From IMG/VR virus record IMGVR_UViG_3300022751_000001, positions 14,950 through 78,949 of that record: a stretch of 64,000 nucleotides of DNA, one strand, 5' to 3'. Numbering within the stretch: the stretch's first letter is position 1; every line of letters begins with the position of its first letter. The stretch comes from a virus. Its lineage: Duplodnaviria; Heunggongvirae; Uroviricota; Caudoviricetes. This document shows, one piece after another, positions 1-64,000 of the stretch. The notes under the pieces are model-generated. The model saw nothing but the letters and a program-made list of their open reading frames with translations, had not been told where the DNA came from and ran no database searches. The translations under genes were made by a program, and so were the position numbers.

Positions 1-153
1 TTCTGCATAAGGCTGTCGGTGATGACTTGGTTTTATACCTACTATCACTGGCATACCTTATCGGGTTCGGTGTATCAAACTTTCACGAGGGCGAGATGCG
101 AGCAGACGTTCGCAACGAACTTCGTAAAAGGATAGCTGAGAAAGAGGCTAATA

Positions 154-450
154 ATGACAAAGGCTAAAGTGAACCTACCAGATTGGGGTAGCTATGTTGC
201 TCCTCAAGTCAAAGACGGTGTACCGATTACTCGGGAGCACTATACGTTCGATGAGCGTGTTATGTTGATGATGAAGGACCGCTACCCAGACCGCAGTGAT
301 GCCTTGATACGATCTTCAGTGGCTATCTTGTACTCACTGAGCGGTTGGTCGCCCTCTGATGGTGAACCAAGCGAGTATACGGAGAACTATATAACTAACC
401 TGCTTATTATGAGCATAGTAGAAGAGGAGAGACAGAATGGCGACGTTTAA
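154..450 (+). CDS. hypothetical protein
   Basis: 98-aa ORF, first in a plus-strand block of short tightly packed genes; no recognisable motif. Confidence 0.45.
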   Translation: MTKAKVNLPDWGSYVAPQVKDGVPITREHYTFDERVMLMMKDRYPDRSDALIRSSVAILYSLSGWSPSDGEPSEYTENYITNLLIMSIVEEERQNGDV

Positions 451-721
451 TATATCACCTAAGAACATAGGCTACCTTACCGTTACCTATGACGAGCTGA
501 TGTCCTACAGCAGGATACCAGAATTGGTTTGCGACAACTGCAACAACCTGTTGAAACACGATGAACCTGCCACTGTGATACCAGTATTGAACAGTGCTTA
601 CTGCCCTACTTGCACACCCGATTATATGGAGAGCGTAAAAGACTACCCAGAAGACAGGGCGATACGAGCAAGGCGCGAGCAGTTCTGGTGCGACTTCTAC
701 GGTATAGAGGCTACAGTATGA
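437..721 (+). CDS. hypothetical Cys-rich small protein (possible zinc ribbon)
   Basis: 94 aa with CDNCNN...CPTC cysteine pairs; overlaps the previous ORF by 14 nt. Confidence 0.45.
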   Translation: MATFNISPKNIGYLTVTYDELMSYSRIPELVCDNCNNLLKHDEPATVIPVLNSAYCPTCTPDYMESVKDYPEDRAIRARREQFWCDFYGIEATV

Positions 722-885
722 AACAACCACCTAAGAAAATGACACTGGCGAAACTCGACGTTCTGGTTATGCCTAACGGTGAGATACTCTCTGGCGGTAT
801 GACCGTCGGTTGGGTGTCCGAGGTTAGCGAAGTAGCAAAGCACCTAAGCGACTTTCGGGACGCAATCACAGGGGAGCCTGTATGA
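718..885 (+). CDS. hypothetical small protein
   Basis: ATGA overlap with the previous stop at 718-721; 55 aa (MKQPPKKMTLAKL...). Confidence 0.35.
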   Translation: MKQPPKKMTLAKLDVLVMPNGEILSGGMTVGWVSEVSEVAKHLSDFRDAITGEPV

Positions 886-1026
886 GTTTTTACGAAGATT
901 ATGTAGCCGATGGTTTGTGTTGTATGTCCTGCGGGACACTTATCGACGGTGACGAGCCTGGGTATCCACGATCCTGTGGGTGCGATGGCCTCTCCGATGA
1001 CGAGGACGACGATGAGCTTGCGTGAG
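882..1026 (+). CDS. hypothetical small Cys-rich protein with acidic tail
   Basis: ATGA overlap at 882; MSFYEDYVADGLCCMSCGTLIDGDEPGYPRSCGCDGLSDDEDDDELA; below the 60-aa ORF-track cutoff. Confidence 0.3.
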
Positions 1027-1254
1027 GCGGTGAAAACATTTGTTTTGGCCTGCCCCGCTCCCAGGATTAGTTCGCATCGGGTTATCGTCCACCGCAGAAA
1101 AGGTCGTGGGCGAGTAAAGAGCAAGTACGACAAGAAGTACGGCACGAAAGGCAAGTGGGCCTTGCTGTGCGGTCAATGGGTTACGCAGGATATGAACGTA
1201 ACCACCAACGATAGAAACGTAACGTGTATGAAATGTTTAAGGAGAATGCAATGA
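1009..1254 (+). CDS. hypothetical basic protein with C-terminal CxxC...CxxC
   Basis: internal ATG of the 910-1254 ORF chosen to avoid a long overlap; ...LLCGQW...CMKCLRRMQ. Confidence 0.3.
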   Translation, partial: TMSLREAVKTFVLACPAPRISSHRVIVHRRKGRGRVKSKYDKKYGTKGKWALLCGQWVTQDMNVTTNDRNVTCMKCLRRMQ

Positions 1255-1409
1255 GTGTATCTTTGCGAGAAGTGCTAGAGGCCGCTGAATACGATATTGA
1301 AACGTATCAAGACGCTCTATGGCTGTTATCGAAGCAGAGCGAGTTCGAGGAATTGATCGAAGAGGCTCAAGAAGTGGTCGAGATGACCGAAGATAGCGAG
1401 GACGAATAA
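1251..1409 (+). CDS. hypothetical acidic small protein
   Basis: ATGA overlap at 1251; 52 aa, Glu/Asp-rich C-terminus. Confidence 0.35.
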   Translation: MSVSLREVLEAAEYDIETYQDALWLLSKQSEFEELIEEAQEVVEMTEDSEDE

Positions 1410-1594
1410 TGATTGACCGTGTAACCTACAGGATTACAGACGAGACCCCTGCACATATCAGGTTCAGCTTATGGGTGAACGGTGGGTTGATATGCAGCCC
1501 TGGTGGTTTATGTCTACGAGTTGATGAGTTTGAACCGTTCATGGCTAAGCTCGGAGCGATTTCAGACTCTGAGTGGTACAATAGTTTAGATTAG
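1409..1594 (+). CDS. hypothetical protein
   Basis: TAATG overlap with the previous stop; 61 aa. Confidence 0.45.
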   Translation: MIDRVTYRITDETPAHIRFSLWVNGGLICSPGGLCLRVDEFEPFMAKLGAISDSEWYNSLD

Positions 1595-1639
1595 ATAAAA
1601 GGTATTGTATTTTATCTTGAAACGTGTTACTATTAGAGT

Positions 1640-1867
1640 ATGAAACAGATTAAAGTCAATTATATTGCGACAGGTGAATGGGCCAGTTATGGCACACCTT
1701 TTTGGTTAGAGTGTCAGCACTCTGATTACGAAGAGGACGGTCAGCGGGTATACTGCGACTACTGTGACAAAATGGGCTACCGATACGAAGAAACTGAATA
1801 CGAGGGTACTGATGATGACGGAAACGTTGAAGTCAGCACTCACACGTTAATTGAATGGTTTGAATAA
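1640..1867 (+). CDS. hypothetical small Cys/His protein
   Basis: 75 aa; CQH...CDYCDK motif. Confidence 0.45.
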   Translation: MKQIKVNYIATGEWASYGTPFWLECQHSDYEEDGQRVYCDYCDKMGYRYEETEYEGTDDDGNVEVSTHTLIEWFE

Positions 1868-1885
1868 CCAGAAAGGAGAAACGTT

Positions 1886-2602
1886 ATGAGTAACAAAGCA
1901 AGCACAATTTTCGATGACTTAATGGTTGAACGATATACAAAGAACCCTGAAAAGCACCGAATTAGCGTAGGCTTCACCGAGACAGGTACAGAAGTTAATT
2001 TCGGACTAAAGCAGATGGGTAACACACTTATCAGTGGTATTAGTCGTAGTGGTAAAACACAACTGGCGTTACACCTACTGGAATCAGTCACGAAGTTTGC
2101 AGATGTCGCTGTTTATTCGGTAAAACCGTCAGACTTTTTTATGTTCAGGGACGATGTCAAGATTGTTGACGATAGCAACACTATGAGCAAATTGATACGT
2201 CGTACAGTAGGCGAGATTGAGCGTCGAGCAGACCGAGTTCGCAAAGCGAGCGAGAAGGCTGGGTATGTCGTAGAATGTACCGAGAAACCGATGATTGTTA
2301 TGATTGATGAGTTTGCGGCATACAGCAGTACTATGGACGAGGCGACAGAGATAGCACTTGAAAAGATTGCAGGTGTTGGTATGGGGTTGAATGTATACCT
2401 ATATATTAGCTGTTTGCTACCAAGCAAAAAAGTTATGGGTGATATTCGGGACCAGTTTATAACGAGTATTTCGTTTAGACACCGTGACCGATACGGCAGT
2501 CAAGCAGCGATAGGCACGAGTGAAGCAACACGGCTAGAGTTGCGACAGTGTATCGTACAGAACGTCATCAGCACGTTTTTAGTTACAAGTCTTAACAAGT
2601 AA
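1886..2602 (+). CDS. RecA-superfamily ATPase (Sak4-like recombination ATPase)
   Basis: RBS aaaggag upstream; Walker A SRSGKTQLALHL (RecA/RadA-like GKTQLAL) and Walker B MIVMIDEFAAY; 238 aa as in phage Sak4. Confidence 0.55.
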   Translation: MSNKASTIFDDLMVERYTKNPEKHRISVGFTETGTEVNFGLKQMGNTLISGISRSGKTQLALHLLESVTKFADVAVYSVKPSDFFMFRDDVKIVDDSNTMSKLIRRTVGEIERRADRVRKASEKAGYVVECTEKPMIVMIDEFAAYSSTMDEATEIALEKIAGVGMGLNVYLYISCLLPSKKVMGDIRDQFITSISFRHRDRYGSQAAIGTSEATRLELRQCIVQNVISTFLVTSLNK

Positions 2603-2605
2603 ATA

Positions 2606-2640
2606 AATAGAGCTAGAGAGCAATCTCTGGCTTTATTTTT
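2606..2640 (+). terminator. possible rho-independent terminator after the ATPase gene
   Basis: short hairpin (ctagaga-gcaa-tctctgg) followed by ctttattttt. Confidence 0.35.
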
Positions 2641-2902
2641 ACCTTCTCGATCAGCCTGTGTTTCTTGGATTACTCTTCGCTGCGTCCTGTAGCCTGCGAC
2701 CGCCCCACACCACGCACGTTACGCTATGGTAATGACGTACCATCTCCCTAAATCCACGATAAAATCGTAAGCCTCGAGTTCGCAAAATACTTGACTTCCT
2801 ATGCTGGAAATGATTGAAAATGTGTGAAAAAGTAGTACACACATTTTTTGCACACTTTTTTTGAACGAAACCTTCGCATCGAAATTGAAGCCACGACCTC
2901 TG

Positions 2903-2931
2903 TTGACGCGGTACTTGCCATGTAGTATAAT
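2903..2931 (+). promoter_or_regulatory. sigma70-like promoter (TTGACG-17-TATAAT)
   Basis: ttgacg at 2903-2908, 17-nt spacer, tataat at 2926-2931; consensus -35 and -10. Confidence 0.6.
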
Positions 2932-3102
2932 AGTGTAAATGTTCGATTATAATATAGTTCGACCACCAAACGGCAAGATGCTCGGTTGCCCGTGGGGTAG
3001 AGTGGCGTGGCGACATGGGCACATGACAGGGGCTTTTGTTCGACACCAATGGTTGTTCGCGAGAGGCGCACGTTCTAACAACTTTTTGGCGGTAATGGGC
3101 TA

Positions 3103-3297
3103 ATGTTCGATTATATTATCGAGCTACCAGCAAGGCACGTTGTGCTGAAGAACAGATTTTCTATGGCTCAACAACCAGCGAAACCCGATATAGGACGGTT
3201 TAAGTTCTTTAAGCTAGAGCGGTATCTTTTCAGGCGAAGTCGCACGGGGTGTTACCTCCTTGTAAACGATAACCCAGAAGTGGCGGCAATAGGCTGA
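3103..3297 (+). CDS. hypothetical protein (doubtful)
   Basis: 64-aa ORF inside the long leader downstream of the 2903 promoter; weak RBS. Confidence 0.2.
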   Translation: MFDYIIELPARHVVLKNRFSMAQQPAKPDIGRFKFFKLERYLFRRSRTGCYLLVNDNPEVAAIG

Positions 3298-3917
3298 TGA
3301 CTCAAGAAGAGATGTACGAAATTATGCAAAAGCATTTGTCTAGCCCTGCCCCCTGGCGGCAGAAACTTTCTGGTTCTTGGGACGGTTTTCGCAAAGCTAA
3401 TCACTATACTGGCCCCGTAAAGAACGACATCTTTGTTCGACCACCTGTTGAACACGACAACCCGTTTGTTTTTGAAATGAAAAAACCCGCAAAAGTTGAT
3501 CGCGGGAAGAAGAATAACATTGAACACATGATTAAGGGCAGAATGGGTCAGTTGAAACATTCGAGAAGTGCCTATACAATCACGACGCTCGATAGCGGAG
3601 AAGTTGAGATGGTAGACCACACTGGGGGCTTAATACATTCGTTTGACCTTGCCCGCCACCAGTCAAGCTCAGTGTCGACCCCGTTCCCAGCACGATGGGA
3701 CGACGCGTGGATGCGAGGACGATTCGACACGAATGAACCCCGTCTACACCACACCGTAAATATCGAGACAGACAGAGTTGAGCTGAAATCTTTGTCGGGT
3801 GAGAGCATTATGATTGACGACTATAGGACTAACGTTACTTGGTCTAACCGTGAGGTTGAATTACCGAAGTTTGCGCAGGGTGGAATCATCAAGCTAGATG
3901 AGTATACCGACTGGTAA
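3297..3917 (+). CDS. hypothetical protein
   Basis: 206-aa ORF with no recognisable motif; followed by a strong terminator. Confidence 0.5.
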   Translation: MTQEEMYEIMQKHLSSPAPWRQKLSGSWDGFRKANHYTGPVKNDIFVRPPVEHDNPFVFEMKKPAKVDRGKKNNIEHMIKGRMGQLKHSRSAYTITTLDSGEVEMVDHTGGLIHSFDLARHQSSSVSTPFPARWDDAWMRGRFDTNEPRLHHTVNIETDRVELKSLSGESIMIDDYRTNVTWSNREVELPKFAQGGIIKLDEYTDW

Positions 3918-3950
3918 CCATCTTTGATCGTAAAACGTATCCAGCGAGCT

Positions 3951-3976
3951 CCTGTGCAGTCACAGGGGCTTTTTTA
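3951..3976 (+). terminator. rho-independent terminator
   Basis: cctgtg-cagt-cacagg stem followed by ggctttttt; sits between convergent genes. Confidence 0.6.
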
Positions 3977-5632
3977 AGTGCTTAGAGAAGCTATCTGGCT
4001 ACCCGTGATCGCAGCTGCGTCAGCTAATGTAACGTGAGCAGTACCGACTGTGTCGTCGACAGGTACGCCATAGAGTACGTCTTCGGGGTCAGGGACAATC
4101 ATTGTACCGACTTTGTCGTCATTATCGTAAACCACACCAGCACGAACGTCTGTTACGGCTATATCTGAGTCGACATCTGAGAGTGGTGGTATTTGTTCGA
4201 CATCTACGTAATTGTTTGTCGCAACATAGCGCCAGATTAAGTGAGCGTCGTCTGCAACGAGATAAGGCACTGCGATTGCGGCTGCATACGCGGTATTCGT
4301 GATAGTCGTAGTTTGGTTCGCTTTACCGATAGTAACCGTACCCACGAATTGAGTCGTACACTGAATTGCAGGAGAACCCGATGTACCTCTAGTAGAGATT
4401 TCAGGACCTTCAACGACGAGGTTTGAGCCGTTGTTGTTCAATGAAACACCTACACCGAGGGAGTTAGTCGATGCGCTAAGACCTGCGTAAACGCTACCAC
4501 CAATCCAAACCTGGATACCCCCCGCTGCGCTACCACCCGCACTGATTCCACCAGCATTCGGGCCACCGCGTACGTCACCAGTTACAGTAATGTAGCTGAT
4601 ACCCGTAAATGTGTTGATTGTGTTGAATGAGATACCCTGAGCACCTGAGCCGCCTGTAAGTTGGTTAGCCGATACATTGCCGTTGACGGTAATCTTACCA
4701 CCAACGCTACCGCCCTGAATACCTACCGCACCGCTTGAGTTAGAGGTCCCGCCAGTGACATCACCGTTAACCGTAATATCGAAGTTGAAACCGTTGAGTG
4801 TTATACCAGTTGCGCTACCGCTTGAAGTGTTACCACCAGTGACGTTACCGTTAATGATAAGTTGAACCCCACCGTTAACACTTAGACTTGGTGAGCTACC
4901 AGGCCCGATATTACCATTGACCGTGATAACCCCAGCAGTTGTGCGAGTACCGCTAAACCCTGCACCAGCACCGACTATACCGACAATAGAGCCAGTGTTT
5001 ATTGTCACTGGTTTCACAAAAGGAACTGCGGTAGTACCACCAGAGATGTTTAGCCCCGCTGAGATTATTGGCACTGTTAAAGTTATCGCGCTATCACCCA
5101 AAGAGGAGAAGGCCTGAGCAAACGCCGTACCGTTACCTTGGAGTGCTGTCGTCAGGTTGATGTCTAAGTCAGCCGTTGAAGAATTTAGCAGCACTAATGG
5201 TTCGTTACCCGTTGCTTGGTTGTCAGCTTGCCAGCTAGTGCCCGTGAACGCAACAGACCCAGTCGCAGCGGCTAAAATGTTGATCGCAGCCAGTGCGGTT
5301 GTACCCGTGTGAGAACCGATTGATACAAGACCAGTATTGATAACAGAACCCGTTGCGCTATAAGAGCCATCAATTTCTAGCAAGCAAGTACCCGTAGCGG
5401 TTACGCTGAGAAGCATTGACACCGTGCAAGTGATAGTTCGTGGGGTTGAACCAGTTAAGACGAACTTACCGTTACCTGTATTTGAAAGACTTTGCACCGT
5501 GACATTTTGGTCGATTGTGACAACGTGACCAGTGACTACTTGAGCAACGTCATTTACGCCTGGCAATACACCACCGCTCCATGTTGAAGGGCTAGACCAG
5601 TTACCAGTTGCTTGAGATGCAATTGTTGCCAT
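3974..5632 (-). CDS. tail fibre / tail spike-like protein (Gly/Thr/Ser-rich repeats)
   Basis: 552 aa; N-terminal GNWSSPSTWSGGVLPGVNDV; long G/T/S/N-rich repeat body; C-terminus similar to the paralog at 5638-7008. Confidence 0.65.
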   Translation of the reverse strand: MATIASQATGNWSSPSTWSGGVLPGVNDVAQVVTGHVVTIDQNVTVQSLSNTGNGKFVLTGSTPRTITCTVSMLLSVTATGTCLLEIDGSYSATGSVINTGLVSIGSHTGTTALAAINILAAATGSVAFTGTSWQADNQATGNEPLVLLNSSTADLDINLTTALQGNGTAFAQAFSSLGDSAITLTVPIISAGLNISGGTTAVPFVKPVTINTGSIVGIVGAGAGFSGTRTTAGVITVNGNIGPGSSPSLSVNGGVQLIINGNVTGGNTSSGSATGITLNGFNFDITVNGDVTGGTSNSSGAVGIQGGSVGGKITVNGNVSANQLTGGSGAQGISFNTINTFTGISYITVTGDVRGGPNAGGISAGGSAAGGIQVWIGGSVYAGLSASTNSLGVGVSLNNNGSNLVVEGPEISTRGTSGSPAIQCTTQFVGTVTIGKANQTTTITNTAYAAAIAVPYLVADDAHLIWRYVATNNYVDVEQIPPLSDVDSDIAVTDVRAGVVYDNDDKVGTMIVPDPEDVLYGVPVDDTVGTAHVTLADAAAITGSQIASLST

Positions 5633-5637
5633 TTATT

Positions 5638-7008
5638 TTACTCGCTTAATGTGGCTATTTGACCACCCGTTATATTTGCTAGGTCGTTGTTATCTGCTAA
5701 TGCTGTACCTACGGTCGTGTCGTCGTACGTAACTCCAGCTCTGACGGAGTGCGGCATTGGCATTTTTAGATCGCCTGTAGTCTCACCGACTGCGTAGGCT
5801 TCACCCTCTCGAACATTTGCTGGGGTTGGCCCCGCCCCGTGTTCGGTGAGATATAGCAGAGAACCGTCTTCGTGTCGCTGAATAACTTCGTAGTCGTTGC
5901 CAGGTGCAAGAATGCTTTGCCCCCATACCGCGAGACCAGTTCCCCTCGACTCAAGGCGGTGGGTTGCACCTGCGTTAGGTGTACCTATAACTACCTTTGC
6001 TGTGTTCGTAAGGTAGAAAGCGGAAGCTGACCCCTCAGAGATTGCGCTACCATTTAGAAAGAATGTTGCACCACTAGAGCTGACCACCCCAGCGTTAGTA
6101 CCGTTCGCACGAGCAATTACGTCTCCGTTGATAGTTACTTCCCATTGGCTCATGTTTACCATAGCAGTACCACTACTACCGACTGCTTGTTCGATGTTGC
6201 CATTGAAGATTGTCGTTGATCCGACAAGCGAACCACCTGACACGATACCAGCACTACCCGTGCGAATGAAGTCCCCATTGATAATAACTTCTGCTTCGGT
6301 GCTGTTCATGTTGATACCCGCACTTGAGTTTGTGGTGTTGAGAATAAAGTCACCGTTTACAGTAACATACCGTCTTGAACCACTTTGAGAGGTGTGAATG
6401 AAGAACCCACCGACACTAATAGGCTGGTCAAGAGTGTTCAGGACAAACTCTGCTGGGGTTCCTGTAGATGCGTTTGAGTAGAAGTATGGGCTGAAGTTCA
6501 TTACTAATGAAGGACAGGTGACTACGAAGCGTGACATAATGTCCAGTGCGCTCACTCCGTTACCCCAGAAGAGAGCTGGGTTTGAACCCGCTTGGTTCGA
6601 ATCCCCGACGAAGCTATTCATCGTGAGATTAAATGTACCAGAACACCCTTGCAGACCACGGCAAAAACCGTTACCGTTAGTAATTGAACCTGAGTGGGCT
6701 GCGATGACTACGTTGTTTGCAACAATACCGCCAGTTTCTGCGCTGTATGAACCGTCAATAGTGAACATAGCACCCTGGCTGGCGTTCTGTGTAATTGTGC
6801 CTGTTGATGTGAGCACATACCCAGTTGAACCTACCCAAGTAATCTGACCAACGCTTGTGGTTACGAGGTTAACACAAAAGCCATTCGTGTCAAGCGTGAC
6901 GTTGTGACCAGCAATTGTTACGTTATCAGCCGCGCCAGGAACAACCCCACCCGTCCATGTTGAGGGTGAAGACCAAGGACCGTTTGCGCCTGATGAAATG
7001 TTTGCCAT
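5638..7008 (-). CDS. tail fibre / tail spike-like protein, paralog of 3974-5632
   Basis: 456 aa; N-terminal GPWSSPSTWTGGVVPGAADNV; C-terminal ...TYDDTTVGTALADNNDLANITGGQIATLSE resembles the C-terminus of 3974-5632. Confidence 0.65.
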   Translation of the reverse strand: MANISSGANGPWSSPSTWTGGVVPGAADNVTIAGHNVTLDTNGFCVNLVTTSVGQITWVGSTGYVLTSTGTITQNASQGAMFTIDGSYSAETGGIVANNVVIAAHSGSITNGNGFCRGLQGCSGTFNLTMNSFVGDSNQAGSNPALFWGNGVSALDIMSRFVVTCPSLVMNFSPYFYSNASTGTPAEFVLNTLDQPISVGGFFIHTSQSGSRRYVTVNGDFILNTTNSSAGINMNSTEAEVIINGDFIRTGSAGIVSGGSLVGSTTIFNGNIEQAVGSSGTAMVNMSQWEVTINGDVIARANGTNAGVVSSSGATFFLNGSAISEGSASAFYLTNTAKVVIGTPNAGATHRLESRGTGLAVWGQSILAPGNDYEVIQRHEDGSLLYLTEHGAGPTPANVREGEAYAVGETTGDLKMPMPHSVRAGVTYDDTTVGTALADNNDLANITGGQIATLSE

Positions 7009-7022
7009 TTATTCTATTATAC

Positions 7023-10892
<3,870 letters not shown>

Positions 10893-10912
10893 TTATATAT
10901 ACCTATTTATTT

Positions 10913-13441
10913 CTATGCTGGGTCTCTAATGTAATATGAAAGACCGTCGCTGTCCTGTCGAATGAATACTCGCGAGTTTTGGTAATATGTATCACCATTT
11001 ACAAGCATATTGTTCATTTCGATAGTGTCGTTGTTAGCTCGGAACGCGACTTCGTTGTTTGAGTCGTATGAGGCGAACTCGCTTGGTGTCATCATTGTGT
11101 ATGAACCAACGTTCTCATCTGAGTATACCCGAATACCGCGTGTGTCGATCTGGACACTAGTGTTAAGGATTTCACCGTTGAACTGAGACCAAACCTGACG
11201 GTAAACACCAGTCACGAGCATTGGGTCAGTTATGTAAAATGCGGACGCACCGTCTGATTCGATTTCGATGTCGAAGTATACGTCTGAAGCTATTATACCT
11301 TCCGTGTAGAAGAAAGTCCAAGTGTAGATTTGCCCAGAAAGCATATCAAATTCGTAGTTGTCGACCGAGTTAGAAAGACGGATATGAGCGTTACCTGCAG
11401 TCGTCTTGCTTGCGTAGACTGAGAATGAGTACTCACCACCAAGTGTCACAGGGACACGCTGGCTGATTTTCTTGCTTGCGCCTGTAACCATAATCGAGTG
11501 ACCAGATACCGCACCGTATGCGAGTGAAGAAGGAGCGTCTTGAGATGATAATGCACCTGTACCAGATTCGATCCAGTGAGATAGGGACGTACCTTCGCGA
11601 GAGAAGCCCACAGAGTTTTGGATTAAGTTACCGCCACCAGTTGATTGAATCGTTGATGTGATGTTTTCGAGGGTTTGAAGCACTTGAGTAAATTGTGAAG
11701 TCGTTTCATTCGCAAAAGACGTGTATTCAGCCACGAGAGACGTGATGCTGTTGTTTTGGTGGTCTACTTGAATCTTTGTGTTGTAAAGCGTCGTCAAGAC
11801 ATTACCAGCAGTTTGTTGGTTTGTCGTACCGTCGTCAAATGGAACTGAAACGAGAGTTTCTTTGATGCTACCACCTTCCATGACAAGGTCGATTTCGTTG
11901 ATGAACATATTGTATTGGTCGCTGCCGTTGTCCATAACGATTACGTCACCTACGTCATACGCACATAGACCGATTGTTTCTGCACGACCTGTGTAGTATT
12001 CGATGCCATCGTATACGTCGTTGAACAGGTTCACGATGAAAGCGGCTCGGTTCGGGTCCATAATCCAGTTGTTTACGATACGATATGTAGTCAAACCGTC
12101 TGCCACTGCTGATGTTTCATTCGTTTCTACGATGTTGTCGTCTTGTGGTTGACGAGATAGTGACAATTGGTTAACTCTACCAGTTGTTGCGATAACTTTG
12201 AGCTTGCTAAGCGTGCTGTGGTCGAGAGTGTCGACTGGGTTCATACTGATTGGGGTAAACTCTAGCTGATTTTGAGGTGTGATTCGAGCAGTTGACCCTG
12301 TCGCTTCTGCAATATCCGCAATGAAGTCCCGAACCATATAGTTCTGGATATTAGCGAACGCGTCAGAAGCAAGTGAATAGTCGAGGTTAGGTAGATTATC
12401 TGGGTAGACCGCGCTACCATTTGTGATGATTGAGGTTGCGATTGCGTTAATCAGACCTTCGATTGTAACTGGGTAATCGAGGTTAAGGCCACCGTACGGA
12501 GTTGAAGCCGCGACAACAAGAGCGTCGTCAATGGTGATTGTAGTGCTAGGTGCGTCTTCGTCTTTTTCAACCTTCGTTACTTCCCCACGGTGAAGGATAA
12601 AACGGTCGAAGTAAGCCAGGTCAGCGTTGTTAGACACTTGAGGTTCGAGAGCTACATCATCTAAGAAGTAGTCGATACCCGCAGAACCGTTACCAGTTTG
12701 TAAGTAAAGATCCATGAGTGGTGATTGCATTAGTCGAACTCGGTCTTGAGCTTCGAAATTGATCGTATATTTAGTCCAGACATCGCTTGTTGAGATAGCA
12801 ATGTTAGGTGTTTCACCCCAAGTACCATCTGCTTGCAGGTAAACTGTATCCCCGTTTGCTTTTTGCATTGTCAAAACGAGGTTGAGAACCCCCTCTTCGG
12901 TAGATTTGTGCCAGAAAGAGAAGGTGTAAAGACCTTCAGGGGTAAGCCGTATGATATTTGGTACGTCTAGAGCGTCAGAAACACCAGCTGAAACATAATT
13001 ATCGTCTTCGTCAACGTGTAATTGAAGTGATTTCGTACCGCTGTGGTGTTCAGAAGTTGTTGTCGCAGCGTAACTTGAGCCACCTTCGTTCTTTAGGTAC
13101 CAACCAGCGACGGTTGAGGTATCCCAAGTATCCGTAGATTGCAAATCACCGTTGTAGATGACCGCGAGGGTCTCTTTTTGCACGAGAAGTGCTGAGTCTG
13201 CACTTAATCCTTCTTTGTTTTCAACAATACCGTGTATCTTGAGTACATTTCGTGAACCGACTGCTGAGTTGAAAGAGCCAGCTGTGGTGATATTGCTTGA
13301 GATGATAGTAGGAGCGTCAATACCTTGCTCGTAGTATTCGACAGAATCAAGCGATGTTTCGGAATAAAAAGCAGTAGCGTAGTGAATACGCTTAATGGTT
13401 TGCTTCATTGTTCGGAGCTTGTCTGGTCGGACTATCTTCAT
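10913..13441 (-). CDS. large virion structural protein (putative tail/baseplate or host-specificity protein)
   Basis: 842-aa ORF immediately upstream of the fibre genes on the same strand; no specific motif. Confidence 0.5.
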   Translation of the reverse strand: MKIVRPDKLRTMKQTIKRIHYATAFYSETSLDSVEYYEQGIDAPTIISSNITTAGSFNSAVGSRNVLKIHGIVENKEGLSADSALLVQKETLAVIYNGDLQSTDTWDTSTVAGWYLKNEGGSSYAATTTSEHHSGTKSLQLHVDEDDNYVSAGVSDALDVPNIIRLTPEGLYTFSFWHKSTEEGVLNLVLTMQKANGDTVYLQADGTWGETPNIAISTSDVWTKYTINFEAQDRVRLMQSPLMDLYLQTGNGSAGIDYFLDDVALEPQVSNNADLAYFDRFILHRGEVTKVEKDEDAPSTTITIDDALVVAASTPYGGLNLDYPVTIEGLINAIATSIITNGSAVYPDNLPNLDYSLASDAFANIQNYMVRDFIADIAEATGSTARITPQNQLEFTPISMNPVDTLDHSTLSKLKVIATTGRVNQLSLSRQPQDDNIVETNETSAVADGLTTYRIVNNWIMDPNRAAFIVNLFNDVYDGIEYYTGRAETIGLCAYDVGDVIVMDNGSDQYNMFINEIDLVMEGGSIKETLVSVPFDDGTTNQQTAGNVLTTLYNTKIQVDHQNNSITSLVAEYTSFANETTSQFTQVLQTLENITSTIQSTGGGNLIQNSVGFSREGTSLSHWIESGTGALSSQDAPSSLAYGAVSGHSIMVTGASKKISQRVPVTLGGEYSFSVYASKTTAGNAHIRLSNSVDNYEFDMLSGQIYTWTFFYTEGIIASDVYFDIEIESDGASAFYITDPMLVTGVYRQVWSQFNGEILNTSVQIDTRGIRVYSDENVGSYTMMTPSEFASYDSNNEVAFRANNDTIEMNNMLVNGDTYYQNSRVFIRQDSDGLSYYIRDPA

Positions 13442-13453
13442 CTATAGGTCTAC

Positions 13454-13690
13454 TTATTTCTTAGTGTGGTTTGCGCTGACAACCTGTTGGATAGTCTGTG
13501 TTTGCACATTACCGTCTACAACGCTAAAGATAAAGTTTGCGTAGCATTTACGGCATCGAGCTTCACCAGCTGAGCCGTCAGATACTTTTACGCAGAGAGA
13601 GTTACATTTATAGTTTTGACCGTTGGTTCGAGACAGCTTCTCGTATGGGCAGCGAATTTCGTGGAAATTATTTACCTGCATTGTCGTCAT
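13454..13690 (-). CDS. hypothetical Cys-rich small protein
   Basis: 78 aa with 6 Cys (C..C...C..C..C). Confidence 0.4.
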   Translation of the reverse strand: MTTMQVNNFHEIRCPYEKLSRTNGQNYKCNSLCVKVSDGSAGEARCRKCYANFIFSVVDGNVQTQTIQQVVSANHTKK

Positions 13691-13961
13691 CTCGCAGATT
13701 CACTACATCTTCTTCTGGGATTTCGCCAGTTTCGCGTTCGAAGTAGTTGCGTGTGAACGTAGGTGTTTCATCAGGGGTTGTGCTGACAGTTGCAGGGGTA
13801 GTCTTTGCGCGCTTGCGTGATTTCGTCTTCGGTGAGCTGGTCGTATCGCTTCCCGAGCTTTTCGCTAAAAAATCGTCTAAGATTGCCTGTTCTGCTTTTG
13901 TTAGCTTATAAAACTTATTCTTGCTAAGTTTTAAGAGTAATTGTGGGTTAGTCACGGACAT
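13668..13961 (-). CDS. hypothetical basic Ser/Thr/Lys-rich protein
   Basis: 97 aa; first gene of the minus-strand structural operon. Confidence 0.4.
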   Translation of the reverse strand: MSVTNPQLLLKLSKNKFYKLTKAEQAILDDFLAKSSGSDTTSSPKTKSRKRAKTTPATVSTTPDETPTFTRNYFERETGEIPEEDVVNLRDDDNAGK

Positions 13962-14137
13962 GTTGTCGTCTCTTTCTATATCTTGTTTATCTATATCTAG
14001 TATAACTAAAGGTCAAAAACAGGGGTTACGGAAAGGCGGAACGTTCGCGGTGAAAATGGTGGTGAAAATGTGTTGACAGCTCGTTTTATGGGTGGTACGA
14101 TAGGTGTGTACATTAAAATATCGGTAGTTCAAAGGAG

Positions 14138-14428
14138 GTGTGTATCAGTAGTTTTCAAGCACAGCTACAAAAACTGTACAAAGTTGGCTCAAAACAAGCT
14201 CACATTCAGACCAAAGACAATACCTATTGTCTCGAGAAGAAGTGTAGCTACAAATCTGAGACTAACTTAATGTTACACGTATCACGTGTGCATGGCCTAA
14301 CCCGTACTCAGTATCTTGCTAAACACAAGTTACCATACACGACTAGGTTATACACGAAAAAACACGCAGAGAAGATGCAACAGGCAGCTTTATTGCGTGA
14401 AACTAACAAGAACGCGAAAGGTGAATAA
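14138..14428 (+). CDS. MucR/Ros-family zinc-finger transcriptional regulator (start codon uncertain)
   Basis: YCLEKKCSYKSETNLMLHVSRVHGLTRTQYLAKHKLPY lines up with the Ros/MucR finger (CLECG.SFKSLKRHL.THH..TPEEYREKWDLP); RBS aaaggagg at 14131-14138 but the only in-frame start is a GTG overlapping it. Confidence 0.5.
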   Translation: MCISSFQAQLQKLYKVGSKQAHIQTKDNTYCLEKKCSYKSETNLMLHVSRVHGLTRTQYLAKHKLPYTTRLYTKKHAEKMQQAALLRETNKNAKGE

Positions 14429-14431
14429 ATA

Positions 14432-14842
14432 ATGGCATTAACTGAGTTTACAGTTAGCAGTCGAGACCCTAAGTCTCACGACGAGGACATCGTCAGTCAC
14501 ACAGTTGACGGGTTCTACTTCGGACAAGATAAACCAGATTTTGAGTACGCAAAGATTCTTTTCGACCCAGATGAAGGGATTGTCAAGTTCGTACCAGTCG
14601 CGACCAAAGAACACTTAGGTATTGGTTACTTAAAGTCTATGACCCGAAACGGTAAGACTAACCATACTCTACGTTCAATTCGTTTTGCTAAGAGTGGGAT
14701 CGCACCACGGGGCAAATACGTAAAGGTCGAGGGTGAAGAATATACATATAAGTTCTACAAACCAGCAGCTCGTTCAGCGGACATTCGTCTTGGTGTTAAA
14801 AAGCCAGGCTACGTTCGACCACGAACTCGAACAATAGAGTAG
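14432..14842 (+). CDS. hypothetical protein
   Basis: 136 aa; RBS aaaggtga before the ATG. Confidence 0.5.
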   Translation: MALTEFTVSSRDPKSHDEDIVSHTVDGFYFGQDKPDFEYAKILFDPDEGIVKFVPVATKEHLGIGYLKSMTRNGKTNHTLRSIRFAKSGIAPRGKYVKVEGEEYTYKFYKPAARSADIRLGVKKPGYVRPRTRTIE

Positions 14843-14926
14843 CAATAGGACCTGAGCGGTATGTCTCTAAACTACGGTGTATAAGAAGAAGAATATAAAA
14901 TTGCTTTAGAAGCAAGGAGATCAAAG

Positions 14927-15661
14927 ATGTCACGAACAACAAACCAAGTGCAGTCTACAGTAGACTATGCGCAATTCAAGGTACTCGGTGGTAACCGAAA
15001 CGTAGACCAACGACACGTTAAGCGTTTAATCGCGCAAATCGAACAACCAGACGCAAAAGGTAAACCAACTAACATTACAGAAATCTCACCTATTACTGTA
15101 AACGAAAAGATGGAAGTTATTGATGGTCAACACCGTCTACAAGCTGCCGAAACAGCAGGCATCCCAGTTGCTTACATTATGCGCCCAGGTCTAACTGTTT
15201 CTGACGCTCTACAGATGAACATTACATCTAAGACTTGGAACCTCATGGACTACCTACACCTTTATGTTTCTCAAGGTTCTCAGACTTACAAGAACTTTGC
15301 AGACATTCTAGAAAATCACACATGGTTAACACCTACAATTCTTCTAGCGGTTATCGTTGGTGGAGAATCATCAGGTAAAAACCGACGCTTCAAGCTCGGC
15401 CAACTTGCTGACTTCGACCATGAAACTATCGAAGACCGTGTACAGCAAATCGAAGACATTGCACGTATCAACCCTATCTTCATTCAAGGTAAGATGATCC
15501 GAGCGTATCTTTCAGCTCTTGGTACACCAGGATTCTCACACGAGCGTTTCTACAACAACTTCAAAGCTACGGGTGGTATCTTCCGAGCACAATTGTTCTG
15601 GTTTGACAACGTGTCAATCATTATGAACATTCACGACAAAGCTATTGCAGAAGTAAAATAG
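14927..15661 (+). CDS. ParB-like nuclease domain protein
   Basis: RBS gcaaggag; ...VIDGQHRLQAAETAGIPVAYI matches the ParB/Srx N-terminal DGxHR motif. Confidence 0.6.
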   Translation: MSRTTNQVQSTVDYAQFKVLGGNRNVDQRHVKRLIAQIEQPDAKGKPTNITEISPITVNEKMEVIDGQHRLQAAETAGIPVAYIMRPGLTVSDALQMNITSKTWNLMDYLHLYVSQGSQTYKNFADILENHTWLTPTILLAVIVGGESSGKNRRFKLGQLADFDHETIEDRVQQIEDIARINPIFIQGKMIRAYLSALGTPGFSHERFYNNFKATGGIFRAQLFWFDNVSIIMNIHDKAIAEVK

Positions 15662-15724
15662 TCGAGTTACAATAAACGTGCGCATAGGTAAAAACCTTAG
15701 CGACGTATCGAAAGAGAGACTTAC

Positions 15725-16258
15725 CTACGGGTTGGTCTCTTTTTCGTTGTACTGGAAATTAGTGCGAGCGAACTCACCGAATAATTGCATTGCCCATTGG
15801 TCGTAGATGTACGCGGCTTGTATAGGGTCGTCATCTGCCCAGACCCGCTTGATCTTCATACCAGGGATTTGAATGAAGACAGCCCATTTGTTAAGGCGTG
15901 AGTCCCAAGAGACGCCTTTGTAGCCAGAGGTGTTCTGCTTACCGATGGCGACGTTCTGTGCATTTTGCTGTCGAGTAACCTTTCGCAAGTTTCGCTTGCG
16001 GTTGTCGAAGCGGTTGCCGCTGATATGGTCGATCATCTGACTATTCATAATGAAGTTGTGCAGACCGATTTGTTTTTCACCGACTACCGTGATTGCATAC
16101 CCGCTTCTACCAACTAACCAGCGACGCTTTAAAACACGCTCAGCGTCGTCTTCGTCAACGATTGTCTTAGCGCGTACCTTACCGTCTTTGTCTAACAAAA
16201 ACAGGGTGCAAACCCCGTCTTTGATGATATGTGGGTTACCAGTTAACTTTTTGCCCAT
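15725..16258 (-). CDS. HNH homing endonuclease with AP2 DNA-binding domain
   Basis: HNH core IDHISGNRFDNRKRNLRKVTRQQN; AP2 domain GYKGVSWDSRLNKWAVFIQ...AAYIYDQWAMQLFGEFARTNF. Confidence 0.75.
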   Translation of the reverse strand: MGKKLTGNPHIIKDGVCTLFLLDKDGKVRAKTIVDEDDAERVLKRRWLVGRSGYAITVVGEKQIGLHNFIMNSQMIDHISGNRFDNRKRNLRKVTRQQNAQNVAIGKQNTSGYKGVSWDSRLNKWAVFIQIPGMKIKRVWADDDPIQAAYIYDQWAMQLFGEFARTNFQYNEKETNP

Positions 16259-16297
16259 AATCGCTCACGCCCGATGGAGGCGGGTGGCAGAGAGTGT

Positions 16298-16732
16298 TTA
16301 GCTCTCTACTTCCTCGTCTTCGTCAGCTTGTTTGTATTTCGCATTGAACTCAAGTGTTTGACGTTCACGTAGACCTTCGTAGCCAAGCTCTTCAAGGTCA
16401 GCAAGTGATTGCTTTGCGCCCTCAAGTTGCTTCTCAAAAATGTCGATACGTGACTGAATGAACTTCTTCTCAAGTAGGTCGCGGTCAATCTTGGTTTCAA
16501 GCTCTTTTGCAACAAGCTCAAGGTCGTCTAGTGACGTAAGCACAGACGTGATTGGGGCGAACGTACCATCAAGGTTCTGAATGTTCAGCGAGTATTTAAC
16601 CACACCTGGATCAAGTGAAGAGATGCTCATTTGAACGTGGTAGTCGGTTTCGTTGTTTCGAATGCTCTTACGGATAACGCGTTGTACTTTGCGTTCAATC
16701 GCGAGCAAACGTGATTCTACTGATTTTGCCAT
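16298..16732 (-). CDS. hypothetical coiled-coil protein
   Basis: 144 aa; RBS gggag upstream. Confidence 0.5.
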   Translation of the reverse strand: MAKSVESRLLAIERKVQRVIRKSIRNNETDYHVQMSISSLDPGVVKYSLNIQNLDGTFAPITSVLTSLDDLELVAKELETKIDRDLLEKKFIQSRIDIFEKQLEGAKQSLADLEELGYEGLRERQTLEFNAKYKQADEDEEVES

Positions 16733-16882
16733 TTATTTTCTCCCTAATTTTCGTTTGCGTCGTATTTCAGACTTCGGTTGCATAGCCCAGCGAGCTTTCG
16801 TTCGCTTTGGATCTGACGGCTGAGTTGCTCGTCGTTGCGCACGGTTCTGTGGGCTACTGATGTGTATTTTGTCTTCTACCAT
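16733..16882 (-). CDS. hypothetical small basic protein
   Basis: internal ATG (MVEDKIH...) of the 16733-16978 ORF; TAAATG overlap with the downstream gene. Confidence 0.3.
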   Translation of the reverse strand: MVEDKIHISSPQNRAQRRATQPSDPKRTKARWAMQPKSEIRRKRKLGRK

Positions 16883-16888
16883 ACTTTC

Positions 16889-16897
16889 ATTATACAG
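16889..16897 (-). promoter_or_regulatory. extended -10 promoter (TGnTATAAT) for the minus-strand operon
   Basis: reverse complement reads ctgTATAATg just upstream of the 16882 start. Confidence 0.35.
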
Positions 16898-17204
16898 GAC
16901 AATGGAAAAGTAGCATTGGCACAGGACGCCCTGTATGATATGAATTGGGACGAGAACTAGGAAGTGGTGCAAACCCACGAAGCTATGCTCTTATCGACTT
17001 CTGACACGCGGTTTACGGCCTGGACAGAATGGTATAGCAAGTTGTCGCTGTAACCCTTTGACGTGACAGGTCATTGTACTACTTATAGGGGGTGGTTACA
17101 CTGTTGAAACTGCGAGAGCATGGCTCCGAGAAAGATTCAGCTTACCTATTCTTCAAGACGTTTATGTTCTTGGGGGGTAGGGGGGGCTGTCTCCTCAACT
17201 CAAA

Positions 17205-17237
17205 CAATCACCAAAAAAGATTAGGGTCTTCGCCTAA
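17205..17237 (-). terminator. rho-independent terminator (minus strand)
   Basis: on the minus strand TTAGG-cgaagac-CCTAA then TCTTTTTTGG; stop codon of gene 17221 lies in the 3' arm. Confidence 0.5.
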
Positions 17238-18528
17238 CACGTTCAAGTTGATTACGGTTAGTAACCATACGATACATACGCCAACGTTGAACATTTCGAG
17301 AGGTATTAGCTTTATTAGCTACTTTATGCCAGATATGATATATAGGACCCTCGATTCTTAGCGGTTCACCCGAGACAATTTGTGCCGCTTTATAGAAAAT
17401 GTTATCTTCAGCACCCCAACCAACGCATCGCTGGTCAAATCCATGCACTTGCTCGTAAACATTACGCGGAACAATCACGATTAACGACTGCGTACCGAGC
17501 GGTTCGGTGCGAACGCTTTCGAGTTCTTCTTTTGCAAACTTATATCTGAATATCTGCTTGTCTAGCATATATAACGAGTTGGCTCTATTTACCGACTCAA
17601 CCCGAGTGAACGGTATTACGACTTTTTGCTCTTTAACCGCTAACGCGATACCTTTTTTCAATACGTCTGGATCAATATACGCATCTGAATCGACGAATAT
17701 ACCGACCGACCAGTTACCTGCGGCTTTCGCAGCGATATTCAAGCCTGTACTTCGGTTGAACATTCCTTCGACGTGGTGCCCTTCGTATACTTTGTATAGC
17801 AATTTACTCCAGTAGTTGTCTTTGATATGTCGCCAAATGCGGTCGCGGTGACCGTTATCATTCCTTCGAGCAACCATAATAGGTACTTCAAACTGATTAC
17901 GGTATTCTGCGTATACAGGTAATTTGCTTTCATCGACAAAACGCCAACCGCCCTTACCCTCATCGGGTGCAGTGGTAATGTTTGCGGTGTCTTGGTCAGC
18001 GCAGTAGATTAACTCGCTACTGTTTTTTACGTCTTGAAATGGGTGAGTCGTGAAACCTTCATTGTGAATCCGCATTGATAAGTTCTCGTGTTCGCGACCA
18101 TAGCGACCGAACGCATTGTGCATACCACCGACAATCGGGATAAGTGTCGCATCAAGGTAGAGCATACACCCCCGTGATTTATCGAAAGCATTTACTGTGT
18201 CGGTTTCTGCGATTTTTTTAATCTTCCAGTGGTCGGGTGCATTTTCGAAGTTGTATTGTAGGTGCGGTTCAGGTGAATTAACATACGGTTCCCACCATTT
18301 ATCAGCAATTGGGTAGGTGTCGTCATCAAACAAAAAGATTTGATCGCAACCAGAATCCATGAGGTTCTCGATACCTTGGTTCTTATTTACAGCGATACCC
18401 CAGTAGTCTTTATCGAGCGTGACGACCAGCGTGGAGTTTTTTGGCATCACCTTTTTGAATTGCTTGATGGTATTCTCAAGAACCCTCTTGCGTGAGGGGA
18501 CAGTTGAGATTGCAATTCCTATTTTCAT
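17221..18528 (-). CDS. two-domain glycosyltransferase
   Basis: 435 aa; N-terminal half parallels gene 18525-19244 (MKIGIAISTV...FLFDDDTYP, DxD motif); C-terminal half has FVDSDAYI...GWGAEDN (GT-A fold). Confidence 0.6.
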   Translation of the reverse strand: MKIGIAISTVPSRKRVLENTIKQFKKVMPKNSTLVVTLDKDYWGIAVNKNQGIENLMDSGCDQIFLFDDDTYPIADKWWEPYVNSPEPHLQYNFENAPDHWKIKKIAETDTVNAFDKSRGCMLYLDATLIPIVGGMHNAFGRYGREHENLSMRIHNEGFTTHPFQDVKNSSELIYCADQDTANITTAPDEGKGGWRFVDESKLPVYAEYRNQFEVPIMVARRNDNGHRDRIWRHIKDNYWSKLLYKVYEGHHVEGMFNRSTGLNIAAKAAGNWSVGIFVDSDAYIDPDVLKKGIALAVKEQKVVIPFTRVESVNRANSLYMLDKQIFRYKFAKEELESVRTEPLGTQSLIVIVPRNVYEQVHGFDQRCVGWGAEDNIFYKAAQIVSGEPLRIEGPIYHIWHKVANKANTSRNVQRWRMYRMVTNRNQLERVRRRP

Positions 18529-19244
18529 TTGTAGTCTATGAAGTCTGTGCGACCGCGCAGTTTTATTTTGATTGGTTTGTTTTTAATTATAAACTTTCTT
18601 CGCTCATTTGCCGTGAAAGTGCTTTCAACCGCGTCGAACTCGTCAGAAGAATAGATGTATTTATCAGTGTCGATTGCGTCTTGGTATGCGTGGGTCGTGA
18701 AGCCAGCTGCGTGAATACGGTCGCTCAGTTCTGTGTGTTCGTAGCCACCGTCACCGAATATCGGGTCGAAACCGCCAACCGTTTCAATGACATCGCTCTC
18801 GAAGTAAAGCATACACCCGCGAGTGTGGTTGAACCAGCGAAGGTCGTTATCTTTATCCATACCCTCGAGACCGAATGTGCGGGTCTGGTTTCCCTTGTTA
18901 ACGAAGACGTAAAACAGGTGCGGTTCTTTGTTCTTGATGTATTTGTTTGCCCATGGGCGTTGAAGTGGCCAAGTGTCATCGTCGAATAAGAAAATGTGAT
19001 GAGCACCCCACTCCATTGCAAGCTCGAGACATTTGTTTTTCGCACGAGGGATGCCGAGCTTTTTCTCTGCGTAGTACCACGTTTCATCTTCAAGCACTGG
19101 TTGGGTTTCAGCGACTGGTTCTGTTGAGTTGTCGTCTACCACGAAGATTCTTGCGCCTTTTGGTAAGTACGCGCGTTGCATTGCAAGACCTTTACCGAAC
19201 ACTTCAGTTCGATTACGGGTGGTTATACAGACAGCTATTTTCAC
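18525..19244 (-). CDS. glycosyltransferase (GT-A, DxD)
   Basis: MKIAVCITTRNR...IFVVDDNS...FLFDDDTWP; paralogous to the N-terminal domain of the downstream gene; ATGA overlaps with both neighbours. Confidence 0.6.
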   Translation of the reverse strand: MKIAVCITTRNRTEVFGKGLAMQRAYLPKGARIFVVDDNSTEPVAETQPVLEDETWYYAEKKLGIPRAKNKCLELAMEWGAHHIFLFDDDTWPLQRPWANKYIKNKEPHLFYVFVNKGNQTRTFGLEGMDKDNDLRWFNHTRGCMLYFESDVIETVGGFDPIFGDGGYEHTELSDRIHAAGFTTHAYQDAIDTDKYIYSSDEFDAVESTFTANERRKFIIKNKPIKIKLRGRTDFIDYK

Positions 19245-19900
19245 AGAAGACCCTCCAGATATTGCTTGTACTTGTTGAACTTGACATTGCTCGTAGAAAG
19301 GTAGGCAGTAATGTCTTCGATTTTGATGTTCTTTACATCATCGTAAGGTATCGAACCGAGACCGTCAAGCGATGGGTAGAAGTTGTAGTACAGGCTTTTA
19401 ATTTGCAGGTCAAAATCCGTGTCGATAAGGTTGTTCGTCATATACAACGCTTTCTCTTTTTCAATCACAGCTGGTACGTGGAGTTCGTAGTTACGGGTAC
19501 CGAGGTCGTTCTGCTTCAGGTATACGTCAGTCTTTACGAGTGACTTGCGGTACTGGTCGTCGGTGCGAGCTTTTATTTTGTCGTGAAGCATTGGGTATTT
19601 GCGGTCGTACATTCGGTGCGGCTCAAAAGGTGCGGTGAGGTAGACATCGTCCATCATAAGGATAAACTGGTCGGTTAGCTCGGGTATGCGTACTGCAAGT
19701 GCGAACTTGAGCATTTGGTCAGCGAACTTACCTACGATTGAGCGGTGTAGAATGTGGACTACTTCACCATAAAGCCTTGTTGGGGGCAGATCACCGATAA
19801 CGTAAATAGTGCCAAGGTTGGGGTAGAACTTCTTTAGCAAGCGAATAGAATAGATTAGCTCATCGCTGTTCGTGTGCTTGTAAAGATAGACCGCGTCCAT
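19241..19900 (-). CDS. Stealth-family-like sugar-1-phosphate transferase fragment (CR2-like motif)
   Basis: HTNSDELIYSIRLLKKFYPNLGTIYVIGDLPP resembles the Stealth CR2 consensus (NxDELRYSLRS....PW...IYIVT..Q.P); 219 aa. Confidence 0.45.
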   Translation of the reverse strand: MDAVYLYKHTNSDELIYSIRLLKKFYPNLGTIYVIGDLPPTRLYGEVVHILHRSIVGKFADQMLKFALAVRIPELTDQFILMMDDVYLTAPFEPHRMYDRKYPMLHDKIKARTDDQYRKSLVKTDVYLKQNDLGTRNYELHVPAVIEKEKALYMTNNLIDTDFDLQIKSLYYNFYPSLDGLGSIPYDDVKNIKIEDITAYLSTSNVKFNKYKQYLEGLL

Positions 19901-20157
19901 TACTTCTTCTTAGCTGGTTCGACTGCATCTTCCCGTGTGATGACGTATTTGAACTTAACAAAGTACTTGAGGTTATCACCATCGACGACAGTGTAGCCAC
20001 GCCAAGTGCGGTTGGTCACCTGCACCTTGTAAATATACGGTGGTAGACGGTCACCAGCTAGAAATAGAGCCAGACCAGTCTTTTGTTGCATAACTGACGA
20101 ACGAATGAGAATCGTGTCATCAGCCTTGTAGAAGTATTTGTCAAATAAGGTTTTCAT
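19900..20157 (-). CDS. hypothetical protein
   Basis: 85 aa; start/stop overlaps with neighbours. Confidence 0.45.
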   Translation of the reverse strand: MKTLFDKYFYKADDTILIRSSVMQQKTGLALFLAGDRLPPYIYKVQVTNRTWRGYTVVDGDNLKYFVKFKYVITREDAVEPAKKK

Positions 20158-20522
20158 AGTAAGTTCTTTAGCTCCTCTGCTATATGATTACGTCGTGATT
20201 GCGAGACATTGATGAGTCGCCATGATGAGTCGATTAGTTTGTTGAGACGTGCTACGGTCGCACGGTTCGCTGCACTTTCAAGCCGCACCTTCTGGTTGAC
20301 TTTTGTGTCTGACCAATTGTTGCGAGACAGCTCTTTTACCTTCTCGGCTTCGAACAGAATCATTTCTGACTCGATGTCAGCTACGATTTCTTCTGCGGCT
20401 GAAACGTATTGAGCGAGCTTGTACATATTTTCACTAAGAAGAACAGGGGCGGTAATCGCATCTGGTGAGCGCAATTCCTCGCGAGTCTCTTTGATACCTT
20501 TGATTACGTCCTCTATTTTCAT
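20154..20522 (-). CDS. hypothetical protein
   Basis: 122 aa, helical. Confidence 0.45.
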   Translation of the reverse strand: MKIEDVIKGIKETREELRSPDAITAPVLLSENMYKLAQYVSAAEEIVADIESEMILFEAEKVKELSRNNWSDTKVNQKVRLESAANRATVARLNKLIDSSWRLINVSQSRRNHIAEELKNLL

Positions 20523-20548
20523 CTGGTGCTAATTATACAGGAATATGC

Positions 20549-20578
20549 TTGCAGATACAACGGGGCAAATGGTACAAT
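20549..20578 (+). promoter_or_regulatory. sigma70-like promoter for the HNH gene (TTGCAG-18-TACAAT)
   Basis: ttgcag at 20549-20554, tacaat at 20573-20578. Confidence 0.5.
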
Positions 20579-20600
20579 GCGAACAAAATTAAGGTGCACA

Positions 20601-21002
20601 ATGGCAAAAGTATTATCAACTAACAAATGGAAACTAACCAGACAAAAATGGGTAAAACAAAACCCAGTCACCGAGTTCAGTGAAGAGGGTGATACTGGTT
20701 GGCTGTGTGCTTTTTGTGGTGAACCTGTCTGGAAATACGAGCTGTCTCTCGACCACATTCTTCGAGTTCAGGATTACCCGCAATGCAAGTACGACGTAAG
20801 CAACTTACGCCCTATGCACCAAAGTTGCAACTCAAACCTCGACGCGATTTGGCGAACCGAAAAAGGTCGCACGACATTTGTTCGACGTAAGAAAGCAGAA
20901 CGCTCTCACAAGATTCGCTGTATCAATGAAACTCAAGAATGGTACGAACTAGCGATTAGTACGGGTGCCATTCCATACACTGCCAGCAAAAGTCTTGTGT
21001 AA
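20601..21002 (+). CDS. HNH endonuclease
   Basis: RBS aaggtg; CAFCGEPVWKYELSLDHILRVQDYPQCKYDVSNLRPMHQSCN is an HNH motif; lone plus-strand gene inside a minus-strand block. Confidence 0.7.
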   Translation: MAKVLSTNKWKLTRQKWVKQNPVTEFSEEGDTGWLCAFCGEPVWKYELSLDHILRVQDYPQCKYDVSNLRPMHQSCNSNLDAIWRTEKGRTTFVRRKKAERSHKIRCINETQEWYELAISTGAIPYTASKSLV

Positions 21003-21357
21003 AGCGTCGCGGGTCAATCGGTATCGCTTTACCGTTTACTTTAACTTGTACAGGGAACGAACGAATGCCACTAGACCCCTCAACTTCGATTTTGAGGGGT
21101 TGTGACTTTACTCGTTTTTGGTAGACCACCTTTTTGCAGGTGTCGCATTTGCTGGTGTAGTAGCTGTAGCGGTCGTAACGTGAGCGGTGCAGTGTTTGCA
21201 CCCATTTGTGTTCGACTCCTACTTTACCTTTGCACCATTTTTTCGTGTCTTTTTTCTTCGCTTTGCGTGACACGCGTTCAACCACAGCTGGTTGTTGGTA
21301 TTTTGTCCAGAGACCACTTGAGTGATAACCCCCGTGGTCGCGTTTAAGTTGTCCCAT
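20956..21357 (-). CDS. hypothetical basic protein
   Basis: 133 aa, Lys/Arg-rich with scattered Cys. Confidence 0.4.
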   Translation of the reverse strand: MGQLKRDHGGYHSSGLWTKYQQPAVVERVSRKAKKKDTKKWCKGKVGVEHKWVQTLHRSRYDRYSYYTSKCDTCKKVVYQKRVKSQPLKIEVEGSSGIRSFPVQVKVNGKAIPIDPRRFTQDFCWQCMEWHPY

Positions 21358-21395
21358 GGGACCTCCTATGCTTATTGGTACTTGATTGTACCTAA

Positions 21396-21518
21396 GTCAT
21401 AGCGAGTATCGCCTTACGATCTTCAAGTTTCTTGCTGTTACCGATACGCTTCCATGGTTTACAAAGCCCACACGAACGTTTGGACTTGTAATTTGGTTTT
21501 CGTTTATGATTCGCCATT
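21396..21518 (-). CDS. hypothetical very small basic protein
   Basis: 41 aa (MANHKRKPNYKSKRSCGLCKPWKRIGNSKKLEDRKAILAMT); no strong RBS. Confidence 0.2.
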
Positions 21519-21698
21519 TAGTATATCTGCAATTTCTTGATAATCTTTATCTGTTAATTGTACCTCTGGGGCGTGTTTACCGCAAGCGCAAGTAAACGTG
21601 ATATTTGGGTCACGCGGTTGTTTGCTTAGTGCTTCAAAACGTTGTTTGATTTCTTCTGCTGTAACCATAATAATTTCTGGGGTCAGACAATACATCAT
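21504..21698 (-). CDS. hypothetical protein
   Basis: 64 aa; CxC motif. Confidence 0.4.
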   Translation of the reverse strand: MMYCLTPEIIMVTAEEIKQRFEALSKQPRDPNITFTCACGKHAPEVQLTDKDYQEIADILNGES

Positions 21699-21826
21699 TG
21701 ACCCAGAACCGTATCCTGCCCGCTGACCCCATTCGTTCGTATAGATACGCTCGTTTTGTTTGGCAGTCTAGCTCTGGTGTACTTCTATTATAACCGTTAT
21801 AGCACGGCACGACAATTTATTTTATT

Positions 21827-22279
21827 TTAAGATTCTGTTGGTTCGGTGATGCCATCAGGCCCAGCGTTAATTGTATAACCGCTTTCACCAACGATTTGAC
21901 CCGAGCGGGTTGTCACGTTGCTATAGCGGTTGTAGATTGCTTGCTTGATGAGCGATTTAAATGCCTTGCGTTGATCTTTGTCTGTAATGGTAGCGTCTAC
22001 GATAGTGAGTACCGCGCCTACGATTTGTTCAACGTCTCGGTCTGTAATGATGTTCGGTACCATATTGATCCAACCTGTGTCAGATGAACCAGACGATTTG
22101 CCGTCTTCTGAACCTGTTGTGATGGTGCTTTTTACTTTTGCCCCGACTAGGTGTACACCTTGGTCGAAGCCCATTTCTGGTATTGGTAGTTCAATCGTGT
22201 GTTTAACGATGTCGCTACTAAGGCCCCAGCTAGTGCCGTTCTTTTCAAATACTAACTCTACTGATTGTGTTTTTGTCAT
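21827..22279 (-). CDS. hypothetical protein
   Basis: 150 aa; first gene of a minus-strand operon. Confidence 0.5.
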   Translation of the reverse strand: MTKTQSVELVFEKNGTSWGLSSDIVKHTIELPIPEMGFDQGVHLVGAKVKSTITTGSEDGKSSGSSDTGWINMVPNIITDRDVEQIVGAVLTIVDATITDKDQRKAFKSLIKQAIYNRYSNVTTRSGQIVGESGYTINAGPDGITEPTES

Positions 22280-22704
22280 TTCTTTTCTTGTCTTTTCTTT
22301 GTGAGTCGTGCCGTGTTGTAAAGGTTCTAATTGGTGGAAGCGTCGGGTATTGCACCCGAGTCCAGCGGTTTAACGATTAAGCGTCTACAAGTTTGTTCTG
22401 TTTAAGGCAGACATCTAGGTGGTGTGCCCACTTTTTATTTTGCGTGGTAGTGAGAAACCACGACAACGACATTTATAGGGTGTATGACGTTTTATACGCT
22501 AATGAAGAACTTGTATAAAACGCACTGCTAGTAAGCAGCTGTCGCAAGAACTGGGCTGGCAACGAATTGCGCAACTGCGTTCTTAACTTTTGAAACGAAT
22601 TTGTTTGCGTTTAAAATGTGATTGTAACTAATCATGTACTTGCAACTCAATTGTTAGGTACTACTGTCGAAATCTATATCGCCCCCGTTACGTCTATTAT
22701 ACAC

Positions 22705-22733
22705 TTATAAAAACAGTTGTGCAGTGCTATAAT
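22705..22733 (+). promoter_or_regulatory. promoter with extended -10 (ttataa-17-TGcTATAAT)
   Basis: tataat at 22728-22733 preceded by tgc; weak -35 ttataa at 22705-22710. Confidence 0.45.
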
Positions 22734-22764
22734 CTATGAAAAGCATATTAACTCGGAGAATACA

Positions 22765-23346
22765 ATGGCACCCCCAAAGACACCTTGGTACGCAACAAGC
22801 AAAGCAATCAGCATTTTTATCGGTTTAGGAGTAGCATTTGTACTTCTCTGGATCATCATCGGTACGCTTGCTGGTTACAACAACACATACGTTAACAAAT
22901 CTGAAACTGTTGCAACTGCAAAGTCAAACATCAGTAAAGAAGAGCAACGACGTGTCGACCTGTTTAACAACCTTGTAGACGCAGTGCAAGACGCTCGTAC
23001 GTTTGAGCAAGAAACTCAGACAACTATCGCAGAAGCTCGTTCACAAGCTAACAAGGGTAATGTAGAGCAAGCAGCATTGACGCTACAAGCGGTCACAGAA
23101 GCATACCCAGAGATCAAATCGACTGAACTGTACAAGCAAACAATGCTCGAGTTCAGCGCGACCGAAAACCGTCTCGCACAGTACCGCGAACAGTACAACA
23201 GCACAGTTCAAGACTTCAACCAATACGTACAAGGGTTCCCAAACACTCTATTCTTGAGCATTCTTGGTAAAGACCTCTCACGTAAACCGCTACTCGACTA
23301 CAACGTAAACAACGCAGAAGCTCGCGACCTCTTCGACAAGCAATAA
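22765..23346 (+). CDS. lemA: LemA family membrane protein
   Basis: N-terminal TM helix then RRVDLFNNLVDAVQDARTFEQET...AYPEIKSTELYKQTMLEFSATENRLAQYREQYNSTVQDFNQYVQGFPN, matching the LemA pattern. Confidence 0.75.
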   Translation: MAPPKTPWYATSKAISIFIGLGVAFVLLWIIIGTLAGYNNTYVNKSETVATAKSNISKEEQRRVDLFNNLVDAVQDARTFEQETQTTIAEARSQANKGNVEQAALTLQAVTEAYPEIKSTELYKQTMLEFSATENRLAQYREQYNSTVQDFNQYVQGFPNTLFLSILGKDLSRKPLLDYNVNNAEARDLFDKQ

Positions 23347-23347
23347 T

Positions 23348-23590
23348 ATGTCAGAACACACAGAAGCTAAACCTGTCTATATGCACGATTGCCCTGCACT
23401 GGGCAAGAACACTAAGATTATCGAATCTACTATGTTAAGTGACGGTGACGACAAGGTGCTTCTGTACCGACAAAACAAGTGCCCATTCTGCTCGAAAACT
23501 GCTGGTGAAAAACGATACGGGCGTGGTGTCATACCGCTCGCTGACGGTGGTTATTCAGTAGATATGGGACTGGCTGAGAAGTTTGAATGA
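23348..23590 (+). CDS. hypothetical small zinc-ribbon protein
   Basis: 80 aa; HDCPALG...CPFCSK. Confidence 0.45.
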   Translation: MSEHTEAKPVYMHDCPALGKNTKIIESTMLSDGDDKVLLYRQNKCPFCSKTAGEKRYGRGVIPLADGGYSVDMGLAEKFE

Positions 23591-24333
23591 ACGACTTAAA
23601 GCGAATACTCATTATCTTCATTGGTGCGGCAGTGTTGATTGGTCTAGGCTTATGGATCAAAGATTTCGCAGACACAGAGGGTTGGAAAACCGCGTATAAA
23701 TACAATATCGCAATACCCGCAGAGAAGCAGGACGAGTTCAACTACGACGTTGACTCACACCAAGGGCTCGTGCTATCTCGCGGTGAGTTCGTTACTAAAA
23801 ACGGTATCAAGTTCGACGATCAAAAAGAAACGTTCACATACGTAGAGGAGGTACATGAACGCTACACTCGACACACACAGACATATTCTTGCGGTTCTAG
23901 CAAACACCCACGTACTTGTACTCGTACCTACTACAGCTGGGACAGAGTGGGGAGCGAAGAAAAGTATGCTGATAAAATCACCTACTTTGGGCGAGACTAC
24001 AGCGCGAATAACTTCAATATCGGTAACTTCGTCGAACGAGTTGAAGGGTATCACCGTAAAGACTTTAGTGACAGATACTATTACAATATAGTACCGCTCA
24101 AGTTCACCGCGTCATTCTTGACGAACACCTCAGAGGGGCGACTTGATTCTGCATTTGGTGGTCAGGTGAAACTCGAAACAGTCTCTATTGAACAGCTAAG
24201 AAAAGACTCGCTAAGCTACAAGCTGGTGAATAATATCATCGTGACAATCGTATCAATTATCATTCTCATCGGTGCGTGTATCGGTGCGTGGTCTTGGGTA
24301 TGGGCAGACGGTAAGTGGAGTATGAAGCACTAG
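23587..24333 (+). CDS. membrane protein (N- and C-terminal TM helices)
   Basis: 248 aa; ATGA overlap with the upstream gene; hydrophobic termini (ILIIFIGAAVLIGLGLW... and IIVTIVSIIILIGACIGAWSWVW). Confidence 0.5.
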   Translation: MNDLKRILIIFIGAAVLIGLGLWIKDFADTEGWKTAYKYNIAIPAEKQDEFNYDVDSHQGLVLSRGEFVTKNGIKFDDQKETFTYVEEVHERYTRHTQTYSCGSSKHPRTCTRTYYSWDRVGSEEKYADKITYFGRDYSANNFNIGNFVERVEGYHRKDFSDRYYYNIVPLKFTASFLTNTSEGRLDSAFGGQVKLETVSIEQLRKDSLSYKLVNNIIVTIVSIIILIGACIGAWSWVWADGKWSMKH

Positions 24334-24641
24334 AGGGAGTCGGTATCAAGTGAGTTGACTTGGTACTGCATATAATAGTCGACAACATCATCGTCAGGGT
24401 ACTTAGCCCAGACGGTAGTGAAATCATTGTCATCGAGTATAGACATAAGTTCTGGCTGGTTGAATAGCATTATAGCCTTCATCGCTGTTTGACCCATAGC
24501 TTCACGAGTATGCACCACGTGGTTCATTGTCTCGTATTCTTCAGAGTAGAGGCGAACGACCGTATTGTCGCGGTCAAGTTCGTAGTCTTCGTTCCCTGTG
24601 TGAATTTCGATTACTGGGCTTTCTTCTCTAGGTATCAGCAT
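24330..24641 (-). CDS. hypothetical protein
   Basis: 103 aa acidic. Confidence 0.45.
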   Translation of the reverse strand: MLIPREESPVIEIHTGNEDYELDRDNTVVRLYSEEYETMNHVVHTREAMGQTAMKAIMLFNQPELMSILDDNDFTTVWAKYPDDDVVDYYMQYQVNSLDTDSL

Positions 24642-24822
24642 GTTCGTTCTCCACTGTCAGCTGTGTGCTGTATTCAATTTCGTCTCTCAGAGCTGCGATT
24701 GCGAGTGAGCGGGTAAGCTCGCCACGATCAACCATTCGCATGTAGTCTTCAAACCGCTTTAATCTATAGAGCTTAATCTCTTCTTCGATTTTGCGGGGTG
24801 ACTTCCATTCTTTCTCTGTCAT
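24628..24822 (-). CDS. hypothetical protein
   Basis: 64 aa. Confidence 0.4.
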   Translation of the reverse strand: MTEKEWKSPRKIEEEIKLYRLKRFEDYMRMVDRGELTRSLAIAALRDEIEYSTQLTVENEHADT

Positions 24823-24831
24823 CTAACCTGA

Positions 24832-25158
24832 TTATAGCTGAATACCATTATCTTTACGGTTGTGGCACCTTCGACACAGCCACTGCAGGTTGCTTTGAAC
24901 ATATCGCAGGTCAGGGCGAACGCTGCGTTTAATAATATGGTCGACATCGGTTGCGGGGTTACCGCAGAACGAACACTTCGCATCGGGGTTATTAGCCACA
25001 AAGATTTTGCGAGCTTCTTGCCATAAGTCATAGTGCTTACCGCGTTGCTTGATTGCTTTACGCGGTTTTGCTTCTACCTCTTTGCGGGGTCGTTGCGAGC
25101 ATTGGAACGAGTAGTGCTTGTCAACCGCTTTGCAGTATTTGCAGACGGTCGCTTTCAC
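24832..25158 (-). CDS. HNH endonuclease
   Basis: CSFCGNPATDVDHIIKRSVRPDLRYVQSNLQWLCRRCHNRKDN; extra Cys pairs at the N-terminus. Confidence 0.7.
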   Translation of the reverse strand: MKATVCKYCKAVDKHYSFQCSQRPRKEVEAKPRKAIKQRGKHYDLWQEARKIFVANNPDAKCSFCGNPATDVDHIIKRSVRPDLRYVQSNLQWLCRRCHNRKDNGIQL

Positions 25159-25748
25159 TATTTGACCCTGACGCTAATACCGCTGTACTGGTCGAGAACG
25201 TCTCGAATGCTGTCGTTGATCTCAAGGATTGTCTCTTCGTCAGCAGCCTTGATTGTGAGTGAGTATGTCTTTTCTTTCTCATCAACCATACTTGAGAGAG
25301 CTTCGTCTTCTTCTTCGTTAACGTCCACGAACGCTTCATTTGCAAGTGTATAATCAAGTGCGTCAAAGTGTATGTTCGAAATATCCAAGTGTTCAAGGCC
25401 TACTACGAAGTCATTGAAGCCATCTTCTGTGATGACACCGTACTGTGACGAGATGAACAAAATCTTGCGACGAGCTTCATCGTAGTCTTCAGCTTCTACA
25501 GCCACGTATGGGACTTCAACGTCCCAGCCTTCTTTTTCCATGACCTTTTGACGTGAGTGACCGTCGAGCAGATATGTGTCACCATCGTGCTGCCAGACGA
25601 AGATAGGCAGGTAGAACCCGTCGTCAATGATTGACTGTTTGAGCTTGTCGTAGTTCTCTTGCGTGAGCACTTTCAATTCACCTTGTACGGGTATAGCTTC
25701 ACTGATTTTTACTAGTGGTAGGTTGGTCGGGTTGTGTACTTTAATCAT
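25158..25748 (-). CDS. ParB-like nuclease domain protein
   Basis: ...YLLDGHSRQKVM... (DGHxR ParB motif); TAATG-type overlap with the HNH gene. Confidence 0.55.
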   Translation of the reverse strand: MIKVHNPTNLPLVKISEAIPVQGELKVLTQENYDKLKQSIIDDGFYLPIFVWQHDGDTYLLDGHSRQKVMEKEGWDVEVPYVAVEAEDYDEARRKILFISSQYGVITEDGFNDFVVGLEHLDISNIHFDALDYTLANEAFVDVNEEEDEALSSMVDEKEKTYSLTIKAADEETILEINDSIRDVLDQYSGISVRVK

Positions 25749-25758
25749 AATTTGTCTC

Positions 25759-26907
25759 CTAGTTTACTTTGACCACCATTGAAAAACGGGGGCCGAGGTT
25801 TGTTGGGTTGCAGACAGCCATCTCGTTAATGACATCGACTGCGTACACCTTTCCTGTGTATTTCTTTTTGATAATGTCCTCTACCTTTATTCTAGCGAAC
25901 TTTGGACGATTAACCACCAATTGCGTTGAGTAGCTTGTTGTAGTTATAGTTGTTGGGTAGCCAATCTTAAAGAAAAGGTCTGCGAGCTGTTCTGCTTGTT
26001 CAACATTGCTGACTGTGAAGTCGAGCGGGGGACCTTTTGAGGGAATACCATTGTCGAAGTCCCACTCGGGTTTCTTGATGCGGAGTATCTCCTCGATGAA
26101 CGCATACACCGCGTCGGGTGAGGTTGAGCGCATAATCACATTTGGTATTGTTCGCTGAGATATACGCTTACCGATGAACCGTCTGAGTGAACGTGCCGCA
26201 CCTGCACCACTACGAAGAATTACCAGTCGTTCGAGGTGACCATTTCTTACAGCACTTGAAGTTCGATATGCGATTCGGTTTCGATCAAGCAAATCCATAA
26301 GACGCGTCGGGTCATCTTTCTCTCGTACCCTGAACATAGTGTAGGTAGAACGGCTGGTGTCGTCACTTTTAATTGTGCCCCTTAGCACCGCGTACGCGAG
26401 AAGTCTGAAGTATTCTGACTCGCTCATATCCACTGAACCATTCTTGATGAGACCCGCTTGGTGACGCTTATCTTTCATCGTGAACTGCAGAGGGCTTTTG
26501 ACAATCGCTTGCACATTCTTCTTGATGTCTTTGAGCTTGATGGTGTCGATTTGCTCGACCGCTATTCGGTTGCCAGTAAGAACGCTCTTGCGAAACAGCG
26601 TCTTTCTAATCGGTATGGTGCTATCTTCGGTGAGCGAGAAGTGACTAATAATACCACCCTGTCGCTTGAAGATATGCACATGTTCATAAATGTATCCGTC
26701 ATAATCGTACTCTGTAATGTTGAGTACTGGCGAGAATATACCGTGACCCGCGAAGTTGGTCGTTAAAACCTCGTCACCTACATTTAATTCGGTGACGTTT
26801 TTCCAACCGTTGACGGTTAACAGGTTATTTGAAGGGGTGAGCATACTACCACCTAATATACGCGCCAACAGGCTTTGGTTTAAACGCGTTGTAAGCCATG
26901 TTAGCAA
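25759..26907 (-). CDS. Hint-domain (intein-like / BIL-like) protein, possibly with a homing-endonuclease region
   Basis: SMLTPSNNLLTVNGWKNVTELNVGDEVLT matches intein N-terminal block A but with Met in place of Cys1; C-terminal ...KVYAVDVINEMAVCN resembles intein block G with a terminal Asn; 62-nt out-of-frame overlap with terL. Confidence 0.5.
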   Translation of the reverse strand: MLTWLTTRLNQSLLARILGGSMLTPSNNLLTVNGWKNVTELNVGDEVLTTNFAGHGIFSPVLNITEYDYDGYIYEHVHIFKRQGGIISHFSLTEDSTIPIRKTLFRKSVLTGNRIAVEQIDTIKLKDIKKNVQAIVKSPLQFTMKDKRHQAGLIKNGSVDMSESEYFRLLAYAVLRGTIKSDDTSRSTYTMFRVREKDDPTRLMDLLDRNRIAYRTSSAVRNGHLERLVILRSGAGAARSLRRFIGKRISQRTIPNVIMRSTSPDAVYAFIEEILRIKKPEWDFDNGIPSKGPPLDFTVSNVEQAEQLADLFFKIGYPTTITTTSYSTQLVVNRPKFARIKVEDIIKKKYTGKVYAVDVINEMAVCNPTNLGPRFSMVVKVN

Positions 26908-28252
26908 TCATCATCGCGTCAGCCCAGTCAGGTGACCGACCGATTTTCTTGCGAAGTACGCTTTTCTTGACCACTCGAGTTTTACCTGTGTCGAGGTCGT
27001 AGGTGTGGGCAATAAGTTCTTTCTTAATTTCTGATACGTTGAAGTCTTTTGCACCCTCAAGCAATTTCATACGGCCAGAGTCTAGGTCGAGCATAAGGTT
27101 ATAGAAGCCGTCTGAGCGGGTTTGTTGGGTCGCAATGTATACATTTACCTTCCAGCCCTTAGAACGCAAGGCATCGCGTGCTGAAGCCCCCACACCGTTA
27201 CCCTCAATCGTGATGTACTTAGCAACTGCAGGAGTGAACCCATTCTTGAGTGCGAAGTCGATAAGTTTCTCTGCGATAGCGTGACCGATTGCTTGGTCGC
27301 TGCCCTTTGGTGATTTGATTTCAATAGCTTTGACCGCGACACCATTTTCAACGAGTACAGCGATGGTTGCGTCCTTACCGCTGTCTGAAAGGTCGACACC
27401 GATTGCTTTGTTGAACTTGTCGTCTACTGGCTCGTCTAAATCAGCTTCGAATGTCGTAGCTTTGTCGAGTAGCTTCATCGGGAACAACGAGTCATCGTCA
27501 TCAAGGTAATTCCAGTCACCGTCAAGCAAACGCTTGCGTTCTTGTGGTGGTAGCTTCTTCAAGTTTTCGATGTAGTTCGGGTCGATGAACGGGTTAGATG
27601 TTACGGTTGCACGAATATACACGTCGTAAGCTGGCACCTTTGTACCGTCTACCCACACTTCACCGTTCTCCCACTTTTGAACTGGTCCCATGCCACGCTT
27701 TTCATAAGGGTCGTAGAACTCTTGTCGCAACCAGTTAGTTGAAGGGTTACACGCGAGCAGTGTTGTACCGACTAGACCAAACTCGCGATTCATCCATCGT
27801 CCTACACGTGAAGAAAGCACGTCAACCGCGCGCTTATCTGTTTCACCTGCTTCGTCAACGAGTGCAATAGTCAATTCAAGTGAACCGAGACTTTCGAAGT
27901 CAGGGTCTGATGGCTTCGCAGTTAGATCAAGAAACTGAACTCGCGAACCGTTGCGGTATTCGAGAAAGTTTTCACGACCGTTAATAACGTAGTCGTCTTG
28001 GGTGATACCGAGTGCGGGGTGTACTTTTGAGAGCAATGTAGAGAGTGTTGTTTGTCGCAAGCTCATCAACTCTTTTCGAGCGAGACCAATACGTATACCA
28101 GCGTACTTTCTAGACATTAGCGCAACAATAAGACATATAAAGAATGACTTACCACCACCCGCACCACCACCATAAAGAATACGGGTACTTTGCGGGTTTA
28201 AGAACTCGTTATAAGCGAGCAACTGCGCGTCTGAAAATACGACATCTGCCAT
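26846..28252 (-). CDS. terL: terminase large subunit
   Basis: Walker A GGGAGGGKS, LLACNPSTNW, Walker B-like LVDEAGE, C-terminal nuclease region; 468 aa, apparently complete. Confidence 0.85.
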   Translation of the reverse strand: MADVVFSDAQLLAYNEFLNPQSTRILYGGGAGGGKSFFICLIVALMSRKYAGIRIGLARKELMSLRQTTLSTLLSKVHPALGITQDDYVINGRENFLEYRNGSRVQFLDLTAKPSDPDFESLGSLELTIALVDEAGETDKRAVDVLSSRVGRWMNREFGLVGTTLLACNPSTNWLRQEFYDPYEKRGMGPVQKWENGEVWVDGTKVPAYDVYIRATVTSNPFIDPNYIENLKKLPPQERKRLLDGDWNYLDDDDSLFPMKLLDKATTFEADLDEPVDDKFNKAIGVDLSDSGKDATIAVLVENGVAVKAIEIKSPKGSDQAIGHAIAEKLIDFALKNGFTPAVAKYITIEGNGVGASARDALRSKGWKVNVYIATQQTRSDGFYNLMLDLDSGRMKLLEGAKDFNVSEIKKELIAHTYDLDTGKTRVVKKSVLRKKIGRSPDWADAMMIANMAYNAFKPKPVGAYIRW

Positions 28253-28827
28253 TAAGATTCATCGACTTCTGCATCGAGTTCGGTGCCTAGGTGTTCTTCA
28301 ATCATTTCAGAAGCATTTGATTCGATGTACTTCGGTTCTTCGCCCTGTAGCTCCTCAACAGTGTATGTTGGGTTGACCACACGAATCGTGAAGTCTGGCT
28401 TACCGAAGAATGAATCGTCTTCAGCTTCGACGGTTACCTTTTCACCGAACCCAGTCTTGCGAACCCAGTCAGCAGCTTTGAGGTTACCTGACATCGCCAT
28501 AGTAATCATACTGGTTGTCATAATATATGCGGCATTCTTAACAGGTAGACCTTGCCACCAGTCAGGTTGGTTACGGATCACCTTGTCAATCCACTCAGGG
28601 TCAGCAAGCACTTCTTGCACGATTTTTGAGAGGTTTTTCACAGATGGTTTACGTTGCACAACGTCACCGTCTTTTGTTAGCTGATAGTCTGACGGGTCCA
28701 TGCCCGCAGCTTCCATAAGTTCTTTCTTTTCTTTTGCAATTTCGCGACCACGTTCAAGTTGAGCGATGAGTCGGGCTCGTCGTTCTTCAGGGGTCTCTTT
28801 TGGTTTTTGGTCGGGTTGATTATTCAT
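28252..28827 (-). CDS. putative terminase small subunit
   Basis: 191 aa; charged N-terminus; directly upstream of terL with ATGA overlap. Confidence 0.5.
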   Translation of the reverse strand: MNNQPDQKPKETPEERRARLIAQLERGREIAKEKKELMEAAGMDPSDYQLTKDGDVVQRKPSVKNLSKIVQEVLADPEWIDKVIRNQPDWWQGLPVKNAAYIMTTSMITMAMSGNLKAADWVRKTGFGEKVTVEAEDDSFFGKPDFTIRVVNPTYTVEELQGEEPKYIESNASEMIEEHLGTELDAEVDES

Positions 28828-28841
28828 AGTTCTATTACCTA

Positions 28842-29756
28842 TTATACTTTCTTATGCTCTTCTCGAAGGATAAGAGGTGCAGTGTTACGCCAGTTAATAC
28901 GGTGGTGAATGCGAAACGCGTTATTGTCTTTTTCTTTACCCGCGCCCTTGATCGCAGATGTGTTGTAAAGAACCGAGAACTTTGCACCTGACGGGTGGGT
29001 GATAATTGTGTACGCGGTCTTGGTATAGGTACCGAGCGATTTGTACATCTCAGACATACCGCCAGTGTTTGTTTGGGTAGTCTTCTGGTTGAGTGCGATG
29101 AACGCTGTCGTTAAGAACAAGAACCCTTGGTGTGCGAGTGACGTGTAGGTGTTTACGTCTTCGTTAATACGACCGACAAAGTTGAAACGTCTGTCAGTTG
29201 AGCAAATGAAGCTATTCATCACCTTGCGTCTGAATTGGTCGCTTACCATCTTCGAACCGCCACCACCGATGTAGTCACCAGACTGCGCCATGCAGAGTGA
29301 ATACATCAGGGGAACCGATATGAAGTATTCGAGCATTATGTCAAAGACCTTATCGAGCGTCTGTTCTTCGGGTAGCGGGGATAGCATAAGCGAAGAGTAT
29401 TCGATGTTTTCGTTCATTCGCCACCTGAAACTGTCGTAGTCATCATCAAGCTGGATAAAATACTTATACCCTAGCTTTTCAGCAATATCGAACGAAGCGT
29501 TGCGAGCGTAAAAGATAGTGCGACGTTCACCTGAGTTGTCTACCTCATCAAACCGCTCTGCGATTTCATTCTTACTAAACGTGACGATTTTGTCATCACC
29601 CCATACTCTACGGTACTCGGGTAATGTTGCGTCTTCATCGTCCACAACGAGCTTCCAATCACCTGTATAACCGTGACGCTTGAGCGTGTTTACGGTAACT
29701 TGGTTATTCGGTCGCCCGTGCGTCAATATCAGTGCTACGAAGTTTTTGTTTTCCAT
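28842..29756 (-). CDS. hypothetical protein, possible GT-A-like nucleotide-sugar transferase
   Basis: 304 aa; ALILTHGRP...VVDDED...QLDDDYD (DxD-like motifs); weak. Confidence 0.35.
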   Translation of the reverse strand: MENKNFVALILTHGRPNNQVTVNTLKRHGYTGDWKLVVDDEDATLPEYRRVWGDDKIVTFSKNEIAERFDEVDNSGERRTIFYARNASFDIAEKLGYKYFIQLDDDYDSFRWRMNENIEYSSLMLSPLPEEQTLDKVFDIMLEYFISVPLMYSLCMAQSGDYIGGGGSKMVSDQFRRKVMNSFICSTDRRFNFVGRINEDVNTYTSLAHQGFLFLTTAFIALNQKTTQTNTGGMSEMYKSLGTYTKTAYTIITHPSGAKFSVLYNTSAIKGAGKEKDNNAFRIHHRINWRNTAPLILREEHKKV

Positions 29757-30174
29757 GTATTTCTTTGTCGTAATTTGTTTGTTTTGATCGTACGCTCATA
29801 AGGCGTTTATTCATTTGAACGTAGCCCTCTTCGATTGCTTTGTCAAAGTCAATAATCACGAGGTGTGACGCTTCAAATAGTTCTTGTACTTCTTTAGGTG
29901 CGTGAGCGTAGTATTCAGCGATTTTTCTATAGTCATAGACATAGTGTCGGGTCGCAGCTTTGCGAAGGAACACTTGAATCTCAGATGGTATATTTGATCC
30001 GCGAATACGCTCATTTAGGTCACGTACTTTTTTGTCGTCGACCAGTTCGTCGATGTCTGGCTTATCGCCAGTTGGCGTATAAATCGGGGTTTTTATTTTG
30101 TCGCTGTATATCTCACTCATTCTGTATATTATTGTACTGGAAAATGCTATACTGACTTTCAAATGGCAGAGCAT
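29704..30174 (-). CDS. hypothetical protein
   Basis: 156-aa ORF; the more likely start is the internal MSEIYSDK ATG (~30120). Confidence 0.4.
   Translation of the reverse strand: MLCHLKVSIAFSSTIIYRMSEIYSDKIKTPIYTPTGDKPDIDELVDDKKVRDLNERIRGSNIPSEIQVFLRKAATRHYVYDYRKIAEYYAHAPKEVQELFEASHLVIIDFDKAIEEGYVQMNKRLMSVRSKQTNYDKEIHGKQKLRSTDIDARATE
30145..30153 (+). promoter_or_regulatory. extended -10 promoter (TGcTATACT)
   Basis: tgctatact upstream of the 30163 start, in a divergent intergenic region. Confidence 0.35.
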
Positions 30175-30333
30175 TTAGACAACGTAAGGTACCTACCCGT
30201 GCCGAAAGAGTTGACACCGCAGCAACGCGAACATTGGGAATACCAACTCGAGGTTGCAGAACGCGCAAGAGAATATGCGCTACGAATGCTGGGTCGTCTT
30301 GGGGTAGAAAAAGGATTGAATGAAGACTGACGA
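30163..30333 (+). CDS. hypothetical small protein
   Basis: 56 aa (MAEHLDNVRYLPVPKELTPQQREHWEYQLEVAERAREYALRMLGRLGVEKGLNED). Confidence 0.3.
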
Positions 30334-30523
30334 AGACATCTTAAAGGGTAAAGACCATGAACACGAATACTACGCGTCACAATGCGAAGAGGGTTGTGGT
30401 TGCGATTATTTGCATTTGGGTTGCAAAGACACTGACTGCACATTTTACGCAATTGCTGACGGGTGGAAAGACTGCAACGTCGACTGGGAATACCGTATCA
30501 AGGAGCTGAAAAATGAATCGTGA
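30320..30523 (+). CDS. hypothetical Cys-rich small protein
   Basis: 67 aa with 7 Cys and several His. Confidence 0.4.
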   Translation: MKTDEDILKGKDHEHEYYASQCEEGCGCDYLHLGCKDTDCTFYAIADGWKDCNVDWEYRIKELKNES

Positions 30524-30839
30524 AGAAAAGCTGAATAAGTACCAACGCGAACACACCTTATTATTAAATGAAATCAAAGAACTGCAAGAGCAAAAGAAGC
30601 CCATCGAAAACCGCTTACGCAAACTGAACTCACGTCGGCACCGAGTCGGTATGGCTATCTACGACTTGAAGCACGATGGTATGGTGCCAGAGGTGACTGA
30701 CCACGCAATTGTTCGTTATTTGCAGCGCGTGGAAGGGTATGATATAAATGACTTAAAGCTAAAGGTATCGCAATCGAAGCAAGCGATAAAAGTGGGCAAC
30801 GTAATCGTAACCGTTAATGAGGACCGAGAAGATGACTGA
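30513..30839 (+). CDS. hypothetical protein
   Basis: 108 aa, coiled-coil N-terminus. Confidence 0.45.
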   Translation: MNREEKLNKYQREHTLLLNEIKELQEQKKPIENRLRKLNSRRHRVGMAIYDLKHDGMVPEVTDHAIVRYLQRVEGYDINDLKLKVSQSKQAIKVGNVIVTVNEDREDD

Positions 30840-31119
30840 TAAAGACATACGACTCCTGAAGAAGATTCGTCAACACTTACACGACCTGCACGTTGAATGG
30901 GAGAACGACCCAGAGACAGACGGTCACTGCAAAAGTACCGAGGGATATGTCGGGCTTATGCTGAGTTACCCTAACTGGTTCGAGACCGATGACTACTTAA
31001 ATGCAAAGCCCGAAGTTGGCTGTGAGGTTTACTCCTACCTGTTTGGGCCGCACCGTTTGCACCAATACAACACTATGGAAGAAGCATGGGCTGCAGTTAA
31101 AACCTGGACGTACCGCTGA
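30817..31119 (+). CDS. hypothetical protein
   Basis: 100 aa. Confidence 0.45.
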   Translation: MRTEKMTDKDIRLLKKIRQHLHDLHVEWENDPETDGHCKSTEGYVGLMLSYPNWFETDDYLNAKPEVGCEVYSYLFGPHRLHQYNTMEEAWAAVKTWTYR

Positions 31120-31418
31120 TGCACAAAAACGTACCAGACATAAATGACCTGACCGATATTATCGACAAGTTCATGCAAGACGCACACGACAACATGGCAG
31201 CTGGTCGCAACTCATTGCGTGCTGAGAAGCGAGCGATGGAAGCTGTCGTTAAAGAGCTTGCCTTTCGAGACGAGTATGCGGTTAAGACGACGATTGCGAT
31301 GTTCTTGCGTATGCAACTTGAAAGTATCAGTAAAGAAGATAAACGCATAAATGTGGACGAAGTGAAGCGTCGTGCGATAGAATACCTACAGGAGAACCGC
31401 GATGAGCAAATACGATGA
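31119..31418 (+). CDS. hypothetical protein
   Basis: 99 aa; overlapping start/stop. Confidence 0.45.
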   Translation: MHKNVPDINDLTDIIDKFMQDAHDNMAAGRNSLRAEKRAMEAVVKELAFRDEYAVKTTIAMFLRMQLESISKEDKRINVDEVKRRAIEYLQENRDEQIR

Positions 31419-31587
31419 ATTAAGGTTACAATTCCTGAAAGATCACGAGAAAGCTGACGAGATGGTTTTTAAGCTGAATGATGACTTTATCACCCCTGTT
31501 AAAGCTATTTATCTTGCACCAGACCCCGAAGTAGATTATGATGAGCTTGACAAACTAATAGAAGAAGTCAATAAGGAGATTGAATAA
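31402..31587 (+). CDS. hypothetical acidic protein
   Basis: 61 aa. Confidence 0.4.
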   Translation: MSKYDELRLQFLKDHEKADEMVFKLNDDFITPVKAIYLAPDPEVDYDELDKLIEEVNKEIE

Positions 31588-32420
31588 TGTTCGAGGGAAG
31601 AACTAGCACACAGACAAATAGTCAGGTAAAAAAGTATATCAAGTGGGGAATTTGGGGTTTTGTAGGCCTACTGCTACTAATCACATTCTTTAGCTCATTA
31701 ACTACTATCGGTACAGGTAAAGTCGGTGTCGTGACTAACTATGGTCGCGTTACTGGTCGTGAACTTACTGAGGGTATCGCTTTCAAAGCACCTTGGGGTA
31801 TTGAAACGGTTACAGAATATGATGTAAAGACACTACGTTCTGAGTCGGCTGCACCATCTGCGACAAAAGACCTACAAGACGTTAACGCGACAATCGTGCT
31901 TAACTACCGTATCAATGCAGGTAAAATCGGTGACATTCACCAGAACGTCGGTAAAGACTACTATAAGACTATTATTGAACAGCAAATCATCGAATCTTTC
32001 AAAGCTGTATCAGCTAAGTACACAGCGAGTGAGCTAATCACCGAGCGTGCGGCTGTAAAGACTGAGTTCTTCGACCTACTCAAAGAACGCATTCAAAACA
32101 ACCCAGAACACAAGAAGCGTTATGTCATTCAAGACGTAGCAATTACCAACTTTACATTCAGCGCGGCATTCAACCAAGCTATTGAAGCAGTGCAAATCGC
32201 TAACCAGAAGATCGCACAAGCTCGTCAGGAGCTCGAGACCACAAAGGTTGAAGCAGAGAAGACTGTAGCAGAAGCAAACGCACAGGCAGAAGCACAACGC
32301 GTTAAACAGCAAACACTCACACCAGAGCTATTGCAACAAGAATGGATCAAGAAGTGGAACGGTGCTCTACCAACTACCCAAGCGGGTGACGGTGCACAAT
32401 TCTACATTCCGACTAAGTAA
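31587..32420 (+). CDS. SPFH/band-7 (prohibitin/HflC-like) domain membrane protein
   Basis: N-terminal TM helix then ...TTIGTGKVGVVTNYGRVTGRELTEGIAFKAPWGIETVTEYDVKTL...; C-terminal coiled coil. Confidence 0.7.
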   Translation: MFEGRTSTQTNSQVKKYIKWGIWGFVGLLLLITFFSSLTTIGTGKVGVVTNYGRVTGRELTEGIAFKAPWGIETVTEYDVKTLRSESAAPSATKDLQDVNATIVLNYRINAGKIGDIHQNVGKDYYKTIIEQQIIESFKAVSAKYTASELITERAAVKTEFFDLLKERIQNNPEHKKRYVIQDVAITNFTFSAAFNQAIEAVQIANQKIAQARQELETTKVEAEKTVAEANAQAEAQRVKQQTLTPELLQQEWIKKWNGALPTTQAGDGAQFYIPTK

Positions 32421-32698
32421 TGACAGTACGAGATACAAGCATCGCTGCCTATGAAGACGTGACACCGTCACTTGGTGATAGGCAGCGTGTGGTTCTCGAT
32501 GTTATACGTTTAGCGAAAAGACCCGTCAACAACCAAGAAATTGCAAATCACTTGCACAAGCCGATCAACACCATCACGCCTAGAACAAACGAGCTAGTCG
32601 AGAAGGGGTTGGTCGAACTTGCGTTTAAGGACGTTTACCCAGTTACGAATAGAAAAGTATGTTATTGGAGAATTAAAGATGGCAACAAAAACAATTAG
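32420..32698 (+). CDS. winged-helix DNA-binding protein
   Basis: 92 aa; ...RPVNNQEIANHLHKPINTITPRTNELVEKGLVEL... Confidence 0.45.
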   Translation: MTVRDTSIAAYEDVTPSLGDRQRVVLDVIRLAKRPVNNQEIANHLHKPINTITPRTNELVEKGLVELAFKDVYPVTNRKVCYWRIKDGNKNN

Positions 32699-32963
32699 CG
32701 ACGTACTAGAATACCTATACCGAAACAAAAAGCGCGAGCTTGCAGAAGCGGTAATCGCAGAATTGCGACGACCTGCACCTGTTGCGCCAACGCTTCAACC
32801 GTCGAAACCGTATTCACCATTAACCCCTATCTTCACTACACCAACACCGAAGTCACCTACGAACCCATACTTTGTGGGTGACCGACCCGATGCGTGGATG
32901 GGAACCAACGGTTCTGTTGACAAACCCGAGGACAAAGAGTATCCTACGATTACAAAGCAATAA
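32679..32963 (+). CDS. hypothetical Pro/Thr-rich protein
   Basis: internal ATG (MATKTISDV...) of ORF 32619-32963 preceded by ttaaag. Confidence 0.35.
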   Translation: MATKTISDVLEYLYRNKKRELAEAVIAELRRPAPVAPTLQPSKPYSPLTPIFTTPTPKSPTNPYFVGDRPDAWMGTNGSVDKPEDKEYPTITKQ

Positions 32964-32978
32964 TAGGAGAGAAAGAAA

Positions 32979-33269
32979 ATGATCTTGACCAACTGGCTCG
33001 TAGTCAACAAAAACGGTGTTAAATCAGTACGAAAACAAAAACCATCGCTCGACTGGGACGAAGTAGCTGTAAAGCTGAACATCGACGTACCAAAAGAATT
33101 ATTTGAACGCCCAACTCTAGAGGCTTCACTCGTTGTAAGCGAAATCCCGAACAACGCATATCACCCAGACGTTATCCTCGATACTGTCGACTTGATTGAA
33201 CAGCAAACAGGTGCTAAGATTAACTTCACAGTAAGCACCGTAATTGAAAATGAATCAACAGAATCCTAA
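32979..33269 (+). CDS. hypothetical protein
   Basis: 96 aa; RBS gagagaaag. Confidence 0.45.
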   Translation: MILTNWLVVNKNGVKSVRKQKPSLDWDEVAVKLNIDVPKELFERPTLEASLVVSEIPNNAYHPDVILDTVDLIEQQTGAKINFTVSTVIENESTES

Positions 33270-33705
33270 CGACTACGATTTTACGCAAGTTAACCCCCGT
33301 GACATACACAAGGGTGACATTTTGTGGGAGTCTGGTCAGTACGGCAGCATTCAATTCGAAGTGCTAAACGAACCGACACACGTTGATGGGAAGTGGGAGT
33401 GGAAAGCTCGCACAACCCAGCACGGTACGGTTGACTATCTTATCACTGACGGTATGGAGCATTATGGCCCACGTATCTACCGCAACGCAGTCTACGCGTT
33501 TGGTATTGAACCTCTTGAAGATACAGACGAAGAAGAGCTTACACCGCTCGACAACTGGTTTAACGAGTACGTTATGGTATCAAACACGGGTCGACAGACT
33601 GAAGCGGTTCACGCACTCATTCAGCTGATGGCTCAAGATCGTGAGAACGCGTTTTACCACGGTTTAACACAAGGTAGAAAAGAGGGTCACGATGAAGAAG
33701 AGTGA
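33244..33705 (+). CDS. hypothetical protein
   Basis: 153 aa. Confidence 0.45.
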   Translation: MKMNQQNPNDYDFTQVNPRDIHKGDILWESGQYGSIQFEVLNEPTHVDGKWEWKARTTQHGTVDYLITDGMEHYGPRIYRNAVYAFGIEPLEDTDEEELTPLDNWFNEYVMVSNTGRQTEAVHALIQLMAQDRENAFYHGLTQGRKEGHDEEE

Positions 33706-33973
33706 AATCGAAGCGATTAAGCGAGAAGCGTACCGTCAAGGGTGGAACGAATGCGAAGATGAGATGCTATTTGGCACAGCTGGTCTGCAAAGCCCAGTCT
33801 ACTCAGAGCGACACGTCAAAGTTGCAAAGCTCGAAGCAACGATTGAAACGCTAGAGCAAATGCAACTATCAGCTAGTCTGTATTCTGACTCGAGCAGTTT
33901 CTCACAGGTAATAACTATCTGGTTACCGCACCGTCTCGAAGAGGCGAAGAAGCAGCTAGAGGAGCTCGTATGA
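33692..33973 (+). CDS. hypothetical protein
   Basis: 93 aa. Confidence 0.45.
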   Translation: MKKSEIEAIKREAYRQGWNECEDEMLFGTAGLQSPVYSERHVKVAKLEATIETLEQMQLSASLYSDSSSFSQVITIWLPHRLEEAKKQLEELV

Positions 33974-34377
33974 GACAACCGCTAAAGTTCTACATCGACT
34001 TATACAATATGGTGGGTAAAAGTCGCGTTAAAGCAGACTACCGCTTCAGTAAGAGCGGTTTTAAGTCTCTACTGACACATATTCAGTGGGACAAAGAAGA
34101 CGCTGTTAAAGAGGCTATGAAAGCACCTGAGCTAGAAGTGCTCAAAGCGTGGCGCTTCAAAGACATTGTCTGCGAAGACTGTCGTAGTCGCGGGTGGTTC
34201 GGTGGGGCAGCTATGACCACATGGGAGTGCCCAGTTTGCAAGACCTCGAAAATGCACGGTAGTACTGCTACACCACAGATATGCACGAACTGCGCAATCA
34301 GTAGTTTTAAGTGTCAGCGGTGTCTAAAAAGTCTTGACGAAGACCTTGAAAAGTTATATAATCGAGCTAATAAGTAA
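33970..34377 (+). CDS. hypothetical zinc-finger protein
   Basis: 135 aa; CEDCRSRGW...CPVCKTSK...CTNCAISSFKCQRC. Confidence 0.45.
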   Translation: MRQPLKFYIDLYNMVGKSRVKADYRFSKSGFKSLLTHIQWDKEDAVKEAMKAPELEVLKAWRFKDIVCEDCRSRGWFGGAAMTTWECPVCKTSKMHGSTATPQICTNCAISSFKCQRCLKSLDEDLEKLYNRANK

Positions 34378-34390
34378 TACAAAGGTTTAT

Positions 34391-34522
34391 ATGAAGAATT
34401 TTCTGAACAAATTGGCGTGCAAGTTAGGTTTTCACGACTGGGACAAGTACAACGGTTACTACAAAGAACGAGTCTCTTGGAACGCTACTTGTCAGCGTTG
34501 CGGCAAAAAGAACAATGTCTAA
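34391..34522 (+). CDS. hypothetical small Cys protein
   Basis: 44 aa from the internal ATG (MKNFLNKLACKLGFHDW...CQRCGKKNNV); RBS aaagg. Confidence 0.3.
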   Translation: MKNFLNKLACKLGFHDWDKYNGYYKERVSWNATCQRCGKKNNV

Positions 34523-34910
34523 GATTCTTCAAGCAATCGACGAGTTGGCTGAGTCGCTAGAGGGTAAGACCGTTACGACCGATACCGCAGCTGAACTTCG
34601 CAACTTCGTCAAAGAGGCAACCGAGAAGCTCGAGAAGCTATCTTTCAAAACAGGTGACGACTACATTCTATTGAAATGGGGTAGTCTCAAGGGCTGGGAG
34701 CTTCACAGCGCGAAGGGCAAGAACCTCTCTGACGACTACATCAATAACGGTCGGTCTATGAGCGCAATGCTTCAAAAAGACAACCCACGACAAAAAGAAA
34801 TCATCTTAGAAATGATCGAAGAGTGCAACGGTGTCATTCAAAACGACTGGGACGGTTCGTACTACACCAAAGAGCAAGCTCGCGATTATATCACAACTTA
34901 TAGCGCATAA
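34515..34910 (+). CDS. hypothetical protein
   Basis: 131 aa. Confidence 0.45.
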   Translation: MSKILQAIDELAESLEGKTVTTDTAAELRNFVKEATEKLEKLSFKTGDDYILLKWGSLKGWELHSAKGKNLSDDYINNGRSMSAMLQKDNPRQKEIILEMIEECNGVIQNDWDGSYYTKEQARDYITTYSA

Positions 34911-34968
34911 CCTCAAAACTGTATAATAAGTAATGAATATACAGAGAGGTTATTTTATATGGCAAACG

Positions 34969-35135
34969 TACCAACAGAAGCAGAAATCAACAAACTGCAA
35001 GAGCAGTCAGAAAAAGCAGACGTAAAAAAGCAAGCGTCACAAGCAAAGCAAAACAAAGATTTTGTGAATAACGGTCAGGGTGTTATCCCTGAAGCTGTTT
35101 GGAAAGAGCTACCTGGGAAGGTGGAATCTGAATAA
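34969..35135 (+). CDS. hypothetical small protein
   Basis: 55 aa; RBS agagagg; TAATG overlap with the amidase gene. Confidence 0.4.
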
Positions 35136-36301
35136 TGGCAGACGTTAACCGAAAAAAAGTAGATTATCTTGTCCTTCACCACGCGGTGACTCCTCTCTGG
35201 ACTGAAAAGTCAAAAGCATGGCTTGCACAATGGTTTAGCGACAACGGGTACGCTCGCGCTTACGGTTCAAATGCTGGTAACTGGTCTGGTCTTATCAACC
35301 CTTACACTGGCGCACGTTCATACTCACAAGCCCACTATGCGGGGCAACGAGTTGATGGTAGCACTCCTGACGCTACTGATGCTGAACGAGCCGCTGGTTA
35401 CCGTCTAGTACCTCTCGTTAGCGACCCATTCGGTCAAATCACTTGGCACGCTGGTAACTGGGACATCAACACTCGTTCAATCGGTATCGAAAACCTTGGT
35501 GACTACCGAAACTACACTCTCCGTGATGGTGACAACAAAGTCATCGCTGCTTTCTGGCGACCACAAGACGTTGCTCTTGGTGGCGCAACCGCAGTCGTAG
35601 GTCACCACGAAGTATCACAACTTGGTACTGCTTGTCCTGCACGTATCATGGAACAACGTGACGCAATCGTTAACTACATTAACAACCCACCTCAACCACC
35701 TGCACCTGCTGACCCAACATGGCAAGCAATGGACGCACCACGTCGTATGCGAGCTAAAGCTGGTGGTACTACACTCGTTGAAGTTAAGACTGGTAACGGT
35801 GTAAAAGCCTACCCAGCTGGTACTGAGTTCGATCTCAACCAAAAGTCAAACTGGAACGGCAAGACTTACCTGCGTACACCTTACTCATCTACTAACAATG
35901 TTGGTAACGGGTTTGATGAAAATACACTAGAAGCTCTACCTACTGTAGAAGTGAAAGAAGAAAGCAAGACTGAAGAAGTCGCATTCCAAATCACTAAGTC
36001 TACAGACGCGACACTACCTGTCGGTAAAGAAAAGGTTATCCGAGCTGGTGTTAAGGGTGTTCGAACAATCGTCTGGACGGTAACCTACACAAACGGTGTT
36101 GAAACCGCACGAACAGTCAAGTCTGACGCTGTGACAACTCCTGCTGTTGACGAGCTAATCGCAGTCGGTTCATACGTTGAACCACCAACCACCCCACCAG
36201 TGATTCCAGTCCCTGAAGACGGTGAAAGTGCTACGAGCTGGCTATCTAAGGTCATTAAGTTGATCGTAGACTTGCTCTCAAAATTCACTTTCAAGAAGTA
36301 A
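35135..36301 (+). CDS. N-acetylmuramoyl-L-alanine amidase (Amidase_2/PGRP-type endolysin) with C-terminal extension
   Basis: YLVLHHAVT...GQITWHAGNWDINTRSIGIEN...VVGHHEVSQLGTACPA matches the Amidase_2 zinc-amidase pattern; ~200-aa C-terminal region could be a cell-wall-binding domain. Confidence 0.75.
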   Translation: MADVNRKKVDYLVLHHAVTPLWTEKSKAWLAQWFSDNGYARAYGSNAGNWSGLINPYTGARSYSQAHYAGQRVDGSTPDATDAERAAGYRLVPLVSDPFGQITWHAGNWDINTRSIGIENLGDYRNYTLRDGDNKVIAAFWRPQDVALGGATAVVGHHEVSQLGTACPARIMEQRDAIVNYINNPPQPPAPADPTWQAMDAPRRMRAKAGGTTLVEVKTGNGVKAYPAGTEFDLNQKSNWNGKTYLRTPYSSTNNVGNGFDENTLEALPTVEVKEESKTEEVAFQITKSTDATLPVGKEKVIRAGVKGVRTIVWTVTYTNGVETARTVKSDAVTTPAVDELIAVGSYVEPPTTPPVIPVPEDGESATSWLSKVIKLIVDLLSKFTFKK

Positions 36302-36472
36302 AGTAGTATACTGTCTCTATGACAGTACAAGAAGCAGAAGAATACTATGAACCGCTGTCAGCTACACAAGCCCAGCGGTTCAATCTTTTAGTTACCATTG
36401 GTATGAAACTAGGTAAACCTATTGAAGGCGCATACGACTACGCTAAGACCGTAATGGAGAAGGACAAAAAAG

Positions 36473-36724
36473 ATGAGCGCGAATAACTTTTATTTTGCAA
36501 AAGAAATAGACGGTAAGTGGTACGGTTGGGACTTGATGGCAGAAGCGTGGGGAGATCACGGTCTCGACAACCCTGTGAAGGTTCACCTAGTGCGAGCGGT
36601 CACCGCTGAATCTATACACGAGCTAGAACACAAGCTAGACGAGCAGGGTCTATACTGCGAATACGGTTTAACGACACAACCCTACCTACCAAAAGACGGT
36701 ACACCGATAGAAGTCGTTATTTGA
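36473..36724 (+). CDS. hypothetical protein
   Basis: 83 aa. Confidence 0.4.
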   Translation: MSANNFYFAKEIDGKWYGWDLMAEAWGDHGLDNPVKVHLVRAVTAESIHELEHKLDEQGLYCEYGLTTQPYLPKDGTPIEVVI

Positions 36725-36877
36725 TAAAGTCTGTAATAGAAGTCTGACCCTCTAGAACGGGTAGGTTACTCGGTTGCGGTACAGATTTATTCTTCTTTTT
36801 ACTCATTACTCTTATTTTACCAGAAACCAACAGAGGTGAACACACTGTTGATTATTCTACATCGTTAAAAAGTGGAC

Positions 36878-36906
36878 TTGACAGGCCGAATGCCCTATGA
36901 TAAACA
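36878..36906 (+). promoter_or_regulatory. possible promoter (consensus -35 TTGACA, weak -10)
   Basis: ttgaca at 36878-36883; downstream -10 candidates (gataaa/taaaca) are weak. Confidence 0.3.
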
Positions 36907-36928
36907 CATAAATAGGAAAACATTCAAT

Positions 36929-37744
36929 ATGCAAAGTCAAGAGCGAACAGTGACAGTAGACCTCGAAGTCTCACCGTTACTCGCATACAGTTACCCTCCA
37001 ATGTGGCAAGCTAATACGTTCAACATCGTTCACAACCAAATCTTGATGAGTTTCTCGTACAAGTGGCTAGACGAAGACAAAGTGCACCACGTTCAACTAC
37101 CAGATTTTAAGACCCGATACAAAGCTGACAAGCACGACGACAAAGATGTGGCTATCGCGCTGCACAAAATCCTAGACGAAGCGGCTATCGTGGTAGGTCA
37201 CAATCTCCGTGGTTTCGACATCAAGATGGCAAACACCTACTTCATCAAGCACAAGCTAGGGGCACCATCACCGTACAAGACAGTTGATACGCTCGCGCAA
37301 GCAAGGCGTATTTTTAAATACCCGTCTAACCGACTCGATGAAATCAGCAAGTACCACGGTTACAGCGGTAAATCGGAAATCAAGGTTGGGGCGTTATGGT
37401 ATGATTGTCTAGAAAAGAAAGATAAGCACAGCTGGAAGTTATTGAAAGAATATAACGACCAAGACGTTGCAATCACTGAACAAATCTACATCGACCAACG
37501 TGGCTTCGATAGAACTCACCCGAACATGGGTATCATTCTCAACCGTCAAGGTGTTTGTGCTCACTGTGGTACAAGTTCTGCAGCCTTCCAATCACGAGGT
37601 ACCGAACCTCGTGTCAACGGTATGATCCGTCGATACTGGTGTAACCCTGCTAAGGGCGGTTGTGGTGGTTGGAACAACTTACGCTACGTCGAAGAAGAAG
37701 ACCGCGTTGCTAAAGAGGATCGCCCTGACTTCGTCTCGGCTTAA
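36929..37744 (+). CDS. DnaQ-like 3'-5' exonuclease (DEDDh) with C-terminal zinc ribbon
   Basis: TVDLEVSP (Exo I), VVGHNLRGFDIKM (Exo II), YNDQDVAIT (Exo III); C-terminal CAHCG...CNPAKGGCGG. Confidence 0.6.
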   Translation: MQSQERTVTVDLEVSPLLAYSYPPMWQANTFNIVHNQILMSFSYKWLDEDKVHHVQLPDFKTRYKADKHDDKDVAIALHKILDEAAIVVGHNLRGFDIKMANTYFIKHKLGAPSPYKTVDTLAQARRIFKYPSNRLDEISKYHGYSGKSEIKVGALWYDCLEKKDKHSWKLLKEYNDQDVAITEQIYIDQRGFDRTHPNMGIILNRQGVCAHCGTSSAAFQSRGTEPRVNGMIRRYWCNPAKGGCGGWNNLRYVEEEDRVAKEDRPDFVSA

Positions 37745-37750
37745 AATGAT

Positions 37751-38005
37751 ATGAAATACACACGATACGACAAAAACAAAATGGTGTTCTGGGTTTACGC
37801 TGACAAAGTAGTAATCGCAATGACACCGCTACAAACCACACGGTACGATATTTATACGACCGCTAATAAACGTAACTTCTACACTTTCAAGAAATCGCTT
37901 GTCGACATACTGAAAGACGAAGATAGCGAGCTGACTGTATACGACGTAATGGCCCTAGGTCAGAAAAGTCGTATACACAGTACCGCAGCAAGTAGGCCAG
38001 AATGA
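37751..38005 (+). CDS. hypothetical protein
   Basis: 84 aa. Confidence 0.4.
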   Translation: MKYTRYDKNKMVFWVYADKVVIAMTPLQTTRYDIYTTANKRNFYTFKKSLVDILKDEDSELTVYDVMALGQKSRIHSTAASRPE

Positions 38006-38376
38006 CGATGCACGACTATATGTTCGAACTACGGGGTCGCATACCCTCTAAGAAAAACTCGCGAATCACCCTACGCAACGGTCGCACTATACCAAGTAAA
38101 GCGTATACCGAATGGCACAAGACTGCCGAAGAACAGCTCATCGGTTTAGAAAAAGAAGGTCTCGACGAACCACTATCCATAAGGTACGACTTTTACCTAC
38201 CCGACAGACGCAGGACTGATCTATCTAACAAAATTGAATCCGTGAATGACCTGCTAGTAGATATTGGGTTCATTACAGATGACAACGCCAACATTCTTAG
38301 CACGTTGCACGTTTACTATAGAGGGGTAGATAAAGAAAACCCTCGATGTGAAATCGGGGTTTCTAAGCAGTCTTAG
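38002..38376 (+). CDS. rusA: RusA-family Holliday junction resolvase
   Basis: MFELRGRIPSKKNSRITLRNGRTIPSKAY... matches the RusA N-terminal pattern; 124 aa. Confidence 0.75.
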   Translation: MTMHDYMFELRGRIPSKKNSRITLRNGRTIPSKAYTEWHKTAEEQLIGLEKEGLDEPLSIRYDFYLPDRRRTDLSNKIESVNDLLVDIGFITDDNANILSTLHVYYRGVDKENPRCEIGVSKQS

Positions 38377-38824
38377 CTTCTTCTTTAGGTGTCGGGTATT
38401 GTATTCGCGCAATCTTTATTGCTTCTGCGAGTGACTTACCATCATCGTCCATCAATGATTTGACTAGTTCACCTCGTGCTTTTTGTAGCGGGGTGAGTTC
38501 TGGGTCTTTAGGTCGTTCTTTAGCAACGCCACCAGTTCCCCAACCTTGCTTACAGACGGTTTCGTCACGAGTGTGCCAGTGACCGCGTTCGCATTGCCAG
38601 TCACCTTTTTTGCGTCGGTTCATTTCTTCGACCTTTGCAGTAGGTGCAACCATAGTAATTTCACGTGCTTGTACGAGTGTACCGTCAATCTCTAGGTAGT
38701 CTGGTTTAGACGGTGAAAGCAAGAGTGCTTCAACCTTAGCAGCGCGTTCGAGATCAAGATAAAAAAGTGCACCGTTTCGGGTGATGACGACTTTTTGCTG
38801 TAGTGATACTTCGTTTTCGCTCAT
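38363..38824 (-). CDS. hypothetical protein
   Basis: 153 aa; CERGHWH...C motif. Confidence 0.45.
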   Translation of the reverse strand: MSENEVSLQQKVVITRNGALFYLDLERAAKVEALLLSPSKPDYLEIDGTLVQAREITMVAPTAKVEEMNRRKKGDWQCERGHWHTRDETVCKQGWGTGGVAKERPKDPELTPLQKARGELVKSLMDDDGKSLAEAIKIARIQYPTPKEEAKTA

Positions 38825-39387
38825 ATTTTTTCAACTCTTGTTTTAGTATAATGCTTTTCAGCTGATTGGTAAATCTTTAACCAATGTTTTCGAAGACCCG
38901 AGGCAGACTGAACGATGTACTTCTCACCCCAGAACGGGATATTCGTGTAGATGTTTAAGATACCTGCAATCGTTTCAACTGCGATACCGTCCTTCTCTAC
39001 CATTAGCTTTATAACCTTATAGTCACTCGTGTTTGGTTTGACCTCTTTTGCACCACCTGGAGATGTCTCGTTGATAACCTTGTAGAGCATTTGCACTAGA
39101 CGGGTGTAGTTGTCGTCGAGAGCGACAGCAGTGGTGGCTGCAGTGACTTCTTTGCCGCTTTTTTCAACGATAGAAAAAGACTCACCATCGGTTGAGATGA
39201 GTCCTTCTTTGAGTAGTCGGTCAGTGATAATCTTAACCGTGTCGTGTACCAGACCAGTTCGAGAGCTAACCGAACCGACCGTAGCTTTTTTAATAGTAGC
39301 TACTACAAGTAGAGTGAACTTCTCGTCAGCAATGAGCGATTTGAACCGCTTGTCGCTGTAGAACCAGTCATCTATTTGTATCTTCAT
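38821..39387 (-). CDS. hypothetical protein with winged-helix-like segment (possible replication/organiser protein)
   Basis: 188 aa; ...TGLVHDTVKIITDRLLKEGLIS... Confidence 0.4.
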   Translation of the reverse strand: MKIQIDDWFYSDKRFKSLIADEKFTLLVVATIKKATVGSVSSRTGLVHDTVKIITDRLLKEGLISTDGESFSIVEKSGKEVTAATTAVALDDNYTRLVQMLYKVINETSPGGAKEVKPNTSDYKVIKLMVEKDGIAVETIAGILNIYTNIPFWGEKYIVQSASGLRKHWLKIYQSAEKHYTKTRVEKI

Positions 39388-39425
39388 GGCTTGATTGTAA
39401 CATACAAGCCTCTCTTATCAATGGG

Positions 39426-39653
39426 CTAAATACCGATTGCGTTTTTGAGTGCTGGTCGGTCGAAACCTCGCACAATTGTGTCACCGATGACAGTAACTGG
39501 GACACCGCTACCTACGTTCAGAGCTTCAAACTCCTTCATTGCAGCTTCGTCTTCGTCAATCATCTTTGATTCGTATGCAACCCCGAGAGAGTCGAGCCAT
39601 TGCTTTTCTGTCTTGCAGAATGCGCACCACGCGGTGCTGTAAATTGTAACCAT
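39426..39653 (-). CDS. glutaredoxin-like protein (NrdH/Grx)
   Basis: MVTIYSTAWCAFCKTEKQWL... (CxxC active site); C-terminal GVPVTVIGDTIVRGFD. Confidence 0.7.
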   Translation of the reverse strand: MVTIYSTAWCAFCKTEKQWLDSLGVAYESKMIDEDEAAMKEFEALNVGSGVPVTVIGDTIVRGFDRPALKNAIGI

Positions 39654-39654
39654 A

Positions 39655-39843
39655 TTATTCAGTTCCTAGAATGATGTTGTCGTTAATTGCGATTTCACCA
39701 AGCATACGGACTTCGGCTTCAGTTACCAGACGTTCACCATCTGCTCCCCAAAGTTCAGGGTCCATAATGCGAGCGTATACGCTTGGGTTCACTTCAGGGT
39801 TGTGAGCCCCAAAGTCTAGACTACCTAGATGTTCGCCAGCCAT
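39655..39843 (-). CDS. hypothetical protein
   Basis: internal ATG (MAGEHLG...) of ORF 39655-39861; TGATG overlap with the upstream small gene. Confidence 0.35.
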   Translation of the reverse strand: MAGEHLGSLDFGAHNPEVNPSVYARIMDPELWGADGERLVTEAEVRMLGEIAINDNIILGTE

Positions 39844-40016
39844 CACTGACAACCTTCGCACATAAGAGCGTCTGAAGGGTCGATAGGGGCTGCAACACGA
39901 CCTTGCGCTTTTGCTGTGCTATCAGCTGTTGCTTGTGCATTTGCCATCGCTGCGTCAATAGCTGCGAGCTTTTCTTCTAGTGTCATTTCGTCGTTGATGA
40001 GTGTAGTTGCGTTCAT
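39844..40016 (-). CDS. hypothetical small protein
   Basis: 57 aa (MNATTLINDEMTLEEKLAAIDAAMANAQATADSTAKAQGRVAAPIDPSDALMCEGCQ); first ORF downstream of the tRNA array on the same strand. Confidence 0.3.
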
Positions 40017-40146
40017 TTGTACCCCGTTTTAAGTGTAAATAATAAGCACCTCATTTGAGGGCTTGGTTGATTCTCTACTTAGTATAACGGGATTTATCAC
40101 GACACATTCCCAGCGGTTATTCAACGTAAAATACAATATAATTTCT

Positions 40147-40221
40147 TGGCACTCGCGCTAGGACTCGAACCTAGATTGCTGGAGCCAAAATCCAGTGTCC
40201 TACCAGTTAGACGACATGAGT
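40147..40221 (-). tRNA. tRNA-Gln(UUG)
   Basis: cloverleaf on the reverse complement; anticodon stem CTGGA/TCCAG, loop TTTTGGC; GTTCGAGTC T-loop; CCA encoded. Confidence 0.7.
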
Positions 40222-40226
40222 ATACT

Positions 40227-40302
40227 TGGGGTAAAAGATGAGAATTGAACTCACATTATCGGCACCACAAGCCGACGTTCTAACCATTGAACTACTTTCA
40301 CC
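40227..40302 (-). tRNA. tRNA-His(GUG)
   Basis: extra 5' G(-1), anticodon loop TTGTGGT, discriminator C, CCA encoded. Confidence 0.7.
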
Positions 40303-40307
40303 ACGCT

Positions 40308-40371
40308 TGGCTCCGCACACGGGTTGCAACGCCTTGGTGCAAACGTTATACACTTCAGACACGTGTACGGA
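40308..40371 (-). pseudogene. 64-nt CCA-terminated tRNA-like element (degenerate tRNA?)
   Basis: 7-bp acceptor-like helix TCCGTAC/GTGCGGA, discriminator G, CCA; too short for a cloverleaf; contains GTTGCAAC...CCCGTG as in the elements at 40907 and 43165. Confidence 0.3.
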
Positions 40372-40374
40372 GTT

Positions 40375-40458
40375 TGGCGGAAGATTGGATAATCGAAAAC
40401 CATGCTTTCACACTCATCGCTTAGCGGGCGAGACCTGATCCTATCAGGTTAATCTTCC
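40375..40458 (-). tRNA. tRNA-Ser(GCU)-like, atypical D-arm (possible pseudogene)
   Basis: perfect acceptor GGAAGAT/ATCTTCC, discriminator G, CCA, T-loop TTCGATT, anticodon loop CCGCTAA with C33, long variable arm; D region is a 7-bp hairpin with a 3-nt loop. Confidence 0.4.
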
Positions 40459-40461
40459 ATG

Positions 40462-40547
<86 letters not shown>

Positions 40548-40553
40548 TAATTG

Positions 40554-40641
40554 TGGTCGGTCTAGCTAGATTTGAACTAGCACGAGGTTTTAATCTCCGC
40601 AGGGTTTAAGCCTGCTATGTCTACCGTTTCATCATAGACCG
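40554..40641 (-). tRNA. tRNA-Leu(UAA)
   Basis: type-II; anticodon stem GCAGG/CCTGC, loop CTTAAAC; CCA. Confidence 0.75.
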
Positions 40642-40646
40642 TAATT

Positions 40647-40732
40647 TGGTACCGAAGGTGGGACTCGAACCCACAACGCTTTTCAGCACTGGTTCCTAAG
40701 ACCAGCGTGTCTACCAATTCCACCACTTCGGC
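40647..40732 (-). tRNA. tRNA-Leu(UAG)
   Basis: type-II; 5' GCCGAAGTGGTGGAATTGGTAGACAC; anticodon loop CTTAGGA; CCA. Confidence 0.75.
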
Positions 40733-40737
40733 ATATT

Positions 40738-40822
40738 TGGTGTGCTTACTCAGACTTGAACTGAGATGAGATTAACTCGGTAGCTTTTGAAACTACTGCG
40801 TATACCGTTCCGCCATAAGCAC
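40738..40822 (-). tRNA. tRNA-Leu(CAA)
   Basis: type-II; anticodon loop TTCAAAA; T-arm CTCAG-TTCAAGT-CTGAG; CCA. Confidence 0.7.
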
Positions 40823-40827
40823 ATATT

Positions 40828-40901
40828 TGGAGAAACGTATCAGATTCGCACTGATGTAAACGGGTTTGCAATCCGCTGCGTAGCTGCTCCGCCAACGCTT
40901 C
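40828..40901 (-). tRNA. tRNA-Cys(GCA)
   Basis: anticodon arm GCGGATTGCAAACCCGT (cf. E. coli Cys GCGGATTGCAAATCCGT); discriminator U; CCA. Confidence 0.7.
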
Positions 40902-40906
40902 ATATT

Positions 40907-41022
40907 TGGCACCCCCGCAAACCTTTAGGGTGAGCTAACAAATGCTTTTTATAACTAGTATGTTGCACTTGCTTGCCTGCGTATCTACTCAGGTAATTAA
41001 GCTGAGCACTACAAACGGGGGT
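40907..41022 (-). ncRNA. 116-nt CCA-terminated tRNA-like element (function unknown)
   Basis: perfect 7-bp terminal helix ACCCCCG/CGGGGGT, discriminator G, CCA, enclosing ~100 nt of AT-rich sequence without a canonical T-loop; 3' region ...CCTAAAGG...CGGGGGTGCCA resembles the element at 43165. Confidence 0.3.
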
Positions 41023-41027
41023 ATATT

Positions 41028-41098
41028 TGGTGAAGTAGGACGGAATCGAACCATCGCCTTTTGATTTACAGTCAATCGGGTGCCCTGCACGCTACAAC
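41028..41098 (-). pseudogene. tRNA-Tyr(GUA)-like, probably degenerate
   Basis: anticodon loop CTGTAAA and T-arm GATGG-TTCGATT-CCGTC are good, but the acceptor has two T-T mismatches, the D-arm is tiny and the variable arm is short for Tyr. Confidence 0.3.
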
Positions 41099-41103
41099 AT
41101 ATT

Positions 41104-41180
41104 TGGTGGTTTCGGTCTGAATTGAACAGACGACCCCCTGTTCTTCAAACAGGTGCTCTAACCAACTGAGCTACAAAACC
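41104..41180 (-). tRNA. tRNA-Phe(GAA)
   Basis: GCTCAGTTGGTTAGAGC D-arm; anticodon loop TTGAAGA; CCA. Confidence 0.75.
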
Positions 41181-41193
41181 AAAAGTTACTTGT

Positions 41194-41274
41194 TCGGGGA
41201 GCCAGGAGTTGAACCTGGGCATCGGGTCTATATTACTCTGCAGCCCGCAGCACTAACGTTATGCTTACTCCCCG
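41194..41274 (-). pseudogene. atypical tRNA-like gene: no encoded CCA, 15-17-nt anticodon loop
   Basis: perfect acceptor CGGGGAG/CTCCCCG and T-arm CCAGG-TTCAACT-CCTGG, but the anticodon stem CGGG/CCCG encloses CTGCAGAGTAATATAGA; 3' end is ...A-ACA instead of CCA. Confidence 0.3.
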
Positions 41275-41277
41275 TTA

Positions 41278-41352
41278 TGGTCAGTCCAGTAGGGTTCGAA
41301 CCTACGGTCTCATGCTCCCAAAGCACGCGTGATACCACTTCACTATAGACTG
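41278..41352 (-). tRNA. tRNA-Pro(UGG)
   Basis: anticodon loop TTTGGGA; T-arm GTAGG-TTCGAAC-CCTAC; CCA. Confidence 0.7.
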
Positions 41353-41355
41353 ATT

Positions 41356-41430
41356 TGGCTCTAGATATTGGAATCGAACCAATCGCCTTCTCCTTAACAG
41401 GGAGCTGCCCTACCGATGGGCCGATCTAGA
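41356..41430 (-). tRNA. tRNA-Asn(GUU)
   Basis: perfect acceptor TCTAGAT/ATCTAGA; anticodon loop CTGTTAA; CCA. Confidence 0.7.
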
Positions 41431-41437
41431 ATATATT

Positions 41438-41512
41438 TGGCGCGACCAGCGAGAATTGAACTCGCGACTATACCGTGACAGGGTACTGTGATAACCACTT
41501 CACCATGATCGC
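41438..41512 (-). tRNA. tRNA-Asp(GUC)
   Basis: anticodon loop CTGTCAC; T-loop TCAATTC; CCA. Confidence 0.7.
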
Positions 41513-41517
41513 ATATT

Positions 41518-41600
41518 TGGCACACGTACACAGATTCGAACTGCTTAGCTTTCGCACTGGTTTTGGAGACCAGTTCCCATCGCCACTAGGGAGTACATGT
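41518..41600 (-). tRNA. tRNA-Trp(CCA) with 11-nt variable region
   Basis: acceptor ACATGTA/TACGTGT (one G-U); anticodon stem CTGGT/ACCAG, loop CTCCAAA; extra GCGAAAGC mini-hairpin in the variable region; 83 nt. Confidence 0.5.
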
Positions 41601-41985
41601 ATATTGGGTGCTGGGTTTTGTTGATTTGTGCCCAGCGTCCCGACTAGCGATATGCAATTGCATAAAGCTATCAAATCGGTCAGACCTTTCATCGGTAGTC
41701 TGAATGAGCCTTATACTTGAGACTCGCTTATCTTTCTCAAGCAGGGTGCGCTAAACGCTCCAAGGGTCGGCAGACCCGTCGTACAACCATTCATTTCGGG
41801 GGAGGGGAGTGTATGCCCCAGCTTAATCTATCGCTCTTTGCAATAGACCCCCTGATGTAACTCGACCGCTGCGCTACCCATCACGGTTTACAGTACCTAC
41901 CAGCTTTGGGAGCTGGGGTGTTAGGGTCACTTACAGCCCTATCTGCTGACTACCGTGCCAAAGCCTCGTCCGTCGGTTAATTTGT

Positions 41986-42019
41986 TAAAAAAAGACACCT
42001 ACTTGTGGGTAGATGTCTC
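41986..42019 (-). terminator. rho-independent terminator (minus strand) inside the tRNA region
   Basis: minus-strand GAGACATCTACC-cacaa-GTAGGTGTC then TTTTTTT. Confidence 0.45.
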
Positions 42020-42140
42020 TCGTTGTTTGTTTTCAAAATTCTTCTTATGAAGAGAACGACAAGACACCTACACTAAATTGATCCGGGCAATTTGACCAGA
42101 GCTGTGATAGTAGTGAGTGACTATATAATGTCTTCATAAT
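42020..42140 (-). ncRNA. candidate small RNA (~130 nt) bounded by promoter and terminator
   Basis: minus-strand promoter ttgtat-18-tgg-tataat (plus 42144-42173) upstream and the 41986-42019 terminator downstream; longest ORF inside is 21 codons. Confidence 0.3.
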
Positions 42141-42143
42141 TTC

Positions 42144-42173
42144 ATTATACCATAATAATAAATGGCAATACAA
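42144..42173 (-). promoter_or_regulatory. putative promoter with extended -10 (minus strand)
   Basis: reverse complement ttgtattgccatttattattatggtataat. Confidence 0.35.
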
Positions 42174-42188
42174 TCTTTTTTATAAATT

Positions 42189-42263
42189 TGGTCACCCATG
42201 GGAGAGTTGAACTCCCGTTGCATGATTGAAAATCATGTGTCCTAACCGTTAGACGAATGGGCG
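42189..42263 (-). tRNA. tRNA-Glu(UUC)
   Basis: anticodon stem CATGA/TCATG, loop TTTTCAA; T-arm GGGAG-TTCAACT-CTCCC; CCA. Confidence 0.7.
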
Positions 42264-42268
42264 ATATG

Positions 42269-42345
42269 TGGTGAAACCGATAGGGATCGAACCTATGACA
42301 CCCTGATTAAGAGTCAGGTGCTCTAACCAGCTGAGCTACGGTTCC
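42269..42345 (-). tRNA. tRNA-Lys(CUU)
   Basis: GCTCAGCTGGTTAGAGC D-arm; anticodon loop CTCTTAA; CCA. Confidence 0.7.
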
Positions 42346-42442
42346 ATATCTTGAAAAGGTGCTACGAGAAGTTTCGGCTCATACGTCCATGCAATTCCTG
42401 CCTGGTTTGACCTCGTAATCATACTTGCTACCAATATGTATT

Positions 42443-42518
42443 TGGTGGAGTTGCAGAGAATCGAACTCTGGTGAAGACGTTGCAAACGTCCCATAATAAA
42501 CCGTTATATGACAACCCC
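42443..42518 (-). tRNA. tRNA-Ala(UGC)
   Basis: acceptor GGGGTTG/CAACTCC; anticodon loop TTTGCAA; T-arm CAGAG-TTCGATT-CTCTG; CCA. Confidence 0.65.
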
Positions 42519-42526
42519 GAATTGTT

Positions 42527-42602
42527 TGGTAGTTCCCGCTGGACTTGAACCAGCACCAGCTTCGTTAGAACCGAAGTGCCCTATCCATTAGACCAGAGAA
42601 CC
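42527..42602 (-). tRNA. tRNA-Arg(UCU)
   Basis: anticodon stem CTTCG/CGAAG, loop GTTCTAA; T-loop TTCAAGT; CCA. Confidence 0.65.
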
Positions 42603-42830
42603 TTATATTTCTGCTTTGAGGTACTTATCGAGCAGATCATTGATTTGAGTAATGTGAACCATACCAGCTTGTTTCACAGCTATTTCACCAAAGTGTCTGC
42701 GCAGTACTACGAAACCTTGTTCGAGTGCTTGCGTTTCTTCTTCAATGATGTCGCGAGTTAGGTCATGCACTAGACTTTCAGCTTGTCGCTTGACTAAGTT
42801 TGGGTCTGGGTCTTTGCGGTATGCTTCCAT
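42603..42830 (-). CDS. hypothetical protein nested inside the tRNA array
   Basis: 75 aa from the internal ATG (MEAYRKDPDPNLVKRQAESLVHDL...); the longer ORF start would overlap tRNA-Gly; stop abuts the 5' end of tRNA-Arg. Confidence 0.4.
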   Translation of the reverse strand: MEAYRKDPDPNLVKRQAESLVHDLTRDIIEEETQALEQGFVVLRRHFGEIAVKQAGMVHITQINDLLDKYLKAEI

Positions 42831-42846
42831 ACTCTTATTATACGTA

Positions 42847-42921
42847 TGGTGCGGGTACACAGAATCGAACTGTGATCCCCTGATTGGAAGTCAGGTATAT
42901 TAGCCGTTATACTATACCCGC
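42847..42921 (-). tRNA. tRNA-Gly(UCC)
   Basis: perfect acceptor GCGGGTA/TACCCGC; anticodon loop CTTCCAA; T-arm CACAG-TTCGATT-CTGTG; CCA. Confidence 0.7.
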
Positions 42922-42927
42922 AAATGT

Positions 42928-43005
42928 TGGAGCCCCTCACGGAGTCGAACCGTTCCTCGTACCTACCACGGTACGCGTGCTAACCAACGTTACACTAACT
43001 GGGGC
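42928..43005 (-). pseudogene. tRNA-Thr(GGU)-like with irregular anticodon loop and acceptor (possible pseudogene)
   Basis: anticodon region CGTAC-CGTGGTAG-GTACG allows only a 6- or 8-nt loop around GGT; T-loop TTCGACT present; acceptor pairing imperfect; CCA position ambiguous. Confidence 0.3.
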
Positions 43006-43008
43006 GTA

Positions 43009-43082
43009 TGGGGCCGCCACTCGGTACTGCCCCGAGGTCGATAGTTTACAAAACTACTACTCTACTTTTGAGCTATGGCGGC
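43009..43082 (-). tRNA. tRNA-Thr(UGU) with non-canonical T-loop
   Basis: perfect acceptor GCCGCCA/TGGCGGC, discriminator C, CCA; anticodon loop TTTGTAA; T-arm TCGGG-GCAGTAC-CCGAG lacks the T54-psi55-C56 consensus. Confidence 0.5.
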
Positions 43083-43085
43083 ACT

Positions 43086-43161
43086 TGGTAGTCCCAGAAG
43101 GAATTGCACCCTCGACACCTTGTTCCGAAGACAAGTGCTCTATCTGCTGAGCTATAGGACT
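43086..43161 (-). tRNA. tRNA-Arg(UCG)
   Basis: acceptor AGTCCTA/TGGGACT; D-arm GCTCAGCAGATAGAGC; anticodon loop CTTCGGA; CCA. Confidence 0.6.
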
Positions 43162-43164
43162 TTA

Positions 43165-43268
43165 TGGTGCACGGGGGCAGCTTTAGGCTACCTCTATTCT
43201 AATAACGCTTCAGTGCACCTCTACGCTTTCGATTCTCGAGCCACGTTGCAACGATGTGCTCTCCGTAC
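43165..43268 (-). ncRNA. 104-nt CCA-terminated tRNA-like element (function unknown)
   Basis: terminal helix GTACGGA/CCCGTGC, discriminator A, CCA; no T-loop; interior contains CGTTGCAACG and ...GCCTAAAGCTGCCCCCGTGCACCA, echoing the elements at 40308 and 40907. Confidence 0.3.
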
Positions 43269-43273
43269 AAATT

Positions 43274-43358
43274 TGGTTGCGGGGACGGGATTCGAACCCG
43301 TGTATCTTGCGACAAAGGGATATGAGCCCTCCGAGAATGACCGCTTCTCAACCCCGCT
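43274..43358 (-). tRNA. type-II (long variable arm) tRNA with CAU anticodon and A1-A72 mismatch
   Basis: acceptor AGCGGGG/CCCCGCA with A1 opposite A72; 3-bp D-stem GAG/CTC; anticodon stem GAGGG/CCCTT, loop CTCATAT (anticodon CAU); variable arm TGTC-GCAA-GATA hairpin; T-arm ACGGG-TTCGAAT-CCCGT; CCA. Confidence 0.55.
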
Positions 43359-43363
43359 ATATA

Positions 43364-43439
43364 TGGTCGTCTCTGTAGGACTCGAACCTACAACCTTCTG
43401 TGTGTAAAACAGATGCTCTAGCCATTGAGCTAAGAGACG
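43364..43439 (-). tRNA. tRNA-Val(UAC)
   Basis: acceptor CGTCTCT/AGAGACG; D-arm GCTCAATGGCTAGAGC; anticodon loop TTTACAC; CCA. Confidence 0.7.
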
Positions 43440-43451
43440 ATAATTTGTTAA

Positions 43452-43525
43452 TGGTCGGTGTAGGTGGTTCTGCCCCACCGTATGCAGAATATAAGTCTGC
43501 TGTTCTACTATTGAACTATACACCA
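43452..43525 (-). tRNA. tRNA with UAU anticodon (Ile-UAU?) and non-canonical T-loop
   Basis: acceptor TGGTGTA/TACACCG; D-arm GTTCAATAGTAGAAC; anticodon stem GCAGA/TCTGC, loop CTTATAT; T-arm GGTGG-GGCAGAA-CCACC lacks the TTC consensus; CCA. Confidence 0.45.
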
Positions 43526-43532
43526 GAATACT

Positions 43533-43609
43533 TGGTTGGACGAGTAGGATTTGAACCTACGATCTCCTGAATATCAGTCAAGTGCTTTAACCAGCTAAGC
43601 TACCGTCCA
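43533..43609 (-). tRNA. tRNA-Ile(GAU)
   Basis: acceptor TGGACGG/TCGTCCA; anticodon stem CTTGA/TCAGG, loop CTGATAT; T-arm GTAGG-TTCAAAT-CCTAC; CCA. Confidence 0.6.
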
Positions 43610-43616
43610 TTATTTG

Positions 43617-43691
43617 TGGTGGGCTCGGTTGGAATCGAACCAACGTGGTACAGATTAAAAGTCTGCTGCTCAACCACTGAGCCACGAACCC
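43617..43691 (-). tRNA. tRNA-Lys(UUU)
   Basis: acceptor GGGTTCG/CGAGCCC; D-arm GCTCAGTGGTTGAGC; anticodon loop CTTTTAA; T-arm GTTGG-TTCGATT-CCAAC; CCA. Confidence 0.7.
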
Positions 43692-43746
43692 AAGATATAA
43701 AAAAAGAGCTATTTAGCTCCAACTATGACTTGAGTTGTAAGCTATA

Positions 43747-43917
43747 TTATTCTTTCTTCTTTTCACCCCGTTTTGTAAATGTACCCATAATGAACCCTGT
43801 CACTGCCACAATAGCAATAATGCCGCCAGCTATTGCTGTCGTCTCTTTGGTGCGCTTGACGTATTTCACTAGGTCAGCCGCTTCCTTTTGAATCTTCTTG
43901 GTGTTCATAGTATTCAT
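43747..43917 (-). CDS. hypothetical small membrane protein (first gene of the tRNA operon?)
   Basis: 56 aa (MNTMNTKKIQKEAADLVKYVKRTKETTAIAGGIIAIVAVTGFIMGTF...), one TM helix; below the ORF-track cutoff. Confidence 0.3.
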   Translation of the reverse strand: MNTMNTKKIQKEAADLVKYVKRTKETTAIAGGIIAIVAVTGFIMGTFTKRGEKKKE

Positions 43918-44076
43918 TATACACATATTAGTATATAATGCAAAATGCGCGGTGGCAGGGCAACAGATAGTCAGTGCACTATATCTGTTGGACCGTAAGA
44001 CCGACCATAATTTTACTGATTACAAAGAGATGCGCCAAATCAGTCATGTAGACCTCTTAGCGGGGGTCTATTTTTA

Positions 44077-44304
44077 GTGTATAGTAGTCGGTATAAAACT
44101 ATGACAAAATACTCAATATATGAAGTTGGCGAAAAAGCTAACAAAAATCGCGACTCATTAGACTTCGAAAAATGGTTAGAACGCACCCTCAAATATATAA
44201 CTGAAAAGATCGACCCAGCGTTCAACCGAGAAAAATTTGCAGAATGGTTAGAAGAAGACGACGAAAAACCATTTATTTCTGGTAAAAATAGGTATTATTG
44301 GTAG
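44077..44304 (+). CDS. hypothetical protein
   Basis: 75 aa; first gene of a plus-strand block. Confidence 0.45.
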   Translation: MYSSRYKTMTKYSIYEVGEKANKNRDSLDFEKWLERTLKYITEKIDPAFNREKFAEWLEEDDEKPFISGKNRYYW

Positions 44305-44336
44305 CAACGCCCGTAAATTCCTGCTATAATAAGGAT

Positions 44337-44768
44337 ATGAAAGATATTCAGAACGAAGCAGAAACAGGTGTACAAACCATCACAAACCTGCAGATGACAC
44401 TCGCGCAAATCGAGAACGAACTGCAAACCAACCCTAAGTTCATTGAGTTCCTACGCGTCCAGGACGAGCTTAACGCAAAGCGTTCAGAGTTCGACTCGAC
44501 AATGAAAGACTTGATGATTGAGCGGTTCAAAGACACAGGTGAAAAGAAGCTCGAAGTTGGTAACGCAACATTCGCGCTAACACCACGTGAAGAACTGATA
44601 ATCACAGACGAAGACAAAGTTGACGATGCCTTCGTTACTAAAGTAACCGTAAAAAAGCTAGATAAAGAGGCAGTGAAAGCTGTTCAAGTTCTTGAAGGTC
44701 GCCTCGTTGACGGAGTCGGTGTTCGACAATCGTTCGCATACAAACTAACCATTAAGGATAACGAATAA
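44337..44768 (+). CDS. Gp157-like protein (siphovirus Gp157 family)
   Basis: internal ATG preceded by aaggat; coiled-coil N-terminus; sits immediately upstream of a RecT-family gene as Gp157 proteins typically do. Confidence 0.4.
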   Translation: MKDIQNEAETGVQTITNLQMTLAQIENELQTNPKFIEFLRVQDELNAKRSEFDSTMKDLMIERFKDTGEKKLEVGNATFALTPREELIITDEDKVDDAFVTKVTVKKLDKEAVKAVQVLEGRLVDGVGVRQSFAYKLTIKDNE

Positions 44769-44769
44769 A

Positions 44770-45444
44770 ATGGCAGTAAATCTACAAGCACTAAAAGAAA
44801 AGCTCATCGAGAGCAACCAAGACGCGAACAAGGTTAACAAGACTATCGCATACCTAAGTGGTACAAAGGTCAACCAAATCGTGCAGAAGCACACTAACCA
44901 AGAGATGTACTCACTCATTGTTAAGTACCTGAACGTCGGTACGAACCTAGATGGTGTAAACGTCATCTTGTCTGGTCAGAACATGGGTCTTGTAACGTAC
45001 CAAGGGTATATGAACAAGGTGAAGCAACTACACCCAGACGTATTCTTTGACGTGCAACTCGTACGCGAAGGTGACACATTTGAAGTTGGTAAGCGTTCTG
45101 GTCTTGTTGAATACAAGCACGAAATCGCTAACCCGTTTGCAAGCTATGACGACAAGAAGATCAACGGTGCGTACTGTGTCGTGAAGTTCGACAACAACGA
45201 GTCAATCGAGCTATTGAACGAACGCGACTACCTTGAAATGAAGGGTGCCTCAAAGAGCAGTTACACTTGGGACAAATGGCCATCAGAGTTTTGGCGAAAG
45301 TCTGTTATTAAGCGGGCATGTAAGGTATACTTTTCAGAAGAAGTCGCTTTGCTCGAAAAGGTTGATAACGAAGACCACGGCCTAGCTGATGACGATACTA
45401 GCACTGACGCACTCGACGCAATCGTAGCTGCAAAGAAAGGGTAA
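44770..45444 (+). CDS. recT: RecT-family single-strand annealing protein
   Basis: QLVREGDTFEVGKRSG (cf. RecT VVREGDEFSFEFG) and WPSEFWRKSVIKRACKVYF (cf. RecT W.EMAKKTAIRRLFKYLP). Confidence 0.6.
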   Translation: MAVNLQALKEKLIESNQDANKVNKTIAYLSGTKVNQIVQKHTNQEMYSLIVKYLNVGTNLDGVNVILSGQNMGLVTYQGYMNKVKQLHPDVFFDVQLVREGDTFEVGKRSGLVEYKHEIANPFASYDDKKINGAYCVVKFDNNESIELLNERDYLEMKGASKSSYTWDKWPSEFWRKSVIKRACKVYFSEEVALLEKVDNEDHGLADDDTSTDALDAIVAAKKG

Positions 45445-45446
45445 TT

Positions 45447-45851
45447 ATGGGGAACCTCACTGGACGAATCAAAGAAGATAAGAATGGTGAGGGGCTGTGG
45501 CTGCTGGTCGACAAGGTCGGCAGTTCACAAGCTGATAACCTAATCGAAGAGCAACCGCTATCGCGTGAAAGTGGTAGCGTTGCTTGGGCAGTTTTACCCG
45601 AAGAAGTTGAAGCAATTCGCGACGCTTGTAACGACTATCTACGCGACAAGGAAGTTGACAGCATCGACATTGTATGGTCTGTTGACGACGTGTTTAACGT
45701 GATGTATGATTACGAAGAGAAAGATGAGTATAGCGAAGACGATTACGAACTAGCTAGAGCAGTCTTGCAACATGTAAAGAACCATCACGATGCGACTGTC
45801 GGTGTCAGCTGGGAGACACTTGAAAGCGCAATCGACTACCTAAGAGGATAA
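45447..45851 (+). CDS. hypothetical acidic protein
   Basis: 134 aa. Confidence 0.45.
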   Translation: MGNLTGRIKEDKNGEGLWLLVDKVGSSQADNLIEEQPLSRESGSVAWAVLPEEVEAIRDACNDYLRDKEVDSIDIVWSVDDVFNVMYDYEEKDEYSEDDYELARAVLQHVKNHHDATVGVSWETLESAIDYLRG

Positions 45852-45852
45852 A

Positions 45853-46155
45853 ATGTTTGACGTTGAACAAGAGCAAAAACAAATCATAGACCGCTTGCAA
45901 GATTCAGGCAAATTCTATGATGCTCTTGTGAAGAAGAACGACAAATGGGAGAAGCGTTTCTTATACGGTTCTTTTCTTTTTATGTTCCCATCGCTATTGA
46001 TACCGCTTGCACCAGTTAAGTTCTTCGCACTTGTTGCTCAAATAGCTATGCTCACTGGGTTTCTGATTACTTCTAAGCGCGGTATGAAGATTAGAAAAGA
46101 ACGACTCACCCTGATGGAGAGCGAACACGATTATATAAGGCACATGTATGAGTAA
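45853..46155 (+). CDS. hypothetical membrane protein
   Basis: 100 aa with two hydrophobic helices. Confidence 0.45.
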   Translation: MFDVEQEQKQIIDRLQDSGKFYDALVKKNDKWEKRFLYGSFLFMFPSLLIPLAPVKFFALVAQIAMLTGFLITSKRGMKIRKERLTLMESEHDYIRHMYE

Positions 46156-46432
46156 GAACCGAATACTAGGTCACCTGCGAATTTTTCAAAGCGTTCAAGC
46201 TGACTTGAATATGGCTAACCGTTGGGACAAGCAAAGCTACGAGTATGAAGGCACCGACCCGTTTAATCTAGAAGATGACGCGTTCCCAGTCACAGTGGGG
46301 TTGATTGAGATATACGCAGGTCGCAAGCAAGTTGAGGTTGTTGATGAATTGCTTGAAACACTCAGCCGACCAGACACCCGTAAGGTGCTACTACAAATCA
46401 AAAAGAGACTGGAAGACCAACTACCAAAATGA
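46148..46432 (+). CDS. hypothetical protein
   Basis: 94 aa. Confidence 0.45.
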   Translation: MSKNRILGHLRIFQSVQADLNMANRWDKQSYEYEGTDPFNLEDDAFPVTVGLIEIYAGRKQVEVVDELLETLSRPDTRKVLLQIKKRLEDQLPK

Positions 46433-46989
46433 TTACCTACCACGACAAAATCGAACAGAACACGCCTGAATGGTTCGCTATTCGTGAAGACCACCCGCTT
46501 ACAGGGTCGACTTCGTATGAATTTCTACTAGCCCGTAACCCAGCAACGTATAAGCTCAAAGAGAGCAACTTCACTGGTAACAAGTATACGGAGCGTGGTC
46601 ATACGTTAGAGCCTGTAGCAAGGACGCTCCTGGACCGCGTGTACGACATCAAAACGCTCGAGACGGGTTTCGTTACCAATAGCGACTTCCCGTGGGCAGG
46701 ATGCTCTCCAGACGGGTACACAGACGAGTATATGGTTGAGATCAAATGCTTTATGAAAGAACGACACTTATTGAACGCTGTGACGACTGACGCGAAGATT
46801 TTATCCCAAGTGCAGTGGAATATGATGATTATGGGCAAAACCAAAGCGTTGCTCGTCTTCTTCTGTCCTGATAACACGCTCGACCCGTCTGAACAGCTTA
46901 TAATTAAAGAAATAGAAGCGAACCCGCACATCTGGGCTAATATGAAGAATAGGATCGAAGTTTATGGCGCAGCAAGAGCTAATACTTGA
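46429..46989 (+). CDS. YqaJ-like viral recombinase exonuclease (PD-(D/E)xK)
   Basis: QNTPEWFAIREDHPLTGSTSYEFL (YqaJ N-terminal signature), later GHTLEP and EIKC (D/E...K motif). Confidence 0.7.
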   Translation: MITYHDKIEQNTPEWFAIREDHPLTGSTSYEFLLARNPATYKLKESNFTGNKYTERGHTLEPVARTLLDRVYDIKTLETGFVTNSDFPWAGCSPDGYTDEYMVEIKCFMKERHLLNAVTTDAKILSQVQWNMMIMGKTKALLVFFCPDNTLDPSEQLIIKEIEANPHIWANMKNRIEVYGAARANT

Positions 46990-47284
46990 AAAGATAGTCG
47001 AATCGTTATCAAACCCTAACCGAGCATATCTAGAAGAACAGGGTACGTGGGTAGGTAAACTCTATACCGACAAAGGGCTACCGCTCGACATCTCAATCGC
47101 TGAACTGCGAAAGCGTAACACTAGCGAAGACGATATGTTCGTGATTATTGAAGGTGCGCTCACTTGGTTCGTACAGCACAAGCGAAACTCTGGTGCGACC
47201 GAGAAAGCGTTGAACCGTCAGCGCGAGCAGAACAACAAGATCATGGCAGCTTTTCTAGCTGGTAAAGAAACGGGTCTGTACTAG
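46964..47284 (+). CDS. hypothetical protein
   Basis: 106 aa. Confidence 0.45.
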   Translation: MAQQELILEKIVESLSNPNRAYLEEQGTWVGKLYTDKGLPLDISIAELRKRNTSEDDMFVIIEGALTWFVQHKRNSGATEKALNRQREQNNKIMAAFLAGKETGLY

Positions 47285-47523
47285 TGTCGAGACTCGAGAC
47301 GTTGCACATGGACGGGCTGTTTAGCGACGAAGACATTGCGAATCGTCATTACGTTATTCGACAGTGTATTGACTGTTTAGCGTTCACCAAATGGGACATA
47401 CGCAACAAGAATACCTACGCTTGCGCTACCTGTGGCAGTGGTAAGTTCGACTCGAATCGGCAGCACTCAATTCGCACCCACCACAACTTTATTGGTAAAA
47501 AGGGTCGAAAGAAGGTAAAATAG
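47284..47523 (+). CDS. hypothetical zinc-finger protein
   Basis: 79 aa; CIDCLAF...CATCGSGK. Confidence 0.4.
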   Translation: MSRLETLHMDGLFSDEDIANRHYVIRQCIDCLAFTKWDIRNKNTYACATCGSGKFDSNRQHSIRTHHNFIGKKGRKKVK

Positions 47524-47527
47524 ACCT

Positions 47528-48106
47528 ATGAAAGAAACTCTCAAAGCACTCGCTGAAGAAATTCAAGGTATGTCATTACGCTACAAACTGCAAACAGTAG
47601 CACGTCCTAAAACATGGTCACGCATTCACAAGTTTCGTCGTCAACGTATCTCACGAGGGTACAGCGACAAAGATATGTGGAATAGCGGTACTCACCTAAT
47701 GACGCTCATCTCAGAGAGCTTGAAGTGGCACGAATCAAAAGGTGTCAGCGACTTCGAGTATATGTTCAAGATGTGGGTAGACGAAGGCAGTAACTTCGGT
47801 TACAAGAGTCTCAAGCAGGTCTACACCGATATTGATAAATACTTAGCGGTTGATCGCGGTGACTGGGCGACTGGTCTTGCGGGTCAAATCGTAAACCTTG
47901 AAGACGCGTATATCGCAGAGGGTGAAGCAGAAGACACCTCAAGTATTAGTGTTGAATGGCGCGAAGAGAAGACTGGTAAAAAACTCACCGAAGCTCGCGT
48001 ACAAAAGCTAATGCACGAACACCACGCAAAGGTTGAAAAGCTACACGCGAAAGCTGTGAACGCTCTAACTTTCTGGGCTCATCACGCTCGACAGTTCTGG
48101 GACTAA
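47528..48106 (+). CDS. hypothetical protein
   Basis: 192 aa. Confidence 0.45.
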   Translation: MKETLKALAEEIQGMSLRYKLQTVARPKTWSRIHKFRRQRISRGYSDKDMWNSGTHLMTLISESLKWHESKGVSDFEYMFKMWVDEGSNFGYKSLKQVYTDIDKYLAVDRGDWATGLAGQIVNLEDAYIAEGEAEDTSSISVEWREEKTGKKLTEARVQKLMHEHHAKVEKLHAKAVNALTFWAHHARQFWD

Positions 48107-48107
48107 T

Positions 48108-48254
48108 ATGACCGAACGCGAATACGTTTACGAAGTAGGTTTAACCCCTGACGACAAAGCACGCTTGCAACGTATGCTAGGTGTTAGTACACTTAGTCTT
48201 GAAGATTATGAACACGCTAAAAACGTGATTAACGATATAGAGGTTGAAGAGTGA
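48108..48254 (+). CDS. hypothetical small protein
   Basis: 48 aa (MTEREYVYEVGLTPDDKARLQRMLGVSTLSLEDYEHAKNVINDIEVEE); GTGA overlap with the next gene. Confidence 0.3.
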   Translation: MTEREYVYEVGLTPDDKARLQRMLGVSTLSLEDYEHAKNVINDIEVEE

Positions 48255-48868
48255 AAGTTTTAGCAGTCGGTGACACTCACCAAAAGCAGTGGATTTTAGA
48301 CAAGGTTGAAAAAATCGCTGGTAACTACGACAAAGTAGTTCTTTTAGGTGACTACCTCGACAACTGGGGTTCTAGCGGGTTCGACCGACTTGATATGATT
48401 CTGCGGGTGCAACGATTAGTGCAAACTAACCCGAACGTCATCGCGCTATGCGGTAACCACGACCTATGCTATTTCAACAAGAAGTACAGCGGTATGTATT
48501 CAGGGTGGGACGCTCACGCACAAATGATGTTTGACGCTGAACCGCAACTCACTGACTTTATGCGAAAGCTACCAGAAACCTACGAGATTGACGGGGTTAC
48601 CTACTCGCACGCTGGTCTGACTGATGACTGGACACCAAACCGTCACCCACTCGCAGATGATGGGCACATGTGGGTACGACCAGGGCAAGGCTACGTCTAC
48701 AAACCAAACCAAGTGTTCGGTCACACCCCAAGCAAGACTTGCTGGGAAGTACAACAAAACGTATGGTGTGTTGACACATTCTCGCAATACCCAGACCTTA
48801 CCCACTTTGGTGACTGTTCTGTGCTTGAAATCGTAGACGGTAAGACGTACACTGTTACTCAGTTATGA
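48251..48868 (+). CDS. calcineurin-like metallophosphatase (lambda-PPase-like Ser/Thr phosphatase)
   Basis: GTG start; VLAVGDTHQK (GDxHG), VLLGDYLDNWG (GDxxDRG-like), CGNHD (GNHE). Confidence 0.7.
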   Translation: MKVLAVGDTHQKQWILDKVEKIAGNYDKVVLLGDYLDNWGSSGFDRLDMILRVQRLVQTNPNVIALCGNHDLCYFNKKYSGMYSGWDAHAQMMFDAEPQLTDFMRKLPETYEIDGVTYSHAGLTDDWTPNRHPLADDGHMWVRPGQGYVYKPNQVFGHTPSKTCWEVQQNVWCVDTFSQYPDLTHFGDCSVLEIVDGKTYTVTQL

Positions 48869-49620
48869 GAATCTTAATCACTGGTTCTGAAGGGTTTATC
48901 GGTCGTCACGTTGTAGCGACCGCTCGCAATCGAGGGCACACGGTTGTTTGTGTTGACCACTTGCTAGAAAATGCTCGCTATATTAACCAGTATGACGTTG
49001 ATAGTTTTGACGCGGTCATTCACTTAGCGGCATATATTGATATTGGTCAATCTTTCAAAGACCCTTGGCTATATGTTTCGAACAACCTGTTGCAAATGCA
49101 AACGCTCGAGAATGCACGACGCGTCGTATTCGCTTCTAGCGCGGCTGTATACGGTAAGTTCTCACCCTACGGTTACACAAAGCGTCTCGGTGAATCACTG
49201 CTACCGAAGAACAGTATCTCGCTACGTCTATTTAACCCGTTCGGGCCTGGCGAAAACCACAAACCAGAGAACCACATTGTACCGCTACTCGCAGGTAACT
49301 CAAATGAGGGCAACGTAACCACTCTTTACCACGATGGTGAGCAGATTCGTGACTTTATTCACGTTAGTGATGTTGCTCTCGCTTTTGTGATGGCTGCAGA
49401 ATCTGATGCGACTGGTGCGTACGACCTTTGTAGCACACCGCTGTCTATCAAGAAAGTTGCTGAGCTTATGAAAGTACCGTTTGAATTGTCTAAAAGGTCT
49501 CGCGACGCTGGTGATACTATGAGCTTAGTTGGTGACCCGTTACCACTTGAAAAAGCAATCGGGTTCACACCTCAAAAAGATGTCAAAGAAATGCTAAAAA
49601 ACTGGCGATATTGGTATTGA
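48865..49620 (+). CDS. NAD-dependent epimerase/dehydratase-family protein (short form)
   Basis: MRILITGSEGFIGRHV Rossmann motif; catalytic YGYTKRLGE (YxxxK); 251 aa, shorter than typical UDP-sugar epimerases. Confidence 0.65.
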   Translation: MRILITGSEGFIGRHVVATARNRGHTVVCVDHLLENARYINQYDVDSFDAVIHLAAYIDIGQSFKDPWLYVSNNLLQMQTLENARRVVFASSAAVYGKFSPYGYTKRLGESLLPKNSISLRLFNPFGPGENHKPENHIVPLLAGNSNEGNVTTLYHDGEQIRDFIHVSDVALAFVMAAESDATGAYDLCSTPLSIKKVAELMKVPFELSKRSRDAGDTMSLVGDPLPLEKAIGFTPQKDVKEMLKNWRYWY

Positions 49621-49669
49621 TTTTGTCGCGGCTTCTAGCTTATAATTAAGCCTGTAAAGGGGCTATAAG

Positions 49670-49876
49670 ATGTATAAAGCAAAAACAAAGTTCAAGAGCA
49701 AATCACATAACGCACGAGTGGTCAAAGAGGGCGAGCTGTTCGAGCTAGAAGCAATCTACCACAACAATTATGATATTGGTCGTTCAAAGGTAGAACTAAA
49801 CTCCGCAGACCGACCATTCTTTCTATCAATCACTCACGACGAGTTCAACGAATTTTTCGAAGAAGTTGACTTGTAG
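49670..49876 (+). CDS. hypothetical protein
   Basis: 68 aa. Confidence 0.4.
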   Translation: MYKAKTKFKSKSHNARVVKEGELFELEAIYHNNYDIGRSKVELNSADRPFFLSITHDEFNEFFEEVDL

Positions 49877-49929
49877 CCGATTGATGTTCATACTTAGGTA
49901 TGAAAGAGATAAAACATAAAAGGATCAAC

Positions 49930-50862
49930 ATGAAAAAACCTATTCTACGTATGATGGTTGGTCTCCCTGGCTCAGGTAAAAGCACCGCAGCTAGTGAGCT
50001 GACAGACAACAGTACCCCAGATGAAACTTGGGTGCAGGTTGAGAAAGACCTTATTCGCAAAGACAGCAAGCTCTTTGAGGGCGGTGAGTACAACCACAAG
50101 CGCGGTGACGAAGCTATCGTTATTCGAGAGCGCAACCGTCTTATTCGTGACGCACTACGAGCTGGTAACAGCGTAGTCGTTTCAGACACAAACCTCGACC
50201 CTAAGCACCGTGGGCAACTGCGAATGTTGGCTACCGAAACCGACGTAGATTTCGAAGTCGATGACAGCTTCTTAGATGTACCAGTTGACGAATGTATTAA
50301 GCGCGACGAAGACCGTGAAAAGAGTATCGGTAAAGACGTTATCTTAGATATGTATTACAAATACGTTCACCCAGGCTTTCACCAACGTCGTTCTGACTGG
50401 AAAGACAAGCTACCACGTGCGTTCTTGTGCGACATTGACGGTACACTGGCTCACAACCTCACTGGGCGTAGCTGGTACGACCTCGAGCAAGTTAAGAATG
50501 ACACACCGAACTACGCACTAACACACATCTTTGACGCGATTGACCTGTTTCGTGATGACTTTTCTCGCAAGCACACGAAGTACACACACATCATTCTCTT
50601 GAGCGGTCGCAAAGAGGGGGCTCGAGCGGCTACAGAAGCGTGGTTAGACCAATGGTCAATACCGTATGATGAACTCATTATGCGCGCAGACAACGATGAC
50701 CGACAAGACTCTATCACAAAGAAAGAGCTGTACGAGCAACACATTAAAGACAAGTACAATGTTCTAGCTGTATTTGACGACCGACCACAGGTAGTTGATA
50801 TGTGGCGACGTGAGCTTGGCTTGATGGTATTTCAGGCTGCAGATCACGACTTGAAGTTTTAA
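49930..50862 (+). CDS. pnk: polynucleotide 5'-kinase/3'-phosphatase (T4 Pnk-like)
   Basis: P-loop MVGLPGSGKST; VSDTNLDPKHR (T4 ISDTNLNPERR); HAD phosphatase motifs FLCDIDGTLAH, ILLSGRKEG, VFDDRPQVVDMWRRELG (T4 IDDRTQVVEMWRRIG); start may be 49900. Confidence 0.8.
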   Translation: MKKPILRMMVGLPGSGKSTAASELTDNSTPDETWVQVEKDLIRKDSKLFEGGEYNHKRGDEAIVIRERNRLIRDALRAGNSVVVSDTNLDPKHRGQLRMLATETDVDFEVDDSFLDVPVDECIKRDEDREKSIGKDVILDMYYKYVHPGFHQRRSDWKDKLPRAFLCDIDGTLAHNLTGRSWYDLEQVKNDTPNYALTHIFDAIDLFRDDFSRKHTKYTHIILLSGRKEGARAATEAWLDQWSIPYDELIMRADNDDRQDSITKKELYEQHIKDKYNVLAVFDDRPQVVDMWRRELGLMVFQAADHDLKF

Positions 50863-50885
50863 GGATTGATAGGTAGTATAGGGGT

Positions 50886-51065
50886 ATGAATAAAAAAGAA
50901 CTGTTAGCGAAAGCGAAACTCGCGAACGCTCTCATTGAAGATAAGGAGTCTCGGGTGATTCTGGGTCTCTTTATCGACAATCTGAAGCTGGACATCGAGA
51001 AAGAGAAACCAACTTTAGGGTTCAGATCAAGTAAGGAAGAAACTGATGCAGACGGAGAAACTTGA
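50886..51065 (+). CDS. hypothetical small protein
   Basis: 59 aa; GGGG-rich RBS region. Confidence 0.3.
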   Translation: MNKKELLAKAKLANALIEDKESRVILGLFIDNLKLDIEKEKPTLGFRSSKEETDADGET

Positions 51066-51324
51066 ACCACTACACCGACTTGCAGAAGAAATCATGCGTG
51101 ATGACGCTGCAGGTAAACTTCCGCTACACTATACACACGATGATATTATTGCCGTGACTGTAGTGTTCTCTCACGTTATGGGTGCACGTTTCGTGCAGTA
51201 TCTTGAGAAAGAGAAGATAGGGCTGGGTGCAAGCAGAAAACTCACGAAGGGCCTAGGAGCCAAGATAAGTGACACTGTGATGTATGCAACAGATATTGAC
51301 GTAAAAATAAAAGAGGTAGTATGA
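51046..51324 (+). CDS. hypothetical protein
   Basis: 92 aa. Confidence 0.4.
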   Translation: MQTEKLEPLHRLAEEIMRDDAAGKLPLHYTHDDIIAVTVVFSHVMGARFVQYLEKEKIGLGASRKLTKGLGAKISDTVMYATDIDVKIKEVV

Positions 51325-51458
51325 GCAAGAACGAACAACCAGAAGACAAAGGCGGAGCACTAATCGTAGGTACAGCCGCAGCAATTATCATCGCGTGTAT
51401 TGTAGCTGTTGTAATCGCAATCGCGGTAGCGGCAATTAAGTGGATCCTGGGTCTTTAA
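51321..51458 (+). CDS. hypothetical small membrane protein
   Basis: 45 aa, single TM (LIVGTAAAIIIACIVAVVIAIAVAAIKWILGL); ATGA overlap. Confidence 0.3.
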   Translation: MSKNEQPEDKGGALIVGTAAAIIIACIVAVVIAIAVAAIKWILGL

Positions 51459-51559
51459 TAGAGGTACTTTGGTCTGCACAATTGGGTAGCCAGAACCCCA
51501 AATCCGTGTATAATAAGAAGAGTAATAACTATGTAAAGGGCGAAAGCCGAAGGAATAAA

Positions 51560-51946
51560 ATGGCAGACTTAAATACCGTCACCATCACAGGGCGTCTTAC
51601 AAAAGACCCAGAACTAAAATCAACAACAACAGGCAAGAACGTCGTAAGTTTCTCTGTAGCAGTAAATGGTTACAAAGAAGGCGACACTAGCTTTATCGAC
51701 GTTACCGCGTGGGAAAAGACTGCCGAACTAGTTGCTAATCACTTCAGCAAGGGTTCACGAATCCTACTGCAAGGTCAACTACAGCAACGAACATGGGACA
51801 AAGATGGTCAAAAGCACAGTAAGATCGAGATTAACGCTCGTGAAATCGTGTTCATCGACCCAAAGAAGCAAGATAGTGGGAGCCAAGACGTAGTCATTGA
51901 CGACATCGAAGACAAGCCTATCGACCTATCTGCGATCCCTTTCTAA
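51560..51946 (+). CDS. ssb: single-stranded DNA-binding protein
   Basis: RBS aaggaataaa; OB-fold-like MADLNTVTITGRLTKDPELK...; C-terminal acidic tail ending DLSAIPF (cf. SSB DDDIPF). Confidence 0.75.
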   Translation: MADLNTVTITGRLTKDPELKSTTTGKNVVSFSVAVNGYKEGDTSFIDVTAWEKTAELVANHFSKGSRILLQGQLQQRTWDKDGQKHSKIEINAREIVFIDPKKQDSGSQDVVIDDIEDKPIDLSAIPF

Positions 51947-51968
51947 TAAACATCGAAACAAAAAAGAA

Positions 51969-51992
51969 GACCACCTCTCGGGGTGGTTTTTC
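51969..51992 (+). terminator. bidirectional rho-independent terminator
   Basis: ACCACC-tctcgg-GGTGGT followed by tttttc and preceded by aaaaaagaag. Confidence 0.6.
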
Positions 51993-52207
51993 TATCTCAT
52001 CAAGCTAACGAAACTGAGTTTTACGTACCTGCGACCGTGCTTTTTAGCAATCACCTTACCACGTTCATCAATCGCGTCTAGAATAGGTTGAGCGCGTTCA
52101 TACGCTTCTTCACGGGTAATTTGACCAGTATTATAAAGACGCTTAATTTCGTCTATCTGGGTTATATTCGCTTCAGCATAATCGCTTACGTTCTTCGTGT
52201 CAGTCAT
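51992..52207 (-). CDS. hypothetical protein
   Basis: 71 aa; minus-strand gene inside a plus-strand block. Confidence 0.4.
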   Translation of the reverse strand: MTDTKNVSDYAEANITQIDEIKRLYNTGQITREEAYERAQPILDAIDERGKVIAKKHGRRYVKLSFVSLMR

Positions 52208-52220
52208 ATAAAGTATAATA

Positions 52221-52580
52221 TCATTTATCTATGTTCACGTCAAGGTCTGTACTGACCATAAACATGTGACGCGCGAGCTTGTGGTGGTATTTGAACTCAA
52301 ACCAGTTGCTCTTCTGCTTGTGCATAATAATTGCTACTTGTTCCTCATTGAAATAACCCACGTCTAACGTGTTGATTTGCGCTGGTTGCGCTGGTCTTAA
52401 TACACCGTCGATAGTTATAACACTACCCCCCGTGTCACTGACCAGTACCCTCGGGTACAGTGACGCTTGATCTACCATAACTTCATTATAGCTATTTTTG
52501 AGCTTTCGTAAATAACATTCGTGCCCAATCTTCGTGTATAATGATACATAGCGGACCAGTCGGTTAGTACCTTTTTTCAC
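52221..52580 (-). CDS. hypothetical protein
   Basis: 119 aa. Confidence 0.4.
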   Translation of the reverse strand: MKKGTNRLVRYVSLYTKIGHECYLRKLKNSYNEVMVDQASLYPRVLVSDTGGSVITIDGVLRPAQPAQINTLDVGYFNEEQVAIIMHKQKSNWFEFKYHHKLARHMFMVSTDLDVNIDK

Positions 52581-52660
52581 ACGTCACTTATATAATATAA
52601 TATACAGGAGTAATACAGACCGCCTCACCACCACCGTGAAAACGAGAGAGAGTCTACATT

Positions 52661-52909
52661 ATGAGTATCAAACAATTAGTGTTGTTTGGTGGTGTCAGTA
52701 TCGCAATAATCGCTATTATCGCAGCTTTCATCACCGTTTTACCTGATCGCAAGGATACAGAACCAGCTGTCACAATTGAACAGTTGGACAACCAATTAAA
52801 AACCATTCAGTCAGACAATGAGTCTGGCTTATTTCAATTGAAGGAGAAGCAAGAAACCCTTGCAACTCTGCAAACTGAGCGTCAGTCGCTCGAAGAGAGA
52901 CTTAGATGA
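52661..52909 (+). CDS. hypothetical membrane/coiled-coil protein
   Basis: 82 aa; N-terminal TM helix then coiled coil; ATGA overlap with the CHAP gene. Confidence 0.4.
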   Translation: MSIKQLVLFGGVSIAIIAIIAAFITVLPDRKDTEPAVTIEQLDNQLKTIQSDNESGLFQLKEKQETLATLQTERQSLEERLR

Positions 52910-53487
52910 TAGTCGAGTTCGCTGTTGCTTCACTGATGTCGCTACAAGGTATACCTGCGTTACCTAACCCGCAACTAGAACAACAGCGAGTTCAACAAAC
53001 AATGATGGTCGAAATGACCAAAAAAATCGCAGAAGAAAAAGCAGAACGCGAGAAAATCATCGCACAACGAGCTGAACTTGAGGCTCAAATCAATCAGCTA
53101 GATACTGCTGTCGCTGGTCTCAAGAGCTTCTTTGTAGAACCAGGGCGCGACTCACCGAATAAAGGTGGTAACAGTTACGCTTGGGGTCAATGTACGTGGT
53201 ACGCACGCTCTCAACGCCCAGACATCGGTAGTTTCTGGGGTAACGCTAATAGATGGACCTCATCAGCACGAGCTGAAGGCTTTGAAATCGGTAAAGAACC
53301 TAAGATTGGGGCTATCGGTGTAAGCTATGCGGGGTGGGCTGGTCACGTCTTTATCGTTGAAAGCATGTCTCGTGACAAAACCGAAGTGACGATTAGTGAA
53401 ATGAACTACGCTGGCGGTATCGGTAGAGTCAACATTCGTACGGTGCCAGCATCATACGGGAACGATTATATCTACAGCCTAAAGTAA
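52906..53487 (+). CDS. CHAP-domain peptidoglycan hydrolase (lysin)
   Basis: YAWGQCTWYARSQRP...GWAGHVFIVESM are the Cys and His blocks of a CHAP domain; N-terminal coiled-coil/hydrophobic segment. Confidence 0.7.
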   Translation: MIVEFAVASLMSLQGIPALPNPQLEQQRVQQTMMVEMTKKIAEEKAEREKIIAQRAELEAQINQLDTAVAGLKSFFVEPGRDSPNKGGNSYAWGQCTWYARSQRPDIGSFWGNANRWTSSARAEGFEIGKEPKIGAIGVSYAGWAGHVFIVESMSRDKTEVTISEMNYAGGIGRVNIRTVPASYGNDYIYSLK

Positions 53488-53538
53488 ATCTGTGCTAAAA
53501 TCAGTTCATATATGACATAGGTATAGGGGAGGACGATT

Positions 53539-53763
53539 ATGGTCGGCAAGCGCAAGCGAATTAGGAATACTATCCGAAATGCTCAAAAGCACGGGAAGAA
53601 TATCAACCCGAAAGAGCTTGCGTCGTGCACTGGCAAGATACGTCACTCCACCTATGAATCAGCAAAAGAGCATAATAAAGAGAAAGGGGACGCAGTAAAG
53701 GCTTATAAATGCCAATTCTGTCCGTTCTATCACGTCGGTCGCGCACCGAAGAAAAAAATATAA
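53539..53763 (+). CDS. hypothetical basic protein
   Basis: 74 aa; Lys/Arg-rich; CQFCPFYH. Confidence 0.4.
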   Translation: MVGKRKRIRNTIRNAQKHGKNINPKELASCTGKIRHSTYESAKEHNKEKGDAVKAYKCQFCPFYHVGRAPKKKI

Positions 53764-54056
53764 TGCTCATACTTTTTATACTAATTGCACCGCTAGTTGT
53801 GTGGCGTATCGTTCACATGCTACAAGAAGAATCTGGACCGTTTGCTGTCTTTGACCGCTTTCGAGCATGGGCAGCTAGGCACACCTCAAGCGAACCAGGG
53901 CACTTCTTTGACGGGTTCACCTGTTTCAAATGCGCAAGCGTTTGGTTTTCTGCAATATACGCAGCGTTTCTACCAATCAACCCTCTCGAGTGGCTTGCAC
54001 TCACCTTCGCAATCTCAGCGGTTGCTATCTTCATAAACGCTCGCTATACGAAATAA
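53763..54056 (+). CDS. hypothetical membrane protein
   Basis: 97 aa from the ATG overlapping the previous stop (TAATG); 2-3 hydrophobic helices; CFKC. Confidence 0.4.
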   Translation: MLILFILIAPLVVWRIVHMLQEESGPFAVFDRFRAWAARHTSSEPGHFFDGFTCFKCASVWFSAIYAAFLPINPLEWLALTFAISAVAIFINARYTK

Positions 54057-54079
54057 CCCTCGAAAGAGGGTGTTTCTTT
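54056..54079 (+). terminator. rho-independent terminator
   Basis: CCCTC-gaaa-GAGGG then tgtttctttt. Confidence 0.6.
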
Positions 54080-54217
54080 TATTAGGTGTATAATGACTTA
54101 TAGGAACACACATAAGAGGGATTGCAAGTATGAGCGAACTAGACGTTATCGAAGAGCAAGCTGAAAAAGAACTCTTCGAACTAATCAAGAAGATCAATAC
54201 AAAAGAATCTGAATAGT

Positions 54218-54670
54218 TTACAGAATCGTTTTGTTTGTGTAGAAATCTTTTAAGTAAGGTATCTGTTCACGGATCGCTCTAATAGACAAACCCCCAAGCT
54301 CACGCTCAAGCGGCTTAACCCTCGGGTGACGTAGTGACTTCTCGACTAGCAATGAATACTGGTCGATACCATCGAGAACATCTAGGTTTCGTGGTAGTTC
54401 ACGCGCAACAAATTGAATGGTATGCAATGACGGTACAGGTACCGCCATTGTTTCTTTGTGTATCAAATTATGGGCTGCTACACCAAGTCGGTGAGCAATC
54501 ATACTCGGGTTCTCGCGAATCTCTAACGAAGCAGGGTGACCTTCCCAGAAACCTCTAGTGTGCGCAGTGTGGTGCTCGTTAAATCGTATCATTCCCGTCA
54601 TACTCCTTACCATCATAATACGCTTTTCCGTCTCTGAATAGAATATGATCGACTTGATATTGTCCGTCAC
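54218..54670 (-). CDS. hypothetical protein (start uncertain)
   Basis: 150-aa ORF overlapping the upstream gene by up to 92 nt; internal ATGs would cut the overlap to about 14 nt. Confidence 0.45.
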   Translation of the reverse strand: MTDNIKSIIFYSETEKRIMMVRSMTGMIRFNEHHTAHTRGFWEGHPASLEIRENPSMIAHRLGVAAHNLIHKETMAVPVPSLHTIQFVARELPRNLDVLDGIDQYSLLVEKSLRHPRVKPLERELGGLSIRAIREQIPYLKDFYTNKTIL

Positions 54671-55610
54671 CGTAGTCGCGAACGTGTGTCATTCCTTGTT
54701 GCCAGTTCTCTTGATATGCTACAGGGAGATTATGGTCATCTACTGCGCTGTGAAAGCCTGGAACCTCTCCAGTGGTGCGGCAGAGTGCACCTGCAACGTA
54801 TGCACCGAGTACTTTACCACGTCGGTCTGTGCGGTGGAATGACTCTGCTCTGTGAGCGTGACCTTGCATAACGTTTCGGTCTGGATTTTCTTTAGATAGT
54901 TTTTGTGCAGTAGAACCTGAAGCTGAAGACATAGTACCGTGCATAAATGCGAAGTCGTCAGCGTACTCGAATGCGGCTGCACCGTAACCACCGACCCAAT
55001 CAACACCTACGTGCTGTAGGTTTGCGAGATAAGGGTATGTCATTACTGGGTATTCGTCGCTAGAACCAGCTTGTCGCACCCCGTACATCTGCGGCATATT
55101 CTTGAGCGTGTAGTTCTTCAAGCGCACGTTGTGGTTTGAGTCTACCTCTGTAATCTTAGCTCGTGGGTTGTCAGAGCGAAGACCTGCGTAGAAGTCGTGG
55201 ATTCGTTGCAGCGAAGGTCCCAAAGTCCTGTGGAAGTGGTCTGAATCGGGGTTGAATCGAGATAAAGCCGCGAAGTCGACTGAGTCGCCAAGGTTAACGA
55301 TATGGTCTGGTTGTAGGTCGCGACAGATGTAGCGTGCAAGTTTCATCGCTCGTTCGTCGTGAATAGGTAGAAGCTCACCGCTATCTAACCGTCGATAATC
55401 AATCTGACTATCTCCCATCGCTACGATTGATGTGTATGGTCGGTCAACGCTTTTGCGACGACTTGGGGTAATGCGAGCTGCGACTGCTGGTGAAAATGGT
55501 TCACGGTCTTCTATGTACTCATACGACTGCAGGGTTGTGTGATCCCATTCGTTCGTTTCGCGGTTAAATGCCGCTGATTCCCATTCTTTTGATAGTCGCT
55601 TCTCGCTCAT
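54579..55610 (-). CDS. calcineurin-like metallophosphoesterase
   Basis: VAMGDSQID (GDxH), NLGDSVD (GDxxD), NHN (GNH), QGHAHRAE (GHxH). Confidence 0.7.
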   Translation of the reverse strand: MSEKRLSKEWESAAFNRETNEWDHTTLQSYEYIEDREPFSPAVAARITPSRRKSVDRPYTSIVAMGDSQIDYRRLDSGELLPIHDERAMKLARYICRDLQPDHIVNLGDSVDFAALSRFNPDSDHFHRTLGPSLQRIHDFYAGLRSDNPRAKITEVDSNHNVRLKNYTLKNMPQMYGVRQAGSSDEYPVMTYPYLANLQHVGVDWVGGYGAAAFEYADDFAFMHGTMSSASGSTAQKLSKENPDRNVMQGHAHRAESFHRTDRRGKVLGAYVAGALCRTTGEVPGFHSAVDDHNLPVAYQENWQQGMTHVRDYGDGQYQVDHILFRDGKAYYDGKEYDGNDTI

Positions 55611-55698
55611 TGGTGTACCCCTGTTGTGTGTTTATTTTTGACTGATATGAAACAACAGCCGTACGCGTTGTACGACTGCTGTTCGAATTAAATGATCG

Positions 55699-55720
55699 AA
55701 GCGGGGATTTCGCCCGCTAC
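55699..55720 (-). terminator. possible terminator hairpin (minus strand)
   Basis: AGCGGG-gatttcg-CCCGCT; U-tract only moderate. Confidence 0.3.
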
Positions 55721-55723
55721 TCA

Positions 55724-55891
55724 TTATAGTTGCTTGTTACCTGAGAAATAGACTTGTGCGCCTATCAAGATACCTACGACTGGTGCAACCCAACCGAACT
55801 GACCGCCACCTGGGATAAGCCAGAGTACGATTGCTACGATGATTGCTGCAACGAGTCCTGTTAATGCTGCTTTTACTAATAGTCCTAACAT
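55724..55891 (-). CDS. hypothetical small membrane protein (holin-like?)
   Basis: 55 aa, two hydrophobic segments (MLGLLVKAALTGLVAAIIVAIVLWLIPGGGQFGWVAPVVGILIGAQVYF...); below the ORF-track cutoff. Confidence 0.3.
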   Translation of the reverse strand: MLGLLVKAALTGLVAAIIVAIVLWLIPGGGQFGWVAPVVGILIGAQVYFSGNKQL

Positions 55892-55912
55892 TTTACTGAT
55901 AGTCTCCTTTTT

Positions 55913-56161
55913 TTATAGACCTTTAGCGGCCTTTTGTGCTTCTTCTACTGCAACGTCTGTTGCGGCTTTGTTAGCTGCGTCGATAGCTGGGCTAACGTTG
56001 AATGCGGCAAGCGCACCCGCGACAGCTACTTCTGCTGACCAGAGAGTAACCTCTAGGTCACCGATGATACCCATTGAGAGCAGGTATGCAATCACTGGTG
56101 TACCCACGGCTGTGAGAATGTAGATCGCGACACGTAGTTGATATGGAATGTTTAATGTCAT
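55913..56161 (-). CDS. holin-like membrane protein
   Basis: 82 aa, two predicted TM helices and a charged C-terminus. Confidence 0.4.
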   Translation of the reverse strand: MTLNIPYQLRVAIYILTAVGTPVIAYLLSMGIIGDLEVTLWSAEVAVAGALAAFNVSPAIDAANKAATDVAVEEAQKAAKGL

Positions 56162-56182
56162 ATTATTGATCCTTTTTTATGT

Positions 56183-56956
56183 TTAGAATAGCCCTTGTAC
56201 GAACTTCAGAATACCACCGATAAGACCTGTATCTTCTTCTGGCGCTGGGGCTGGAGTAGGATTTGTGGTGTTATTTGTAGTCGTGTTGTTCGTAGTTGAG
56301 TTGTTTGTTACAGGTGCAGAGGTCGTATTTCGAGAGGTATTGTTATTCGTTGTGCTTGGAGCTGGGGTTGTTGCACCCGCTGATTCAAGCTGGCGAATCT
56401 TTTCTTCGAGAGCCTCTACTTGTTGTCGCACAGTTGCAGGGTCAAGTGATGCTTCTTCGACTGTAAATGTAACAGTTCGGTTTCGCTCACAGTGATCTCG
56501 CCATAGAATTACGTCAGTGTAACATACGTCGAAGTTGAGGTAACAGTCGCGTGGTAGGCCATCGAATTGCGTTACGTCAGGGATAACGATTGCGTTATCT
56601 CGAGGTGGGTTCACCCCGTTAGGTCGGGTCGCAGGGATCGAGTCGAGCTGGATTTCACGTGCGTCACGCCCACCAGTTGCTTCACAGATAATAGTACGAA
56701 TACTTGTACCTGTAGCGTTAATCAGCTTAGTCGACTGACTTTGGAAGACAAGTGTGTCACCTGGATTAAATACAGGCTTGTCACCGTTATAGTTTTTAAC
56801 ATCTGTAATCTCTATTTTCCAGTCAACCAAAACATCAATCGGTTTGTTCATCAGATAGATGAAGCCCCCAAGAATGATTAAGATAAATGATAGGTTAATT
56901 AGTACAAGGGGACGGTGTGTGACCCAAGCCCACCAGCCGATTAGTTTTAGTTTCAT
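56183..56956 (-). CDS. membrane-anchored protein with Thr/Asn-rich low-complexity tail
   Basis: N-terminal signal anchor (LVLINLSFILIILGGFIYL); C-terminal PAPSTTNNNTSRNTTSAPVTNNSTTNNTTTNNTTNPTPAPAP. Confidence 0.45.
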   Translation of the reverse strand: MKLKLIGWWAWVTHRPLVLINLSFILIILGGFIYLMNKPIDVLVDWKIEITDVKNYNGDKPVFNPGDTLVFQSQSTKLINATGTSIRTIICEATGGRDAREIQLDSIPATRPNGVNPPRDNAIVIPDVTQFDGLPRDCYLNFDVCYTDVILWRDHCERNRTVTFTVEEASLDPATVRQQVEALEEKIRQLESAGATTPAPSTTNNNTSRNTTSAPVTNNSTTNNTTTNNTTNPTPAPAPEEDTGLIGGILKFVQGLF

Positions 56957-56961
56957 AGTGA

Positions 56962-57171
56962 TTACAATGTTCCTTTTGCTAGGAAATAGATTCCCGCTGC
57001 GACTATTGCGGCAAGCACCACCGTAATAATTCGGTTATTTAGTAGTGACGCAAGGGTGATTCCGCTTTTATTAGCGTCAACAAACTGCTTCACCTCCGTA
57101 AGCTGTGGAATAATGATCTTGTCTTGATTAAACTCAAGCTCACTAATACGGTCTGTGTTACTTTTTGCCAT
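56962..57171 (-). CDS. hypothetical small membrane protein
   Basis: 69 aa, C-terminal TM helix (IITVVLAAIVAAGIYFLA). Confidence 0.4.
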   Translation of the reverse strand: MAKSNTDRISELEFNQDKIIIPQLTEVKQFVDANKSGITLASLLNNRIITVVLAAIVAAGIYFLAKGTL

Positions 57172-57280
57172 TTAATTTACCCAGCCACGCTGGTCTCTTG
57201 CGCTTTCTACTATAATGTGGTGCCACTTAATTGATGTTTGTGTTTGTTCACTCATTATTATAGCGGGAGGTCGGATATAG

Positions 57281-58426
57281 CTAGGCTAGGTGGTCGAGGT
57301 GGTGAGAGGGGTTATACCAACCATCAGTCTTGAGATCGTGTAGCCGAGAAAGGTAAGCGTCGAACTGTAAAGCAACAGGTTCAAGAGAGAAACGTTCTTG
57401 TGCGCGTTTACGAATAACACGACGTTGCGCGGTCGTAAAGTTTTCAGTTCTACGTACAGCTTCTAAGAAGTCACCGAACGTGTTACAGCGGTAACCGTCG
57501 ACACCTTGTAGCACTGTTTGCGCGAAGATACCGAAGTTTGTCGTGATGACAGGGGTACCAGATAATAGCGATTCAACGTGGACGTTACCGCCAGGTTCAA
57601 GATAAGTGGTAGGCATAAGTACGGCATCAGCGCGACTCATAAGTCGACCGCGTTCTTTAACACCGATTGTACCGATATATTCACCGTAACCAGTGAACTC
57701 TTGCCCTTCATTAAGCTGCCCAGCGATAATAAGACGCTTGCCGAGCTTTTCTGCGACTTGTTGAGCGATGTTATAACCCTTACGGTCAATCAAGCGACCG
57801 ATGTAGAGTAGATAATTACCCTTTTTGTCACCACGTTTCACTGCAAACGGGAACTGTTCTTTAGGGTGGTAAGGTGGAATCACTGCGTCGTAGAACTTTC
57901 CGTCATCATCGTGTCGTTCACCGTACACATAGTGTTGGTGAGTGATAGATTCGAACACCTTGTAGGGTGAATAAACACCTGTGTAGCCAATAAATAGCTC
58001 TGGTGCAATCAGATTAGGGATAGCATCAGTGACTTGTTTCTGACAATAGCCCGCTAAAACACCGAACAGAACGTCTTCGTCTGGGTGTTCTTTGATGTAA
58101 TCCTGCAAGAAGGTGATAGTTCGCTTGTTGTAGAGCTGCCAGTGAGCGTCTGTAGGCTCCCAAGTAAGGTTGTACATCGTCTTTTTGTACGCGAGCGGGT
58201 CACCGAAGAATTTTTCTTGCTCTTTCTTCGTGATAATAGGCACGTGTGAGTGACCGTGTTCGACAATATCGCACTCTTCACCACCCAAAGTAATGACTTT
58301 ATAGCCAATGCGAGCCATCATAATAGCAAAATTGCGCACCTTAGATTGGTACGCGTCGCTGGAGTATTCTGTGGTCAGGTGGGTGTGTGGTAGTCCTGCG
58401 ACTACGATAGTGAATTTATCGCTCAT
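57281..58426 (-). CDS. glycosyltransferase, GT-B fold (GT1/GT4-like)
   Basis: C-terminal EPGGNVHVESLLSGTPVITTNFG (E-x7-E-like nucleotide-sugar binding motif); 381 aa. Confidence 0.65.
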   Translation of the reverse strand: MSDKFTIVVAGLPHTHLTTEYSSDAYQSKVRNFAIMMARIGYKVITLGGEECDIVEHGHSHVPIITKKEQEKFFGDPLAYKKTMYNLTWEPTDAHWQLYNKRTITFLQDYIKEHPDEDVLFGVLAGYCQKQVTDAIPNLIAPELFIGYTGVYSPYKVFESITHQHYVYGERHDDDGKFYDAVIPPYHPKEQFPFAVKRGDKKGNYLLYIGRLIDRKGYNIAQQVAEKLGKRLIIAGQLNEGQEFTGYGEYIGTIGVKERGRLMSRADAVLMPTTYLEPGGNVHVESLLSGTPVITTNFGIFAQTVLQGVDGYRCNTFGDFLEAVRRTENFTTAQRRVIRKRAQERFSLEPVALQFDAYLSRLHDLKTDGWYNPSHHLDHLA

Positions 58427-58514
58427 ATATACTTATTATAATACAGGAAGACCAGTTATGCTATTTCGAGCGTAGAATGCGTCCTGCCGCTTCTCCTGCT
58501 GTCACAGACCCTAT

Positions 58515-59237
58515 TTAGAACGCACCACCAAGCAGATGAGGTGGCACACCTTTTGGTATATCTTCTGTGTATTCAAGGTCAAAGCGGTTCAAGAAGTCTT
58601 TGCGATTATTTCTCGCTTCGGGCACTATACTTTTTATAGCTTCATCGTCAAACTCTGAGTGAGCGAACGTCTCGAGCTTTTCACGAATCATTTCGTCACC
58701 ACCTAAACTCGAAAGGTGCCAACCGATTGCGTTACTCTTTGGCCATTGTGCGTACCAGCGAGCGTTAGAAGCCCCACCGACATCTTCATAGTCTTCGATA
58801 CGACCAATAACAGGTTGGTGGTCGGGTTGCCACTTCAGTACACCGCGCCAGTCTGCGTAAAAGTTGCGGTAATCGGTCAGTAGCGTGGTAGGTTTACCCC
58901 CTGCGGCTAGAATAGCAGCTGGGTGCGGTATCTCGTCACCGTCAGAAACGATATAGATTGCGTCAGGGTAGAGCTTATTAGCTTCAATAAGCACGCTGTC
59001 ACGCAACCACATCTCAGATTCCCACGGGTCTAACCCTTCAGGTATCGTAACAATCACGTCAATGACGTTTGGTAGGTCGAGTTTACGAACTTCGCGGGGT
59101 TTACCACGAAAAGTGTTGGTCGCTTGAACTGCAACGTGTTTGTCTACGGTGTTACCAAGAGTCGCGAGTCGTATTTTAACCGCATCGTATTCGTAACTCC
59201 ACATAAAAGCGTCAATTATCACAGTTCTATTCCCCAT
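58515..59237 (-). CDS. putative glycosyltransferase (DxD)
   Basis: IYIVSDGDEIP (DxD); 240 aa; overlaps the upstream GT gene by 19 nt. Confidence 0.45.
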   Translation of the reverse strand: MGNRTVIIDAFMWSYEYDAVKIRLATLGNTVDKHVAVQATNTFRGKPREVRKLDLPNVIDVIVTIPEGLDPWESEMWLRDSVLIEANKLYPDAIYIVSDGDEIPHPAAILAAGGKPTTLLTDYRNFYADWRGVLKWQPDHQPVIGRIEDYEDVGGASNARWYAQWPKSNAIGWHLSSLGGDEMIREKLETFAHSEFDDEAIKSIVPEARNNRKDFLNRFDLEYTEDIPKGVPPHLLGGAF

Positions 59238-59791
59238 TTATTCTGGTAGTATTCGCGGTCTAGAGCAATTTGATCTTGCATTCGACTCTGCGAGCTGTCA
59301 CCGTATTTGTTTTCAACCTTTTTAGACTCAAAGATAACGAACCCGTTAGCTTCTTCACACTGTCGCTGAATGTCGTCATCACCATACCACCAGACAAGGT
59401 TTTCGTCAGCGAGTATGTTGTGGTGGGGGTTAATTGCAAAAGCGTACCCCGAAATCATATAATACTGCCCTCGGTCTGCACTCGCACCTGAGTTACCGCC
59501 ACGAATAGCACTCACAGCTTGGTAGAGCCACCCGTCAGGTATAACTACATCATCGTTAAGAACAAGAATTACATCTGCGTCACCTTGGTCAAGGGCGTAT
59601 CGTATACCTCGGTTCCACCAACGAGAGATGTTAAAGGTCTCGTCGTATGTCCACGGGCCCTCAGCGTATACTTGAGCTTCTTCGCTGGTAGCAATAGTAA
59701 CGGGGGTCACCCCACTATTCGCACACCATTCGATTACGCTATGGTATTCTTTGGGTCGGTTACCTGTAGGTATTACTGCGTATATCTTCAT
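59219..59791 (-). CDS. glycosyltransferase family 2-like (GT-A)
   Basis: MKIYAVIPTGNRP...ADVILVLNDDVVIPDGW...WWYGDDD. Confidence 0.6.
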   Translation of the reverse strand: MKIYAVIPTGNRPKEYHSVIEWCANSGVTPVTIATSEEAQVYAEGPWTYDETFNISRWWNRGIRYALDQGDADVILVLNDDVVIPDGWLYQAVSAIRGGNSGASADRGQYYMISGYAFAINPHHNILADENLVWWYGDDDIQRQCEEANGFVIFESKKVENKYGDSSQSRMQDQIALDREYYQNKWGIEL

Positions 59792-60156
59792 CTCTTCGTC
59801 ATTATACCTTTACGTCGGTTGCACCTCAAGTGACACAGTGCGAGGTTTGAATATGAAGAAGTACCGCCTCTTGCGAGCGGTTTAATATGATCGACTGAGT
59901 ACATACCCGTCATCGGTGTCTTGCAAAGATAGCAAAGACGTTTCTGTTCGATTAGTTTCTTACGTCGCCATGTTTTGAATGCAGCGGTAAGTTTCTTGCG
60001 TTCGAATGCAGCTCGCCTCGCTCTTATCTGAGACGGGGTGAGCATACCGATGTCACGCTTTTTGCGTTGTACCCATTTAGAGCCAACCTTTACCCAGACC
60101 ACTTTAAATCCAAGCGGCTTTTGAAACAGGTACGAGTTGAATCTGAAACTCTTCAA
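59788..60156 (-). CDS. HNH endonuclease
   Basis: CYLCKTPMTGMYSVDHIKPLARGGTSSYSNLALCHLRCNRRKG. Confidence 0.7.
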   Translation of the reverse strand: MKSFRFNSYLFQKPLGFKVVWVKVGSKWVQRKKRDIGMLTPSQIRARRAAFERKKLTAAFKTWRRKKLIEQKRLCYLCKTPMTGMYSVDHIKPLARGGTSSYSNLALCHLRCNRRKGIMTKR

Positions 60157-60484
60157 GACGACAGATAGTGACTGCGTCTAGGGTTACGTCAGCCGCGTAG
60201 AACTTTGCGGTTTTCATTGTGCGAGTAGCGTTGTCGAAGAATGTCACGTTGAAGTACGGTACGTTGACCGCGTTAAGCAATTGCTGTGCTCGTTCAAGTG
60301 TGGTTACTGTGATTGTCACGTTTACGTTAGGGAAGATACCGATGAAGTTAGCGACAATGTCACCACTCATATTTCGGTATGCGTCTGACCAGAGCTTAGC
60401 GTATTGAATCTGCCATGCTTTGATCTCTGCGGTTCCTACCACTACACCGTTAATGGTGATTGGTTGGTCTGGTATGTTAGACAT
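60104..60484 (-). CDS. hypothetical tail-associated protein (immediately downstream of tape measure)
   Basis: 126 aa; position after the TMP suggests a distal-tail/assembly role, but it is small. Confidence 0.35.
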   Translation of the reverse strand: MSNIPDQPITINGVVVGTAEIKAWQIQYAKLWSDAYRNMSGDIVANFIGIFPNVNVTITVTTLERAQQLLNAVNVPYFNVTFFDNATRTMKTAKFYAADVTLDAVTICRLEEFQIQLVPVSKAAWI

Positions 60485-63400
60485 AAATTTGGTTTACTCC
60501 TGTCACCATTGTGCGGTCGTTAATTGAATTGCTGATAGCCCCACCAACTTTGTTACCGTCTAGGTATACGTTGATGACTGTTGGCCCATCGCTGCCCTTT
60601 GATTGACCGTTCAACTTAGAAGCAAGCTCGTCGATCCAACCAGTGTTGTTTTCGAGTGGCATTACGGCTTCACGTCCGTCTTCACCGAACATAGCGAGTG
60701 TCGCTTGGTCAACCACACCACCGCGAGCAAGTCGTGGGATAGATGGGAAGTTAGGTGATAGACCACCGATACCAGGGACGTTGTCTGGTACCTTAATCTT
60801 GTTGATTGATTTGATGACCCCGTTGATTGCGTCAATGATACCGTTGAAGACACCCTTAATGACACCAAGCACACCACTGAACACGTTTGTAATAGTATTC
60901 TTTAGGTTGTTGAATACCTGACTGATTGCGTTGCTTAATTGGTTGAACGCGTTTGCGATAGGGGCAACAACGTTGTTGTAGATCCAGTTGAAGATAGGCG
61001 ACATCACGCTAACGATTCTGCTGAAGATACCGCTTGCTACGTTGACGATTCCGTTCCATAGACCTGAGAAGGCACCCGCGATTGGGTCGATAATCTTAGT
61101 CTTGATCCAGTTGAAGAATGGTGACAAGAATGTCATTACTGCGTTGAACCCAGTGGTTACACCCGCAACGATACCGTTCCAGAGACCTGTGAAGAAGTTA
61201 GCAACTGGCGTGATTACGTTTACGAATACCCAGTTACCGAACATACCTAGTATCTGTGTGATGAATGACCACATAAGAATGAACGCGATTTGAATACCGC
61301 CCCATAGGTTAGCGAAGAACCCACCGATAGGCGTGATGATGTTTGTCATTATCCAGTTTGGTAGACCCGCTAGGGTGTTGAAGATAGTCGCTACCAGAGC
61401 AACGATTAAGACTACGATTGAAGCGAAGATTTGAGGGATAGGACCGAATGCACCTTCGAGTGCGAGCATGAAGACTTGACCGATTTGCGCACCAAGGTTC
61501 GTGAAGAACCCTACGATACCTTCGAAGATACCAGTGAACCACTTAGAGACAGCTTCCCAGTTAAAGATTAGAAGCAGTGCGGCTGTTAGAACTGCAGCGA
61601 TTGCCCAACCGATAGGACCGAACGCTTTCGCTACGTTTGCACCAACGGTCAGCACTGCTCGCAAGATAGTAGGTAAAGCTCTCAAGATGAGTGGACCAAT
61701 AGTCGTGAACACTCGAGCGATTTGAGGGCCTAGGTTAGTGAACACCGCGAGAATACGTGGACCGAGTGTCGTGAAGAACTTCACTAGGTTTGGCCCGAAG
61801 CTGCGTAGTGCGTTGATTGCTAGAGGACCTAGGTTCTTGAAGAAGTTAACGAAGTTTGCACCGAATACCGCAAGACCAGCACGAATAGCTGCCCATTGAG
61901 TAGGGAACCAACGAGTAAGTTGGTAAAGACCCGCGAGAACACCCGCAGGGATAATTAAGAAGTCCCACCAGTTGCTCTTAGGTGCGAGACCGTCGAGACC
62001 AGCAAGCATATTCTTGAGGTTATCTTTTAACTTACTGAAGTCAGGCAGAACAGGTTCAGTGATACCGAGGTCACCAAGACCACCACCACCGCCACCAGCA
62101 GCGTCAGCACCAGTAGGGCTGTTGATTACGTTCATCTTGTCGAATGCAGCTAGTTGCTTAGTGGCTTTCTTTGCAGCGTCACCAGCACCACCAAGGGCAC
62201 CTTCTACGTCACCGATACCAACAGCAGCGTTACCAGTTGATTCAGTAATACCGTCGAAGATTTCACCGAGTGCGTCAAGTGGACCTGTTGAAGGTGTTGC
62301 GCTGTTGAAGACACCGAACAGTGAGATAAGTGCGACAAGGGCAGCGACTACAAGCGCGATACGACCCGCAGTTGATACGAGTGCTCGCCCGAGTGCTAGA
62401 ACAGCGGCAGCGATACCGAGAATGACTGGAGTGACCGCAAGACCAACCGCTAAGAATATCGTGAACAATGTAATTGCTTGTGTCACTGATGGACCTAAGA
62501 AGTTCGCGATTGCTGTCGCAGTTTGAATGATTGCGTTAAGACCGATAAGCACCGCTTGAGCTAAACCGAAGAACAGCCGTGTAGCGATAACGAGTGCAGG
62601 TGCGATACCTTGACCAAGTACCTGTAGTAACTGTGCGAAGTTCGCTAGTAGTTGTCTGAACAGACCTTCGTTTTGTTGAACGAATTGAATTGCGATACCA
62701 AGAACACTCACGAGTGCTTGTTGCATGGCTGATGATGATGCGACTAGAGCCGCGAAGAGACCGACCAAGAGACCAGTACCGTAACCAATTTCACCAATCA
62801 AGTTACCGATGAACGGAATACGTGAGATCAAGTCTGTTGCGAATGCTAGGAACAGACCAGATAGAATTGCAACTACTTGCGGGTATTGTGATAGCAAGCT
62901 AAGCAGTGCACCAACCGCTTGACCGATTCTTTCGAAGGTCGCGACAACAAGTGGGTTTTCTACGAATGAAAGCAAGCTACTAAGTAGGTTCTTCAATCGA
63001 GAATAAAGACCGTCAACCGCAACGGTCATACCGTCTGTGGTTACAGTCACACCGAAGAATGCGAGACCGACACGCTTCAAGTTGTCTTGCAAGTTGTTCA
63101 AGATACCAGCGAATGTAGATGATTGCTTAATAGCACCTTGGAAGGCAATACCGCCTTCTTTGGTCAGGTTGTTCAATGCCTTAACGATGACTTCAGACGT
63201 TACTGAACCGTCACCGAATGCGCTACGAACTTCACCCGCGCTCTTGCCCATTGCTTCACCGATAGCTGAGATGAACCCAGGGAGTGAGTTTTGAATCTGC
63301 AAGAAGTCAGTACCAGTAGCTTTACCAGCACCGAAGATTTGAGAGAGAACGTAGTAGAAACGGTCTAGTTGGTCAGAAGATGCACCGAAGGCACCACCGA

Positions 63401-64000
63401 TGTCAGAGACACGTTGGATAACACCGAATGCTTGCGCACCAGTAAGACCTACCGATACGAGCTTTTGTTCGTAAGCGATAAGGCTTGCTGTGTCGTACGG
63501 TGTTGAGTTCGCGTATGTGTATAGGTCGAAGATCGCTTTACCAGCGGCTTCAGTACTTTGCAACAGGCTTTCAAGACCGAGTTGAGCAGACTCAATCAGC
63601 GAGATGGTTTTAAGAATAGGGATAGTCGCGAATGCTGCAACAGCTGCCGCAAGACCAAGACCCATACGAGAAATTTCACCAGTAGCGGTGCGAATGTTGT
63701 TACCGAATTGTAGAACGCTCTTGCTAGGGCCACTGAAGTTCTTACCAGCAACGTCGTTGAAGACTTTACCGAACCCTTGCATAACGTCACGCAGGTGAGA
63801 GGTTTGGTTCGCTGCTTTTTCAGCTTCGTCTTCTACTTGCTTGATACCCGCTGCGATTGTAGGAGCTAGACCAGCGAGACCACCGAATTGTGAACCAAGT
63901 TGGCCACCCAAAGAAGAAGCGGTATCTTGTATCGCTGTTCGTTGTCGTTCTAGCCAGTTGGTAGTGATTGAGCCCGCAGTAGCTGCGTCTGCACCCGTAC
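60477..64000 (-). CDS. tail tape measure protein, 5' end beyond the window
   Basis: ORF open to the window edge (no in-frame stop between 63911 and 64000); tandem ~11-aa (FxxNLGP...) and ~36-aa (NWI...ITPIxxFFxxLWNGI) repeats and hydrophobic helical segments typical of TMPs. Confidence 0.75.
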   Translation of the reverse strand, partial: TGADAATAGSITTNWLERQRTAIQDTASSLGGQLGSQFGGLAGLAPTIAAGIKQVEDEAEKAANQTSHLRDVMQGFGKVFNDVAGKNFSGPSKSVLQFGNNIRTATGEISRMGLGLAAAVAAFATIPILKTISLIESAQLGLESLLQSTEAAGKAIFDLYTYANSTPYDTASLIAYEQKLVSVGLTGAQAFGVIQRVSDIGGAFGASSDQLDRFYYVLSQIFGAGKATGTDFLQIQNSLPGFISAIGEAMGKSAGEVRSAFGDGSVTSEVIVKALNNLTKEGGIAFQGAIKQSSTFAGILNNLQDNLKRVGLAFFGVTVTTDGMTVAVDGLYSRLKNLLSSLLSFVENPLVVATFERIGQAVGALLSLLSQYPQVVAILSGLFLAFATDLISRIPFIGNLIGEIGYGTGLLVGLFAALVASSSAMQQALVSVLGIAIQFVQQNEGLFRQLLANFAQLLQVLGQGIAPALVIATRLFFGLAQAVLIGLNAIIQTATAIANFLGPSVTQAITLFTIFLAVGLAVTPVILGIAAAVLALGRALVSTAGRIALVVAALVALISLFGVFNSATPSTGPLDALGEIFDGITESTGNAAVGIGDVEGALGGAGDAAKKATKQLAAFDKMNVINSPTGADAAGGGGGGLGDLGITEPVLPDFSKLKDNLKNMLAGLDGLAPKSNWWDFLIIPAGVLAGLYQLTRWFPTQWAAIRAGLAVFGANFVNFFKNLGPLAINALRSFGPNLVKFFTTLGPRILAVFTNLGPQIARVFTTIGPLILRALPTILRAVLTVGANVAKAFGPIGWAIAAVLTAALLLIFNWEAVSKWFTGIFEGIVGFFTNLGAQIGQVFMLALEGAFGPIPQIFASIVVLIVALVATIFNTLAGLPNWIMTNIITPIGGFFANLWGGIQIAFILMWSFITQILGMFGNWVFVNVITPVANFFTGLWNGIVAGVTTGFNAVMTFLSPFFNWIKTKIIDPIAGAFSGLWNGIVNVASGIFSRIVSVMSPIFNWIYNNVVAPIANAFNQLSNAISQVFNNLKNTITNVFSGVLGVIKGVFNGIIDAINGVIKSINKIKVPDNVPGIGGLSPNFPSIPRLARGGVVDQATLAMFGEDGREAVMPLENNTGWIDELASKLNGQSKGSDGPTVINVYLDGNKVGGAISNSINDRTMVTGVNQIYV

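Follow-up and report, generated by a model that had tools for sequence, protein, structure and literature searches.

A phage late-operon cassette that joins a minimal Stealth-like phosphotransferase to GT-A glycosyltransferases, a candidate unit for virion glycosylation

To our knowledge, mycobacteriophages are the only phages whose virions have been shown to be glycosylated. The glycan shields their particles from antibodies, which is relevant to phage therapy, and Freeman and colleagues are said to have found, in 2023, that it is joined to capsid and tail-tube subunits at their C-termini. Che8-type cassettes occur in Cluster F Cheoctovirus and also in Corndog and Myrna; according to later papers that summarize the original study, their glycosyltransferases (GTs) glycosylate capsid proteins, and the cassettes act on both capsid and tail tube (Freeman et al., 2023, Cell Host Microbe 31:1216, via PMC11256854, PMC12363180, PMC13445384). 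The initiating enzyme, a gp110-type GT (PHROG 854), is called essential for Che8 capsid glycosylation in one of these summaries (PMC12363180). Stealth enzymes are known from sugar-phosphate polysaccharides: CpsY is one example, and the conserved region CR1 of the family is a short motif at the N-terminus that reads IDVVYTF or close to it (PMC10668966). The same holds for capsule polymerases, of which the bifunctional ones combine Stealth or TagF-like phosphotransferase domains with glycosyltransferase domains (PMC5974469). The TAGT family is that of the T2/T6 beta-glucosyl-HMC-alpha-glucosyltransferase (PMC13216743, PMC13390438).

The window analyzed here, a stretch of 64,000 nucleotides, belongs to a siphovirus-like phage genome of ~85 kb and 46% GC, for which no nucleotide-level relatives were found among 50,697 isolates; its TerL is nearest to those of phages of Bacteroidota, at ~30% identity. 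Of the ~21 kb beyond the window, ~18 kb was covered by the extra sequence of close relatives, and profile scans of window and relatives together covered ~97% of the genome, the other ~3% being small ORFs only, outside the scans. As an earlier note on this DNA had described, three adjacent minus-strand genes overlap at their starts and stops. They encode, in order of transcription, a 219-aa minimal Stealth-like protein (19241-19900, ATG start), a 239-aa single-domain GT-A (18525-19244, GTG start) and a 435-aa double GT-A (17221-18528, ATG start), with 4-nt overlaps between neighbors (GTGA and ATGA). Two small start/stop-coupled minus-strand genes of 85 and 122 aa (19900-20522) lie directly upstream of the Stealth gene in all relatives, the 85-aa gene sharing 1 nt with the Stealth start codon (TAATG). 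Both are kept in relatives L004, L006, L008 and L015, their products have no Pfam, PHROG or NCBIfam match, and their membership in the cassette system is uncertain. A single minus-strand run carries, in this order, a TAGT gene, a terS-like gene, TerL, the cassette and the tail fibers, a late-operon position with terminase on one side and tail fibers on the other.

The 219-aa protein, here called mini-Stealth, groups with GlcNAc-1-phosphotransferase and CpsY by sequence, by profile and by AlphaFold/Foldseek comparison. Pfam Stealth_CR2 matches residues 9-101 (E 4.7e-8; 33.6 bits, below the 39.4-bit gathering score), phmmer against the PDB finds Drosophila GlcNAc-1-phosphotransferase (7dxi, E 3.5e-4), and a profile alignment with zebrafish GNPTAB extends over residues 12-154, H-x-P motif included. 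For the AlphaFold model (pLDDT 91.3), the best 13 Foldseek matches in the PDB are all Stealth enzymes (GNPTAB, CpsY; E 7e-9 to 5e-7; TM-score 0.53-0.61 on the query), and retaining GT6/GT8 enzymes rank only below these. The best structural matches from viruses include Megaviridae 'Stealth proteins'. The Stealth identity that had been read from the N-terminus stands, and the likeness spans the whole protein. Invariant in 12 homologs are D2, V4, Y5, Y7, D84, D85, R112, H141 and P143. The first four lie in the N-terminus MDAVYLY (MDVIYPV in Eponine gp6), a CR1 feature for which no Pfam CR1 match is detectable; D84 and D85 align with the Mg-binding DD of CR2; and H141-x-P143 aligns with 'aHmP' of CR3 in zebrafish GNPTAB, with no Pfam CR3 match in the protein. 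R112 sits in an inter-helix loop of the model and is a putative counterpart of CpsY R419, the essential phosphate-binding Arg of CR3. In Stealth enzymes CR2 is ~100 residues long and holds an N-D-D motif with the Mg-binding Asp (CpsY N322, D324) as well as E305; the residue matching CpsY N322 is Met here and Asn in distant relatives (P0009-P0011), and the segment corresponding to the CpsY E305 region is ~6 residues shorter. The C[LI]ND motif of CR4 is absent, the protein having zero cysteines and no Pfam CR4 match, and LSTSNVKF is the conserved C-terminal motif of mini-Stealth. This family (PHROG 7999) is large, with >1,500 clusters and 53 actinophage isolates, in all 53 of which the gene is annotated as hypothetical.

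The two other cassette proteins are related to each other: residues 1-179 of the 435-aa protein align with residues 1-202 of the 239-aa protein at 34.5% identity (E 9e-33), which bears out the proposal that the latter is a paralog of the former's N-domain. The 239-aa protein matches PHROG 1579 (E 5.9e-63) and PHROG 2456 (E 1.3e-52) and carries the motif FLFDDDTWP; it begins MKIAVCITT, so that the shared start motif given earlier, MKI[GA]I[AC]I[ST]T, takes a small correction (V at position 5). Within the 435-aa protein, residues 2-190 match PHROG 1579/2456 'glycosyltransferase' (E 5e-50) and residues 244-428 match PHROG 1721 'galactosyl transferase'. Its C-terminal half, a GT2/GT7-like GT-A domain, exceeds the Pfam cutoffs for Glyco_transf_7C (40.2 bits; cutoff 23) and Glycos_transf_2 (25.7; cutoff 23.3). 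Foldseek with the AlphaFold model (pLDDT 93.5) finds enzymes with two GT-A domains, namely K4 chondroitin polymerase, LARGE1 and COLGALT1, and for one domain beta4GalT1/7. DDD (68-70) and DSD (280-282) are invariant across 36 homologs, and the 435-aa protein combines the Rossmann-like GT-A fold with DxD motifs for metal and nucleotide-sugar binding, as expected for the fusion of two GT-A domains that the earlier note had seen in it. All of its ~35 full-length homologs stand in a phage or prophage context. Taken together, Pfam and PHROG searches with the cassette ORFs return GT families and Stealth_CR2, in agreement with the identities assigned from the sequence alone.

These GT-A domains link the locus to Che8-type cassettes. 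The 239-aa protein and the N-domain of the 435-aa protein match the N-domain of a ~480-aa GT from Cheoctovirus (Che8-like) and E. coli phage ECP1 at E 1e-34 to 1e-45 (239-aa protein: BobaPhett gp104, E 3e-43, and ECP1 gp22, E 1e-45; 435-aa N-half: BobaPhett gp104, E 5e-34), and the 435-aa C-domain matches Phrappuccino gp143/gp144 (E 5e-40). In ECP1, a Nesterenkonia prophage, Eponine and Che8-like genomes, terminase is closely preceded by a homologous GT pair. The gp110-type GT has no counterpart: phmmer with BobaPhett gp107, ECP1 gp23 and Phrappuccino gp154 gave no match at E<=1 among all window ORFs, and no PHROG 854 match was found in the proteins of the second GT cluster.

This second cluster (57281-59791, minus strand), downstream of the tape-measure gene, was identified by Pfam on concatenated ORFs and by PHROG and comprises a GT2-like gene (59219-59791), a Glyco_transf_17-like gene (58515-59237) and a GT-B Glycos_transf_1 gene (57281-58426; PHROG 3408, E 1.5e-63), all on the minus strand. 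The GT-like gene noticed earlier at 28842 encodes a 304-aa GT-A of the TAGT family (28842-29756, minus strand; Pfam TAGT 113 bits, cutoff 27.5; PHROG 842, E 6e-60); it immediately precedes the terminase genes, is kept in all relatives and probably belongs to the same sugar toolkit. The proposed epimerase proves to be a 251-aa short-chain NAD epimerase/dehydratase (48865-49620, plus strand; Pfam Epimerase 119.9 bits; PHROG 540), nearest to GalE (NCBIfam GalE 96.5 bits, far under the cutoff) and a possible supplier of nucleotide sugars. With eight transferase domains and one epimerase in the window, the toolkit is as unusually large as had been suggested.

Every relative has a fixed core, in which the Stealth gene is directly followed by the same type of GT-A with an orthologous domain. 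Mini-Stealth is also found fused with GT2, Glyco_transf_7C, GT4 or Gly_transf_sug domains in other proteins. Because of this constant adjacency and these fusions, the Stealth-GT link is, as read from the genomes, a functional one. Downstream of the core, genes are exchanged as a module with sharp breakpoints. For the 239-aa and 435-aa genes (exchangeable module, 17228-19265), the blastn match to L004, L014 and L015 (79-92% identity) stops at window position 19265-19277 and restarts at 17227, and in close relatives this site is occupied instead by genes for a 464-aa GT and a SAM methyltransferase. Variable partners in relatives include FkbM and RfbT-like methyltransferases, a GT32-like GT and an IspD/MobA-like nucleotidyltransferase, and GTs, sugar O-methyltransferases and a SAM synthetase-like protein are further swapped in related phages. 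These partners are glycan enzymes, and their exchange between related phages implies that the glycan differs between close relatives.

Capsid and tail-tube genes lie outside the window, and their sequences were taken from relatives (tape measure 76-83% identical). The capsid ends in ..SSSES, the tail tube in ..TTVDS and two connectors in ..PEES and ..NIES, all of them [D/E]-Ser. Gly-Ser ends are found on the capsid and tail-tube proteins of BobaPhett, DaWorst, ECP1 and the Nesterenkonia prophage, all of which have Che8-type GTs. In actinophages mini-Stealth co-occurs with Gly-Ser-ending capsid and tail proteins, as in Eponine (major capsid protein ..AGSGS) and Gaia (major capsid protein ..SSGS, tail tube ..VVGS), where it is the only recognizable sugar transferase; orthologous Cluster K capsids without mini-Stealth or a Che8-type GT end in ..EDTP, ..DDGE or ..APAA. 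The serine is not specific to the cassette, since 91 of 98 homologs of this capsid lineage end in Ser, mostly ..VS, and most of these lack a Stealth homolog, of which 11 were found. Some non-virion proteins also have [D/E]-Ser ends, which are not conserved. The Gly-Ser correlation, for its part, is drawn from a small number of lineages, with phylogeny as a confounder.

The best reading of these sequences is virion glycosylation with a phosphoglycosyl step, a variant of the known virion glycosylation. In general terms, with a probability of about 0.5, the cassette is a modular unit, expressed late, that builds glycans on the virion proteins of the phage itself, the most likely product being a phosphate-containing sugar chain on capsid and tail proteins and not on DNA. 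Virion glycosylation is favored because of the Che8-type homology, the late-operon position, the Ser-ended virion proteins and the co-occurrence in actinophages. We infer the donor, acceptor and phosphodiester product of mini-Stealth as follows. Donors would be host nucleotide sugars, possibly supplemented by the phage GalE-like epimerase. Because fold and motifs are conserved, mini-Stealth is predicted to transfer hexose-1-phosphate from a UDP-sugar to a hydroxyl, with release of UMP; this hydroxyl would most likely belong to a C-terminal or nearly C-terminal Ser in capsid, tail-tube and connector proteins, in which case the step would be an initiation, or else to a sugar already in the growing chain. 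Up to three more sugars, in a presumed linkage and order, might then come from the 239-aa GT-A and from both domains of the 435-aa protein, whose DxD catalytic motifs are present, and a recurring Stealth step would give an oligosaccharide-phosphate repeat. More tentatively, mini-Stealth may start protein phosphoglycosylation by placing sugar-1-phosphate on the C-terminal Ser of capsid, tail-tube and connector proteins, with the GT-As extending it, possibly in cycles, to a teichoic-acid-like virion coat. If so, a phosphoglycosylated virion would be a modification chemistry not previously described in phages, and mini-Stealth would be the sole responsible enzyme in some actinophages (Eponine, Gaia). 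Against virion glycosylation stand the lack of a homolog of the Che8 gp110-type GT (PHROG 854) in the window, the placement of mini-Stealth among replication genes in Gordonia phage BrutonGaster, and the conserved TAGT-family gene, as characterized members of that family act on DNA.

Three candidate targets had been put forward, and the analysis favors virion proteins, disfavors DNA and keeps the host surface as an unlikely rival. Were DNA the target, the TAGT enzyme, the Stealth-like enzyme and the GTs would build a glycan or phosphoglycan on a hydroxylated base against restriction. This is decidedly improbable, although 28842-29756 is a clear TAGT member, the 239-aa GT faintly resembles TAGT and PHROG 842, the BrutonGaster gene sits among replication genes, and modular diversification would also fit a restriction arms race. 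The search that had been suggested was run by Pfam and PHROG on essentially all ORFs of the window and on the relatives' extra part; it returned no dCMP/dUMP hydroxymethylase or thymidylate-synthase homolog, no TET/JBP, no DNA methyltransferase or C5-methyltransferase and no 5-hmdU kinase. Nor did profile scans of the same sequence find a DNA polymerase or, as partner for the TAGT gene, a hydroxymethylase/TET or primary alpha/beta-GT. DNA glycosylation is disfavored because scans covering ~97% of the ~85-kb genome returned no base-modifying enzyme. Canonical DNA offers, as far as we know, no hydroxyl acceptor for a GT or a Stealth enzyme; moreover, the accessory enzymes are typical of polysaccharide synthesis, and the genes lie in late and not in replication modules. 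Of 753 phages, 288 carry a solitary TAGT homolog and no alpha- or beta-GT, and the substrate of these homologs is not defined (PMC13216743).

Remodeling of the host envelope would instead place sugar-phosphate side chains on a lipid- or wall-linked glycopolymer (teichoic acid, cell-wall polysaccharide or capsule) and mask the receptor, blocking superinfection or keeping progeny off debris, an unlikely account in either form. It draws on the role of characterized bacterial Stealth enzymes in making or modifying sugar-phosphate polysaccharides, and on the partners in relatives, which include a Caps_synth/Gly_transf_sug GT, an RfbT-like methyltransferase and an IspD/MobA-like nucleotidyltransferase (of such enzymes, the TarI family produces CDP-ribitol). 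An endolysin with Amidase_2+G5 and a separate CHAP protein, detected by Pfam among window ORFs, would fit a Gram-positive host, in which such polymers abound. However, the cassette has no membrane protein, flippase, polyprenol-phosphate transferase or predicted membrane anchor; it belongs to the late structural operon, in a phage with 22 tRNAs and, within the window, no integrase, and is not part of a lysogenic-conversion module; the nearest homologs of the cassette proteins are phage and not bacterial genes; and this account gives no reason why the cassette co-occurs with capsid and tail proteins that end in Ser. Very unlikely, finally, is another acceptor, such as a small molecule, a host protein modified in takeover, or an oligosaccharide-phosphate polymer that is set free at lysis. 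The sequences do not fix the acceptor, enzymes with GT-A and Stealth folds act on many kinds of acceptor, and mini-Stealth has no structural-gene neighbors in BrutonGaster and Microbacterium phage Cece, but no positive evidence points this way, and operon position and homology to virion-glycosylating cassettes would be left unexplained.

Virion glycosylation, if it is the function, would by this locus reach well past actinophages and include a different chemistry, Stealth-type sugar-phosphate transfer, with glycans diversified by enzyme-module swaps between near-identical genomes, as in bacterial serotype loci. It would give a large unannotated phage family (PHROG 7999) a testable function and provide a simple predictor of substrates, namely structural proteins with a Gly-Ser or Asp/Glu-Ser end. 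The spacer-free 219-aa Stealth core would be the smallest known in the enzyme family of human GlcNAc-1-phosphotransferase, and so useful for mechanistic work.

Among known systems, the Stealth enzymes (GNPTAB of human, zebrafish and Drosophila, M. tuberculosis CpsY, Neisseria capsule polymerases) have the fold that is predicted for the 219-aa protein, which aligns with the family at the CR1-like MDAVYLY, the CR2 DD and the CR3 H-x-P. In contrast to the CpsY catalytic core of at least 320 aa, it lacks all three spacer segments; it also differs in the missing CR4, the Met in place of CpsY N322 and a Pfam score under the gathering threshold, and in being cytoplasmic, phage-encoded and stand-alone. 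As in bifunctional capsule polymerases, phosphotransferase and GT would work on one glycan, here from coupled genes, and elsewhere the same pair is found in single-chain fusions; the capsule enzymes polymerize and make lipid-anchored capsules in Gram-negative pathogens, whereas the window genes are phage-borne, encode soluble proteins and sit in a virion-gene operon. T2/T6 TAGT (Pfam PF20691) has a family member by score in 28842-29756 and faint relatives in the cassette GT-A domains, but the hydroxymethylcytosine/hydroxymethyluracil pathway, alpha-/beta-GT and TET were not found in the ~97% of this genome that the scans covered. Tandem GT-A domains like those of the 435-aa protein occur in E. 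coli K4 chondroitin polymerase, LARGE1, COLGALT1 and mimivirus R699, to which it is only 8-12% identical and compared with which it is much smaller. Unlike Che8-type cassettes, that of the window is headed by a Stealth-like phosphotransferase with the gp110-type GT absent, and the relatives' virion proteins end in [D/E]-Ser instead of Gly-Ser. Like them, it has phage GT-A enzymes adjoining terminase and late genes, the PHROG 1579 N-domain of the large GT (here twice, in the 239-aa protein and the 435-aa N-half, with differing C-terminal halves) and, in the relatives, accessory methyltransferases and Ser-terminated capsid and tail-tube proteins.

The cassette comprises three minus-strand genes, encoding a 219-aa Stealth-like protein (19241-19900), a 239-aa GT-A glycosyltransferase (GT; 18525-19244) and a 435-aa protein with two GT-A domains (17221-18528). 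The earlier note had proposed exactly these genes, and the ORFs are real; its assignment of GT-A domains and of a Stealth-like protein is upheld by family matches and predicted folds. Because stops and starts of successive genes overlap (GTGA, ATGA), as does an 85-aa upstream ORF with the start of the 219-aa gene (TAATG), the arrangement suggests that this ORF and the cassette genes are translationally coupled. The proposed paralogy was also recovered, residues 1-179 of the 435-aa protein aligning with residues 1-202 of the 239-aa protein (34.5% identity, E 9e-33). The 239-aa protein and the N-terminal half of the 435-aa protein match PHROG 1579 and 2456 (“glycosyltransferase”; E 1e-42 to 1e-63), while the C-terminal half matches PHROG 1721 (“galactosyl transferase”) and lies above the cutoffs for both Pfam Glyco_transf_7C and Glycos_transf_2; an NCBIfam scan gave no match above cutoffs. 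In an alignment of 36 full-length homologues, DDD 68-70 and DSD 280-282 of the 435-aa protein are invariant. Its AlphaFold model (pLDDT 93.5) is closest to the two-GT-A enzymes K4 chondroitin polymerase, LARGE1 and COLGALT1, with one domain most like beta-1,4-galactosyltransferases. A promoter/terminator scan was uninformative, since promoter-like sites were rarer in the sequence than in shuffles. Immediately 3′ of the cassette lie about 490 nt without a convincing gene (16733-17220), ~89% conserved with related phage contigs, containing a C-rich tract (CCCCCCCTACCCCCC) and giving no Rfam match. About 2.4 kb upstream, on the same strand, is a full-length tmRNA gene missed by ARAGORN (22332-22686; Rfam RF00023, 72.1 bits against a gathering score of 47, E 1e-27).

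Stealth enzymes transfer hexose-1-phosphate, and several comparisons place the 219-aa protein near them. Pfam Stealth_CR2 matches residues 9-101 with E 4.7e-8, at 33.6 bits under the gathering score of 39.4; phmmer matched Drosophila GlcNAc-1-phosphotransferase (E 3.5e-4), and a 12-sequence profile aligned zebrafish GNPTAB with residues 12-154, including the H-x-P motif. The first 13 PDB matches to the AlphaFold model (pLDDT 91.3) are all Stealth enzymes (human, zebrafish and fly GlcNAc-1-phosphotransferase, and M. tuberculosis CpsY), ranking before retaining GT6/GT8 enzymes. When compared with the published family definition (PMC10668966), the protein has a CR1 (MDAVYLY) and the predicted Mg-binding aspartates of CR2 (D84, D85), but it has none of the three spacer segments, it contains no cysteine and so lacks the CR4 C[LI]ND motif, and the GlcNAc-contacting Asn of CpsY is replaced by Met. 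The protein is therefore Stealth-like, not a canonical Stealth member.

The 219-aa protein, the most novel element of the cassette, belongs to a widespread, uncharacterised family of short proteins, here called mini-Stealth. A profile search returned 3,444 cluster representatives at E<=1e-3 (1,514 at E<=1e-10), mostly of 204-260 aa. In some proteins a mini-Stealth domain is joined to a GT2, Glyco_transf_7C, GT4 or Gly_transf_sug domain, which confirms a functional partnership between Stealth and GT enzymes. The top viral structure matches were two unnamed ~230-aa proteins and Megaviridae “Stealth proteins”, and PHROG 7999, the corresponding family, covers 53 actinophage isolates, every one annotated as hypothetical. 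A literature search found no paper on Stealth-like proteins in bacteriophages.

Close homologues of the 219-aa protein are rare (only 11 among 5.8 billion proteins), and all sit in ~78-86-kb phage contigs sharing one gene order; megablast searches of 50,697 phage records with queries of 3.2 kb and 25 kb turned up no isolate related at the nucleotide level. In each of these relatives a PHROG 1579-type GT-A domain directly follows the Stealth gene. What comes after this core varies: the window phage has the 435-aa double GT, and its closest relatives carry a 464-aa GT and a SAM methyltransferase there; another relative has an FkbM methyltransferase, a 312-aa protein and a SAM-synthetase-like protein, and a further one pairs a Gly_transf_sug GT with an IspD/MobA-like nucleotidyltransferase. 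The nucleotide alignment with the closest relatives (about 79-92% identity) breaks off at 19265-19277 and restarts at 17227, so that the intervening stretch is, judged from the alignment, a clean module replacement. Four HNH-type endonuclease genes (15725-16258, 20526-21002, 24832-25158 and 59788-60156), one with an AP2 domain, flank both GT clusters and the terminase region. Homing endonuclease activity might favour module exchange of the kind observed at 17227 and 19270.

Comparison with the relatives indicates that the genome measures ~85 kb and that the window is circularly permuted with respect to it. An exact look-up of its proteins did not recover the contig of the window itself, and the missing ~21 kb were reconstructed from the related contigs; this part includes the head genes, whose sequences were taken from relatives. 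The window itself encodes a tape measure, tail fibres, TerL, RecT, SSB, an exonuclease, a CHAP protein and an Amidase_2+G5 endolysin. A minus-strand cluster of 22 tRNAs (40147-43691) covers most amino acids, and several mechanically called ORFs within it are artefacts of tRNA sequences. On the plus strand (48251-50862) a metallophosphatase, an epimerase and a polynucleotide kinase (PHROG 505, E 2e-81) are grouped; the pairing of kinase and phosphatase recalls RNA-repair modules and may have nothing to do with sugar metabolism. The second GT cluster (57281-59791, minus strand; GT2-like, GT17-like and GT-B genes) directly follows the tape-measure gene, with an HNH gene (59788-60156) before it and a membrane protein (56183-56956) after it. 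The C-terminal region of the latter is an Asn/Thr-rich low-complexity tract (..TTNNNTSRNTTSAPVTNNSTTNNTTTNNTTNPTP..), itself a possible glycosylation substrate.

We consider the cassette to be a late-expressed, modular virion glycosylation unit with a phosphoglycosyl step, with a probability of roughly one half. That its enzymes instead remodel the host envelope is unlikely, and we give very little weight to some other acceptor. DNA hypermodification, in which the cassette enzymes would glycosylate phage DNA, draws on a clear member of the TET-associated glycosyltransferase (TAGT) family at 28842-29756 (113 bits), but solitary TAGT homologues, whose substrate is unknown, are widespread (288 of 753 phages; PMC13216743). 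The check for nucleotide-modifying enzymes proposed in the earlier note, run as Pfam and PHROG scans of every window ORF from 60 aa upward and of the larger ORFs in the missing part, found no TS-like hydroxymethylase, TET/JBP, DNA methyltransferase, base-modification kinase or DNA polymerase, and thus no base-modification pathway; in the last unseen gap of the genome no ORF exceeds 152 aa. DNA glycosylation is rated as quite improbable because canonical DNA has no hydroxyl acceptor. “Serglycin” matches in the Pfam scan of joined ORFs were artefacts of Gly-Ser linkers.

For virion glycosylation, protein C-termini offer a clue to the acceptor. Among phages that carry GTs of the Che8 type, named after mycobacteriophage virion glycosylation loci, those checked (the Che8-like BobaPhett, DaWorst, the E. 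coli phage ECP1 and a Nesterenkonia prophage) all have Gly-Ser as the last two residues of capsid and tail tube. In Eponine, where the mini-Stealth protein is the only recognisable sugar transferase genome-wide, the capsid ends in ..AGSGS. Gaia has a methyltransferase directly after mini-Stealth, no further GT found in 91% of its genome, and a Gly-Ser-terminated capsid and tail tube; BrutonGaster likewise has the Gly-Ser ending. In Cluster K phages that lack a mini-Stealth gene, the orthologous capsids (80-85% identical) end in ..EDTP, ..DDGE or ..APAA. Gly-Ser endings together with a Che8-type GT or mini-Stealth may thus offer a simple way to predict which virion proteins are glycosylated, in a correlation that spans few lineages and is confounded by phylogeny. 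Phages related to the one in the window carry [D/E]-Ser at the C-terminus of the capsid, the tail tube and two connector proteins. As a genome-wide mark this ending was rejected (only 3 of 120 window ORFs have it, and orthologues of the non-virion ones lack it), and the signal is limited to head and tail proteins. Nor is terminal serine cassette-specific: among 98 homologues (down to 37% identity) of the capsid, a 761-aa protease-scaffold-capsid fusion with a long acidic linker (positions 3979-6264 of relative L012), 91 end in Ser, 75 of them in Val-Ser.

The Che8 capsid is glycosylated by phage GTs (Freeman 2023, as cited in PMC11256854, PMC12363180 and PMC13445384). The N-type GT-A domain shares homology with the N-terminal domain of an ~480-aa GT in Cheoctovirus (Che8-like) phages and ECP1, and the C-type domain of the 435-aa protein with Phrappuccino gp143/144. 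Full-length homologues of the 435-aa protein number ~35 and all occur in phage or prophage contexts, beside methyltransferases, an APH-like kinase, an ~200-aa partner and terminase. The BobaPhett and ECP1 GTs are full-length homologues of each other (E 1e-133), as are their ~200-aa partners, and this homology points to cassette transfer between phages of different phyla. The 219-aa protein is not the partner “glucosyltransferase” of the Che8-like and ECP1 cassettes, to which it has no similarity. Unlike the Che8-type loci, the window has no homologue of gp110 (PHROG 854), a GT called essential there, and in the window phage it is a Stealth-like enzyme that heads the cassette.

Follow-up and report, generated by a model that had tools for sequence, protein, structure and literature searches.

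A stand-alone intein derivative, very probably repurposed, directly behind the terminase large subunit gene of phages

Inteins are usually regarded as purely selfish elements, and to our knowledge the only intein known in any depth to have become a host gene is yeast HO, together with its WHO relatives. What, then, is an intein-like open reading frame (ORF) doing as a separate gene behind an intact terminase large subunit gene (terL) in a phage? The locus lies in a 64,000-nucleotide stretch of Caudoviricetes DNA (the window), and its features are collected in Table 1.

Table 1. Features of the terL module and of the intein-derived gene; positions are those of the window
Feature	Positions	Strand	Remarks
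Stand-alone intein-derived gene	25759..26844	-	361 aa plus stop TAG 25761-25759; ATG 26844-26842
N-terminal Hint half, residues 1-135	26440..26844	-	block A, block B, variable beta insert at ~76-135
Degenerate double-motif LAGLIDADG domain, residues 136-315	25900..26439	-	two motif helices
C-terminal Hint part, residues 316-361	25762..25899	-	block F GKVYAVDV, last strand MVVK, Asn361 and then the stop
terL/ORF junction AGGTGG-TAG-T-ATG	26842..26854	-	Shine-Dalgarno sequence, terL stop, 1-nt spacer, start codon
terL, terminase large subunit, 468 aa	26846..28252	-	phrog_2, E 1.5e-31; Pfam Terminase_3 just under the cutoff
191-aa ORF, likely small terminase subunit	28252..28827	-	upstream of terL; no family match
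ParB-like nuclease-domain protein	25158..25748	-	directly downstream; PHROG ParB-like, E ~1e-9; Pfam ParB_N weak
HNH endonuclease, 108 aa	24832..25158	-	last gene of the run; Pfam HNH, E 1.4e-8; phrog_144, E 2.6e-14

The arrangement is not peculiar to one genome. The ORF stands behind terL in 24 of 24 contigs with a terL identity of 56% or more, always at full length, and in none of the contigs with terL at or below 50% identity; its sequences form three subfamilies, A (that of the present ORF), B and C, about 22% identical to each other, across which terL itself diverges by about 40%. Among these contigs there are no empty sites, pseudogenes or tandem copies, and within the window tblastn and blastn found neither a second copy of the ORF nor a duplicated 3′ fragment of terL. 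A comparison with 50,697 cultured phage records by megablast and tblastn gave no match to the region or to the subfamily A/C protein; the nearest cultured terL genes (Cellulophaga, Bacteroides and Polaribacter phages) are only 30-40% identical, hence the lack of an annotated relative.

The minus-strand ORF is a real gene, whose ATG stands 1 nt past the terL stop (TAG 26848-26846), and its relatives start at the same position of the junction with ATG or GTG; at loci L002 and L003 an in-frame TAA lies four codons 5′ of the start. The earlier note on this DNA, which had placed the ORF immediately after an intact terL, was right in this, terL being intact, free of any intein and invariant in its C-terminus ...YIRW; the overlap of 62 nt that it gave belongs only to a mechanically called ORF with a TTG start and disappears with the ATG at 26844. 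The last two codons of terL (Arg-Trp) serve at the same time as the Shine-Dalgarno sequence of the ORF, and the junction AGGTGG-TAR-N-RTG is almost invariant among loci: AGGTGGTA[AG]N[AG]TG is the same in 13 loci of the three subfamilies, adjacent synonymous sites vary, and the single variant, L098 (CAGTGGTAGTCACATG), has a 4-nt spacer. The 1-nt spacing runs throughout the full loci, in more than 20 independent assemblies, with the stop and the ATG/GTG likewise kept, and the junction persists even where other genes have been inserted upstream of terL. A scan of positions 24000-31500 for promoters and terminators gave counts no higher than the shuffle expectation, an uninformative result that is compatible with one compact operon. 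The ORF protein would be made with TerL by termination-reinitiation coupling and hence in comparable amounts.

By fold and homology the ORF protein is an intein, with boundaries within about one residue of the canonical intein boundaries. Sequence searches of Pfam, PHROGs, NCBIfam and the PDB returned no significant match; hhalign aligned the protein to inteins with a probability of 99.9% (E 1.5e-34), and an AF2 model (pLDDT 82.7, pTM 0.77, with 12 sequences only behind it) matched the PhoVMA, TliVMA, PI-SceI, PI-PfuI and PI-TkoII inteins over its full length in a Foldseek search of the PDB (E 1e-11 to 1e-8). The matches of a profile search in 1.84 billion proteins were mostly embedded true inteins, as were all 50 of the top 50 structural matches in BFVD, none of them stand-alone, and a second, word-indexed protein search with a combined profile added only two proteins, both of subfamily C. 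The stand-alone Hint/intein-like protein that had been read from the letters is borne out. The Hint splicing fold is present with blocks A, B, F and G, and DSSP places the C-terminal strands of the model at 324-338, 342-347 and 356-359. The Hint core is better conserved than the LAGLIDADG part, residues 1-75 being the best conserved of all (71% mean identity within subfamily A), and the C-terminal Hint segment is 98-100% identical among close relatives. The protein is basic (pI 9.7), contains a single Cys (C345), and bears no domain added beyond the Hint fold.

The protein should be unable to splice as a classical intein, as had been argued from the Met at position 1 and a Pro after an Asn, and the reasons are these: (i) in HMM and profile alignments Met1 falls on Cys1 of true inteins, so that there is no Cys/Ser/Thr nucleophile, the residues of subfamilies B and C here being Met-Ala; (ii) block B reads T72-E-D-S75, with S75 (codon 26622-26620) aligned to the His that true inteins carry in block B, a Ser nearly invariant in subfamily A, B and C keeping TPxH; (iii) the C-terminus is ...MVVKVN361-stop (N361 codon 25764-25762), with Val for the penultimate His and neither a +1 residue nor a C-extein; and (iv) the ORF is not inserted in frame between exteins, having its own Shine-Dalgarno sequence and ATG/GTG and a stop right after its last residue. 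N361, invariant in subfamily A and replaced by variable residues or Pro at the equivalent position of B and C, is probably the intein-terminal Asn, the hhalign alignment ending near residue 351. The end that had been read as block-G-like, 'VYAVDVINEMAVCN', is actually block F; its Asn, N346, is not terminal, since the protein runs on for 15 residues, and the Pro reported after the Asn therefore follows the wrong one.

Class 3 inteins have a non-nucleophilic residue 1 and are marked by the WCT triplet, Trp B:12, Cys F:4 and Thr G:5 (PMC5050341). Membership of this class, considered in view of Met1 and the invariant Cys345, was rejected: Cys345 is not at F:4 and the triplet is absent, with Ile/Leu/Val at B:12, Ala/Ser/Thr at F:4 (Ala in this ORF) and Lys at G:5. 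True inteins do exist inside terL of related phages, where the earlier note had advised looking for them; these are of class 3, with WCT present, lie in the P-loop and are unrelated to the ORF. An origin of the ORF from them was likewise rejected, with no HMM similarity at E<1e-3.

The middle of the protein has the double alpha-beta-beta-alpha-beta-beta-alpha fold with two LAGLIDADG helices, motif 1 reading ...LLAYAVLR155G (R155 codon 26382-26380) and motif 2 ...FIEEILRIK257K (K257 codon 26076-26074). A LAGLIDADG homing endonuclease has a metal-binding Asp or Glu where each of these helices ends. The degenerate endonuclease that had been suspected there is confirmed as an insert of 180 residues: at the position of the motif-1 acid, a near-invariant Glu in true inteins, 25 of 25 relatives have Arg, Lys or His, and at motif 2, in a register that is uncertain, K257 is aligned to the invariant Asp of GDG and no acid is conserved there. 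No constellation of acid, Lys or Gln is conserved across subfamilies anywhere in the domain. Because of the basic residue at motif 1 and the lack of a conserved acid at motif 2, the sequences make endonuclease activity unlikely; acidic residues do follow a few positions beyond motif 2 (E259/D261/D263, and 'KDG/RDG' in subfamily B), and these, with the uncertain alignment, mean that a non-canonical active site may exist.

The terL C-terminus ...RI(R/S)W is found also in sister clades without the ORF, so that TerL is complete on its own, and homologues of the 191-aa ORF precede terL both in the ORF-bearing clades and in the ORF-less sister clades; the likely small subunit having been kept with and without it, the ORF is an addition and not a replacement. 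The ParB-like gene follows the ORF in all loci of subfamily A and in none of B or C. In this genome the portal and capsid genes are found at a distance from the terL module.

Strong purifying selection acts on all three segments of the ORF (dN/dS 0.03-0.10 overall and 0.00-0.08 per segment, much like the 0.04-0.08 of terL). The ORF is at the same time the most divergent gene of the module, its copies sharing 33-84% identity where those of terL share 77-97% and those of the ParB-like gene 68-90%, and its dS is 2-3 times that of terL, raised most in the LAGLIDADG segment. Allele replacement occurs at this locus: terL genes with 96% identity can be followed by ORF alleles that share no more than 43%, the identity dropping abruptly at the terL stop, and the similarity patterns of terL and ORF are incongruent. 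At locus L002 a suspected conversion of the ORF jointly with the 3′ end of terL found no support, the exchanged part being the 5′ part of its terL.

We therefore regard the ORF, with high confidence, as a repurposed (exapted) intein derivative, and on balance we favor a protein that has given up both splicing and cleaving and acts as a binding accessory; to judge from its residues, it would neither splice nor cleave. Of the proposal of a domesticated intein homing endonuclease targeting terL, the domestication fits, with the ORF throughout the terL clade and under the selection just described, and the endonuclease activity is unlikely, the acids not being conserved. What the protein would bind is a matter for more tentative statements. 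The role that we prefer, though it is less likely than not, lies in the packaging module, where the protein would be an accessory or confer specificity, as by recognizing the packaging start site: the basic LAGLIDADG saddle, with a conserved Arg in place of the metal-binding acid, would bind a specific DNA site, and the highly conserved Hint core would either dock on TerL or, like that of PI-SceI and HO, touch the DNA at further points. With such a role, the fast divergence and the exchange of the DNA-binding middle would be accounted for. Binding through the saddle is not a given for a degenerate LAGLIDADG scaffold, WhiA relying for this on an HTH domain of its own. Against the explanation that we favor stand also the divergence of the ORF, the highest in the module, its raised dS and its cassette-like turnover, the last being expected of a mobile element too.

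A bolder version of the packaging role, which we consider improbable as it stands, makes the ORF protein a third, obligatory subunit of the terminase of this clade. The former extein-binding groove of the dead Hint fold would hold the TerL tail ...YIRW as it would an N-extein, and the nuclease-dead saddle would serve as exchangeable, sequence-specific recognition of the packaging start site, or would guide the TerL nuclease to a site. The result would be a composite, re-targetable endonuclease, and this would also explain the cassette-like turnover of alleles.

Among the rival explanations, the one that survives best, rather unlikely as it is, supposes a selfish element that is still active, after the manner of WHO or of 'intronless homing', settled beside its target terL and cutting rival alleles by a non-canonical active site or through a partner nuclease (that of TerL, the ParB-like protein or the HNH protein), so that the allele at the locus is continually replaced as the element spreads by recombination. 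The site just downstream of a conserved essential gene recalls WHO by FBA1 (PMC7282813) and the phage seg/mob genes; the excess of divergence between conserved flanking genes, the identity break at the terL stop, the dS peak in the LAGLIDADG segment and the incongruent similarity patterns all suit it, and the true inteins that cycle in the same terL genes imply that co-infection and homing occur in this phage group. An element of this kind is nevertheless hard to reconcile with a basic residue in place of the motif-1 acid in every relative, or with the lack of empty sites, pseudogenes, tandem copies and duplicated terL 3′ fragments; the terL 3′ end and the junction are invariant and not allele-specific, the most constrained part is the Hint core, which is dispensable for homing, and the would-be partner genes vary between subfamilies.

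Unlikely too is a repurposed, non-catalytic protein with a job outside packaging, be it in the control of late-gene transcription, as for WhiA, in RNA binding of the maturase kind or in conflict. Its basic character would be fitting, as would the distance of the terL module from the portal and capsid genes; fast divergence under purifying selection is typical of specificity and conflict genes, and a conflict between phage and host or between phages would explain the rapid turnover of alleles. On this supposition, however, it is odd that terL should be the only invariant partner, held by a fixed 1-nt junction through three subfamilies and their terL divergence; the protein has gained neither an HTH nor another domain for binding DNA, and nothing links it to any regulatory target.

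The notion that the ORF is a C-terminal autoprocessing or intein domain of TerL, reached through a sequencing error or a programmed +1 frameshift, deserves very little credence. It is true that the ORF is always in the +1 frame relative to terL, at L098 with its longer spacer as well, and that the SD-like AGGTGG right before the stop has a superficial likeness to the prfB frameshift site. Sequencing error, however, is countered by the same stop, spacer and start in more than 20 independent assemblies, and the frameshift or fusion of which the earlier note had warned is answered by the Shine-Dalgarno sequence and start codon conserved at more than 13 loci. The hypothetical fused product would read W-(S/N/K)-(M/V)-L..., without a conserved nucleophile for autoprocessing of the Hedgehog type; the block B His is missing in subfamily A, tRNA-Trp should by codon-anticodon rules be unable to re-pair in +1 on GGU, and TerL has the same end in the sister clades that lack the ORF. 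Least credible of all is a decaying, functionless remnant of an intein once in or near terL, such as would be left by the excision at the DNA level that had been suggested, because, even with the splicing residues and canonical endonuclease acids all gone, it is contradicted by the low dN/dS in all segments, the intact ORF in 24 of 24 contigs despite their deep divergence, the absence of pseudogenes, the retained SD and start codon, and a former catalytic site that holds a conserved basic residue instead of random ones.

If the protein is a third subunit of the terminase, no repurposed intein would have been described before it from a virus or a prokaryote. The literature searched, whose coverage was incomplete, yielded no account of a stand-alone phage intein, and this is absence of evidence only. 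The family raises the questions of what use a catalytically dead Hint fold can have and whether LAGLIDADG scaffolds act as natural programmable DNA-binding modules for terminases; should DNA binding hold, it would also supply compact proteins that bind DNA at a specific sequence without cutting it. If, on the other hand, the ORF were an unconventional active homing element, then 'beside-the-gene' homing of the WHO type would extend from yeasts to phages.

The endonuclease-containing inteins PI-PfuI (1dq3), PI-SceI (1vde/1jva), TliVMA/PhoVMA (7qss/7qst) and PI-TkoII (2cw7) are splicing in-frame inserts, whereas the ORF stands as a gene of its own, begins with Met1 and lacks the +1 residue and, in subfamily A, the TxxH His. 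The Hint domains of BIL and Hedgehog/Hog proteins sit inside larger proteins, have an N-terminal nucleophile, undergo autoprocessing and lack a LAGLIDADG insert. The larger proteins around BIL domains are bacterial and often secreted or variable, and the Hedgehog type, with Cys1, is joined in frame to the C-terminal end of its cargo, while the ORF is out of frame with terL; the phage protein carries such an insert of 180 residues, is an entire protein with a Met start, is not bacterial and has its best matches among endonuclease-containing inteins, so that the BIL-domain protein that had been suggested is not supported. WhiA/DUF199, one of its structural matches, likewise has a LAGLIDADG scaffold without catalytic acids and has been repurposed as a non-nuclease, DNA-associated transcription factor, but it has no Hint domain, possesses an extra C-terminal HTH and acts as a regulator in cells. 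Free-standing phage homing endonucleases cut the neighboring gene in rival phages ('intronless homing'; Barth et al. 2023, PMC10448857); the T4 seg/mob genes resemble the ORF in being intergenic, stand-alone genes beside conserved genes, at the boundaries of genetic exchange, and differ from it in that their products are GIY-YIG or HNH enzymes whose active sites are intact, in their sporadic distribution and in the lack of a Hint domain from all of them.

The nearest analogues are yeast HO and WHO, stand-alone Hint and LAGLIDADG intein derivatives without exteins or splicing and with a degenerate block G, among which HO is a domesticated member (PMC7282813); like them, the phage ORF is an independently expressed intein-like gene without exteins. 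WHO genes also lie directly downstream of a conserved housekeeping gene, FBA1, where very divergent allele families are found (Coughlan et al. 2020, eLife, PMC7282813). HO and WHO, however, keep active LAGLIDADG sites, while the phage ORF lacks the canonical catalytic acids; they bear a C-terminal zinc finger (Cys-X-X-Cys repeats), while the phage protein ends with the Hint fold; and the genes at WHO loci form polymorphic clusters that include pseudogenes and extra copies of FBA1 3′ fragments, where the phage locus has one intact copy and no terL fragment. Unlike HO and WHO, the ORF is borne by a bacteriophage and is co-oriented and translationally coupled with its neighbor. It would thus be a phage counterpart of HO with new features: a family of about 25 sequences in three subfamilies that keeps the complete intein architecture, in which both activities are apparently gone, and which is coupled to a packaging motor gene, held under strong selection and exchanged in the manner of a cassette.

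The gene that comes directly after terL, both lying on the minus strand, is very probably a stand-alone gene derived from an intein, and the earlier note's proposal of a free-standing Hint/intein-like ORF is borne out, as the product is a whole intein both by fold and by homology. The Pfam Intein_splicing and Hint matches fall below the cutoff, and no match was found among PHROG, NCBIfam or PDB sequences. The AlphaFold2 model, built from a shallow alignment of 12 sequences, is confident (pLDDT 82.7, pTM 0.77), and in Foldseek the whole model matches endonuclease-containing inteins over the full length (PhoVMA, TliVMA, PI-SceI, PI-TkoII and PI-PfuI, E 1e-11 to 1e-8); the middle domain alone resembles I-DmoI, I-SceI and WhiA, and the 50 best structural matches in BFVD include no stand-alone protein. 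A family profile compared with 1.84 billion representative proteins gave 164 matches, most of them true inteins embedded in phage proteins (terL, proteins ThyX-like by eye, a metallophosphoesterase, a prohead protease), and profile-profile comparison with ten such inteins covers residues 1-351 (probability 99.9%, E 1.5e-34). Among the representative proteins, P0107 (334 aa) may be another stand-alone intein derivative; its N-terminus, MMICGKMITNIKGFHKDTKIFT, has Gly at the Cys1 position of the true terL Walker-B inteins, one of which, P0023, has Cys1 (KLKCFHPDTEVFT).

The 62-nt overlap with terL described previously is an artefact of choosing the longest ORF. At the junction, ...AGG TGG TAG T ATG CTC ACC..., the terL stop occupies 26848-26846 and the candidate ATG 26844-26842, and the latter is the real start, because 11 of 11 database homologues have 356-373 aa and the N-terminus M/V-L-T-P, because GTG replaces ATG at the same position in the database loci L001 and L006, and because two others, L002 and L003, have TAA in the ORF frame four codons upstream. 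Thirteen loci share the form AGGTGG-TA[AG]-N-[AG]TG, although adjacent synonymous sites vary, and the sole variant is that of locus L098, CAGTGGTAGTCACATG. As the Arg codon at the 3′ end of terL is always AGG in this comparison, the last two terL codons also serve as a Shine-Dalgarno sequence, and the ORF product would be made alongside TerL through termination-reinitiation.

Coordinates of the intein-like gene, its neighbours and related features in the window and in database loci
Feature	Location	Strand	Details
Longest ORF	window 25759-26907	minus	TTG start, 382 aa
Intein-like gene, true extent	window 25759-26844	minus	ATG start, 361 aa
LAGLIDADG segment	window 25900-26439
terL (terminase large subunit)	window 26846-28252	minus	468 aa; phrog_2 E 1.5e-31
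ParB-like nuclease-domain gene	window 25158-25748	minus
HNH endonuclease gene	window 24832-25158	minus	GTG start
Glycosyltransferases	window 28842-29756, 17221-18528, 57281-58426	minus	several in window
ORF alleles compared	L016 5995-7014, L094 2202-3224
Extra genes upstream of terL	L171 3002-3598, L172 2927-3538 (-)		subfamily A
Downstream ORF in subfamilies B/C	L014 7035-7376, L016 6996-7316, L017 6987-7319, L015 3934-4287, L022 6323-6652
terL alleles of the P-loop intein comparison	L021 805-2217, L022 3410-5305, L023 2783-5305, L015 454-2934

Residue equivalences were drawn from HMM and profile alignments to true inteins. Met1 aligns with intein Cys1; T72-x-x-S75 aligns with TxxH of block B, the Ser being nearly invariant in subfamily A, the group of relatives to which the window ORF belongs; the F:4 position is Ala, Ser or Thr; and the C-terminus, where the alignment is uncertain, is K-V-N361-stop, with Val for the penultimate His and no +1 residue. 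The AVCN segment formerly read as block G in fact closes block F, and the protein continues for another 15 residues. In LAGLIDADG motif 1, Arg155 sits where true inteins have a near-invariant catalytic Glu, a position held by Arg, Lys or His in 25 of 25 relatives. In motif 2, Lys257 falls on the Asp of GDG, which is invariant in those inteins, in a less secure register with acidic residues a few positions downstream; across the 25 relatives no acid is conserved there, the alignment being uncertain. In LAGLIDADG enzymes the catalytic metals are coordinated by one acid from each motif, and on these grounds the protein is most probably not a nuclease. Membership of the class 3 inteins was rejected, the WCT signature of that class (PMC5050341) being absent.

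The loci scanned came from IMG/VR, JGI metagenomes, GTDB genomes and assemblies encoding homologues. Where terL is at least 56% identical to that of the window, the ORF lies directly after it in 24 of 24 contigs (about 17 clearly distinct); at terL identities of 50%, 40-47% or about 31% the contigs lack the ORF, a portal gene or other genes coming after terL, and no empty site, pseudogene, second ORF copy or terL fragment was found in the loci scanned. Two more stand-alone families emerged, subfamily B (327-351 aa) from the profile search and subfamily C (344 aa) from the locus scans, with only about 22% identity between A and B/C. Downstream of the ORF, subfamily A loci have a ParB-like protein, whereas those of B and C have a conserved ORF of ~110 aa; terL is therefore the only constant neighbour, and the terL-ORF pair is intact even where genes are inserted between terL and the 191-aa ORF upstream. 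No cultured phage carries the gene.

This 191-aa ORF, likely TerS, occurs both in clades that have the intein-like gene and in clades that lack it. Of two loci with insertions between the 189/191-aa terS-like ORF and terL, L171 and L172, one has gained a family-2 glycosyltransferase gene and the other an ORF of 203 aa on the reverse strand, and both keep the 1-nt terL-ORF junction. The B/C downstream ORF (about 105-117 aa), which matches no family, shares ~19 nt with the 3′ end of the intein-like gene and occupies the slot of the ParB-like gene of A. In the window, the ParB-like and HNH genes end the terS-like/terL/ORF run, the HNH start overlapping the ParB-like stop by 1 nt; terminase-linked HNH genes are typical of some cos-type phages. 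One glycosyltransferase, TAGT/PF20691-like and placed just upstream of the packaging genes, matches a PHROG family annotated beta-glucosyl-HMC-alpha-glucosyltransferase, and the phage probably hypermodifies its own DNA. Subfamily B terL and ORF also occur on two contigs of 2.3-2.6 kb (CAYUUV010000066.1, CAYUUV010000068.1) binned in a Candidatus Saccharibacteria MAG, which may point to the host or reflect mis-binning of phage DNA.

Some relatives, and likewise the sister clade L026, L030 and L032, carry true class 3 inteins inserted in the terL P-loop (GGGAGGGK|); these have the WCT triplet (EHRW, KCIMVD, TVTHN|T) and no nucleophile at residue 1. Among terL genes that are 92-98% identical, some are empty (470 aa), some contain a mini-intein (631 aa) and some a full LAGLIDADG-intein (826-840 aa), which gives a snapshot of the homing cycle. 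These inteins coexist with the stand-alone ORF, and no similarity between them was detectable.

For close pairs, the ORF gives a dN/dS of 0.03-0.10 as a whole and 0.00-0.08 in each of its N-Hint, LAGLIDADG and C-Hint segments, and terL one of 0.04-0.08. In every pair compared, no gene of the module has diverged as far as the ORF (33-84% identity; terL 77-97%, ParB-like 68-90%, TAGT 80-96%), and within the same genome pairs the ORF has a dS 2-3 times as high as the neighbouring terL. Mean identity within A is 71% and 62% in the Hint core versus 46% in the LAGLIDADG domain, where dS peaks (up to 2.98 versus 0.41 for terL) while dN/dS stays below 0.1, which suggests that this central domain has been exchanged between lineages. 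Between loci L016 and L094 the ORF proteins are only 43% identical and those of terL 96%, nucleotide identity dropping from 94% to about 45% in a sharp break at the terL stop codon; over all pairs, terL and ORF similarity correlate with a Spearman coefficient of 0.83, driven largely by the subfamily split. The universal presence of the ORF, this break and the low dN/dS show a locus permanently occupied, whose alleles are exchanged, each under purifying selection.

The ORF, devoid of the splicing residues and canonical nuclease acids, is coupled to terL; it occurs across the whole of one terL clade, and selection maintains it. Its protein may act as a non-catalytic binder, and a packaging-associated specificity or accessory role is tentatively favored, because no partner other than terL is invariant, the protein is basic (pI 9.7), the exchangeable part is a DNA-binding-type domain, and the Hint fold is too well conserved for a relic. 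The main alternative, a selfish element either like WHO ('weird HO', stand-alone yeast elements related to HO) or of the 'intronless homing' type, would agree with the cassette turnover of alleles, but it appears improbable given the missing catalytic residues, the universal occupancy of the locus and the constrained Hint core. A TerL-ORF fusion or frameshift, a decaying intein remnant, and the bacterial intein-like (BIL) domain protein suggested in the earlier note are each contradicted by the start and junction, residue and selection features tested.

As to origin, the gene ends match the intein boundaries within about one residue on both sides: the subfamily A protein has M1 at the Cys1 position and Asn as its last residue, and that of B starts with an additional Met before the Ala at position 1 and extends one residue past the terminal-Asn position. 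Since, moreover, sister clades that lack the ORF share the terL C-terminus ...RI(R/S)W, the gene would be better explained by an intein-coding unit inserted ectopically right behind the terL stop than by an in-frame intein that decayed at the C-terminus of TerL. The true inteins closest to the ORF occur in a variety of phage proteins and show no particular association with terL.

WhiA is a precedent for a nuclease-dead LAGLIDADG scaffold, and PhoVMA for an intein with an inactive endonuclease domain. In a literature search of incomplete coverage, no such stand-alone intein-derived gene was found described in phages. The nearest analogues are the yeast HO and WHO elements, which are likewise stand-alone intein-like genes, the WHO genes being highly divergent and situated immediately downstream of FBA1; unlike the phage ORF, however, they carry a zinc finger, are active as nucleases and form clusters with pseudogenes (PMC7282813).

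Follow-up and report, generated by a model that had tools for sequence, protein, structure and literature searches.

The tRNA array in the 64,000-nucleotide stretch of phage DNA analysed here (the window) is split by an island of ~580 bp (41601-42188), and the question raised by this locus is what such a stretch does in the middle of an array. An earlier note, made from the sequence alone, had described it as structured and non-coding, without a tRNA. On the last point it was right: neither ARAGORN (default and relaxed thresholds) nor the Rfam tRNA and tmRNA models found a tRNA or tmRNA in 41601-42188, and the accompanying hint of a tRNA pseudogene is likewise unsupported. The Rfam/Infernal scan that the note had proposed matched no family, hence no tRNA pseudogene fragments. 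In that scan, Rfam 15 cmscan of the island alone at E <= 10, which covers families including tRNA, tmRNA, T-box, GOLLD, ROOL, group I intron, RNase P, 6S and Y RNA, returned noise only, far below the gathering thresholds; in seven relatives scanned at gathering thresholds, the island was matched by no family. A BLAST comparison with INPHARED, made with the island, two other members of the RNA family described below and the large terminase, gave a nearest relative of at most 40% protein identity and no cultured relative. An exact 25-mer scan of IMG/VR and a RecT scan of JGI metagenomes returned only the same three contigs. The phages of this set also encode PNKP, with or without an RNA ligase, and tmRNA genes.

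The island is most likely the regulatory and non-coding head of the array's second transcription unit. The features of all three of its parts sit on the minus strand, which is the tRNA strand: a promoter-leader ORF-terminator unit (42173-41987), a 124-nt RNA termed D1 (41980-41857) and clade-specific hairpins with compensatory changes (41852-41601). Judging from the sequence comparisons given below, we favour, at a probability of about 70%, a ribosome-mediated leader-peptide attenuator that would govern the downstream tRNA genes, with D1 as a separate small-RNA gene.

The leader unit and the tRNA genes behind it

The first part of the island opens with a predicted promoter, with a -35 element TTGTAT at 42173-42168 and, after an 18-nt spacer, an extended -10 element TGG-TATAAT at 42152-42144 (minus strand). 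The earlier note had already picked it out, and it is conserved in relatives. Its -35 element matches the consensus at 3/6 positions, and a consensus promoter/terminator scan listed neither this promoter nor the island terminator, whose stem runs into the T tract. The segment TGGTATAAT is invariant in the relatives L001, L002 and L004, across which the whole promoter-terminator unit is 92-93% identical, and it places the A of an ATG at 42137 as the 7th base after the -10 element. We infer that transcription starts at or next to this A, which would make the mRNA leaderless. The spacing '-10, 6-7 nt, start codon' is found in 11 of 12 orthologous leaders, and the leader of L019 has an AAGGA Shine-Dalgarno sequence in place of the leaderless start.

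This ATG begins a leader ORF of 30 codons plus TAA (MKTLYSHSLLSQLWSNCPDQFSVGVLSFSS, 42045-42137, minus strand; 42 codons if read from an upstream TTG), where the earlier note had seen no ORF over ~25 codons; a 47-codon ORF with a TTG start is also present on the plus strand. The terminator, which the note had recognized with its seven T, lies 23 nt beyond the leader stop codon. It reads GAGAGACAUCUAC-CCACAA-GUAGGUGUCUUUU followed by the T tract at 41993-41987, forms a 13-bp stem with U7 (-15.7 kcal/mol), is conserved, and follows the leader in 12/12 relatives. The transcript between promoter and terminator is predicted to be ~151 nt long, instead of the ~130 nt first proposed. Promoter, leader and terminator recur as a unit before tRNA sub-arrays in ~17 related or independent phage contigs, and divergent phages (RecT 57-87% identical) as well as independent IMG/VR contigs retain the unit with very different peptides. 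In no relative has the extensive sequence change closed the ORF or shifted its frame, and the ORF differences among L001, L002 and L004 are synonymous or conservative. The leader ORF is probably translated.

The genes proposed as regulated lie at 40147-41600, again on the minus strand, and comprise 14 tRNAs and an odd tRNA-like sequence (41273-41195), in the order tRNA-Trp, Asp, Asn, Pro, the tRNA-like sequence, Phe, Tyr, Cys, Leu-CAA, Leu-TAG, Leu-TAA, Ser-TGA, Ser-GCT, His and Gln. Residues 4-22 of the leader contain all of, and only, the 11 amino acids of these tRNAs (W, D, N, P, F, Y, C, L, S, H and Q), and a cognate leader codon exists for 14/14 of the tRNAs, including the three Leu and both Ser isoacceptors. 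A 19-residue run drawn solely from the tRNA set was seen in 0 of 200,000 random peptides, and the probability that a 29-mer contains all 11 amino acids is 0.0025. Across phages, the leader supplies a cognate codon for 247 of 274 downstream tRNAs, as compared with 158±7.5 for random codons, and of the 63 (phage, amino acid) combinations for which a tRNA lies downstream, 62 show the amino acid in the leader (Fisher P = 8e-8), many of these matches not being evolutionarily independent because the leaders are partly homologous. Swap controls gave just 2-32% own-set residues, and the enrichment is confined to the leader reading frame.

The composition of the leader, and not its peptide sequence, is kept between lineages, and it follows the gain and loss of tRNAs. 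Cys in the leader and tRNA-Cys downstream imply each other in 9/9 lineages. Only tRNAs for W, P, F, N and Q lie downstream in L005, and the same residues dominate its leader; L014 has a tRNA-Glu in its downstream group and two Glu in its leader; and the L072 leader matches a mixed group of 14 tRNAs with one cognate codon each, among them AGA and CGA, AAA and AAG, and ATA. A mini-leader in L030 (MINSNTYYEEESNL), with a run (YYEEE) resembling that of hisL, stands before tRNA-Glu, Tyr and Glu. Mismatches also occur: the leaders of L013 and L016 contain W, Y, S or P though the tRNA was undetected, and the L017 leader has Tyr while tRNA-Tyr sits upstream. In close relatives, a leader substitution either is silent or yields another amino acid for which a tRNA lies downstream. 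Replacements such as L to S, S to N and T to N are physico-chemically non-conservative but remain in the tRNA set.

These observations bear on the proposal of the earlier note that the promoter-terminator unit yields a non-coding small RNA. A free-standing, trans-acting sRNA of ~150 nt, with a constitutive terminator that just splits the array, would agree with the strong promoter and terminator around a well-folded RNA (z = -3.9 relative to shuffles) and with a very high nucleotide conservation, such as an RNA-level function would give. However, it would leave the frame-specific match with the downstream tRNAs unexplained, and the ORF kept in frame, the start codon at the predicted +1 or after a Shine-Dalgarno sequence, and the substitutions that are silent or confined to the tRNA set all speak against it. 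Furthermore, if termination were complete, the downstream tRNAs would lack any promoter of their own that could be found, since a consensus scan showed no minus-strand promoter-like site from the terminator to tRNA-Trp. We therefore consider such an sRNA improbable; the syntenic comparison suggested in the note upheld a structured and conserved island on the tRNA strand and, with the reading frame conserved, not its non-coding character, as the in-frame, conserved ORF with its presumably leaderless start and tRNA-matched codons lies within the very unit in question.

The array's first sub-array is preceded by a sister unit (43698-43944, minus strand) with a predicted promoter (TTTGCA, 17 nt, TATAAT), an ATG at 43908 that opens a 53-codon ORF, and a terminator at 43720-43705 with its T run, followed by tRNA-Lys at 43691. 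This second set of promoter, short ORF and terminator before the first tRNA (43944-43698) bears out the earlier suggestion that the array is transcribed in at least two units. The 53-codon ORF is rich in K, I, V, M, R, T, G, A and E, has 73% of its residues in its own tRNA set against a background of 48%, and offers a cognate codon for 9/10 tRNAs. The group-1 leaders of the window, L014 and L016 also resemble small membrane proteins.

Could the product of the leader ORF instead be a micro-protein with a function of its own, for example at the membrane or in anti-defence, that sits in the array by chance ahead of a leaky, unregulated terminator? Small phage proteins are common, and in the group-1 counterparts (window, L014 and L016) Lys residues flank a hydrophobic core of transmembrane-like character. 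Yet it is composition that is conserved, tracking tRNA gain and loss; the non-conservative replacements stay inside the set; and in 12/12 phages the end of the ORF is built into an antiterminator, as described in the next section. This possibility thus appears unlikely, and a leader peptide that serves attenuation is the reading pursued here.

Alternative pairings at the terminator

Four pairing regions can be traced on the minus strand of the unit. Region 1 (42108-42122, codons 6-10, AGUCACUCACUACUA) pairs with region 2 in the minimum-free-energy folds of the untranslated RNA. Region 2 (42054-42072, codons 22-28, UGUAGGUGUCUUGUCGUUC) is a direct repeat of the terminator 3' arm and provides the 5' strand of the antiterminator. 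Region 3 (42009-42025, CAACGAGAGACAUCUAC) is the shared strand, which pairs either with region 2 to give the antiterminator or, across the loop CCACAA (42008-42003), with region 4 to give the terminator; region 4 (41987-42002) consists of the terminator 3' arm GUAGGUGUC and U7 (41993-41987). The 2:3 duplex of the window has a predicted energy of -19.3 kcal/mol, compared with -8.4±2.4 for shuffles (z = -4.5). The corresponding pairing between the ORF end and the terminator arm is present in 12/12 orthologues (z from -1.5 to -5.4, mean -3.5), its strand overlaps the last leader codons or the stop codon in all 12 phages, and the repeat shared by region 2 and the terminator arm co-varies between phages. 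For the group-1 (sister) leaders, an antiterminator was not demonstrated by a simple duplex test. Given that the 3' end of the ORF pairs with the 5' arm of the terminator and that the codons match the downstream tRNAs, the terminator is better read as a conditional attenuator.

In the mechanism that we propose, the extended -10 promoter would start the RNA at or near the A of the AUG, and with such a start ribosomes would load directly on the leaderless 30-codon ORF, whose central 19 codons offer at least one codon for each tRNA encoded downstream. Smooth translation to the stop codon would leave a ribosome covering region 2, the 3:4 terminator would form and transcription would end; in an untranslated leader, region 1 would sequester region 2 and the terminator would form as well. 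Scarcity of any of the listed aminoacyl-tRNAs would stall the ribosome in the central codons and free region 2, which could then pair with region 3 before region 4 is synthesized and so pre-empt the terminator. RNA polymerase would continue through D1 and the clade-specific structured RNA and on to the 14-15 tRNA genes, and the resulting transcript would then be processed. The net outcome would be a phage tRNA expression that is demand-driven and self-limiting. The direction assigned to this switch follows, by analogy only, trp- and his-type leaders.

In 6 of 12 phages (the window, L001, L002, L005, L014 and L017), footprint-constrained minimum-free-energy folding gave the antiterminator when the ribosome was stalled in mid-ORF and the terminator when it stood at the stop codon. 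Such switching was absent in L012, L015, L018 and L019, where the terminator was the most stable fold throughout the simulated states. These four orthologues are the starting point for an alternative. In it, read-through would require translation of the leader, so that the switch has the opposite sign, or termination would be decided by a phage or host factor that binds D1 or the leader, and the codon content would have some other purpose. The start of D1 only ~7-15 nt past the U tract in the window's lineage fits a role of this kind. The geometry points the other way, however: with 23 nt or more between the stop codon and the terminator stem, a terminating ribosome cannot melt that stem, and region 2, lying in or at the end of the ORF, would be free only with a stalled or absent ribosome. 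D1, moreover, is present in many arrays without any leader. We regard a switch of this other kind as improbable and retain stall-induced antitermination as the favoured model. One point counts against the latter: were the phage to infect a Firmicute in which transcription and translation are uncoupled, control by ribosome-mediated attenuation would be out of the ordinary.

D1 and the structured RNA before tRNA-Trp

The ~385 nt beyond the terminator, left unexplained by the earlier note, hold a member of a widespread phage RNA family. D1 (41857-41980, 124 nt, minus strand) is an irregular long helix capped by two variable hairpins and built from P1, the conserved CGGACGAGGCU opposite GAUGGGUAGCG-N-GCGG, and P2. 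It fits the layout of the family, P1 / CGGACRAGGCU / P2 ... P2' / GGGUAGCGNGYGG / P1', in which the conserved core CGGACRAGGCU is paired against GGGUAGCGNGYGG and both P1 and P2 covary. The segment GGGTAGCGCAGCGGTCGAG (41877-41859), which had been likened to a tRNA 5' half, is the conserved 3' strand of this long helix, and the Rfam tRNA models were negative for it. The window copy scores 90.7 bits with the covariance model R1, which also matches 60 other viral contigs. In 58 distinct sequences from unrelated phages, 93% of the cells are paired, as against 30-65% in slid controls, and there are 137 double-change cells where shuffling gave 38±6; D1 is assigned to the minus strand because its G-U pairs fix the strand. 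Homologues at 18 other loci (eleven scanned at E <= 0.5) had no Rfam match. A pattern scan of GTDB gave 55 matches, with ~35 expected by chance, 10 of which pass the covariance model; eight Saccharibacteria matches fail it. A long-range helix CGGUAGUC/GACUACCG, suggested by the single-sequence minimum-free-energy fold, was discarded, as relatives covary in CACGGU/ACCGUG instead.

Members of the family, with GC contents of 39-71%, lie mostly within tRNA or tmRNA clusters. The L068 copy lies inside the intervening segment of a permuted two-piece tmRNA, and in L015, L019 and L056 D1 stands beside a ~80-nt tmRNA-like tRNA domain with G3:U70 and ACCA. By eye, one subfamily has an acceptor-like ACCA tail, and D1 may locally resemble Y RNA stems or, in permuted order, the loop E/helix IV arm of 5S rRNA; on none of these likenesses do we make a claim. 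Its presence in arrays without a leader unit means that D1 is not an obligatory part of the switch. On comparative grounds, we take it to be a small-RNA gene in its own right, from a family widespread in phages whose members ride in tRNA and tmRNA clusters; the processing that matures the neighbouring tRNAs presumably releases this RNA too.

Behind D1, domain 2 (41798-41852, minus strand) is a G5/C5 stem around two hairpins (UCUAUUGC/GCGAUAGA and GGGG/CCCC), with compensatory changes at pairs 148-200, 156-168 and 180-195. It is limited to the window's close clade, and L012 has other sequence in its place. The 3' modules (41601-41797) comprise a conserved linker AUGGUUGUACGAC and six hairpins (minus strand 41777-41764, 41761-41745, 41744-41714, 41703-41680, 41679-41640 and 41636-41610), and end 9 nt before tRNA-Trp; two of the modules recur in L013. 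The hairpins listed in the earlier note are all present, namely GCTGGG/CCCAGC (41610-41636), TCAGAC/GTCTGA (41680-41703), CCAGCT/AGCTGG (41900-41916) and, read off the sequence, GGGTC-GGCA-GACCC (41765-41778). Against shuffles, the segment 41601-41990 folds with z = -3.2 on the minus and -2.5 on the plus strand.

Relatives differ in what lies between the terminator and tRNA-Trp: D1 alone, D1 with a mini tmRNA-like domain or, in L013, an endonuclease VII ORF. This variability, together with the replacement of domain 2 in L012, is what one would expect if the island consisted of degenerate array remnants, either tRNA pseudogenes or mobile-element scars, whose hairpins are incidental and whose ~385-nt part has no function. 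The tRNA and tmRNA models are negative throughout the island, however, and just four sequences gave compensatory changes at 17 of 105 predicted pairs and, in the 3' modules, at 12 of 47. A 38-nt block of the 3' modules is invariant across relatives, as are single-stranded and loop blocks, and D1 covaries strongly among unrelated phages. Decay is thus a very remote prospect, and we continue to read this part of the island as functional RNA.

Relation to known systems

Ribosome-mediated attenuators include trpL, hisL and pheL, and the multivalent ilvL/ilvGMEDA and thrL of enterobacteria. The island shares with trpL-type attenuators a short ORF right behind the promoter, codons that name what is sensed, and four pairing regions (1:2, 2:3 and 3:4) with an intrinsic terminator before the regulated genes. 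It differs from them in that it would control tRNA genes and structured RNAs and not biosynthetic enzymes, in that its leader lists about one codon each for up to 14 tRNA species (11 amino acids) with no single-codon repeat, in being phage-encoded and presumably leaderless, and in having region 2 inside the ORF, before the stop codon, in the window's clade. Leader peptides have also been noted for trp, leu, ilvB and aroF of Corynebacterium (PMC3890552).

As a cis-acting leader that would link tRNA status to terminator read-through, the island also resembles T-box riboswitches. A T-box binds one uncharged tRNA directly and free of translation, by means of a conserved stem I and the T-box sequence, whereas the island has no Rfam T-box match and its proposed sensor is a translating ribosome. 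D1, for its part, is like T4 rnaC (species 1) and rnaD (species 2) in being a small structured RNA in a phage tRNA cluster, on the tRNA strand; the T4 RNAs abut tRNA genes, as D1 does in many phages. The T4 RNAs were rejected as D1 homologues, since model R1 gave at most 7 bits on T4 68000-75000. GOLLD and ROOL are structured phage non-coding RNAs of ~600-800 nt, often found beside tRNA genes; the island element is much smaller, and it had no match to these families even in the cmscan of the island alone. D1 has a tie to tmRNA in that it repeatedly adjoins tmRNA-type genes, but neither a tRNA-like domain nor a tag frame is present in the window's island, consistent with its negative ARAGORN and Rfam tmRNA results.

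To our knowledge, almost nothing is known about the regulation of phage tRNA genes, and the roles of the tRNA sets themselves are debated, the proposals being codon-usage compensation, replacement of a degraded host pool and evasion of anticodon nucleases. The literature searched yielded no description of a leader peptide or attenuator ahead of phage tRNA genes, and a search for sequence strings returned primers only. We would put at slightly better than even the wider proposition that phage tRNA arrays are controlled by 'enumerator' leaders, with about one codon per downstream tRNA species, down to isoacceptors, so that the ribosome polls the set and opens the terminator when any member is limiting, and that D1 is a new, widespread class of phage small RNA travelling with tRNA and tmRNA genes. 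Independently of this, D1 stands for a family of strongly covarying RNAs that is absent from Rfam and was undescribed until now. The leader would predict which tRNAs the phage handles as one supply unit, and its sequence signature could be used to delimit tRNA operons in metagenomic phages. If true, this would be the first described cis-regulatory logic for phage tRNA arrays, and it would extend attenuation from one amino acid and its biosynthetic operon to a ribosome that samples a dozen tRNAs and thereby sets the expression of the very genes encoding them. It would also give these phages a demand-driven tRNA supply, plausibly countering depletion or cleavage of host tRNAs.

The phage and its two tRNA groups

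The window comes from an uncultivated siphophage and contains genes for the tape-measure protein (60477-63911), the large terminase (26846-28252) and an amidase_2 plus G5 endolysin (35135-36301), as well as for Gp157, RecT and YqaJ; no close relative was found among 50,697 deposited phages. In IMG/VR, a RecT-based scan gave three contigs that carry the island at the same Glu/Trp position and are 80-86% identical. A RecT homologue search with contig look-ups gave eight further, more distant phages (RecT 57-87% identical), and independent contigs came in later through a pattern scan for D1, a structured RNA of the island. The window also encodes a polynucleotide kinase-phosphatase (PNKP; 49900-50862, plus strand), and in relatives an RNA ligase adjoins the PNKP gene (contigs L012, 9237-11102, and L014, 12644-14502) as a T4-type tRNA repair pair. 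Together, these genes suggest that the lineage is exposed to tRNA-cleaving host defences.

Every tRNA gene lies on the minus strand within 40147-43691. ARAGORN counted 22, and Rfam and relaxed ARAGORN added Tyr-GTA, Ser-GCT, Ile-TAT, Thr-TGT and one odd tRNA-like sequence (41195-41273, minus strand; Rfam tRNA 30.9 bits), whose acceptor, D and T arms are good and whose 'anticodon loop' is 17 nt long. tRNA-Ile(TAT) and tRNA-Thr(TGT) (43455-43525 and 43012-43082, minus strand) escape default ARAGORN; their odd T-loop, GGCAGAA or GGCAGTA rather than TTCGAAT, is shared with mini tmRNA-like domains of contigs L015 and L019. An 85-codon ORF (42603-42860, minus strand) without a Pfam match occupies a 245-nt gap between tRNA-Arg(TCT) and tRNA-Gly that is also present in L001 and L002.

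The island (41601-42188) is flanked by tRNA-Glu (42189-42263, minus strand) and, on its other side, by tRNA-Trp (41518-41600, minus strand). The amino-acid sets on its two sides are disjoint and sum to 20: K I V M R T G A E upstream (group 1) and W D N P F Y C L S H Q downstream (group 2). Group 1 codons are nearly all purine-initial (K I V M T G A E, plus R), those of group 2 are pyrimidine-initial, plus Asp and Asn, and most relatives have the same amino-acid split. The 83-nt tRNA-Trp(CCA) has a long variable arm, and its top Rfam match is tRNA-Sec at a sub-threshold 30 bits; at its position in L012, L013 and L016 there are non-canonical tRNA-Trp-like sequences, recognized by eye and uncalled by ARAGORN.

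Probable leader ORFs matched to the downstream tRNAs

The earlier note described the island as structured and tRNA-free. Both points hold: folding beats shuffled controls (z = -3.2 for a 390-nt part, -3.9 for the promoter-terminator unit), and ARAGORN and an Rfam scan matched no tRNA, tmRNA or Rfam family. The hairpins it named are in place, as are the minus-strand TTGTAT-18-TGG-TATAAT promoter (42144-42173) and hairpin-plus-U7 terminator (41986-42019). Its 'tRNA 5' half' turned out to be one strand of a conserved helix, and its statement that no ORF exceeds ~25 codons has to be withdrawn, as a 30-codon ORF (ATG 42137 to TAA 42045) exactly spans the promoter-terminator unit. Judged from its sequence, this unit is most likely a leader ORF with a putative attenuator. 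It is conserved above the rest of the island in close relatives, where the ORF shows few changes, some synonymous (TCA>TCT, CTA>CTC, CCG>CCA, TTC>TTT) and the others L>V and F>Y; the replacements in L012 are L>S, S>N and T>N. The start codon opens at the 7th base past the -10 element, so that a leaderless mRNA is predicted. This geometry is found again in 11 of 12 orthologous leaders; in L019, an AAGGA Shine-Dalgarno sequence takes its place.

Residues 4-22 of the leader (LYSHSLLSQLWSNCPDQFS) draw exclusively on the downstream tRNA set, and cover it completely. At the anticodon level, all 14 downstream tRNAs of the window have a cognate leader codon, with TTA, CTA and TTG matching three Leu tRNAs, and TCA and AGT two Ser tRNAs. 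An own-set run of this length appeared in none of 200,000 random peptides, the probability of finding all 11 amino acids in a random 29-mer is 0.0025, and the enrichment is limited to the leader's reading frame. When leaders were swapped against the other sub-array, own-set residues came to only 2-32%.

The promoter-leader-terminator unit is present in every relative, with widely divergent peptides (for example, MRKSYSNSLLWNHFDQPNDLSFGAASFSA, MKTLQQYSNCNLWSFDPDTITVGF and MKDLMNQSQLSSQHPQWLCFNDIFESGS), and leader composition tracks the tRNA repertoire across phages. In 9 of 9 lineages, Cys occurs in the leader when tRNA-Cys is encoded downstream and is absent otherwise; the L005 leader, MKVLFQQPNFNFWSFNPVLIRVGV, goes with tRNAs for W, P, F, N and Q only, and L014 has two Glu in its leader and a tRNA-Glu in this group. 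The leader of L072 (MTRWNNIPKCVRHFDMKGSIL) supplies one cognate codon per tRNA for the 14 tRNAs of a mixed group, AGA and CGA matching two Arg tRNAs, AAA and AAG two Lys tRNAs and ATA Ile-TAT, while a mini-leader in L030 (MINSNTYYEEESNL) stands before tRNA-Glu(TTC), Tyr and Glu(CTC). Over all phages, many of whose leaders share ancestry, the leaders offer a cognate codon for 247 of 274 downstream tRNAs; with random codons the figure is 158±7.5.

A sister unit (43944-43698, minus strand) lies directly before the first tRNA, Lys-TTT, and consists of a promoter, a leaderless 53-codon ORF and a terminator. Its ORF is enriched in K I V M R T G A E, precisely the set that the first sub-array covers, and orthologues dissimilar in sequence, such as MSEITRTMITKRTKVGAEIIGVGTRSERTFTSRGDTAA and MERVITGTKRATGTERVEIKRAAKRTFTTQP, share this composition. 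A simple duplex test revealed no antiterminator in the sister unit. An RTFT motif (ACNUUUACA) recurs among the otherwise divergent orthologues, and the window's ORF also resembles a small membrane protein.

A predicted attenuator switch

An intrinsic terminator follows the leader in 12 of 12 orthologues, and in each of these the end of the ORF, either its last codons or its stop codon, can pair with the terminator 5' arm and the adjoining upstream bases (pairing z = -1.5 to -5.4, mean -3.5). In the window, region 2, the leader-end strand, is consequently a direct repeat of the terminator 3' arm (GUAGGUGUCUU), and this repeat co-varies from phage to phage. The free leader RNA is predicted to fold as the 1:2 hairpin plus the terminator. 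With a ribosome footprint on mid-ORF codons, the antiterminator displaces the terminator in the predicted fold, and with the footprint on codons ≥18 or on the stop codon the terminator is back. Such switching is predicted for the window, L001, L002, L005, L014 and L017. No switch is predicted for L012, L015, L018 and L019, in which the terminator remains the minimum-free-energy fold, so that any switch there would be kinetic.

There is no promoter-like site between the terminator and tRNA-Trp, and the downstream tRNAs would therefore rely on read-through of the terminator, with a sign of regulation that we infer. The unit appears to act as leader-peptide attenuators of the trp, his or ilv type do, and it shares the defining features of that class that sequence comparison can assess. 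It differs from known leader-peptide attenuators in that the controlled genes are tRNA genes, and in being leaderless and phage-encoded with one codon per downstream tRNA species; topic searches of 8 million papers and preprints turned up no account of leaders of this kind ahead of phage tRNA genes. Between the terminator U tract and D1 or the next element, a (C)UUUAACAA sequence (41981-41990) is conserved at the equivalent position in all relatives, and may be a processing or pause site.

D1 and the neighbouring RNAs

The 3' part of the island (41852-41601), comprising domain 2 and six further hairpins, is restricted to the window's close clade, with two modules also present in L013. Among four sequences, compensatory change is seen in 17 of 105 and 12 of 47 predicted pairs, and long single-stranded and loop blocks are invariant. 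The structured RNA ends 9 nt ahead of tRNA-Trp, so RNase P cleavage of this tRNA would define its 3' end.

Further RNAs occur in other contigs. A 'mini tmRNA' of ~80 nt just before tRNA-Trp (L015 5953-6030, L019 ~5183-5265, L005 7305-7375, L056 1193-1275) consists of the tRNA-like domain only (GGGGCUA...UCGACGG, hairpin, UUCGGACGAGGGGGCAGUACCCUCUAGCUCCACCA), with G3:U70, A73 and an encoded CCA, and without tag frame or pseudoknots; it may accept alanine and act as a decoy or rescue RNA. Full-length tmRNA genes (L017 1848-2284, L014 2307-2667, L018 1376-1734, L016 3415-3776; Rfam 49-88 bits) stand last in the tRNA arrays of relatives, and none was found within the scanned 39500-44500 of the window. 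A conserved ~290-nt RNA without an ORF (L014 ~4030-4320, L019 ~5650-5860, minus strand) has a TGCTATAAT promoter, a 5' part ..ACGAUAAG..UUUAAAUGAUGUGUYGGUC and a 3' part UCCCACCCGACRCAUYUUUU, and matches nothing in Rfam at gathering thresholds. A small conserved hairpin RNA (GGAACGUGAGA...UCUCACGUUCCACC; L015 ~8040-8110, L019 ~8230-8300, minus strand) has its own TTGAC-type promoter, immediately upstream of the group 1 leader promoter.

D1 (41980-41857, minus strand) is a 124-nt RNA with a long irregular helix, made up of P1, the conserved strands CGGACGAGGCU and GAUGGGUAGCG-N-GCGG, and P2, capped by two variable hairpins. In ten relatives, 93.9% of cells are paired, with compensatory change in 7 of 15 pairs; 0 of 500 shuffles did as well, and slid controls gave 18-58%. 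The pattern GGACRAGGCT-N52-82-GGTAGCGNGYGG matches 64 IMG/VR contigs, all recovered by a covariance model (24-80 bits). For 58 distinct sequences, the paired share of cells is 93% (shuffles, 74%) and double-change cells number 137 (shuffles, 38±6); G-U pairs place D1 on the tRNA strand. Of 55 pattern matches in GTDB, 10 pass the covariance model, the remainder being at chance level. D1 matches nothing in Rfam 15, and T4 rnaC and rnaD were ruled out as its identity. In about 35 of 60 loci it is embedded in a tRNA array and shares the strand of the tRNAs, which often abut it on both sides; in L068 a permuted two-piece tmRNA (tag DNSYALAA) has it in its intervening segment, and in L015, L019 and L056 it is followed by the ~80-nt tmRNA-like tRNA domain. 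By its covariation and distribution, D1 is predicted to be a small-RNA gene in its own right, belonging to a broad phage family. In the window's lineage it is the first gene past the attenuator, and on this sequence evidence D1 is an RNA family outside present classification, attached to the putative attenuator unit.
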